NCBI RefSeq assembly: GCF_000260965.1 | Contig: NC_017856.1 | Location: forward strand, 2,310,001 to 2,342,000 | Source: Methylophaga frappieri | GTDB lineage: Bacteria > Pseudomonadota > Gammaproteobacteria > Nitrosococcales > Methylophagaceae | DNA length: 32,000 nucleotides | Direction of reading: 5' to 3' | In this document: positions 1 through 32,000 of the stretch, one piece after another | Layout: the number at the start of each line of letters is the position of its first letter | Numbering within the stretch: the first letter of the stretch is position 1 | Position numbers and translations under genes: made by a program | The notes under the pieces: generated by a model | Database searches by the model: none | Seen by the model: the letters and a program-made list of their open reading frames with translations, nothing else | What the model was told of the DNA's origin: nothing

Positions 1-3000
1 CCGCCACCGCCACCGCCTTGGATGGCACGATTCGTAATCTGCAAGTTGGCGATAAAATTTATCAACATGAACTCATTACCACAGGCGCAGCCGGGGCGAT
101 TGAAATAGCCTTCCTGGATGGTAGTCAGCTGGATATGGGACGCAGCTCACAAATGCTGTTGGATCTGGATGTATTTAATCCGGATGCACCAGTGACAGAA
201 ACAGCCGAGACGGTTATTGATGACGATGTGGCGGCGATTCAACAAGCGTTGTTGGATGGCGAAGACCCATCACTTTTGGCTGAAGCAACTGCCGCGGGTG
301 CGGGTACCGGTGTTGATGGCTCCGAGGGTAGCACTGTGCTGGTATTCCGGAATTACCTGAATCCGGAAGTGACGCCAACCAATGGCTTTGAAACGATCGG
401 TGTATTTAACGAATTTGATGCACCACCAGAAGACATTAATCTGCTGGAAGATGATGTTACGCCAGAACCAACCCCTGAACCGACGCCAGAACCAACTCCT
501 GAGCCAACGCCAGAACCAACTCCTGAGCCAACTCCTGAGCCAACTCCTGAGCCAACTCCTGAGCCAACTCCTGAGCCAACGCCAGAACCAACTCCTGAAC
601 CGACGCCAGAACCAACTCCTGAGCCGACGCCAGAACCAACTCCTGAGCCGACGCCAGAACCAACCCCTGAGCCGACGCCAGAACCGACTCCTGAGCCAGA
701 ATTTGATCCACCAGCGGGTCAACCAGTCAGATTAGAAGTTCAGGAAGACGAAATTACCGATACCGCAACCACCACGGTTACCTTTACACCGGGTGATGGT
801 GCGCTGGATGGTTTTGGTATGACTTTAAGCCCTGCCACGACAGTGAATGTCGATGGATTACCTGGTCCTGAATTGGATTGGAGAATTGAAAGCGGTCAGA
901 TCATCGGCGCATTGGATGGCACGGATGTCATCGTTGTCAGCCTGAGCAACCCGAACTTTGGTGCGGGTACCGTTGATGTCAATGTCCAACTGCTTGGCCC
1001 ATTGCCACACCCTGATCCCGATAATACGGATGGTTTGAGTGACTCAGTGATCACTATCACCGGCATTGGTGTCTTTACCAGTGATACCAATGGTTTGTTA
1101 GGCCATGCTCAAGTCACAGTTGATGTGATTGATGATGTACCTTCTGTTGCCGAACAGGTTGAACCTGTACGTGCGATGGTTGAAGAAGATGGTATGTCTT
1201 TGGCGACTGGCGATAATAGCGAAGGTAATAAAGCAGCAAGTGGTGATAGCAATAGCGATGATGAAGTAAGCGGTGTTGCCGGTACCCTGAGCGCTTTGTT
1301 TGACTCTGGGGCGGATGCACCACTGACTATCAGTTTGTCTGATGACACCAGTGCGCTGCCAACGCTTTATTCCAATGGCACAGCAATTACTTACAGCGTC
1401 AGCCCTGATGGCACGACGCTGACTGCAATGGCTGGTCCGGTTACCGTGTTCACGTTAACGGTGAATGCAGACGGCTCCTATGAGTTCGATCTGCAAGCGC
1501 AATTAGATCACGTTGATGATGGCAATAATGACGAAAATATAGCGCTGCAAACCAGTGCACCGGGTGTTGAGCCAGTGACTTCGGTGAATGGCATTGACTT
1601 CAGTAGTGTTTTGACCGCGACGGATGCCGATGGCGACAGCGTCACCGGTGCCGGTAGTCAATTGTTTGTGATTGCCGTTGAAGATGATGTTCCGGTTGTC
1701 ACAGTTCAAGGGGTTAATTTCTTCAGTGAATCATTTGAAGGCTTTTCAACCCAAGGCAGTGGTTTTGATGTTGTTGGTTTAGGTGGCGGCAACGTCTCTG
1801 GTGATGCCGGCCATATCTGGACCGTCAACGAAGCAGGTATTGAAATTCAGTTTGGCAACACCGGTGGTGCTTCACCATCAGATGGTAATGTTCATGCAGA
1901 ACTGGATGCAGATCCTAATGGCAATAGCCTGGTGCAAATTTCCACCGAAGTCATGTTGCCGACCAGCGATATTACGCTGAGCTTTGATTACCAGCCACGT
2001 CCGAGCAGCCAAGATGATAGCGATATGCTGGTGTCTTTGGGTGGTGTTGAAGTGACGATCCTGTCTGATAGCGCAGGTAATGTCAGCTTTGCCGGTCTGC
2101 CAGCTGGCGTTGAAGGTAGTTTGACATCGGTCAGTGGCGGTTGGACCAATGTGGTTCTGAAATTTACCGGTATGGATACCAGCAGCCCACAAACTTTGCT
2201 GTTTGAAGGTCTGGGTAATGCGGATACGTTAGGGGCTTATCTGGATAACATCAATCTGTACGGCAACAGCCTTTTGGTTGTTGACGAGTCCGGCTTGCCT
2301 GGTGGTAATCCAGAATCAGGTGATGTGGTTAGTGCCTCTGCAACGCTGGATCTGAGTGGTTATTTCCTGGGTAGCGTAGGTGCCGATATTGAGGGTACCG
2401 AAGAATTCAGCTTGACTTTGGCAGAGAGTGAGGAGCCGATCGGCAGTGGTTTGTTTGCCGTCGATAGCAATGACACGCAATTTGCAGGCGATGATGGTGA
2501 TGGCTATGGCCAGGGTGAGGAAATCGAGCTGGTACAAGTTGATAGCACCACCATTGCCGGTATGCTGGATGGCAATACCTACTTTACTATCAGCGTTGAT
2601 CCTGCAACCGGTGTTGTGACACTGACCCAAGAAGATAACGTTTGGCATCCAAATGTGAATGATGCCGATGAAGCCGTCTCATTGATTTTAGATGCGGGCA
2701 CGATTGAAATTAATTACAGCCTGACTGATGCGGATGGTGATACGGCAACAGGCAGTCTGGATTTGAGCCAAGGCGTATTTGGCTTTGAAGATGATGCACC
2801 GGTTGCAAACCTGGATCCAGAAGCTGCCGTGATAGCGACGGTCGAAGAAGATGGCATGTCGTTGGCAACATCGGATAACAGTGAAGGTAACAAAGCGACG
2901 GTTGATGATAGTAACGATGACGATGAAGTGACTGGTGAGGCGGGCGCGCTGACAGCGTTGTTCAGCGCCGGTGCCGATGCGCCGGTGACCATTAGTCTTT

Positions 3001-6000
3001 CTGATGATGTCAGTGGTTTGCCAAGCTTGTATTCAAACGGGAATGCGGTGAGCTACAGTGTGGTCGGTAATGTGCTGACTGCGACAGCTGACGGTGTGGA
3101 TGTATTCACATTGACCGTGAATGCCGATGGTTCTTATGCGTTCGATCTACTTGATCAACTAGATCATGTCGATGATGATACAAACACTGAAAATTTCGCA
3201 TTAGTCACGGATGACGGTTCAGTCAACGGCATTGATTTCAGCAGCATTCTGGTGGCGACCGATAGTGACGGTGATGCTGTCACCGGTGCTGGTGAAGGCC
3301 AGTTTGTCATTAATGTGCAGGATGATATTCCGGTTGTTGAAGCGACAACGGATTTGGCTGTTAACTTCTTCAGCGAATCATTTGAAGGCTTTGCGCCAAA
3401 CCTGAGTGGTAATGGCTTTACCGTTGTTGGCGTTGGTGGCGGTACGGTGTCTGGGGATGCCGGCATTGTCTGGAACGTCAATGGCGCGGGTCTTGAAATT
3501 CAATCCGGTAATGCGGGTGATGCCTCCGCCTCTGATGGCGATGTGCATGCCGAGCTGGATACGGATAATAACGAGACATTGCTGACCCAGCTTTCTACGG
3601 ATGTCGAACTGCCAAGTGCCGATGTCATTCTGAGCTTTGATTATCAGCCGCGGCCAAATCATGAAGATGACAGTGATATGTCTGTCAGCTTTGGTGAATA
3701 CAGCTTCAACGTGAATTCAGATGCCGGTGGCAATGTCACCGTTGAGGGTCTGCCTGTCGGTGTAACGGCAGAATTGACTGAAGTGGCTGGTGGCTGGACC
3801 ACTATCACACTGACATTCACCGGTATGGACACCACTTCACCGCAAACATTGACCTTTGAAGGGTTAGGAGACGCCAACGAATTTGGGGCTTACCTCGACA
3901 ATATCAATATGTTTGCATTGCCAGTTCTGGCGGTCGACGAATCAGGTCTGGAGAACGGTAATCCTGAAACGGGTGCGGTTAGCTCTGCCACGGCCAGCTT
4001 TGATTTCAGTGGCTACTTCACCAGTAGCGTGGGTGCCGACGAAGACGGCACGACAGCTTACAGCCTGTCACTGAGTGGTGAAAATATTGTAACTGGTCTG
4101 TATGCCGTTGATACCACAGATACGTCTACTGCTGACACCGATGGTTACGGTCAGGGTGCAGAAATTGTCCTGAATGAAGTCGGTGGTGCCATTGTCGGCT
4201 CTGCTGATGGTGTTGATTACTTCACCATCAGCGTGGATAGCAACGGTGTTGTAACACTGGAGCTGCTGCAAAACATCTGGCATGACGACACCACCGATAG
4301 CGACGAAGCGATGAGCATGTTGCTGGAAGCGGGAACCTTGCTGTTGAGTAAATCGGTGACTGATGCGGATGGCGATACCGTCAGTGCGGATCTGGATTTG
4401 AGCGGTATTGCTTATCGGATTGAAGATGACGCACCGATTGTTAATGAACAAGCCGAAGCGGTTACGGCGAGTGTTGAAGAAGATGGTATGTCGTTCTTAA
4501 CGCTTGATAACAGCGAAGGCAATAAAGAGGCTGGTGATACCAACGATGATGACGAAGTCAGCGGTTTAACTGGCTCACTGTCCGCGTTGTTCAGCGCCGG
4601 TGCCGATGCGCCGGTGACTATCAGTCTTTCTGATGATGTCAGTGGTCTGCCAAGCCTGTATTCAAATGGTAATGCGGTCAGCTACAGCGTCAGCGGTAAT
4701 GTGCTGACTGCGTCTGCTGGCGGTCTGACCGTATTTACCCTCACGGTCAATGCAGATGGTTCGTATGTATTCGATCTACAGGATCAGCTGGATCATGTTG
4801 ACGATGATACAAACACTGAAAACGTCGAGTTAGTCACGGATGGTGGTTCAGTCAGCGGCATTGATTTCAGCAGTATTCTGGTTGCGACCGATAGTGACGG
4901 TGATACTGTTACCGGTGCTGGTGAAGGTCAGTTTGCGATTGAAATTCAGGATGATATTCCTGTCATGACCAATAATGGTGTCATTACCATTAAACACGAC
5001 GAGTCAGGTGAGGCTCAAAATGAAGACCCACAATTCACTTTAAGCGGTGCGAATATCACGGCAAGTGATCTCATCTCACTGTTGGGCCTGGATTTACCGT
5101 CGCTGGGATTGTTTGACCTGGATCCAAATGGCGATGGCGTTGAGATTGCTACTGAGCTGCTGGGGGATGGCAATCTCTTCGGCCTCAGTGTGCAAACCAA
5201 CACCAGTGCGGTGCAATACAGCGGTGGGGCCGATGGCATTAATCTCGTTAGTCTGACCGATGCTGAGGGCAATGTTTTTGATGGGACAGATACTGGCTTG
5301 CAAACCAGCAATGGCGATCAACCAATCTATCTTTATACTCTGGATGCCAGCATATTTTCTACCTTGCAGGGCATCCTCAGTGGGTTTGGCATCAATATCA
5401 GCAACAGCGAATTTGGCCAGGTTGGTGCCAAGGTCGTCGTGGGTCTGACCAATGATGGCGGTCTGGATCAATACGGTTCGATTGCCGATATGTTGCAAGA
5501 CGCGGCATTTGTGTTGGGATTGAAACCGGGTGATAACGGCGACGGTAGTGACGATGCCTTGTTACTGCTTCAGTTGAAAGCGATTGAGCATGCGGATACG
5601 GAAAGTAATAGTGAACAAGCCGTTCTTGACCTGATTCACTTCTCTGTCACCGATAATGATGGCGATACAGTCACCTCTGACAGCGGTATCCAAGTTGTCT
5701 TTGAAGATGATGGTCCGTCTATCGAAGTTGGAAAAGTTGACCAAGCAGGCAAACAGCTGGAAGTCACACTGGATGAAACCGTCGGTGATGATCGCGCTGC
5801 CGCTGGTGAGGTTGTCAATGGCAATACTGACGATGCCACTGGGGTACTTGCCCAAGTGAACACACAGGTTGTTGGTGGTCTGACAGCGCTGTTCACCATC
5901 AGTGGTGCGGCAGGTGCAGATACGCCGGTTGTTGATACAGGTGTCCTGTCACTGGAATTGTCTGATGAAGGATTGGCAACAAACCTGAGTGCGACAGATG

Positions 6001-9000
6001 GCGGTGCCATTTCGCTGTTCACCAATGGCGGCAACATCGAAGGCCGTGACACTGACGGCGACGTCGTGTTCTCAATCTCGATTGTTGACATCGCTGGTGT
6101 GCCTCAGTTGCAAACGACATTGTTTGAAGCCATTGCACATGGCGATACCAGTACCTTCGATGAAGCATTAGGATTACTGACTGAAAGCGGTAACTTGAAG
6201 CTGAGATATGAGGTTACACGGACCGATGCGGATGGCGATACCGATACCGCTGCGGCCAATATTGTGCTGGCGAACCAGAATCGTTCAAGAATTACCTTTG
6301 AAGATGATGGCCCAAGCATGACTGTTGAGCAGCCAGAGCAACCGTTGTTGTTGACCGTGACCAATGAGGGTGGTAGCGCAGGGTATAACAATACCTTTGG
6401 TTACTACATCATGAATGGTGATGGTGAGCCAGTGAGCGGTCAAATCATCTGGGCGAATGTGCAAGGTAATCTCTCTGATGAAATCACTATCAATGCCGAT
6501 CCGGCAACGGTTGGCTACTTCATTATTCCTGATGGCAATGATTTAAATAGTGGTCTGGCCAATGGCGCAGAGGTCACGTTTGCCAAGGATGGGGAGGGTA
6601 ACTGGCAGGTATTACTGGACGGTACTCCTCTGTCTGGTGAGTTAACGAATGTCCGGTTTGATAATCCGGCATTGAATGAAGATGGTGCGACTGCGGTGCA
6701 AGATAACGCTGAGCCGGGCAATCTTAATTGGGAAGACAAACATTCTGGTAGCGATAATGACTTTAACGATATCAATATCAATGTTGTGGTCACCCCGCTT
6801 GGATTATTAACCGTTGATGAAACGGATATTGGCTCGCCAGATGCGGCGCAAGTGCTTGACTTGTCAGGTAGCTTTGCATTCGACTTTGGTTCAGATGGTG
6901 AAGGCAGCGTCGCCTACGACTTGGAAGTAGGTTCAGCGTCTACCGGTGTGTTTGATACAGAAACCGGTTTAGAGGTTGCGCTGCGTAGCGGCGTTGGTGG
7001 CATTATCGAAGGCTTTGTTAACGATGGTAGTGGCGATCAAATCGTGTTCACTGTCAGCGTTGATGGCGATGGGGAAGTTACCCTGACGCAATTGCGCGCT
7101 GTGATTCACGATGATCCGACGGATGCGGATGAAGCAACCTCACCAGTGGTAATTAACTCGGGGGCGCTCTATCTGAATGCCACCGTGACTGACGGTGATG
7201 GCGATATGCTTTCTGACGGTATTGACCTTGGCAGCTTGCTGGCCTTTGAAGATGATGGCCCAGTTGCCGTTGATGATGTGGATACTGTTGTTGATGGCGT
7301 CGCTACCGGTAATGTGGTGACTGCGGTTGATACCACGACTGATCCCGCTGGTGTCGATGACTTCGGTAGTGATGGTGCGGGTCGTGTTACCTCAGTCAGC
7401 TTTGGCGATACGGTGGTATTGATTCCAGAAGATGGCTCAGCCGAAGTTGAAGGTGAATTCGGTACTCTGACCCTGAACGCAGATGGCAGCTACAGCTACG
7501 AGGTTGATCCGAGCAAATTGCCAGAAAATACCGAAACCGTTGAAGGCTGGACGAACACAGGCAGCAATATGACGGCCTTTGAACTGGACGAGTCGTTCCT
7601 GACTGCAGATGGTAAATTCAGTGATACCGGCACGGGTGCGATCACGACAGGCGGTAACGCGCCAGGCTTTGGCGTTGGCGGCACTTCTGGACAAAATACT
7701 TCTGTCCCAGATCAAATTAATTACTCTGACAGTCTGAGTGAAGCACTGGCATTCAAATTTGATGGTCCAGTACTCTCAGCGTCGGTGCAGTTCTCTAATC
7801 TGTTCCAAAATGAAAATGGTGGTGAGGCGATGCGTTGGCATGCCTTCGATGCCGATGGTAACCGGATTGGCAGTGGTATTGTCAGCAACAATGATGATGC
7901 CAATGATCCGTATGCTTCATCCACGCCATTTGCTATGGATGATAATAACGTTGGGTCATTTACTATCGGTAATATCGGTGCCTTTAACACGCTGGTATTC
8001 GAGTCAGTACCGTACAGTGATGATGGCAACGCTGCTGCCGATAACTCGGACTACTTCGTCAATATTAGTGAATACGAAAGTTTTGCTCTTGGCGATAATA
8101 GCTATCAGGATCAGTTTGGTTACAGCATCGTGGATGCTGATGGCGACAGTGCCGCTGCAACGTTGACCATTAACGGTGAGGCCGGTGTACCGCAAGGTGA
8201 GCTGACGCCGTTTTCGCCAGTAGCAGCTGATAACACCTATCAAGTTGATGGTGTTACAACTGGCAATATCATCACCGATGATGACAATAATGGTGGTGCG
8301 CAAACCGGTCGTGATTATGACAACGACACACCAGTCCTGAACCTGTCTATTCACTCCGTTATTTTTGATGATGGGGATGACAATACGGATGACGTCACGC
8401 TGATTGAGGCGGATGGCACGGTCATTGAGTTGAACAACGGGACATTAGTTATCAATCTGGATGGCAGCTATAGCTACACGCCAAACCAAGGTGCTAATGA
8501 GGGTGATGTGTTTGATTACACCTTGATCGATCCAGATGGTGAAATCAGTGCCCCAGCCACCGTCACGTTGCTTGCTGAGAATGATGAGCCAACAGGTGGT
8601 GAAGCCAATGCCGTTGTTGATGATGAAGGCTTGGTGCCTGATGGTATTGAGGGTGGTCTTGGTGATGAGGTGATGTTACCGGATGCGGATAGTAACGAAG
8701 CAACCTTCATCGGTACATTAGGCTTTGATTACGGTGACGACACACCGGGCACGATCGACTTTGCGGCGATGCATGAACAAACCGCTACAATCGGACAGGA
8801 AACAGTCGAGTTTGCTTGGGATGCCAACAGTGCAACTCTGACGGCAGCGGGTCCAAGAGGCAACTTGTTTACGGTTGAAATTACCGACCAAACAACCGGT
8901 GCTTATCAGGTGACACTGCTTGATAATGTCATGCATGACACGCTGGATGGTCTGCAAGGCGACGATACCGAAAACAACCATCAAGTGGCACTGACTTATA

Positions 9001-12000
9001 CCGTTAATGACAGTAATGGTGATGATGTCACGGGTACGCTGACCATCGATTTTGATGATGATATGCCAGCGGCACAATCGGATTCAGAAAGCATCACGGT
9101 ATCAGTAAGCGATATTAGTGTCGGTAATCTGACTTCTGCCTTTAGCAACATTGATGGTGGTAATGACACGGCACTGGTCGATGGTACCGGTGGCGCACTT
9201 GATGAAGTGAGCTGGGGCAATCCAAATGGCTCTAATTATCAGTTTGATGATAATGATGCCTTGATTACCAACAGTCCGATTGTTGTTAATGATGATTTTG
9301 CTTTGGGAGCGTTCACCCACAATAACTTCGTCATTGATGTCAGTGATTCAATTGATAGCGTTGATTTGGATGTGCAATTTACGGTTGAAATTGATGGTTT
9401 CGATGTGGTGGTGAATCACACGATTACCTTCAACCACGATGAAACGCCGAATGATAGTGATGACCCACGCGATACCATCAGCATTGATGGCAGTTCGGCA
9501 ACGCAAACTATCTCGGTTGGTGGTAAAACCTATGAGTTGCAGATTCTGGGCTTCTCAAGTGGTGGCGTGCCGGTAACGGAAGTTATCACGGAGGAAAACG
9601 CGTCAACCAGCTTTGATTTGATTGCCAAAATCGTGTCCACTGATGACCTGCCTGTTGTGACAGGGTCGGTAACGGGTGAATTCGGTGCCGATGGGCCGGC
9701 AGAACAAGGCAGCCTGATTTGGGAAGGCGAAGTGCAAGGTGAGATCCAAGGTGACTTTGGTACGCTGGAAGTCGAAAGTGATGGCAGCTACACCTATACC
9801 TTGAGTCGTGAGGCTCGGGATAGCCAGCAAGTTGATACGCCACGCGTAGAAACCTTCACTTACATCACCATGGATGATGATGGTGATCAAGTGTCTAACA
9901 CGTTGACTATCAATATCGATGGCGAGCAAGCTGAGACGGTGCCTGATGATGAGCCAACTGCGGGCGACAGCACCGCCACTGTGGATGATGAAGGTCTGCC
10001 AGGTGGTATTGAAGGTGGTCCGGGTGATGAGGTTATGTCGAATGCAGATCTGGATGATAACGAGTCCACTTTTGCAGGCACCTTGAATCTGACGCCAAGT
10101 GTGGATACACCAAACAGCATCAGCTTTGCGGATATGAATGATCAGCTAGTCAATTTAGGCCAGGAAACGGTTCTGCTGTCTTGGAGTGGGGCAAATAAAA
10201 CGCTGACAGCGACCAGTACGACTCAAGGTCGTGGCGAGATCTTCAAAGTCACGCTGGATGCATCTAACAATGGTGACTACACCGTCACCTTGTTGCAAAA
10301 CGTGTTGCATCCTGATGATGGTCAGAATGATGAAAACAACGTCGAAATTGATCTGACCTATGCCATTGTCGATAACGATGGTGACGATGCGACGGGCACA
10401 TTAACCATCAACTTTGATGATGATGTACCGACCGCGTCTTCAGATTACGATTCAGAAGACGATGCGTTTGTTGTTGACATCAGTGAAGGCAATCAAGCGA
10501 CAATTGACGTCGATATTGACTTTGGTGCCGATGGCGAAGCTGAAGAAAATGCGGTGACCTTCACGCAACCAACAACAGGTTCAGTGACTTACGAAGACGG
10601 TGAGTTTACTTATACCTACGATGGTGAAAGTGAGAGTGGTGCAGACAGCTTTACCTTTAGCGTGACTGATGCCGATGGCGATACCATCACTGAAACGGTC
10701 TATTTGGACGTGCAGGTGCCGGTGCCGGATGTGTTGTATGTTGGCACTAATAGCGACAACACCAAAACCACACCAGCCGGTAATGATGTGCTGATTGGTG
10801 ATTTGGGTGGTCGTGACCAGCAGTACACGCCAGGTATGGATTACAGTATTGCCCTGATTGCAGATGAGTCAGGCAGTATGGAAGGTAGTCGTAATACCTT
10901 GCTTAAAAATGCGCTTGAAAGCTTTGTCAATGATTTAGCTACTCATGATGGGGAGATTAATATTGCCCTGATTGGTTTTGCAGAGTCAGCGTCCTTGAAA
11001 ATTTCAGTCAGTGATTTATCCAACAATCCGAGCGGATTGAGTTCATTATTGACTGCGATTGATAATCTGGATGCAGATGATGGCACAAACTATGAAGCGG
11101 CATTCGATTCTGCTGTGAGCTGGTTTAACGGGCAGCCGGGTGATCATGAGTTCATTACTTACTTTATGACAGATGGTAATCCGACATTTAGTAATAATGG
11201 TGATAATGGTGAAGGCGACGAGACCGAGTACCGCGATTTGTTGGATGCTGTCGAGGCCTTTGCCGGACTGAGTGCCGTCAGTGAGGTCAATGCGATTGGT
11301 ATCGGTAATGGTATCAACAGTGACTATCTGCGTTTCTTCGATAACACCAGCACCACGGGTAATGCAACGGAGAACTTTGGCAGCACGACCAATACAGTGG
11401 TGTTAGCAGACTTTTCAGGCAGTAATCATCCATTGGATACAACTGGTGATTGGACTGAGTCTGGCGACTCAGACGGTAGCATTGGTCGTAATGATGGCGT
11501 ATTTCGCATTACAGATCGACGCAATGATGGTTCAATCGTTGTGACTAGCCAAGCTTTTGCTGTTGCGGTTGAAGATACGATACTGCGATTTGACTATGGA
11601 ACAACGAGTCTTGAAAGTTTTGATGGTGACCAAATTAGCTGGTCTCTACAACGCCAAAACGGAGCTAATTGGGACACAGTATCAGGTAGTGGTTTATCTC
11701 AAAGCTCAGGTAGTCGTGTAGAGTCTTCCGAACTTGACGTTGGTAATTACCGCTTGGTTTATGAGGTTCAGGCAGGATGGTGGGAAAATAATGAAACCTT
11801 GTATCTCGATAATATCGAACTAAGAGAACCGGTATCTCTCGATGTTTCAGGCCCGGTCGGCGAAGTCAAAATCATCAATTCAGCAGCAGAATTAACGGCT
11901 GAGCTGGAAAGTGGTTCCTCTACGGATGAGTTACTGTTGATGGGCGATGACATCCTCACCGGTAGTGATGGCAATGACATTATCTTTGGTGACACCTTGT

Positions 12001-12509
12001 ACACCGGTAATATGGGTGCAATCAGTGGTGAAGATTACCAGGGTGTGATTGATTATCTGACTGCGCAAAATAGTGGTACCGCGCCGACAGATGAACAAAT
12101 CATGCAGTTTGTCCGTGATAACTATCAAGATTTGTACAACGAGGCACCATCGGCTGAAGAAATCGCTGCGGCCGGTGAAAACATTCTTGAAGGTCGTGGT
12201 GGTGATGACATCCTGATTGGTGGAGCGGCGGAAGATACCTATGTATTCAGCATGGATGAAGACACGGGTGATGACACTATTGTTAACTTCCAGCCGGGTA
12301 CGGATGTGTTGAACTTCAAAGACGTTATCGCGGACGATGATGTTAATGATGTCATCACAGGCGCTGCCAATAATGGTGATGATGTGACGTTGACACTGAA
12401 AAATGGTGGCAGTATTACCTTGCAAGGACTGGGTGATGGCACAACCAATAATGTCGCTGACCTGGAAACGTTGCTGGGTGGTGCTAACATCACGATAGAC
12501 CACAGCTAA
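1..12509 (+). CDS. Giant LapA/RTX-type T1SS-secreted surface adhesin, 5'-partial (true start upstream of window)
   Basis: A single open frame of 4163 codons runs from the track start at 18. That 'start' is an internal TTG, and the frame stays open back to nt 3 (codons A-T-A-T-A). N-terminal sequence IRNLQVGDKIY..GAIEIAFLDGSQLDMGRSSQMLLDLD resembles the periplasmic retention module of LapA-like adhesins. The body is built from repeated acidic D/T/G/V-rich modules (..VEEDGMS..NSEGNK.., ..VDESGL.., ..GTLTLNADGSYSY.. VCBS-like). The C-terminus has vWA, RTX GGxGxD repeats and a T1SS target domain. No Cys codon was seen in the whole frame. Confidence 0.9.
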   Translation, partial: ATATALDGTIRNLQVGDKIYQHELITTGAAGAIEIAFLDGSQLDMGRSSQMLLDLDVFNPDAPVTETAETVIDDDVAAIQQALLDGEDPSLLAEATAAGAGTGVDGSEGSTVLVFRNYLNPEVTPTNGFETIGVFNEFDAPPEDINLLEDDVTPEPTPEPTPEPTPEPTPEPTPEPTPEPTPEPTPEPTPEPTPEPTPEPTPEPTPEPTPEPTPEPTPEPTPEPTPEPTPEPEFDPPAGQPVRLEVQEDEITDTATTTVTFTPGDGALDGFGMTLSPATTVNVDGLPGPELDWRIESGQIIGALDGTDVIVVSLSNPNFGAGTVDVNVQLLGPLPHPDPDNTDGLSDSVITITGIGVFTSDTNGLLGHAQVTVDVIDDVPSVAEQVEPVRAMVEEDGMSLATGDNSEGNKAASGDSNSDDEVSGVAGTLSALFDSGADAPLTISLSDDTSALPTLYSNGTAITYSVSPDGTTLTAMAGPVTVFTLTVNADGSYEFDLQAQLDHVDDGNNDENIALQTSAPGVEPVTSVNGIDFSSVLTATDADGDSVTGAGSQLFVIAVEDDVPVVTVQGVNFFSESFEGFSTQGSGFDVVGLGGGNVSGDAGHIWTVNEAGIEIQFGNTGGASPSDGNVHAELDADPNGNSLVQISTEVMLPTSDITLSFDYQPRPSSQDDSDMLVSLGGVEVTILSDSAGNVSFAGLPAGVEGSLTSVSGGWTNVVLKFTGMDTSSPQTLLFEGLGNADTLGAYLDNINLYGNSLLVVDESGLPGGNPESGDVVSASATLDLSGYFLGSVGADIEGTEEFSLTLAESEEPIGSGLFAVDSNDTQFAGDDGDGYGQGEEIELVQVDSTTIAGMLDGNTYFTISVDPATGVVTLTQEDNVWHPNVNDADEAVSLILDAGTIEINYSLTDADGDTATGSLDLSQGVFGFEDDAPVANLDPEAAVIATVEEDGMSLATSDNSEGNKATVDDSNDDDEVTGEAGALTALFSAGADAPVTISLSDDVSGLPSLYSNGNAVSYSVVGNVLTATADGVDVFTLTVNADGSYAFDLLDQLDHVDDDTNTENFALVTDDGSVNGIDFSSILVATDSDGDAVTGAGEGQFVINVQDDIPVVEATTDLAVNFFSESFEGFAPNLSGNGFTVVGVGGGTVSGDAGIVWNVNGAGLEIQSGNAGDASASDGDVHAELDTDNNETLLTQLSTDVELPSADVILSFDYQPRPNHEDDSDMSVSFGEYSFNVNSDAGGNVTVEGLPVGVTAELTEVAGGWTTITLTFTGMDTTSPQTLTFEGLGDANEFGAYLDNINMFALPVLAVDESGLENGNPETGAVSSATASFDFSGYFTSSVGADEDGTTAYSLSLSGENIVTGLYAVDTTDTSTADTDGYGQGAEIVLNEVGGAIVGSADGVDYFTISVDSNGVVTLELLQNIWHDDTTDSDEAMSMLLEAGTLLLSKSVTDADGDTVSADLDLSGIAYRIEDDAPIVNEQAEAVTASVEEDGMSFLTLDNSEGNKEAGDTNDDDEVSGLTGSLSALFSAGADAPVTISLSDDVSGLPSLYSNGNAVSYSVSGNVLTASAGGLTVFTLTVNADGSYVFDLQDQLDHVDDDTNTENVELVTDGGSVSGIDFSSILVATDSDGDTVTGAGEGQFAIEIQDDIPVMTNNGVITIKHDESGEAQNEDPQFTLSGANITASDLISLLGLDLPSLGLFDLDPNGDGVEIATELLGDGNLFGLSVQTNTSAVQYSGGADGINLVSLTDAEGNVFDGTDTGLQTSNGDQPIYLYTLDASIFSTLQGILSGFGINISNSEFGQVGAKVVVGLTNDGGLDQYGSIADMLQDAAFVLGLKPGDNGDGSDDALLLLQLKAIEHADTESNSEQAVLDLIHFSVTDNDGDTVTSDSGIQVVFEDDGPSIEVGKVDQAGKQLEVTLDETVGDDRAAAGEVVNGNTDDATGVLAQVNTQVVGGLTALFTISGAAGADTPVVDTGVLSLELSDEGLATNLSATDGGAISLFTNGGNIEGRDTDGDVVFSISIVDIAGVPQLQTTLFEAIAHGDTSTFDEALGLLTESGNLKLRYEVTRTDADGDTDTAAANIVLANQNRSRITFEDDGPSMTVEQPEQPLLLTVTNEGGSAGYNNTFGYYIMNGDGEPVSGQIIWANVQGNLSDEITINADPATVGYFIIPDGNDLNSGLANGAEVTFAKDGEGNWQVLLDGTPLSGELTNVRFDNPALNEDGATAVQDNAEPGNLNWEDKHSGSDNDFNDININVVVTPLGLLTVDETDIGSPDAAQVLDLSGSFAFDFGSDGEGSVAYDLEVGSASTGVFDTETGLEVALRSGVGGIIEGFVNDGSGDQIVFTVSVDGDGEVTLTQLRAVIHDDPTDADEATSPVVINSGALYLNATVTDGDGDMLSDGIDLGSLLAFEDDGPVAVDDVDTVVDGVATGNVVTAVDTTTDPAGVDDFGSDGAGRVTSVSFGDTVVLIPEDGSAEVEGEFGTLTLNADGSYSYEVDPSKLPENTETVEGWTNTGSNMTAFELDESFLTADGKFSDTGTGAITTGGNAPGFGVGGTSGQNTSVPDQINYSDSLSEALAFKFDGPVLSASVQFSNLFQNENGGEAMRWHAFDADGNRIGSGIVSNNDDANDPYASSTPFAMDDNNVGSFTIGNIGAFNTLVFESVPYSDDGNAAADNSDYFVNISEYESFALGDNSYQDQFGYSIVDADGDSAAATLTINGEAGVPQGELTPFSPVAADNTYQVDGVTTGNIITDDDNNGGAQTGRDYDNDTPVLNLSIHSVIFDDGDDNTDDVTLIEADGTVIELNNGTLVINLDGSYSYTPNQGANEGDVFDYTLIDPDGEISAPATVTLLAENDEPTGGEANAVVDDEGLVPDGIEGGLGDEVMLPDADSNEATFIGTLGFDYGDDTPGTIDFAAMHEQTATIGQETVEFAWDANSATLTAAGPRGNLFTVEITDQTTGAYQVTLLDNVMHDTLDGLQGDDTENNHQVALTYTVNDSNGDDVTGTLTIDFDDDMPAAQSDSESITVSVSDISVGNLTSAFSNIDGGNDTALVDGTGGALDEVSWGNPNGSNYQFDDNDALITNSPIVVNDDFALGAFTHNNFVIDVSDSIDSVDLDVQFTVEIDGFDVVVNHTITFNHDETPNDSDDPRDTISIDGSSATQTISVGGKTYELQILGFSSGGVPVTEVITEENASTSFDLIAKIVSTDDLPVVTGSVTGEFGADGPAEQGSLIWEGEVQGEIQGDFGTLEVESDGSYTYTLSREARDSQQVDTPRVETFTYITMDDDGDQVSNTLTINIDGEQAETVPDDEPTAGDSTATVDDEGLPGGIEGGPGDEVMSNADLDDNESTFAGTLNLTPSVDTPNSISFADMNDQLVNLGQETVLLSWSGANKTLTATSTTQGRGEIFKVTLDASNNGDYTVTLLQNVLHPDDGQNDENNVEIDLTYAIVDNDGDDATGTLTINFDDDVPTASSDYDSEDDAFVVDISEGNQATIDVDIDFGADGEAEENAVTFTQPTTGSVTYEDGEFTYTYDGESESGADSFTFSVTDADGDTITETVYLDVQVPVPDVLYVGTNSDNTKTTPAGNDVLIGDLGGRDQQYTPGMDYSIALIADESGSMEGSRNTLLKNALESFVNDLATHDGEINIALIGFAESASLKISVSDLSNNPSGLSSLLTAIDNLDADDGTNYEAAFDSAVSWFNGQPGDHEFITYFMTDGNPTFSNNGDNGEGDETEYRDLLDAVEAFAGLSAVSEVNAIGIGNGINSDYLRFFDNTSTTGNATENFGSTTNTVVLADFSGSNHPLDTTGDWTESGDSDGSIGRNDGVFRITDRRNDGSIVVTSQAFAVAVEDTILRFDYGTTSLESFDGDQISWSLQRQNGANWDTVSGSGLSQSSGSRVESSELDVGNYRLVYEVQAGWWENNETLYLDNIELREPVSLDVSGPVGEVKIINSAAELTAELESGSSTDELLLMGDDILTGSDGNDIIFGDTLYTGNMGAISGEDYQGVIDYLTAQNSGTAPTDEQIMQFVRDNYQDLYNEAPSAEEIAAAGENILEGRGGDDILIGGAAEDTYVFSMDEDTGDDTIVNFQPGTDVLNFKDVIADDDVNDVITGAANNGDDVTLTLKNGGSITLQGLGDGTTNNVADLETLLGGANITIDHS
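288..299 (+). other. Putative LapG-type periplasmic protease cleavage motif (T-A-A-G) after the retention module
   Basis: ACT GCC GCG GGT encodes TAAG in the context DPSLLAEA-TAAG-AGTGVDGSEGSTVLVFRNY. This matches the di-alanine (T/A/P)AA(G/V) site described for LapA-family adhesins, and it sits at the expected place just after the retention module. Confidence 0.55.
459..698 (+). repeat. In-frame tandem repeat, 20 x 12 nt, encoding (TPEP)20
   Basis: Counted directly: 20 contiguous 12-nt units, all translating to T-P-E-P. Two synonymous codon flavours alternate (ACGCCAGAACCA and ACTCCTGAGCCA/G), with five identical ACTCCTGAGCCA units in a row at units 6-10. Confidence 0.97.
1130..4965 (+). 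repeat. Three tandem ~1.65-kb coding super-repeats of the adhesin (third copy truncated)
   Basis: Copies start near 1130 (DDVPSVAEQVEPVRAMVEEDGMS), 2790 (EDDAPVANLDPEAAVIATVEEDGMS) and 4425 (EDDAPIVNEQAEAVTASVEEDGMS). Copies 2 and 3 are about 90 percent identical at DNA level over stretches such as 2957-3060 versus 4584-4690. Each full copy is a T1SS-143-like module, then a jelly-roll-like module (1713..2264 and 3360..3924: NFFSESFEGF...HAELD...LSFDYQPRP...GGWT...GAYLDNIN), then a second VDESGL-type module. Confidence 0.85.
6381..6795 (+). other. DUF4114-like module inside the adhesin
   Basis: GYNNTFGYYIMNGDGEP...VGYFIIPDGN...NLNWEDKHSGSDNDFNDININV matches the remembered DUF4114 signature (GyF...fEDl..gGD.DFNDlv). 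The assignment rests on motif recall only. Confidence 0.45.
10839..11345 (+). other. von Willebrand factor A (vWA) domain of the adhesin with intact MIDAS motif
   Basis: DYSIALIADESGSMEG...INIALIGFAESA...DDGTNYEAAF...FITYFMTDGNPT...VNAIGIGNG. The DxSxS motif D-E-S-G-S is encoded at 10863..10877, followed by the downstream T and D MIDAS positions. Confidence 0.8.
11373..11831 (+). other. C-terminal jelly-roll/CBM-like module of the adhesin
   Basis: NFGSTTNTVVLADFSG...GDWTESGDSDGSIGRNDGVFRITD...ILRFDYGT...GNYRLVYEVQAGWWENNETLYLDNIELREP has the same overall pattern as the modules in the super-repeats, including the ending ..YLDNI.. Confidence 0.45.
11943..12506 (+). other. RTX-type Ca-binding repeats plus type I secretion C-terminal target domain
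   Basis: GDDILTGSDGNDIIFGD is at 11943..11993 and GRGGDDILIGGAAEDTYVF at 12192..12248. The tail is ..DTIVNFQPGTDVLNFKDVI...VTLTLKNGGSITLQGLG...LETLLGGANITIDHS*, which resembles the VC_A0849-subclass T1SS target domain. Confidence 0.8.
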
Positions 12510-12530
12510 TCTGAGTCTGACCCTTCACAA

Positions 12531-12558
12531 GCCCGCGAGCAATCGCGGGCTTTTTTTT
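12531..12558 (+). terminator. Rho-independent terminator after the adhesin gene
   Basis: GCCCGCGA (12531-12538), GCAA loop, TCGCGGGC (12543-12550): a perfect 8-bp GC-rich stem followed by T8 (12551-12558), 22 nt after the TAA stop. Confidence 0.9.
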
Positions 12559-12594
12559 GCCTGTGGCAAAGACATGCTGTGATATAAGACTGAC

Positions 12595-13491
12595 ATGAAC
12601 GAAAAAATTTTTGTCTCGATTGCCAGTTATCGTGATCCGGAGTTGGCAGCCACGGTAACGGATTTGTTTGCCAAAGCCGCGTACCCAAAGCGGTTGCATG
12701 TGCAAATCTTGAATCAAATCGAACCTGAAGACACAGATTGTCGGATATCAGCGAATCCCCAAGTGCAGGTGGATCAAGTGGCTGCCAGCGACAGTTTGGG
12801 GGTGTGTTGGGCACGGCATCATATTCAACAAAAATTACCTGCCGATGCCGCCTATTATTTGCAAATTGACAGCCACATGCGGTTTGCAGCCGATTGGGAT
12901 GTGCAAATGATAGCCATGCTGCCGGCGTGTGCGTCGCAAAGGCCGATCTTGTCTTGCTATCCGGTTGCTTACACGCCCCCGGATCAGTTAGGCAAACCGA
13001 TGATTACCCGATTAAAACCGAAAAAATTTAACCATCACGGTATTGTGACGCTGGACTCGGAAACCACGCCTTATAGACAGCGTCCGGCTTTGCCAGCCTT
13101 ATCAGCGTTGGTGGCGGGTGGTTTTATTTTTGCACCAGCGCAAGCGTTTCGCGAGGTGATCTACGATCCGTATTTATACTTTATTGGTGAAGAGATAACC
13201 TTGTCTGCACGTCTGTGGACGCAGGGCTGGGATAGCTTCGCGCCAAATGAGGTGCTTATTTATCATAATTATCAGCCTGAGCAACGGCCACGACATTGGG
13301 ATGATAATCAGCGCTGGTCAGCCTTAAATCAGCGAAGTATTCAGCGGGTGCATTATTTACTTTCTGCTATGCCACCGACGGATCCTGCTGCACTGATCGA
13401 AATCGCGCATTACGGACTAGGTCAACGCCGAACATTAGAAAATTACCAACGGCTTATTAATGTGCGTTTTGCGGATGGCATTGCCGTTTAA
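12595..13491 (+). CDS. Cytoplasmic GT-A glycosyltransferase, PF11397 'GlcNAc' / CAZy GT60-like (Skp1-HyPro / polypeptide alpha-GlcNAc-transferase family)
   Basis: 298 aa with no signal peptide or TM segment. Motif blocks are MNEKIFVSIASYRDPEL, YLQIDSHMRFAADWD (DxH/DxD-like) and GGFIFAP..DPYLYFIGEEITLSARLWTQGWDSFAPNEVLIYHNY. As far as I recall these are the conserved blocks of the Gnt1-type GlcNAc-transferase family. No obvious Shine-Dalgarno sequence precedes the ATG. Confidence 0.6.
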   Translation: MNEKIFVSIASYRDPELAATVTDLFAKAAYPKRLHVQILNQIEPEDTDCRISANPQVQVDQVAASDSLGVCWARHHIQQKLPADAAYYLQIDSHMRFAADWDVQMIAMLPACASQRPILSCYPVAYTPPDQLGKPMITRLKPKKFNHHGIVTLDSETTPYRQRPALPALSALVAGGFIFAPAQAFREVIYDPYLYFIGEEITLSARLWTQGWDSFAPNEVLIYHNYQPEQRPRHWDDNQRWSALNQRSIQRVHYLLSAMPPTDPAALIEIAHYGLGQRRTLENYQRLINVRFADGIAV

Positions 13492-13553
13492 AACGTGATT
13501 CGTCAAATAAGTTATAAACCGGTAATCTTAAAAATCTGACAAGGAGGTGTTCG

Positions 13554-14747
13554 ATGGCAAGACTTCGCTTTCCACATGTTTATGGCACGAATAGTCATGA
13601 TGAGTTTATTACTGGTGACAATCAGATAACTTTTGGTTATGCCGGTAATGACAGCTTCACGTCATACTCTTATACAGATTATAACTTTATGGTTGGTGGC
13701 AAAGGGGATGACCACTATTAAGCGAGCTTTAACTCAGCCATCACCATTTTAGATACCGGCGGGCGTGATACTTTATATGCGTTTGGTATTGCGGTAACTG
13801 ATCCAGATGTTTATGTCGCCACTATTAATGGCGGTCAACATGTGTTGGTAAAAAATATTCGTAATGGCGATCAGGTCGCTATAGTAAATTGGCGCGATCC
13901 GGATTATCGAATTGAAACGATTGTTTTGGCTGATGGCACATTTAGCTACAACCAGATAGTTTCTATCATCTACGATAGCCCAAACTTTCTCGGTGATTAT
14001 ACGGTTGCCGAGACGGCCTATTATGGATTTTTACCACTTGGGACGAGTGGTAATGATTTAGCGGAATTTATTAATCACGCTTTATACTTTGAATCTTTGG
14101 GGCCGCCATTACCAGAAAGCCCGATTCCGGTTCTCGATACAGTTGACCAAGATGCTGCACTGCGCATTATGGAAACCTATATCGCTTATTTCAATCGCGC
14201 TCCTGAGCATAGCGGCTTGAATTATTGGTTGGAAACGTATCAGCAACAAACGGCAAGCGGCGTTTCTGCTGACGCGGCTATATCTGAAATCAGTAATGCG
14301 TTTTACGATACGTCGGTCGCTTATTTTTCAGATGTTAGTGGTTTTACCGCAGACATGCCAGACATTGACTTTGTTGCGACAATTTATGCCAATGTATTGG
14401 GGCGGCCAGATGCGAGACAAAATGATCCCGAGGGTATCAATTACTGGCTAACGCAGTTTGATCCTGACAACCGTGCTGCGCTGGTAACAGATATTATCGA
14501 TACAGCAAAGGCTGTCATCGCCAATGCGCCTAACGATCCGGTTTCTATTTATGTTGATAATTATTTGAACAATCGTTTAATCGTCTCAACATATTTTGCT
14601 GAGCAAGGTGTTTCTGAAAAATTAACCGGGGATCAGGCTATTCAGGCAGGAATTGAAGCGTTGGTAAATATTACGGATGACTTTAGCAGTGTCGAAGCAA
14701 CGATTGATTTTCTTCAACAGCAGTACGGTGACCCACTAATTATTTAA
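13554..14747 (+). pseudogene. RTX-repeat + tandem DUF4214 protein gene interrupted by a single in-frame TAA (13719..13721)
   Basis: A strong RBS AAGGAGG (13541-13547) lies 6 nt before ATG 13554. The frame reads MARLRFPHVYGTNSHDEFITGDNQITFGYAGNDSFTS...GGKGDDHY-TAA-ASFNSAITILDTGGRDTLYAF... and runs in the same frame into the tracked ORF 13842..14747, whose GTG 'start' has no RBS. The stop sits at the x position of a GGxGxDxYx repeat. Downstream are two DUF4214-type motifs (IAYFNRAPEHSGLNYWL and IYANVLGRPDARQNDPEGINYWL). Confidence 0.7.
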
Positions 14748-14790
14748 ACTGACAACTTGTTTCGAGTGGCAGTTTTAGGCTAGTTAGTTT

Positions 14791-15216
14791 TCACCAGCAG
14801 TCAGCGGCTTCGACTCCGGGATCAGCGTTTTCGATCTCTTTTACACCAATGTGATTCAGGGTTAAGTCGCCACAACGATCTGCCGTTTGCGCACCTTGCG
14901 GAACGGCGGAAAGAGTAAAACTGGTTGCAGTGCTGGCATCAATCGCCAAGGTGTATTGCTCCAGATCATTCTGAATGGCAGCAGGAATATCAGTGTCCGC
15001 ATCCGGATAGGTGTAGTTTTCGGTATAAAACCGTTCCATGTAGTTGGCCAGTTCAACCAATGCTGCCTGTGCAGTAGCACGGCGGGTTTCGCGGACATTT
15101 TCGATATAGGAGGGGTAGGCGATTCCGGCAAGAATACCGATAATCACGACGACGATCATCAATTCAATCAACGAAAAACCACCCGAATGTCGCTGTGTTT
15201 TGACCTTATTCCTCAT
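14791..15216 (-). CDS. pilE: Type IV pilin-like minor pilin PilE
   Basis: MRNKVKTQRHSGG/FSLIELMIVVVIIGILAGIAYPSY is a prepilin leader plus class III signal with Glu5. The C-terminus has a Cys...Cys loop (DRCGD...AADCW). Start set at ATG 15216, because the longer track ORF (to 15321) would give a 46-aa leader and overlap the upstream gene. Confidence 0.85.
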   Translation of the reverse strand: MRNKVKTQRHSGGFSLIELMIVVVIIGILAGIAYPSYIENVRETRRATAQAALVELANYMERFYTENYTYPDADTDIPAAIQNDLEQYTLAIDASTATSFTLSAVPQGAQTADRCGDLTLNHIGVKEIENADPGVEAADCW

Positions 15217-15508
15217 TGGGCAACATCCATAAATCAGTAATGACCAATTGTCCGTTATCATCCAGCCCGGTATTGATACCAACCCGCATGCCAGGTTGCA
15301 GTTGCGGCCCTTTTTCGCCAATCGGAAAGAGGGTATGGGTTTTCACGGCAGGGCTAAGTTGATATTCAATAAAATCAATATGAACACTTGGCGCTTCTTG
15401 TTCAGTATCAACCTGATTCACGGTACCTGCGATACGGTAATCTGCAGCCCATGCCGACCATGACAGGCCAAGCAGTAGCAATCCAATGCCTTGATGTAAT
15501 CGTTTCAT
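15206..15508 (-). CDS. Small secreted protein in the PilY2 position of the minor-pilin operon
   Basis: MKRLHQGIGLLLLGLSWSAWA/ADYRI.. is a Sec signal peptide. A GAGG RBS lies between the pilY1 stop (15520) and ATG 15508. The gene is 100 aa and its 3' end overlaps the pilE start by 11 nt. The PilY2 label is positional only. Confidence 0.55.
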   Translation of the reverse strand: MKRLHQGIGLLLLGLSWSAWAADYRIAGTVNQVDTEQEAPSVHIDFIEYQLSPAVKTHTLFPIGEKGPQLQPGMRVGINTGLDDNGQLVITDLWMLPNEE

Positions 15509-15519
15509 AAGCGCCTCGC

Positions 15520-18500
15520 TTATTGAATAAACTGTAATTGACGCCATGACTGACGTCCTTCGTAGCCCGGTTGCGGTCGGGTCACGATGCTTTCGATATT
15601 ATTACCACCGGCACCGCGATCACTCCCACTCAGAATGATGCGTTCCTGGCCATCAGCCGTTCGAATAACCGATGGGGTACTGGTAATACCGATATTGGAT
15701 TTCCGACCAGAGGTCGACACGCATGTGCCACGACAGTTGCCATCTTCGTCATATCCAGTGGGATTATCCGGATCGTCTGGATCAACATTAAGGCTGTATA
15801 GATCTTTGATATCGTCTACAGTGCCGTCGTTATTTAAATCAAATGGCGTAAATCGTAATCGCGAACCAGAGTTAATATCCAATTGCATGACCCAACTGTC
15901 GCCGCCAAAATCACAGGGATCATCTGACGGTAACAAGGTAGTGAAAATAACCCGGCCACCGGTCACTACCGAGCCACTGATTTGCCGTTCACCATTATTG
16001 ACGCCGCCATAATTGAAATCCATATACCAGCCTTTATGCGTGGTCCAATTCACTTTATTGTCGGAGGTAACGCGATATTCTTCACCATTAACCGTGCCTT
16101 CATCAATAATCGTCTGACTTAACAAACTGCTGCGATTAAAGGCAATCGGATTGGGTTCTGCAGAAGTTTCAGGTTTATCCCAAACCGCATAGTAACTCTG
16201 CGTGGTCTGGCCAACACTATTGTTATCGCCAACTTCCAAGTATTTACCAGTACCAAACATCACCAGACTACCGGCACCCGTAATATGCCTTACCACATTG
16301 ACAGGCCCCGTAATGGCTTGTCGGTTATTGGCACCACAATTACCATCACAGGCACGGAAAACTGGCTCAGGCGAACCATTTCGGCGTGAAGAAAAATCCC
16401 ATGAATCAGCCGTTTCGCCGGTCATGTCCAGTTTCCAAAGGTTACCGAATAAATCACCGGCGTAAATATAGTCGGTAATGTAATCGCCATTGACGTCCAC
16501 AGCCGATGGTGTAGCAAGACCATTTGGCCGGCCATTATCGGTTGGATCCTGTTGTGAGCCGACACCAGTGTCAAATGGTTTAATCAGACTGCCATCGGCA
16601 ATATTGACTAGATAAAAGACGCCATTGCCGGTGAGGCTATCCCCACCATTGCCGTTATTATCGTTGTCCACGGTATTGTTATAGCCAGAGGTAAATAAGG
16701 CTGCCCATGTTCCGTTTTTTAGGCGAATGATACTGGGGCGAGAGAAAGTGTAGCCAAGATCACGGTCATTGGCATCGCTAAACTCCCATAAAACCTGAGC
16801 GGCGCCACCTGCCTCATTTTCATAGTCATTGGGATTAGTGACATCCAAGGCAAACATGGCCTGACCGCCACCACCCAATCCCGAAACCAGAATACTCCGC
16901 CATTGTCCACCGATAAAGGCATCGACAATTGTGGGGGTGCCATCGACAAAGTAACGGTGAGTAAAATTAGGATTGGCCAAATCTGCCAGACGCGGGAATA
17001 CCGCCCCCGGAATATAATTAAATAACTCACTTCCGTCGTCTGCATCAAACGCATGCAGCATGCCATCATTGGCACCGACGTAAATCATCGGCGTCCGGTT
17101 GGCGTTGGCTTCTTTGAATTCAGAGTAGGGTTCGGCATTTTCTGCCGCGCCTTCGCCCCAATAATCCCGGTAGCGCAGGCTTGGTTTACCCACAAATTGT
17201 GGCGCAGAATTGACTATGTCGCCCAGTAAACTACTCCGAATTCGAAAGCGACCATTTTGTTTATCTAACTCAACATCCTGATTGCCGCGAACATATTGCA
17301 GAATAGCCCGCTCGCCTAATTGATCGCGTTGCGTCTGAGTTAATCTTCCCCACCGAAAACGCTCACCATCGCCATTACTCCAAGTCAGAATATTCCGGTT
17401 GTTCCAACTGGGTATCAGTGAAGAAGCCTCCCACTGAGCGGCTCCTACACCAGCATCGGTAATTGGCAGGGACCGCAATTCACCACTCCAGTTACCACTA
17501 TCAAAACGGGCTTGATAGACGCGCGCATCGCCCGACACTGTGCCCGAATTCAAGGCGACAGAAGAAGAGGAAGCCGTACGATCAGAGATATCGTTGAGAA
17601 TGCTGGTTAATGCATCGGCAAACTGATCCGGATCGGCCGCACTAAAGAAAGAACCTCGGCTGTTAACAGCCGCATGCCAGAGGTCATCAATGTTGCGCTC
17701 ACTATCTGCCGATGGGGAAGGCCACTCTAATGCACCGCTAGTTAAGGCAGGTAAGTCGGTTGCCGGATTTAAGGTGCCGGTGACACCAAGGCCAACCGTA
17801 AAGTTAACCAGATGCTGCCAAAAAGCCGGATTACTGCCTGAAATAGGCACTTGATTCTCAAGGTCAGCGCGTAAGTCCCGTTTCCAGTAATGCATTGCAA
17901 CGTCCGCCAGGGTATTCGAGGAGTCATCTCGATAGGGACGTGTTGGCGTGTATTGATACACATTATCCTCTGGGTCACTGTGTTCAGAGCCATTATTGTT
18001 GTCGCTGTTGCCCACGCCCGGGCTGTTGCCATTCCAATAACCATCCGTCATCAGAATATTAAAGCTTTGCCGACAGGCCAGATGATCATTATTCAAATTG
18101 GTGCCAGGCGTTCGCGCCCAAGGGCCGCGGTTATCATCTCGCTCAAAATATTTACCCACATTATCAAGCGCTGTCCTTAATGGCGTACCAGATGTCGGGA
18201 TACTTTGTCCGTAAAGATAAGTATTAAAAAAATCACGCCGGTCATTGCCGTCAAAGGTTCTCAAGCCGCGAAGAATGGCTCGACTGCTATTGACGCTATC
18301 AATCGTTCTGCTACCGGTATTAATGGAGGCATAACCGACACGCATATTAGTGCTTTGCCGGGCGAAAGCTTTACCAACGCCTGCTCGAGATAACAAAATC
18401 CGTGAACGGTAGTATTGAAACCAGTTAGCGAAGTTTTGAATTTCTTCATCACGAGTACGGCTACCACCGCTGGGCTTCGAAAAGGTGGTACCGGCGCTTG

Positions 18501-19122
18501 TGCCACTGGTTATTCTGACTCGATCATAATTATCCCGATCTGATCGGGAGCCTGTACCGTCATAGTTATAGTAGGTAATGGGCCAGAAACTATGATTCCC
18601 CCAACACGGATCACCATAGGCTTCATTTAAATTTCCTGCTCGGTACCAACAGGCATATTGAGATTGCTGTGCCAGCAAATCCATAGACCCAGCGCCGGTA
18701 TTCAGCGGGTTATAATACACTTGACGCGGATTAGCGTTCGCCATCAATGAGCCATCGTGATTTCGCCAAGGCTCGTAATCAATATCCGGGTTATAGAAAA
18801 TGACATTGTTTGCAGCAGAGCGTTGATAATAATTATGAAAATTATCATCATCAAAGTTAGGAATTTGATTGGTGTAAGTACTACTTCCATAAACGTTGTT
18901 GGGTGCCGGAAACAAATAATTCGCATAGCTGCCACGGACACTTTCGGGCATCATCTCAAATTGCATTGAACCGGAGTCGTCCATGGTGAACATGACATTG
19001 GGCTCAATCGCACCACCGAGGTAAAGCGGCGTATTCGCCAAATCGAGGTCAGCCGCCGCCGTATAGGTACTGTGTAAAAACAGGGCGGTAAAAAGTGAAA
19101 TCAGTAAAGATTGTTTAGCCAT
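15520..19122 (-). CDS. pilY1: Type IV pilus tip adhesin/biogenesis factor PilY1 (N-terminal vWA domain, C-terminal PilC/PilY1 beta-propeller)
   Basis: 1200 aa with signal peptide MAKQSLLISLFTALFLHSTYTAAA and the motif ANTPLYLGG..PNVMFTMDDSGSM (MIDAS DDSGS at 18967..18981). The C-terminal signature is AVDVNGDYITDYIYAGDLFGNLWKLDM (Ca-loop at 16471..16497). It sits between pilX and pilE. Confidence 0.9.
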   Translation of the reverse strand: MAKQSLLISLFTALFLHSTYTAAADLDLANTPLYLGGAIEPNVMFTMDDSGSMQFEMMPESVRGSYANYLFPAPNNVYGSSTYTNQIPNFDDDNFHNYYQRSAANNVIFYNPDIDYEPWRNHDGSLMANANPRQVYYNPLNTGAGSMDLLAQQSQYACWYRAGNLNEAYGDPCWGNHSFWPITYYNYDGTGSRSDRDNYDRVRITSGTSAGTTFSKPSGGSRTRDEEIQNFANWFQYYRSRILLSRAGVGKAFARQSTNMRVGYASINTGSRTIDSVNSSRAILRGLRTFDGNDRRDFFNTYLYGQSIPTSGTPLRTALDNVGKYFERDDNRGPWARTPGTNLNNDHLACRQSFNILMTDGYWNGNSPGVGNSDNNNGSEHSDPEDNVYQYTPTRPYRDDSSNTLADVAMHYWKRDLRADLENQVPISGSNPAFWQHLVNFTVGLGVTGTLNPATDLPALTSGALEWPSPSADSERNIDDLWHAAVNSRGSFFSAADPDQFADALTSILNDISDRTASSSSVALNSGTVSGDARVYQARFDSGNWSGELRSLPITDAGVGAAQWEASSLIPSWNNRNILTWSNGDGERFRWGRLTQTQRDQLGERAILQYVRGNQDVELDKQNGRFRIRSSLLGDIVNSAPQFVGKPSLRYRDYWGEGAAENAEPYSEFKEANANRTPMIYVGANDGMLHAFDADDGSELFNYIPGAVFPRLADLANPNFTHRYFVDGTPTIVDAFIGGQWRSILVSGLGGGGQAMFALDVTNPNDYENEAGGAAQVLWEFSDANDRDLGYTFSRPSIIRLKNGTWAALFTSGYNNTVDNDNNGNGGDSLTGNGVFYLVNIADGSLIKPFDTGVGSQQDPTDNGRPNGLATPSAVDVNGDYITDYIYAGDLFGNLWKLDMTGETADSWDFSSRRNGSPEPVFRACDGNCGANNRQAITGPVNVVRHITGAGSLVMFGTGKYLEVGDNNSVGQTTQSYYAVWDKPETSAEPNPIAFNRSSLLSQTIIDEGTVNGEEYRVTSDNKVNWTTHKGWYMDFNYGGVNNGERQISGSVVTGGRVIFTTLLPSDDPCDFGGDSWVMQLDINSGSRLRFTPFDLNNDGTVDDIKDLYSLNVDPDDPDNPTGYDEDGNCRGTCVSTSGRKSNIGITSTPSVIRTADGQERIILSGSDRGAGGNNIESIVTRPQPGYEGRQSWRQLQFIQ

Positions 19123-19124
19123 GG

Positions 19125-19676
19125 TTAGTACCTCTTGGCAACAGTGCTCTGTAATAGCACCCGGGATTGGTTAGAACCGCCGGTGGCTCGCGCTGTAATA
19201 CGATAAAAAGAGCGTCCCGTATCCCGGTTACCATCTTGGATGACCTGATCATCAGGTATTTCAACCAAATATTCGATAATGGTCATAGGGCGTGTGGTCA
19301 CATTCGTGATATCGGCGCCGTACTGAACCCCATTATCTTGCCACCAGACAGTGCCGCGGGTTGGTTCCTGCCACCACGGCAAATTATTATTCCAGTTGGC
19401 ATCTAGATCACCTTGTTCGGAATTCCAGATGCGATTATTACCATCTTCAGTCGGCAATGGGTCATTAGTCTGCGCATCCAGCCAGGCTTCGGCATCACGC
19501 AAGGCCGTTTCGGCAGCTTGAAAGGCGAGCGCCATATCGCGAGAATTACCGGCCATTTTTTCTTCGAGCAGACTGGTACGCATTGCCGCTAAGCCAATAA
19601 TGACCAAAATCACCAGAATAATCAGGCTGATAATCAGCGCTGCCCCCGATTGTGCCTGTTTTGCTGAACGCATCAT
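19125..19676 (-). CDS. pilX: Minor pilin PilX
   Basis: MMRSAKQAQSG/AALIISLIILVILVIIGLAAMRTSLLEEKMAGNSRD is a PilX-type N-terminus lacking Glu5. The ATGA start/stop overlaps pilW, and the stop lies 2 nt before the pilY1 ATG. Confidence 0.8.
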   Translation of the reverse strand: MMRSAKQAQSGAALIISLIILVILVIIGLAAMRTSLLEEKMAGNSRDMALAFQAAETALRDAEAWLDAQTNDPLPTEDGNNRIWNSEQGDLDANWNNNLPWWQEPTRGTVWWQDNGVQYGADITNVTTRPMTIIEYLVEIPDDQVIQDGNRDTGRSFYRITARATGGSNQSRVLLQSTVAKRY

Positions 19677-20731
19677 GGTAGCCGGTTCCTGAGGGCAATG
19701 GTTTGGGAATAGACTTCACGGATACGGTTATCATTGGCGATGATGTTATTGCCATCGAAGGTGTATTCTTGTGGTTCCATGGTCAGGTTATCTGTCGCAG
19801 AAACCATCAGCAGCTGAATCTCCAAACTGACCACATTTTCCCAGTTACCGACGTTATTTGCGGTGCGATATTCATCTGCCATGCTGTCCAGATTGGTATC
19901 AATACCATATAAAATCTGCATATTTTCAACACCTTCAACTAACTCTTGAGCCTCTTGCCCCGATGGCGCTTCGCGCATGTAAAGAGAGGGCACTTGCGGA
20001 CGAGGAGTTGCTGGTGGCGTACGTAAGAAAAAACTACGTGTAACAATTCGGTTTAACTGGGCATTTTCATAGCGTTTGCCTAATTGGGTTGTTGCATTGC
20101 CCGGTGTTGTCGTTGGTGCATTGCCCGGTGTTGTCGTTGGTGCGGCACTGGATGCGTGACTGATTGCCGAACCCGCGGCGGTAATTTCGAATACAGCGGC
20201 GTTCAGGCAATCCGAGACCACCACGATGTCATTGACCTCGAGATCGCCTGCGCCGCCAACGTTGAGGTCACCGGAACCGAACGCGTCACCATCCTGATCA
20301 AAAACGGGAATAGTCGGCTCCAGAATGGTCCGGAAAGTAATGAGATCAAAGACTATAGGATCTTCAGGATCTGTAGTGATAAAATCGGGTTTTGCCGGTA
20401 ACCAGCTATTATCACTGGCTTCATTACCAAGCACATCTATGCCAAAATCCCATTCAAAATCAGTTGCGTTGTTTAAACTGTTGGCAAGCGGAATAGCGGC
20501 ACGGCTACCACAGCCTCGATAGCCAGTGTTAAGCGCAGATTGACTGATCAATTGGACCGCTAAACGGGCGTTTTCCTGAAGTCGGGATTTCGCTTCTTGG
20601 ACGCGATACATCTGCCGGGCCCCAATAAAGATTTCGATGACCGCAAGAATTACGATCGAGCTTAATACCAAAGCAACCATCAGCTCAACCAGTGAGAAAC
20701 CGCGAGCGTTTTGACGAGACGAGATAATCAC
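19673..20731 (-). CDS. pilW: Minor pilin PilW
   Basis: (GTG)IISSRQNARG/FSLVELMVALVLSSIVILAVIEIF is a prepilin-type N-terminus. The gene is 352 aa, lies between pilV and pilX, and its GTG start overlaps the pilV stop (GTGA). Confidence 0.8.
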   Translation of the reverse strand: MIISSRQNARGFSLVELMVALVLSSIVILAVIEIFIGARQMYRVQEAKSRLQENARLAVQLISQSALNTGYRGCGSRAAIPLANSLNNATDFEWDFGIDVLGNEASDNSWLPAKPDFITTDPEDPIVFDLITFRTILEPTIPVFDQDGDAFGSGDLNVGGAGDLEVNDIVVVSDCLNAAVFEITAAGSAISHASSAAPTTTPGNAPTTTPGNATTQLGKRYENAQLNRIVTRSFFLRTPPATPRPQVPSLYMREAPSGQEAQELVEGVENMQILYGIDTNLDSMADEYRTANNVGNWENVVSLEIQLLMVSATDNLTMEPQEYTFDGNNIIANDNRIREVYSQTIALRNRLP

Positions 20732-21198
20732 AGTGCCCCCTCATAACTGAAAGTGGTTGCGCTCAAATTGCCACTTGATTGCGCTTCTGTCCATTGAATA
20801 TCAATGGCGCATATGATTGCTCCCTCAGGACTTCGTCCATCACAATCAATACTGCCATCGCCCTCAGGTAATTCTTCTTCGAGCAGAACAAGCCATTGAC
20901 AGATGTCTCGTCTGACTGCCGGTGATGCCGGGCAAATGCCATCGTTCGTATTCGGGTCGACATTGAGTGCGGTATTGTAGGCATCATCTCCAGCTGCTTC
21001 CGGATCTCTAGCTGCTTCCGGGTTCGCTCGCATACGCTCCAGAATATCACTGGCCATAATGGAGGCGGTGCTTCTGAATTGTGCGGATTGATTGGTCTTT
21101 AATGAACTGCTTTGCAAGTAGGCCAGTGCCAGCACACCCAGCGCCAGAATGAAAACGGCGATCATGATTTCCAGTAAGGTGAATCCTTTCTGTTTCAT
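20728..21198 (-). CDS. pilV: Minor pilin PilV
   Basis: MKQKG/FTLLEIMIAVFILALGVLALAYLQ. I place the start at ATG 21198, which gives an ATGA overlap with the fimU stop. The track start at 21204 is a TTG two codons upstream. Confidence 0.8.
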   Translation of the reverse strand: MKQKGFTLLEIMIAVFILALGVLALAYLQSSSLKTNQSAQFRSTASIMASDILERMRANPEAARDPEAAGDDAYNTALNVDPNTNDGICPASPAVRRDICQWLVLLEEELPEGDGSIDCDGRSPEGAIICAIDIQWTEAQSSGNLSATTFSYEGAL

Positions 21199-21755
21199 GG
21201 GCAATCTCCAGCCTCAGCTTCAGTCACTGGACGTCCAGTTAAGTTGATAACAATTTGGCGTGAAAGTGGCGGTTCACCACTTTGCTCAAAAAGCCTAAAT
21301 ATAATATCTTTTCTCTCATCTACGTGGCCGACCGCCCGACCATTTGGTAAATAGCCAAGAGTAGTGGCCAAATTACAAGTGAGTAACATCATATTGCTGT
21401 TAATTGACGGTTCGTCCCGCAGAATACAGTCCTCTTCAATGCTGCAATCTGTATTCGACTCAACACCATCAAAAACGTCGTTGTTTTCAATTTCCCAATT
21501 GGTAAACATCAGCCAACCATCTTCCCAATCATCTCCTTTTCGTTCTAAGAATACTGGAACACCACGCTTAACCGCCTCACTTCGGGCGAGTTGCAGTGAT
21601 GCGACCAGGTTGTTGGCTTCAGTGCTCAGGCGATTATCTCGAACAATATTCAGAAAGGCCGGTGCAGCAATGGCAGCCAAAATACCGACGATGGTCAACA
21701 CAATGATAAGTTCGATTAAGGTAAAACCCGCATGTCGGGTGATGTTGCTACTCAT
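21195..21755 (-). CDS. fimU: GspH-like minor pilin FimU/FimT
   Basis: MSSNITRHAG/FTLIELIIVLTIVGILAAIAAPAF..LSTEANNLVASLQLARSEAVKRG has a typical FimU/FimT/GspH N-terminal half. It is the first gene of the operon. Confidence 0.8.
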   Translation of the reverse strand: MSSNITRHAGFTLIELIIVLTIVGILAAIAAPAFLNIVRDNRLSTEANNLVASLQLARSEAVKRGVPVFLERKGDDWEDGWLMFTNWEIENNDVFDGVESNTDCSIEEDCILRDEPSINSNMMLLTCNLATTLGYLPNGRAVGHVDERKDIIFRLFEQSGEPPLSRQIVINLTGRPVTEAEAGDCP

Positions 21756-21782
21756 AAAATGAATCCCTGCATTTACTCTCTG

Positions 21783-21811
21783 CTTTTAGCGCGAAACTGC
21801 TTACAGGTCAA
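21783..21811 (-). promoter_or_regulatory. Candidate sigma70 promoter of the fimU-pilE operon
   Basis: On the minus strand: TTGACC (21811..21806), a 17-nt spacer, TAAAAG (21788..21783). This puts a start roughly 20 nt upstream of the fimU ATG. Sequence match only. Confidence 0.35.
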
Positions 21812-21962
21812 GGTGTTAATCAATCATGCGAGCCGAATTGTTAGCTAGTTCGCAAAAAAAATGCCGTGCCTTTTTCCTAAAAGCGGCAAAGCCTGCCGCT
21901 GCCGCTAAATTATAACGGATTTAAATGGATTAAGCTTTTGATAAATAATAAAAAAGTAACTA

Positions 21963-21978
21963 TGGCACGAATGCTGCT
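21963..21978 (+). promoter_or_regulatory. Sigma54 (-24/-12) promoter upstream of flgB
   Basis: TGGCACGAATGCTGCT compared with consensus TGGCACG-N4-TTGCW: GG and GC are correctly spaced, and the GC lies 35 nt before the flgB ATG. Confidence 0.7.
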
Positions 21979-22011
21979 GTAATCAAGCCAAATCAAAATG
22001 AGGGAAGTGGG

Positions 22012-22413
22012 ATGGCAATCAACTTTGATGCAGCACTCGGTATCCATGCGGAGGCCTTGCGTGTGCGTTCCCAGCGGGCTGAAATGTTGGCAACTAACTT
22101 GGCTAATGCCGATACCCCTAACTTTAAGGCCCGTGATATTGATTTTCAGGCGGCACTGAAAGCGGCAAATGCCGATCAACAAAGCGGCAAATTAGAACGA
22201 ACACATCAGCAACATTTTCAAGTGAATGCCAATAGTGTGGATAACCCGGCAATTCAATATCGGACGGTGATTCAGGACTCACTGGATGGCAATACCGTTG
22301 ATGAGCAAGTAGAGCAGGCACAATTTATGCAGAATGCAGTGCATTATCAGGCGACGCTGGAGTTTCTGGGTGGCAAGTTCCAAAGTCTGACCAAAGCATT
22401 ACGTGGAGAGTAA
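22012..22413 (+). CDS. flgB: Flagellar proximal rod protein FlgB
   Basis: MAINFDAALGIHAEALRVRSQRAEMLATNLANADTPNFKARD and the C-terminal ..NAVHYQATLEFLGGKFQSLTKALRGE. First gene of the cluster. Confidence 0.92.
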   Translation: MAINFDAALGIHAEALRVRSQRAEMLATNLANADTPNFKARDIDFQAALKAANADQQSGKLERTHQQHFQVNANSVDNPAIQYRTVIQDSLDGNTVDEQVEQAQFMQNAVHYQATLEFLGGKFQSLTKALRGE

Positions 22414-22415
22414 TT

Positions 22416-22829
22416 ATGTCTTTATTTAGTATTTTTGATATTGCTGGCAGTGGCATGAGTGCCCAGTCGCTACGCCTCAATACCACGGCAAGTAATCTGG
22501 CGAATGCGGATAGTGTCAGCAGTAGCGTCAATGAAAGTTATCGTGCTCGTCAGCCGATTTTTCAGGCGGTGCTGGATAGCTTTGACAATGATTTTAAGCA
22601 AGGCAGTGTCAAAGTGCACGGTATTACTGAAAGTCAGGCGCCTATCCGGCAAGAATACAATCCAACCCATCCGATGGCGGATGACAATGGCTATATTTAT
22701 CACGCCAATGTGGATCCCATTGCCGAGATGGCCAATATGATGTCGGCCTCTCGTTCTTATCAGAACAATGTTGAGATCGCTAATACATCCAAACAATTAT
22801 TGCTGCAAACCTTGCGGCTGGGTGAATAA
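22416..22829 (+). CDS. flgC: Flagellar proximal rod protein FlgC
   Basis: MSLFSIFDIAGSGMSAQSLRLNTTASNLANADS...MANMMSASRSYQNNVEIANTSKQLLLQTLRLGE. Confidence 0.92.
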   Translation: MSLFSIFDIAGSGMSAQSLRLNTTASNLANADSVSSSVNESYRARQPIFQAVLDSFDNDFKQGSVKVHGITESQAPIRQEYNPTHPMADDNGYIYHANVDPIAEMANMMSASRSYQNNVEIANTSKQLLLQTLRLGE

Positions 22830-22843
22830 CAGGAGACTGGCCG

Positions 22844-23527
22844 ATGGCAATTGATGGCGTGGGCAATAACCCCTATAACTTTCTTAATGGCACACAGCAG
22901 ACCAGCAATGACGATGCGAATAGTGATCCCGGTGCGCTGGCCATGTCTGACTTTTTGTCGCTGATGACGACGCAGTTGATGAATCAGGATCCCCTAAAGC
23001 CAATGGAAAATGGCGATTTTCTAGGTCAGATTGCGCAATTCGGTACGGTTAGTGGTATTGCCGACTTACAAGAATCTTTCTCCAGCTTTAGTAAAGCGAT
23101 GCAGTCGGATCAGGCGTTGCAGGGTTCTTCGCTGGTTGGTCGCAGTGTATTGGTGCCGTCATCCATTGGCACGATGGCGCCGGATACCCCCTTAAAAGGG
23201 CAAATTAATGTGGCTGAGTCGGTCACCGATTTGAAAGTCAATATATACAGTGAGGCTGGTGTGCTGGTGGACACGATTGAGATGGGGTCAGCCTCTGGCT
23301 ATACCAATTTCACTTGGGACGGCTTTGATTCCCAAGGTGAGCCAATGCCTGCCGGGGTCTATCAGTTTCAGGCGACTGGCACGGTAAATGGACAAAATAC
23401 GGCTTTTGCTACCGCGACCGTGGCACGTGTTGATAGCGTGCTGGTAGGTAGTGGTAGTCAAGGCTTGACGGTCAATCTGGCGGGCATTGGTTCAGTGCCA
23501 TTTAATGAAGTTCAAGAAATCATTTAA
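22844..23527 (+). CDS. flgD: Flagellar hook capping/assembly protein FlgD
   Basis: ..DFLSLMTTQLMNQDPLKPMENGDFLGQIAQFGTVSGI.. followed by a C-terminal FlgD Ig-like region. Position between flgC and flgE. Confidence 0.9.
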   Translation: MAIDGVGNNPYNFLNGTQQTSNDDANSDPGALAMSDFLSLMTTQLMNQDPLKPMENGDFLGQIAQFGTVSGIADLQESFSSFSKAMQSDQALQGSSLVGRSVLVPSSIGTMAPDTPLKGQINVAESVTDLKVNIYSEAGVLVDTIEMGSASGYTNFTWDGFDSQGEPMPAGVYQFQATGTVNGQNTAFATATVARVDSVLVGSGSQGLTVNLAGIGSVPFNEVQEII

Positions 23528-23539
23528 GGAGTATCGGCA

Positions 23540-24835
23540 ATGTCATTTAATACAGCATTAACCGGTTTGAATGCGGCCACGGCCGATCTCAACGTGAAAT
23601 CGAATAATATCGCCAATGTGAATACCATTGGTTTCAAAGGCTCACGCGCTGAGTTTGGCGATGTGTATTCCTTATCGACATTTGGTAACAGCCAGACCGC
23701 GATTGGTAGTGGTACGGTTCTAAATAATGTCGCCCAGCAATTTAATGCCGGTAACCTGGAGTTAACCACCAATTCGCTGGATTTGGCGATTGGTGGCAGT
23801 GGTCAGGGCTTTTTTGCCTTAGCGCCAAACTTACAAGATAACAATGTGTTGTACAGCCGCGCCGGTGCCTTTATTGTCAACCGTGAAGGATTTATTACTA
23901 ATAGCTCAGGTCAATATTTGCTTGGTTTTCCTGTCAACAATGATGGCAGTGTGACCTCTACCGCATTGAGCAGTTCAAACCCGGTTAGATTGCCTGCTTC
24001 AGCAGGGTCACCACAGGCAACGACGGATGTGGAATTAGCTACCAACCTGCCGTCAACGGCAACGGGTATCGATCCGTTGGTGACGCCTATTGATCCCAAC
24101 GATCCGCTGACCTACACCAATTCAACTTCAACCACGATTTATGACTCGCTTGGTAATGAAAATAATCTGACCTATTACTATCAGAAAACCAATGTGCCCA
24201 ATGAGTGGAATGTGCAGGTTTATATCAATGATCCACCCGGTACTCCCACCTTGCTGGAGTTTGATGACGGAGTCGGTGGCACAGTCAATACCAAAACCTT
24301 AACTTTTGATCCGGCAACGGGCGGACAGTTGGATGCCGGTGTCAGTCCTACCGAAACTTATACCCACACGGGGTTGAGCAGCGGGGCGGTCGACTTGGAG
24401 TTTGTTTTGGATTTTAGTGGAACAACTCAAAATTCAGGGGCATTTACGGTACTGGATACCGATCAGAATGGGTTTGCCACAGGTCGATTAACTGGGCTCG
24501 ATATCAATGAAAATGGTTTGGTGCAGGCAGAGTATTCCAATGGTCAAACCGTCAGTATCGCCAAGATTGTTTTGGCAGATTTTCCTAATCCGCAAGGTTT
24601 AAAACAAATTGGTAATACCGCCTGGGAAGCGACCCAGGATTCGGGTGAAGTTCGGATTGGTGAAGCCGGTACCGGAAGTTTTGGTCAGATTCAGTCGGGG
24701 GCGTTAGAAACCTCAAATGTGGATCTCACGAAAGAATTGGTCGGTCTGATTACTGCACAGCGAAATTTTCAGGCCAACTCCAAATCGATAGAAACCAACA
24801 ACGCCATTACACAAACGATTATCAACTTGCGATAA
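23540..24835 (+). CDS. flgE: Flagellar hook protein FlgE
   Basis: MSFNTALTGLNAATADLNVKSNNIANVNTIGFK...ALETSNVDLTKELVGLITAQRNFQANSKSIETNNAITQTIINLR. RBS AAGGAG. Confidence 0.92.
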   Translation: MSFNTALTGLNAATADLNVKSNNIANVNTIGFKGSRAEFGDVYSLSTFGNSQTAIGSGTVLNNVAQQFNAGNLELTTNSLDLAIGGSGQGFFALAPNLQDNNVLYSRAGAFIVNREGFITNSSGQYLLGFPVNNDGSVTSTALSSSNPVRLPASAGSPQATTDVELATNLPSTATGIDPLVTPIDPNDPLTYTNSTSTTIYDSLGNENNLTYYYQKTNVPNEWNVQVYINDPPGTPTLLEFDDGVGGTVNTKTLTFDPATGGQLDAGVSPTETYTHTGLSSGAVDLEFVLDFSGTTQNSGAFTVLDTDQNGFATGRLTGLDINENGLVQAEYSNGQTVSIAKIVLADFPNPQGLKQIGNTAWEATQDSGEVRIGEAGTGSFGQIQSGALETSNVDLTKELVGLITAQRNFQANSKSIETNNAITQTIINLR

Positions 24836-24860
24836 CGGTTAGTGGGGAGCAATACAGTCT

Positions 24861-25604
24861 ATGGATAATATGATTTATCTGGCCATGAACGGCGCGCAGC
24901 AAATCATGCTGGCGCAAGCGGCAAATGCCAATAATCTGGCCAACGTCAATACCACCGGATTCCGCCAGGATTTTGAGCAATTTCGGGCGATGCCGGTTTT
25001 CGGTGAAGGCTTGCCGAGTCGTGTTTATGCCATGACTGAAAGACCACAGACGGATTATCAGCAGGGCTCAATGATTTCGACCGGTAGAGAGCTGGATATT
25101 TCGGTACAAGGCGAAGGCTTTATTGCCGTGCTGGGTAAAGATGGTCGCGAAGGCTATACCCGGGCTGGTGATTTGCAAATCAATGAAAACGGTCAATTGT
25201 TAACTGGAACCGGCTTGCCAGTTATGGGGGATGGTGGTCCGATTGCGATCCCGCCGGCAGAAAAAGTTGAAATTGGTAGTGATGGCACGATTTCAATCCG
25301 ACCAATCGGCAGTCCTGAAAGTGATTTGGCGATTCTGGACCGGATTAAACTGGTCAGGCCAGACTTGAATGACGTGTTTAAAGACAATGATGGCTTGATG
25401 CGGCTTAAAAATGGCGGAGAAGCCCCCTTAGATGCCACCGTTACCGTGGCATCCGGCACATTGGAAAGCAGTAATGTGAATGCCGTCAGTGCTTTGGTCA
25501 ATATGATCGAGCTACAAAGACAGTACGAAATGCAGATAAAAATGATGGCGACCGCCGATGAAACTGGTGCCGCATCAGCAAGATTGTTACAACTCGGCGC
25601 GTAA
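24861..25604 (+). CDS. flgF: Flagellar proximal rod protein FlgF
   Basis: [35 protein letters not shown]...LESSNVNAVSALVNMIELQRQYEMQIKMM. Confidence 0.9.
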   Translation: MDNMIYLAMNGAQQIMLAQAANANNLANVNTTGFRQDFEQFRAMPVFGEGLPSRVYAMTERPQTDYQQGSMISTGRELDISVQGEGFIAVLGKDGREGYTRAGDLQINENGQLLTGTGLPVMGDGGPIAIPPAEKVEIGSDGTISIRPIGSPESDLAILDRIKLVRPDLNDVFKDNDGLMRLKNGGEAPLDATVTVASGTLESSNVNAVSALVNMIELQRQYEMQIKMMATADETGAASARLLQLGA

Positions 25605-25644
25605 TCCATTTATTTAGCGCTATTTATATTTCAGGAGTCACACC

Positions 25645-26430
25645 ATGAACCAAGCCTTGTGGATTGCCAAAACTGGTCTGGATGCACAACAAACCCGGAT
25701 GTCGGTTATTTCCAATAATCTGGCGAATGTGAACACCACCGGCTTCAAACAAGATCGGGCCGTATTTGAAGATTTGCTCTATCAAACCATACGTCAGCCG
25801 GGGGCGCAGTCTTCAGTCGATACCCAATTGCCATCCGGTTTAATGATCGGTACCGGTGTGCGCACCGTGGCGACTGAAAAACAACATTCGATGGGGAATA
25901 TTATTCAAACCGAAAACGCCTTGGATATTGCGATTCAGGGACGTGGTTTTTTTCAGATCCTGATGCCAGATGGGGAAATCGCCTACACTCGCGATGGCAC
26001 TTTCCAGCGTAATCAGGACGGTGACATGGTGATGTCAAACGGCTACTTATTGGAGCCAGCCATTAATATTCCGGAAGATGTGCAATCGATTACCGTGGGT
26101 ATTGATGGGACGGTCAGTGTGACGGTGCCCGGCGATAGTAATCCGGTTATCGTCGGTGAAATTGAGCTGGCTGATTTTGTCAATCCGACTGGGCTGCAAC
26201 CGGTCGGTGAAAATCTGTTTCGTGAAACAGCGGCCAGTGGCGTGCCGGTTGCTGGTGTGCCGGGGCTTGATGGGTTTGGTACGACTATCGGGGGGGCGTT
26301 AGAAACCTCCAACGTCAATGTGGTGACGGAACTCATCAATATGATTGAAACGCAACGTGCTTACGAAATGAATTCAAAAGCCATTTCCACTGCCGACCAA
26401 ATGCTGCAATACGCCAGTCAGAATCTCTAA
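25645..26430 (+). CDS. flgG: Flagellar distal rod protein FlgG
   Basis: [35 protein letters not shown]...[44 protein letters not shown]. Confidence 0.93.
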
Positions 26431-26446
26431 TTGAAGTTGTACTCCA

Positions 26447-26490
26447 GCCGGTAAAGATTGCCTAGCGGCAATTTTTACCGGCTTTTTTTT
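26447..26490 (+). terminator. Rho-independent terminator after flgG
   Basis: GCCGGTAAA (26447-26455) pairs with TTTACCGGC (26474-26482). An inner ATTGCC/GGCAAT pairing extends the stem, and T8 follows (26483-26490). Confidence 0.8.
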
Positions 26491-26552
26491 GATTTCTCAT
26501 TTGCCTGCCAGATGTGGTGCTGAGCGATAGTTAAAACGGCATCTCAGAGATT

Positions 26553-26568
26553 TGGCACAAAGTCTGCT
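26553..26568 (+). promoter_or_regulatory. Sigma54 (-24/-12) promoter upstream of flgH
   Basis: TGGCACAAAGTCTGCT has the same GG-N10-GC geometry and the same CTGCT -12 element as the flgB promoter. The GC lies 35 nt before the flgH ATG (26602). Confidence 0.65.
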
Positions 26569-26601
26569 TTGTAGATGTTAGCGATGTGATTGGAGCAGGC
26601 A

Positions 26602-27312
26602 ATGAACACAATTTTTTCCCGGACTGGTTTGTTATTCAGCATTTTATTGCTGGCTGCCTGCGCCAACGATTTGCCGAAACGAGACCCTGCCTTTGCGGCG
26701 GTACGGCCAGTGGCAACGCCGGTGCCTGAGCGGTCTGATGGGGCTATTTTTAATCCGCAAACCAACATCACTTTGTATGAGGATTACAAGGCGGGTCGCG
26801 TCGGCGATATTTTGACGGTAAGACTGGAAGAACAAACGGATGCTGAGAAAGAGACAGAAACCACCATCAGCAAACAAAACGGCTACGCCATGCAAAACCC
26901 GACCGTATTCGGCACAACGCCGCAGTTTAATTTACCGGGCGCCTTACCGCTCGCCAGTACGACTGACAATAATCTAGCCTTCAACCTGAATTCAAACAGT
27001 GATTTTGAAGGGGAAGGTGAAAGCGAGCAAAACAACTTCCTGAGTGGCAATGTCACCGTTTCGGTTGTCGAAGTATTAGCAAACGGTAATTTGCTGGTGC
27101 GCGGTGAAAAAATTGTCACTATCAATCAGGGCAATGAATATCTGCGTTTATCCGGCATTGTCAGCCCACGAGATATTGATGCCGATAATACCGTGTCCTC
27201 AATCCGTATTGCCGATGCCCAAATTGCTTATACCGGTGATGGGGCAACCGGTGATGCCAATGTGATGGGCTGGTTGAGCCGATTCTTCGCCAGTTCCCTG
27301 ATGCCTTTCTAA
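26602..27312 (+). CDS. flgH: Flagellar L-ring lipoprotein FlgH
   Basis: MNTIFSRTGLLFSILLLAAC is a lipobox ending in Cys, followed by ..LYEDYKAGRVGDILTVRLEE... Start set at ATG 26602 with GGAG 6 nt upstream. The track start at 26590 is a TTG. Confidence 0.9.
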   Translation: MNTIFSRTGLLFSILLLAACANDLPKRDPAFAAVRPVATPVPERSDGAIFNPQTNITLYEDYKAGRVGDILTVRLEEQTDAEKETETTISKQNGYAMQNPTVFGTTPQFNLPGALPLASTTDNNLAFNLNSNSDFEGEGESEQNNFLSGNVTVSVVEVLANGNLLVRGEKIVTINQGNEYLRLSGIVSPRDIDADNTVSSIRIADAQIAYTGDGATGDANVMGWLSRFFASSLMPF

Positions 27313-27324
27313 GAGATGTGAAAC

Positions 27325-28422
27325 ATGAGAAAAATACTGGTATCCCTATTGGTTTATTGTTTGTTTTCCGGCACCGCGTTGGCTGAACGGGTTAAGGATT
27401 TGACGTCTATTGCGGGAGTAAGGGCTAACCAATTGGTCGGCTACGGATTGGTTGTGGGCTTGACTGGCACCGGTGACAAAACGCAGTTTTTAGCTTCGGG
27501 GCAAACACTTCGAAGTATGTTACGCGAGTTGGGTGTGACGTTACCGCCAGGCGTCAATCCGAAGAGTAAAAATATTGCCGCGGTCACTGTCCATGCCGAT
27601 TTACCCCCATTTGCCAAGCCGGGACAAACCATCGATATCACCGTGTCATCACTAGGTGATGCCACCAGTTTACGTGGCGGTAGTTTAATTATGACGCCGC
27701 TAAAAGGGGCTGACGGACAAATTTACGCGATGGCACAGGGCAATTTGGTGGTTGGTGGTTTTGGTGCCGAGGCTGGCGATGGATCGCGCGTCACCGTCAA
27801 TGTGCCAAGCGCCGGGCGCATTCCAAATGGCGCCACCGTTGAACGTACCGTCAATAATGCCCTTAATATGGGGGATCACATTGTTTTAAATTTACACCAA
27901 GCTGATTTCACGACGGCGAGCAGACTGACTGATGCGATTAATCAGACCCTTGGAACCGGCACAGCGTATTCGCTGGATGGCAGTTCGGTTCGGGTAAGTG
28001 CACCACGCAATCCTTCGCAGCGTATTCCTTTTTTATCGATTGTTGAAAATATTGAGTTAACGCCGGCCGAGGCTGCCGCTAAAGTCGTGGTGAATTCACG
28101 CAGTGGTACCGTGGTGATTGGTCAAAATGTTCGTGTCAGCCCCGCGGCAGTCACGCATGGCAGTTTATCCGTCACCATCTCGGCTGATCCGCAAGTCAGC
28201 CAACCGAATGCTTTGTCGCAAGGGCAGACGGTGGTGACGCCCAATTTTGATATTGAAATTTCTGAAGAAGATAGCCGGATGTTTTTGTTTAATCCGGGCG
28301 TGACATTGGATGAGATTGTACGGGCGGTAAATCAAGTCGGCGCCGCGCCAGGCGACTTGGTGGCAATATTGGAAGCACTGAAACAGGCGGGTGCCTTGCG
28401 TGCTGAATTGGTGGTGATCTGA
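27325..28422 (+). CDS. flgI: Flagellar P-ring protein FlgI
   Basis: Signal peptide [20 protein letters not shown] followed by [31 protein letters not shown]...[14 protein letters not shown]. Confidence 0.93.
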
Positions 28423-29429
28423 TGACGATGGCAACCACGCGCCATACGACGCTTGATTTTCAAGGTTTAAATCAACTGCGGGCTGCGGCAAATGAGACGG
28501 CACCCGCGGATCAGACCTTACGTCAGGTGGCCGCTCAATTCGAGTCGTTGTTTGTCGGCATCATGTTGAAAAGTATGCGTCAGGCGCAGCTTGCCGATGG
28601 CATTTTTGATTCACAACATAGCAATACTTATCGCGAAATGGCGGACCAACAATTGGCGATGGATTTGTCTGCCAGCGGCGGGTTGGGTTTGCAGGATATG
28701 ATTCTGCGTCAACTGGGTGGTGAGATGGCCGGAACCGGCTCAGCACTTGGTGGGCAAACGTTTAGCGCCGACAGTATTCAAACCAGAAGCGTGTTACCAC
28801 GATTACTGGATCGGGTGAAAGAGTTGAACGCGGTTGCCACACAACCTGAATCGGATTCAACTCAATCTCTCAATGAGGAAGCAAGTCGGCATCCAAACGA
28901 TACCTTGCCGACACACTTTTCGACGCCTGCGGAATTTGTTCGTCATTTATGGCCACTGGCTGAACAAGCTGCTGCTGAGATTGGTGCCGCACCTGAAGCA
29001 ATCATGGCACAGGCTGCCTTAGAAACCGGCTGGGGCAAACATATTTTATCGGATCGGCAAGGTAGCAGTTTTAATCTGTTCAACATTAAAGCCGATAGTC
29101 GCTGGCAAGGTGAGTCGACGGGTAAAAATGTACTCGAATTTATTAACGGGCGGCCAGTGCAACAAGCATCGGCATTCCGTCGTTATGACAACTTTGCCGA
29201 TAGTTTTGCGGATTATGTCGATTTTCTGCAGCAAAACCCACGTTATCAGAGCGCATTAAACCATGCCGACAATCCACACCAGTTTGTTGAGAAGCTGCAT
29301 CAGGCGGGTTATGCCACGGACCCGCAATACGCCAGCAAACTGAAACGCATCATGCAAGGTGACACGTTAGCCCAATCCGTTGAGGCAAGTGACTTTATGC
29401 GTGTTACTCAGTCAATAAGGAACAACTAA
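28422..29429 (+). CDS. flgJ: Flagellar rod-assembly protein / peptidoglycan hydrolase FlgJ
   Basis: The N-terminal rod-binding region is ..QVAAQFESLFVGIMLKSMRQA... The C-terminal glucosaminidase-like region is ..AALETGWGKH..FNLFNIKA..FRRYDNFADSFADYVDFL..AGYATDPQYASKL. The start overlaps the flgI stop (TGATG). Confidence 0.9.
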   Translation: MTMATTRHTTLDFQGLNQLRAAANETAPADQTLRQVAAQFESLFVGIMLKSMRQAQLADGIFDSQHSNTYREMADQQLAMDLSASGGLGLQDMILRQLGGEMAGTGSALGGQTFSADSIQTRSVLPRLLDRVKELNAVATQPESDSTQSLNEEASRHPNDTLPTHFSTPAEFVRHLWPLAEQAAAEIGAAPEAIMAQAALETGWGKHILSDRQGSSFNLFNIKADSRWQGESTGKNVLEFINGRPVQQASAFRRYDNFADSFADYVDFLQQNPRYQSALNHADNPHQFVEKLHQAGYATDPQYASKLKRIMQGDTLAQSVEASDFMRVTQSIRNN

Positions 29430-29430
29430 G

Positions 29431-31161
29431 ATGAGTCTGCTGAATATCGGAACATCTGGACTGCTCGCCTCCCAAGGTGCCTTAAAAACGACCAGTCATA
29501 ATATTAGTAACATCAATACGGAAGGCTATAACCGGCAGCGTGTGAATCAGGTCACGTTACCAGCCAATTTCACGGGCAGTTATTATTTTGGTAACGGCAC
29601 GGCAATCAATAATATCGAACGCCTGTTTGATCAATTCTTAACGCAGCAGATCCGCTCGACAACCTCGCAAGAGCAGAGTCTGGCAGTGTTTACCGAGTTT
29701 TCTGGACAAATTGACGATATTCTCGGTTCAGAAGAATTATCGTTGAATGCCGGGTTCGATAGTTTTTTCAATGCCATGCAAGCGGTAGCCGATGATCCCA
29801 CTTCCATAGCCGCTCGGGAGGTATTACTGACCGAAGCAGAAATTCTGGCTAGCCGTTTTAATACGCTGGATAGTCAGTTATCCGGATTTAACCAGCAAAT
29901 TAATCAAAACCTTGAAGCGAATGTCCGTGAAATTAATCGATTGACAGCAAATATTGCGGAATTAAACCGGGCGATTGTCGATGCTTCCAATAGTGGTTCA
30001 TCGACCGGTCTGCCCAACGATTTATTAGATCAACGCGATAAATTACTGACCGATTTATCCAAGTTGGTATCAGTGAATACGGTGGAGCAAGATAACGGCT
30101 CGTTGAGTGTTTTCATTGGCAATGGCCAATCGGTGGTGCAGGGATATTCAAACATTACCTTAAGCACCTTGCCAGATCCGACCGACAGCACACGCCTCAT
30201 TGTGGCTTATGGGCCAAATAATATTGATGTCAGTGCGCAAATCAGTGGCGGCCGCTTAGGGGGATTACTGACGGTTCGCGGTAATGTGATTGATAAAGTG
30301 CGTAGTGAGATTGATGCACTGGCGGTCGGTTTTACGCAAACCATGAATGCCCAGCATACCGCCGGTTTAACGCTGAGTGGTGCCGCCGGTGGCAATTTAT
30401 TTGAACCTTCGGATCCGCTTGGCACGCCGCCAGCCAATGCGGCCAATATTCGTGTCGCGATAAGCAACCCTCGTGATCTTGCTGTTGCCTTTCCGGTTGC
30501 GGTTCAAACAACGGCAACAAATGCCGGTACTGGAGCGGTCAGCATTGCCGTTGTTGATGGCAGCGATCCGGCTTTTAATGCGGCGAGCGCGTTGACCGGC
30601 AATGCATTACTGACCTTTGATGCCACCACCAACGAGTATACGGTGGATTACAACGGGGAAACGGTCACTTTCACTTATAACCCGGTTACGGATAGCGGAC
30701 GTGAGTTCGATTTAAATGCGCTGGGGCTCACCTCAGAATTACCGCTGACTATCGTTTTACAAGGCGTACCGGAAACGGGTGATAGCTTTTCGATTGGCAA
30801 TAACTTTACGGGCGGCAACTTTACCGCAACCGGCGATAACCGCAATGCGCTAGCGATGGCGCGCTTACAGGTACAAAAAACATTGGATCCAGGTGCGACG
30901 GGGTCGCCAACAGATAGTTTTAACGATATTTACGGCAATCTGCTGGCAGATATTGCCACCAGAACACAACAAGCTGAAAGCAACCAACAAACACAAAAAG
31001 GGCTTTTGGAACAAACGATTGCCCGAGCGCAGTCCGTTTCCGGCGTTAACCTTGATGAAGAAGCCGCCAATCTCATCAAATTTCAACAGTCTTATCAGGC
31101 GGCAGCCCAAGTGATTTCTGTGTCAAATACCATCTTCGACACGCTGATCAATTCTATATAG
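29431..31161 (+). CDS. flgK: Flagellar hook-associated protein 1 FlgK
   Basis: MSLLNIGTSGLLASQGALKTTSHNISNINTEGYNRQ...VSGVNLDEEAANLIKFQQSYQAAAQVISVSNTIFDTLINSI. Confidence 0.92.
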   Translation: MSLLNIGTSGLLASQGALKTTSHNISNINTEGYNRQRVNQVTLPANFTGSYYFGNGTAINNIERLFDQFLTQQIRSTTSQEQSLAVFTEFSGQIDDILGSEELSLNAGFDSFFNAMQAVADDPTSIAAREVLLTEAEILASRFNTLDSQLSGFNQQINQNLEANVREINRLTANIAELNRAIVDASNSGSSTGLPNDLLDQRDKLLTDLSKLVSVNTVEQDNGSLSVFIGNGQSVVQGYSNITLSTLPDPTDSTRLIVAYGPNNIDVSAQISGGRLGGLLTVRGNVIDKVRSEIDALAVGFTQTMNAQHTAGLTLSGAAGGNLFEPSDPLGTPPANAANIRVAISNPRDLAVAFPVAVQTTATNAGTGAVSIAVVDGSDPAFNAASALTGNALLTFDATTNEYTVDYNGETVTFTYNPVTDSGREFDLNALGLTSELPLTIVLQGVPETGDSFSIGNNFTGGNFTATGDNRNALAMARLQVQKTLDPGATGSPTDSFNDIYGNLLADIATRTQQAESNQQTQKGLLEQTIARAQSVSGVNLDEEAANLIKFQQSYQAAAQVISVSNTIFDTLINSI

Positions 31162-31170
31162 GAGACGCTG

Positions 31171-32000
31171 ATGCGTATCTCAACCACCCAGATTTTTGAT
31201 CAGAATTTATCCGCTATGTTGGAGCAGCAGGCCAATTTGGCAAAAACCCAGAATCAGGTTTCTTCCGGCAAACGAATCACCCGACCTTCAGATGATCCCG
31301 TTGGCGCTGTAAGAGCGTTAAACCTGCAACGCGAACTGAATATTACGGAACAATATCTGGCAAATGCGACTATCGCGACGAATAAATTACAAAGTGAAGA
31401 ATCCTCGCTGAAAAGTGCTGCCGATATTTTGCAGCGCGTTCGCGAGTTGGCTGTGCAGGGCTTAAACGACAGTAACACTCAAGATGATCGTAAAGCCATT
31501 GCTGTCGAAATCAGACAGTTAAATCAACAATTATTGTCTCTGGCCAATGGCCGAGATAGTAATGGTGATTTTGTGTTCGCGGGCTTTGCGAATAGCACGC
31601 AACCTTATGACGGTATTTTTGGCAGCTATCAAGGTGACGAAGGACAACGGAATTTACAAATCAGCACTGGCGTGACCGTGGCCACCAATGATCCGGGCTC
31701 GGCTGTGTTTGAAACGCCGGTTGCGGATACGCGAATTGATCTCGCTGGGGTCACGGGGGCGATAACCGTGGATATTGTGGGAGACAGTAATGTGGATAGT
31801 ACGTTTGCCCCACTGACATTTGGCTTTGCCGAAGATCTGCTGAATCCCGGCACTTTTGATCTGACAATAACGGACACCGATGGCAATACGGTGACCTTGC
31901 CCTACCAGGCAGGTGACACCTTGGACCTCACCGAACTAAATGGTGAGTTTCCAAATTTATCACTCCGGCTTGATGGCGCCCCCAATGATGGTGACGCACT
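31171..32000 (+). CDS. flgL: Flagellar hook-associated protein 3 FlgL, 3'-partial (runs off window)
   Basis: Not in the ORF track because no stop is reached. RBS GGAG, then ATG 31171, then MRISTTQIFDQNLSAMLEQQANLAKTQNQVSSGKRITRPSDDPVGAVRALNLQREL... My partial reading found no stop up to the window end. Confidence 0.85.
   Translation, partial: MRISTTQIFDQNLSAMLEQQANLAKTQNQVSSGKRITRPSDDPVGAVRALNLQRELNITEQYLANATIATNKLQSEESSLKSAADILQRVRELAVQGLNDSNTQDDRKAIAVEIRQLNQQLLSLANGRDSNGDFVFAGFANSTQPYDGIFGSYQGDEGQRNLQISTGVTVATNDPGSAVFETPVADTRIDLAGVTGAITVDIVGDSNVDSTFAPLTFGFAEDLLNPGTFDLTITDTDGNTVTLPYQAGDTLDLTELNGEFPNLSLRLDGAPNDGDA

Follow-up and report, generated by a model that had tools for sequence, protein, structure and literature searches.

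Several bacterial adhesins, among them TibA (with TibC), AIDA-I (with Aah) and the serine-rich-repeat adhesins (with GtfA-GtfB), are modified before export by a glycosyltransferase (GT) encoded in their neighbourhood. The same logic applies to the adhesin HMW1, whose gene lies beside that of HMW1C, the enzyme that modifies HMW1 in the cytoplasm before export (PMC4550697). These four systems rely on other chemistry than that considered here (GT41 N-glycosylation of Asn, heptosyltransferases or GT4/GT8 enzymes) and export their adhesins by type V or accessory Sec pathways; none of them involves a T1SS or LapA-type adhesin, or a GT60 enzyme. We know of no GT60 link for SwmA and oscillin of cyanobacteria. 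These two T1SS-type RTX proteins set a precedent as glycoproteins, but they are S-layer or fibril proteins, and neither an enzyme nor a site is named for them in the source (PMC3034196). LapA-type adhesins govern biofilm attachment in many proteobacteria, and the current Lap model has no glycosylation step; in the literature searched, neither a glycosyltransferase nor glycosylation is described within the Lap system.

Characterised members of GT60/PF11397 are retaining polypeptide alpha-GlcNAc-transferases, one of which, Gnt1, is cytoplasmic, and the ppGalNAc-transferases of GT27 prefer TxxP/TPxP acceptors. In protists, GT60 enzymes start mucin-type O-glycans, and the pp-alphaGlcNAcTs act on Thr residues in Thr/Pro-rich mucin-like repeats (PMC8724618). 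Both GT27 and GT60 have a DxH motif in place of DxD (PMC7185993). Bacterial PF11397/GT60 sequences form ~7,000 clusters at 50% identity, and no function is described for any bacterial member in the literature searched. Here we analyse a locus of Methylophaga frappieri in which a GT60 gene follows the gene of a LapA-type adhesin.

The adhesin and the glycosyltransferase of M. frappieri

The window, that is, the whole 32-kb stretch of DNA that was analysed, contains the following features:

18..12509, + strand: LapA-type retention-module T1SS adhesin, at least 4163 aa; presumed substrate
21..395, + strand: predicted retention module (periplasmic plug), NF033682; homologues are named 'retention module-containing protein'
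288-299, + strand: putative LapG-type TAAG site, inside EATAAGAG, residue index 95 of the adhesin ORF
459..698, + strand: (TPEP)x20, exact, directly after the retention module; candidate O-glycosylation acceptor and/or rigid polyproline-II spacer
12529..12552, + strand: intrinsic-terminator-like hairpin; stem of 10 bp, 7 of them GC; loop of 4; TTTTTT follows
12595..13491, + strand: GT ORF with ATG start, 298 aa; GT-A, PF11397/GT60, GT-only form without methyltransferase domain
12868..12876, + strand: DxH motif D92-S93-H94, predicted to bind metal and UDP-sugar, typical of GT27 and GT60

The adhesin ORF, whose first ~15-20 codons precede the start of the window, matches NCBIfam NF033682 (retention_LapA) over residues 2-126 with 82.5 bits (cut-off 50), and further contains six TIGR03660 T1SS-143 repeats, a BapA/LapF C-terminal family match and the Pfam domains DUF5801 (six copies), Cadherin_5, Big_9 and VWA. 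Degenerate RTX-like GxGxD-type motifs are found at the C-terminus; Pfam HemolysinCabind has no match in the M. frappieri adhesin, though it is matched in homologous adhesins. The protein thus has the predicted features of a retention-module adhesin, including TAAG, as well as those of a T1SS substrate, and it shares the retention module, TAAG, T1SS repeats and VWA/RTX-like C-terminus with the LapA/LapD/LapG/LapEBC system of Pseudomonas fluorescens. LapD, LapG and LapEBC (ABC, MFP, OEP) are absent from the 32-kb window, whereas homologous GT loci hold LapD, LapG and a TolC-like OEP.

A preliminary description of this DNA, made from the letters and their translations, had pointed out a perfect (TPEP)20 stalk in a same-strand adhesin upstream of the enzyme gene, and both the stalk and the arrangement were confirmed. 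At the DNA level the tract consists of ten 24-nt units (TRF: period 24 x10) with 16 departures from the repeat consensus, all 16 of which are synonymous third-position changes, and the peptide is perfect over its 20 units, a conservation that counts in favour of the modification proposed below. Each Thr has Pro at -1, +1 and +3, and no other segment of the window adhesin comes near the tract in Thr/Pro richness. From the adhesin stop (12509) to the ATG of the GT (12595) we measured a gap of 85 nt, in which the strong terminator mentioned in that description corresponds to the hairpin at 12529-12552; a sigma-70-like promoter was looked for in front of the GT gene and not found.

Translation, a structure model and hydropathy bear out the reading of the downstream gene as a 298-aa ORF devoid of a signal peptide or TM segment and carrying IFVSIASYRDPEL, QIDSHMRFAADWD, FIGEEITLSARLWTQGWDSF and YHNY. 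Its sequence is that of 'Glycosyltransferase (GlcNAc) [Methylophaga frappieri]' (100% identity). Its first predicted beta-strand begins at residue 5, its Kyte-Doolittle 19-residue maximum (1.58) is located in a core strand, and neither a signal peptide nor a TM segment was detected. Having no signal peptide, the enzyme is a cytoplasmic one. The family named in the preliminary description is the right one, as Pfam PF11397 'GlcNAc' matches with E=8e-76 and 256.2 bits (cut-off 21) in two stretches that jointly take up most of the protein. An alignment of 23 homologues has 46 invariant columns, and both D92-S93-H94 and the C-terminal H234 are invariant in it, with a second C-terminal histidine, H224, conserved in at least 90%. 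When the AF2 model (pLDDT 95.9, pTM 0.93) was compared with the PDB by Foldseek, the top 37 matches were all GT27 mucin-type ppGalNAc-transferases with a GT-A fold (E 2e-12 to 1e-9, TM 0.58-0.67), and a sequence search of the PDB gave no match at E<=1. The family, the fold, the intact catalytic motifs, the adjacency to the adhesin and, family-wide, a genomic linkage to secreted Thr/Pro-repeat proteins (described below) are established. We interpret the protein as a cytoplasmic, metal-dependent GT-A enzyme of GT60/PF11397; GlcNAc as its donor sugar would follow from family membership only.

Set beside the protist GT60 enzymes of T. cruzi and Dictyostelium, including Gnt1, the M. frappieri GT belongs to the same Pfam family by profile match and is likewise a GT-A protein with DxH and no C-terminal lectin domain. 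It differs in being bacterial, soluble and genomically coupled to T1SS/TPS substrates, whereas the pp-alphaGlcNAcTs of protists reside in the Golgi; Gnt1, in turn, requires prior prolyl hydroxylation, of which no counterpart was found for the M. frappieri enzyme. With GT27 (e.g., human GalNAc-T2) it shares DxH and the closest fold, but at only 13-21% identity, with neither a ricin-type lectin domain nor a membrane anchor, and with a predicted site of action in the cytoplasm instead of the Golgi lumen.

Genomic neighbourhoods of bacterial homologues

In most bacterial homologues the GT is followed by a C-terminal SAM-methyltransferase domain, or several GTs, up to four, are fused in one polypeptide. 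That the M. frappieri GT has no such methyltransferase domain is an observation that counts against the modification of the adhesin proposed below.

From 396 genome matches, 80 homologous genome loci were surveyed for their neighbours, with ORFs defined as six-frame stop-to-stop frames plus homology. In 33 of the 80 loci, a Thr/Pro-rich ORF that is 200 aa or longer lies no more than 2.5 kb from the GT, compared to ~1.6 expected from the distal rate, and in only 3 loci does such an ORF lie farther away. Such ORFs are usually on the same strand as the GT and end 4-100 nt upstream of it. T1SS, Lap or TPS parts are present in 42 of the 80 loci. The survey suggested in the preliminary description thus came out in favour of its idea, since the homologues are repeatedly linked to Thr/Pro-rich repeat proteins, where a consistent lack of such linkage would have spoken against it. 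Counting against the proposal, however, a Thr/Pro-rich ORF within 2.5 kb is present in only 9 of the 31 loci whose contigs extend 3 kb or more to either side of the GT. The Magnetococcales clade places its GT-MT inside a T1SS operon with no Thr/Pro-rich neighbour; 2 of its 19 loci were flagged for Thr/Pro, both through weak non-repeat matches.

Retention-module adhesins were sampled via a metagenome locus scan. A protein search for the retention module only returned 15 fragments, which are short because contigs break at repeats, and in the surveyed loci, too, contigs often break within the repeat. Complete loci include some arranged as LapG-LapD-[RM-(TEPPV)n protein]-GT and others arranged as regulator-ABC-MFP-[mucin-like TP protein]-GT. 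The gene order in Azoarcus (locus L018) is OEP, LapG, LapD, RM-(TEPPV)16 protein, GT-MT, MFP, ABC, and that in Noviherbaspirillum, Pseudoduganella and Novispirillum is regulator, double-ABC, MFP, mucin-like TP-repeat protein, GT-MT. One GT-only homologue is part of an entire Lap locus (MFP, adhesin, PF10119, GT, LapD, LapG, OEP). At some loci the GT adjoins TpsA exoproteins whose tails are rich in Thr; these loci are of the two-partner-secretion type, like that of HMW1. Adjacency between the GT and an adhesin or other substrate is kept in Methylophaga, Rhodocyclales, Burkholderiales, Nitrosomonadales and Rhodospirillales, and GT-linked adhesins of other taxa have their Thr/Pro repeats at the same position as in M. 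frappieri, after the retention module.

The repeat units are of at least 15 different kinds, among them TPEP, TEPPA, TTEPP, TPAPTE, TPAPTD, APTE, TTEPA, EPPVTT, EAPVTTT, TGAPTPTT. Averaged over 35 loci, the frequency of Pro around Thr is 0.65 at +3, 0.55 at -3 and 0.36 at -1, and Pro at +3 in these partner repeats matches the TxxP/TPxP preference of GT27. As a predicted acceptor, TPEP fits the pattern of Pro at +3 of Thr seen at the other loci. Bacterial homologues of the GT are strongly and repeatedly linked to T1SS/TPS Thr/Pro-repeat proteins, in several orders and in unrelated architectures.

Candidate substrates and proposed mechanism

We consider it probable, on balance, that the GT is dedicated to the adjacent LapA-type adhesin and glycosylates the Thr residues of TPEP before T1SS export. 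In the cytoplasm, before the adhesin has folded, the GT would use a UDP-sugar to attach HexNAc (by analogy with the family, GlcNAc) to Thr of (TPEP)x20. The modified adhesin would then leave via the T1SS, C-terminus first, and the N-terminal retention module would hold it at the cell surface, where the glycosylated, acidic, polyproline-like stalk would form the cell-proximal segment and could provide stiffness, hydration and protease resistance. Which protein and which of its residues are modified, with what sugar, at what point relative to export and to what effect is inferred, and so is the passage of a glycosylated chain through the T1SS. The adhesin-modifying role put forward in the preliminary description is partly supported, by family, fold and family-wide linkage, and is weakened by the absence of TPEP from the orthologous adhesins of the closest GT-bearing Methylophaga relatives.

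As a candidate for a variant form of cytoplasmic adhesin glycosylation, new in combining GT60 with a T1SS, the locus is well supported, and we found no paper that describes GT60/T1SS adhesin glycosylation. More tentatively, bacterial GT60 enzymes may constitute a widespread proteobacterial system for the cytoplasmic mucin-type O-glycosylation of Thr/Pro tandem repeats in T1SS/TPS proteins, its targets being LapA-type biofilm adhesins and so far unannotated 'bacterial mucins' in which TPAPTE- or EAPVTTT-type units recur by the hundred. If true, both the enzyme family (GT60) and the export route (T1SS) would be new to bacterial protein glycosylation, a large bacterial GT family would gain its first function, bacterial mucin-like glycoproteins would be revealed, and the T1SS would be able to export densely O-glycosylated chains. 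The system would also be a prokaryotic counterpart, possibly an ancestor, of eukaryotic GT60/GT27 mucin-type glycosylation and bear on its origin, and the soluble ~300-aa enzyme would offer a prokaryotic model of use in glyco-engineering Thr/Pro repeats in E. coli.

The relatives just mentioned bear on which part of an adhesin is modified. In the nearest GT-bearing Methylophaga species, whose GT is 46-52% identical, neither the orthologous upstream adhesin nor a second, downstream adhesin has a Thr/Pro repeat in the sequence inspected, so that the link between GT and adhesin is independent of the tract there; similarly, no Thr/Pro repeat was found in ~600 inspected N-terminal residues of the downstream adhesin at the GT-only locus L167. 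(In M. frappieri, the ORFs at 13554-14747 were considered as a remnant of the relatives' second adhesin and rejected, as they have no similarity to it.) Moreover, a GT is missing from the loci of two inspected types of retention-module adhesin whose linkers, (VEPP)n and (EP)24, are rich in Pro but Thr-less, which indicates that the role of such linkers does not depend on glycosylation. These observations favour a reading in which the GT serves one or more T1SS adhesins through other Thr/Ser-rich segments or linkers, e.g., PETDPPTDGIPTPDYP in the second adhesin of related species, with TPEP acting as a rigid acidic polyproline-II spacer like (EP)n rods. We regard this reading as unlikely, since the GT neighbour is, family-wide, overwhelmingly a Thr-containing Pro-rich repeat with Pro at +3 common to unrelated units, the linkers found without a GT are precisely those without Thr, and no segment of the window adhesin approaches TPEP in Thr/Pro content.

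Modification of TPEP must also be weighed against the possibility that the adjacency is lineage-specific synteny and that the GT has another acceptor, for instance a type IV pilin, a flagellar protein, LPS/EPS or some small molecule. A conserved fimU-pilVWXY1E cluster and a flg operon adjoin the GT here as well as in syntenic contigs, and the terminator separates it from the adhesin gene; furthermore, a GT-only homologue lies next to T6SS genes at locus L170, and 28 of the 80 loci have neither secretion parts nor a Thr/Pro-rich ORF. In many of these 28, however, the contig ends less than 2 kb from the GT. It is only in Methylophaga-like contigs that the GT occurs together with pilus and flagellar genes, whereas T1SS/Lap/TPS parts and repeat proteins are its constant partners in Rhodocyclales, Burkholderiales, Rhodospirillales and Magnetococcales. 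Pilin glycosylation is normally periplasmic and carried out by oligosaccharyltransferases, yet the GT has no signal peptide. We therefore rejected pilin or flagellin glycosylation, the synteny being restricted to Methylophaga, and a polysaccharide or LPS role, no polysaccharide-synthesis genes being present in the annotated contexts, and hold synteny without a functional link to be quite improbable.

Least credible by far is a Skp1-like mechanism, in which a prolyl 4-hydroxylase would act on Pro in T-P-E and the GT would add GlcNAc to the hydroxyproline, in the way that Dictyostelium Gnt1 modifies Skp1: the GT is in the same Pfam/CAZy family as Gnt1, and the T-P-E triplet of the Skp1 site recurs in TPEP, but this analogy of the preliminary description was rejected, because no 2OG-oxygenase/P4H-type gene occurs in the window (which that description had correctly said to contain no prolyl hydroxylase) or in any Pfam-annotated homologous context, Thr-less Pro-rich linkers are without a GT, and the common denominator of the partner repeats (APTE, TEPPA, EAPVTTT, TGAPTPTT) is not T-P-E but Thr, with Pro at +3, -3 or -1.

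A GT60 glycosyltransferase follows the gene for a LapA-type adhesin

The 298-aa protein encoded next to the giant adhesin of Methylophaga frappieri (hereafter the GT) contains all motif strings quoted in the preliminary description, and its placement there in PF11397/GT60 proved correct, as the ORF matches the Pfam 'GlcNAc' family PF11397 with E=8e-76 and 256 bits (cut-off 21). The genes in the window are arranged as follows.

Features of the window (position, strand, description)
18-12509, +, giant adhesin
12529-12552, terminator-like hairpin between adhesin and GT (10-bp stem with 7 GC pairs, T-run)
12595-13491, +, GT
13554-14747, +, RTX-like/HCBP/DUF4214 reading frame with one in-frame stop
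14791-21755, -, type IV pilus minor-pilin cluster (ComP_DUS PilE-like pilin, small ORF, PilY1, PilX, PilW, PilV, FimU/GspH)
15206-15547, -, conserved 113-aa ORF in the pilus cluster
22012-31161, +, flgB to flgK, divergent from the pilus cluster

An alignment of 23 homologues not fused to other domains (45-57% identical) revealed 46 invariant positions, including IAxYRD, Q-x-D-S-H-x-R-F (D92, S93, H94), G-E-E, W..GW and H234, while H224 of the YHNY motif is at least 90% conserved. In an AlphaFold2 model (pLDDT 95.9, pTM 0.93) the chain enters the first beta-strand of a Rossmann-like fold directly from the start; this, together with a hydropathy maximum of only 1.58, means that it lacks both a signal peptide and a membrane segment, in agreement with the preliminary description. 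No relative was found in the PDB by sequence search, and the 37 best PDB fold matches of the model are all GT27 polypeptide GalNAc-transferases, including human T1, T2, T4, T7, T10 and T12, Toxoplasma T3 and Drosophila PGANT9 (E 2e-12 to 1e-9; query TM-scores 0.58-0.67). GT60 is confined to prokaryotes and protists and groups with GT27, both families having DxH in place of DxD (PMC7185993), and protist mucin-type O-glycans are started by GT60 polypeptide alpha-GlcNAc-transferases, which have no GT27-type lectin domain (PMC8724618). By every sequence and structure criterion, the window GT belongs to GT60.

The upstream gene encodes a bona fide LapA-type adhesin of type I secretion (T1SS): the protein matches NCBIfam retention_LapA (82.5 bits, cut-off 50), six T1SS-143 repeats and the BapA/LapF C-terminal region, contains six DUF5801 domains and a VWA domain, and has a LapG-type TAAG site within EATAAGAG; comparison with homologues places its first ~15-20 codons before the window start. 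The perfect (TPEP)20 tract ascribed to it is exact and occupies nt 459-698, where each Thr has Pro at -3, -1, +1 and +3. The tract is built of ten 24-nt units, and all departures from their consensus (16 of 16) are synonymous third-position changes, so the peptide is maintained beyond the DNA alone. Each unit alternates two codon sets (ACG CCA GAA CCA / ACT CCT GAG CCG), which may limit slippage yet keep the peptide repeat perfect.

Adhesin and GT genes are separated by 85 nt, in which no sigma-70-like site was found ahead of the GT. The strong terminator noted earlier is indeed present, a sign that the GT may be expressed independently of the adhesin gene or at an attenuated level compared with it. 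On the other side of the GT, the 13554-14747 frame combines an RTX-like N-terminus (GYAGNDSF..GGKGDDHY) with an HCBP_related domain and DUF4214; its single in-frame stop (13719-13721) may reflect a pseudogene, read-through or a sequencing error. This frame occupies the position of a second retention-module adhesin in related Methylophaga but has no similarity to it. The minor-pilin cluster is complete in the window, and the pil-flg order beside the GT is also kept in two Methylophaga-like contigs (L001, L169; L-numbers denote fetched genome or metagenome loci).

Many GT60 genes are embedded in protein secretion loci

Scanning a single genome for each species yielded 396 GT relatives, and the best 80 of these 396 loci were analysed by homology searches against their six-frame ORFs. 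Secretion parts, counted as T1SS ABC/MFP/OEP, LapD/G, retention-module adhesins, exoproteins of two-partner secretion (TpsA) or a mucin-like T1SS protein family, were present in 42 of these best 80 at strict thresholds. Lap components or a retention-module adhesin adjoin the GT in Rhodocyclaceae, Azonexus, Thauera, Azoarcus, Tepidimonas, Quisquiliibacterium, Comamonadaceae, Gallionella and Methylophaga. The homologue P0007 (52% identical) is encoded on metagenome contigs of Methylophaga that share synteny with the window (adhesin, GT, second retention-module adhesin, pil genes), and P0023 (51% identical, from a Pseudomonadota MAG) lies within a complete Lap locus. Representative gene orders are listed below, GT-MT being a GT fused to a methyltransferase.

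Gene orders around GT60 homologues
P0023 locus: AprE-type MFP, GerE regulator, 2401-aa DUF5801/VWA/RTX adhesin, PF10119 protein, GT, LapD, LapG, OEP-OmpA
Azoarcus L018: OEP, LapG, LapD, 693-aa protein (retention module plus (TEPPV)16), GT-MT, MFP, ABC
Noviherbaspirillum L060, Pseudoduganella L048/L072/L088, Novispirillum L079: GerE-AAA16 regulator, double ABC transporter, AprE-type MFP, Thr/Pro (TP)-repeat protein, GT-MT
Magnetococcales L065: GT-MT between the MFP and double-ABC genes of a T1SS operon

In L060, L048, L072, L088 and L079 the repeat protein carries TPAPTE, TTEPA or EAPVTTT repeats over hundreds of residues and ends 3-70 nt before the GT. In L062, L064, L069 and L087 the GT neighbour is instead a TpsA protein (ESPR + TPS + YDG) whose C-terminal tail is Thr-rich and contains Pro, an arrangement parallel to HMW1/HMW1C with a different GT family. 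These exoprotein genes (ESPR + TPS + YDG/MBG/GLUG; L062:11710-16896 and L087:3230-7846, both on the minus strand, L064 and L069) stand tail-to-tail with the GT60-containing genes. One context does not match the T1SS pattern: at L170:9372-11044 an unfused homologue (347 aa) has as neighbours a gene for a small protein that combines a Sec signal with (APPAPDEIA)-type repeats, and T6SS VgrG genes.

Thr/Pro repeats adjoin the glycosyltransferase

A TP ORF was defined as one of 200 aa or more that contains a 40-aa segment with T≥0.2, P≥0.125, T+P≥0.45 and few R/C/W. Such ORFs lie within 2.5 kb of the GT in 33 of the 80 loci, against ~1.6 predicted from the distal rate, and further off in only 3 of 80, in roughly twice as much sequence; a TP ORF or secretion parts occur in 52 of 80. 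Since many contigs start inside the repeat, a missing TP ORF close to a contig end carries no information. In the subset of 31 loci flanked by at least 3 kb on each side, a TP ORF lies no more than 2.5 kb from the GT in only 9.

Thr/Pro repeats beside the GT
(TPEP)20: window
(TEPPA)n: L005, L019
(TEPPV)n: L018
(TTEPP)n: L014
(TATPEPTTTPAP)n: L010, L011, L016
(APTE)n: L032, L047
(TPAPTE/D)n: L027, L030, L033, L039, L048, L060
(TTEPA)n: L068, L072
(EPPVTT)n: L076
(TGAPTPTT)n: L078, L084
(EAPVTTT), ~110 copies: L079
(TPSPTHTNAPTK)n: L057
(APTTTA)n: L074

Whatever the period, nearly every repeat unit contains T-x-x-P. With 35 loci weighted equally, the frequency of Pro around Thr is 0.65 at +3, 0.55 at -3 and 0.36 at -1, with E, T or P at +1; the classical acceptor preference of the mucin-type ppGalNAc-Ts is Pro at +3, +1 and -1.

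Several of the repeat proteins form a 'bacterial mucin-like' family (L048:5727-9929, L060:6917-9913, L072:4634-9982, L079:4727-9007; also L027, L030, L033, L039, L044, L051, L068 and L086), which is unannotated and has no Pfam or NCBIfam match. A conserved N-terminus (LFDDLTVLSRGQGLGD..APERVD..GNENVQ..GVPFVDQ) precedes a repeat region 400-1000 residues long (TPAPTE, TTEPA or EAPVTTT), in some cases with GNNGHGNGDQxAPGNSG units between the repeats, and a conserved C-terminus (LFxFGDV..W.DVIEMD..GG.WTEEIDGQ..DK..W), joined in L079 by RTX repeats. Gene order is constant, with double-ABC and MFP genes before and GT-MT after.

In a rough NJ tree, loci with TP partners are scattered over all major clades except two, Magnetococcales, in which 2 of 19 loci were flagged, both for weak non-repeat matches, and Methylophaga, in which M. 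frappieri alone has a TP partner. A metagenome scan with a retention-module alignment (78 loci) included L114, the N-terminus of a 4398-aa adhesin upstream of the GT on a sister Methylophaga contig, which has no TP repeat after the retention module or elsewhere in its first 3486 residues. The rest of this adhesin and the downstream adhesin (L001, L092) likewise have none save a short PETDPPTDGIPTPDYP, nor do the first 600 residues of the downstream adhesin in L167, where an unfused GT lies between two adhesins; in L169, syntenic with the window, the adhesin N-terminus is beyond the contig. Aligned with the sister adhesin, the TPEP tract stands in place of an unrelated segment. The link between GT and adhesin is therefore conserved in the clade of the window enzyme and the TP tract is not. 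The co-occurrence of homologues with TP-rich partners, for which the preliminary description proposed a survey, is seen in much of the family and breaks down among the sister Methylophaga adhesins. Either the enzymes of this clade use other sites, or M. frappieri has recently acquired the tract and with it additional sites. That the acceptor sites lie elsewhere and TPEP is merely a spacer strikes us as unlikely, if the most serious of the alternatives.

In marine retention-module adhesins the module is followed immediately by Pro-rich linkers of other kinds, namely (VEPP)n, (EP)24, (APTD)n and (PTD)n (L089-L091 (7012-8550), L121 (9950-15121), L157, L109/L112; L157, which has (APTD)n, ends at the contig edge). 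No GT was found in the fetched loci of the two Thr-less types inspected, (VEPP)n (L089-91) and (EP)24 (L121), which, in a small sample, agrees with a requirement for Thr.

Proposed modification of the adhesin before export

A soluble GT60 enzyme of the GT-A type with intact catalytic motifs thus lies next to a T1SS adhesin, and its family is embedded in T1SS, Lap and TPS loci adjoining putative Thr/Pro-repeat substrates; family call and genomic linkage are both strong. We consider it probable that the GT is functionally tied to one or more T1SS adhesins, and we lean, by a narrower measure, towards the fuller proposal that it modifies the Thr residues of the TPEP tract before export, with acceptor, sugar and timing inferred. 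T1SS substrates leave the cytoplasm for the exterior in a single step and the GT carries no signal peptide, so any modification would have to reach the still unfolded chain inside the cell, ahead of or in the course of its C-terminus-first export. The enzyme would probably transfer HexNAc to Thr in T-x-x-P contexts, the sugar being, by family analogy, GlcNAc. In the anchored adhesin the tract would follow immediately on the distal side of the retention module and LapG site, within or close to the outer-membrane channel, where twenty HexNAc residues on an acidic polyproline-II rod could yield a stiffer, hydrated and protease-protected segment.

Were the synteny coincidental, the acceptor could be a pilin, a flagellin, a glycolipid or the like; pil and flg genes occur together with the GT in Methylophaga-like contigs alone, whereas T1SS parts and repeat proteins recur elsewhere, and we regard this reading as improbable. 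The Skp1-like hydroxyproline route, raised in the preliminary description by analogy with T-P-E, is highly implausible, as none of the annotated contexts contained a prolyl 4-hydroxylase gene and what the partner repeats have in common is Thr, not T-P-E.

The arrangement resembles HMW1C/HMW1, TibC/TibA, Aah/AIDA-I and GtfAB/SRR, in which a dedicated cytoplasmic GT lies beside its adhesin; the proposed system differs from these in its GT60 enzyme, in the chemistry expected by analogy (mucin-type O-HexNAc on Thr/Pro repeats) and in its LapA-type T1SS export route. A full-text literature search found no function assigned to bacterial PF11397/GT60 and no description of glycosylation within the Lap system. 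The RTX proteins SwmA and oscillin 'appear to be glycosylated', with no enzyme named in that review (PMC3034196).

With 7013 clusters at 50% identity for E≤1e-3 and 2470 for E≤1e-30, the family is a large one. Apart from a 100% identical NCBI protein of M. frappieri itself, the closest database relatives of the GT are only 57% identical. Most of the best 120 matches are ~515-aa fusions with an N-terminal GT domain and a C-terminal SAM-methyltransferase; in M. frappieri a methyltransferase is neither fused nor adjacent to the GT. In L005:8458-9993, L019 and L021, the GT is unfused and a separate ~511-aa PF10119 (MethyTransf_Reg) gene lies between adhesin and GT. Fused or separate, the methyltransferase could act on sugar or protein. 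Some family polypeptides contain up to four GT domains, representatives with four GT60 domains reaching 2461 aa. Multi-domain enzymes around PF11397 (L062:6422-11545, L077:3863-7246, L038:174-2516, proteins P0136-P0145) include HtrL_YibB + GT60-MT-GT60-MT (1708 aa), several PF11397 copies with GT2, and GT60 with TPR and a GT9 heptosyltransferase-like domain, which suggests the assembly of more than one sugar.
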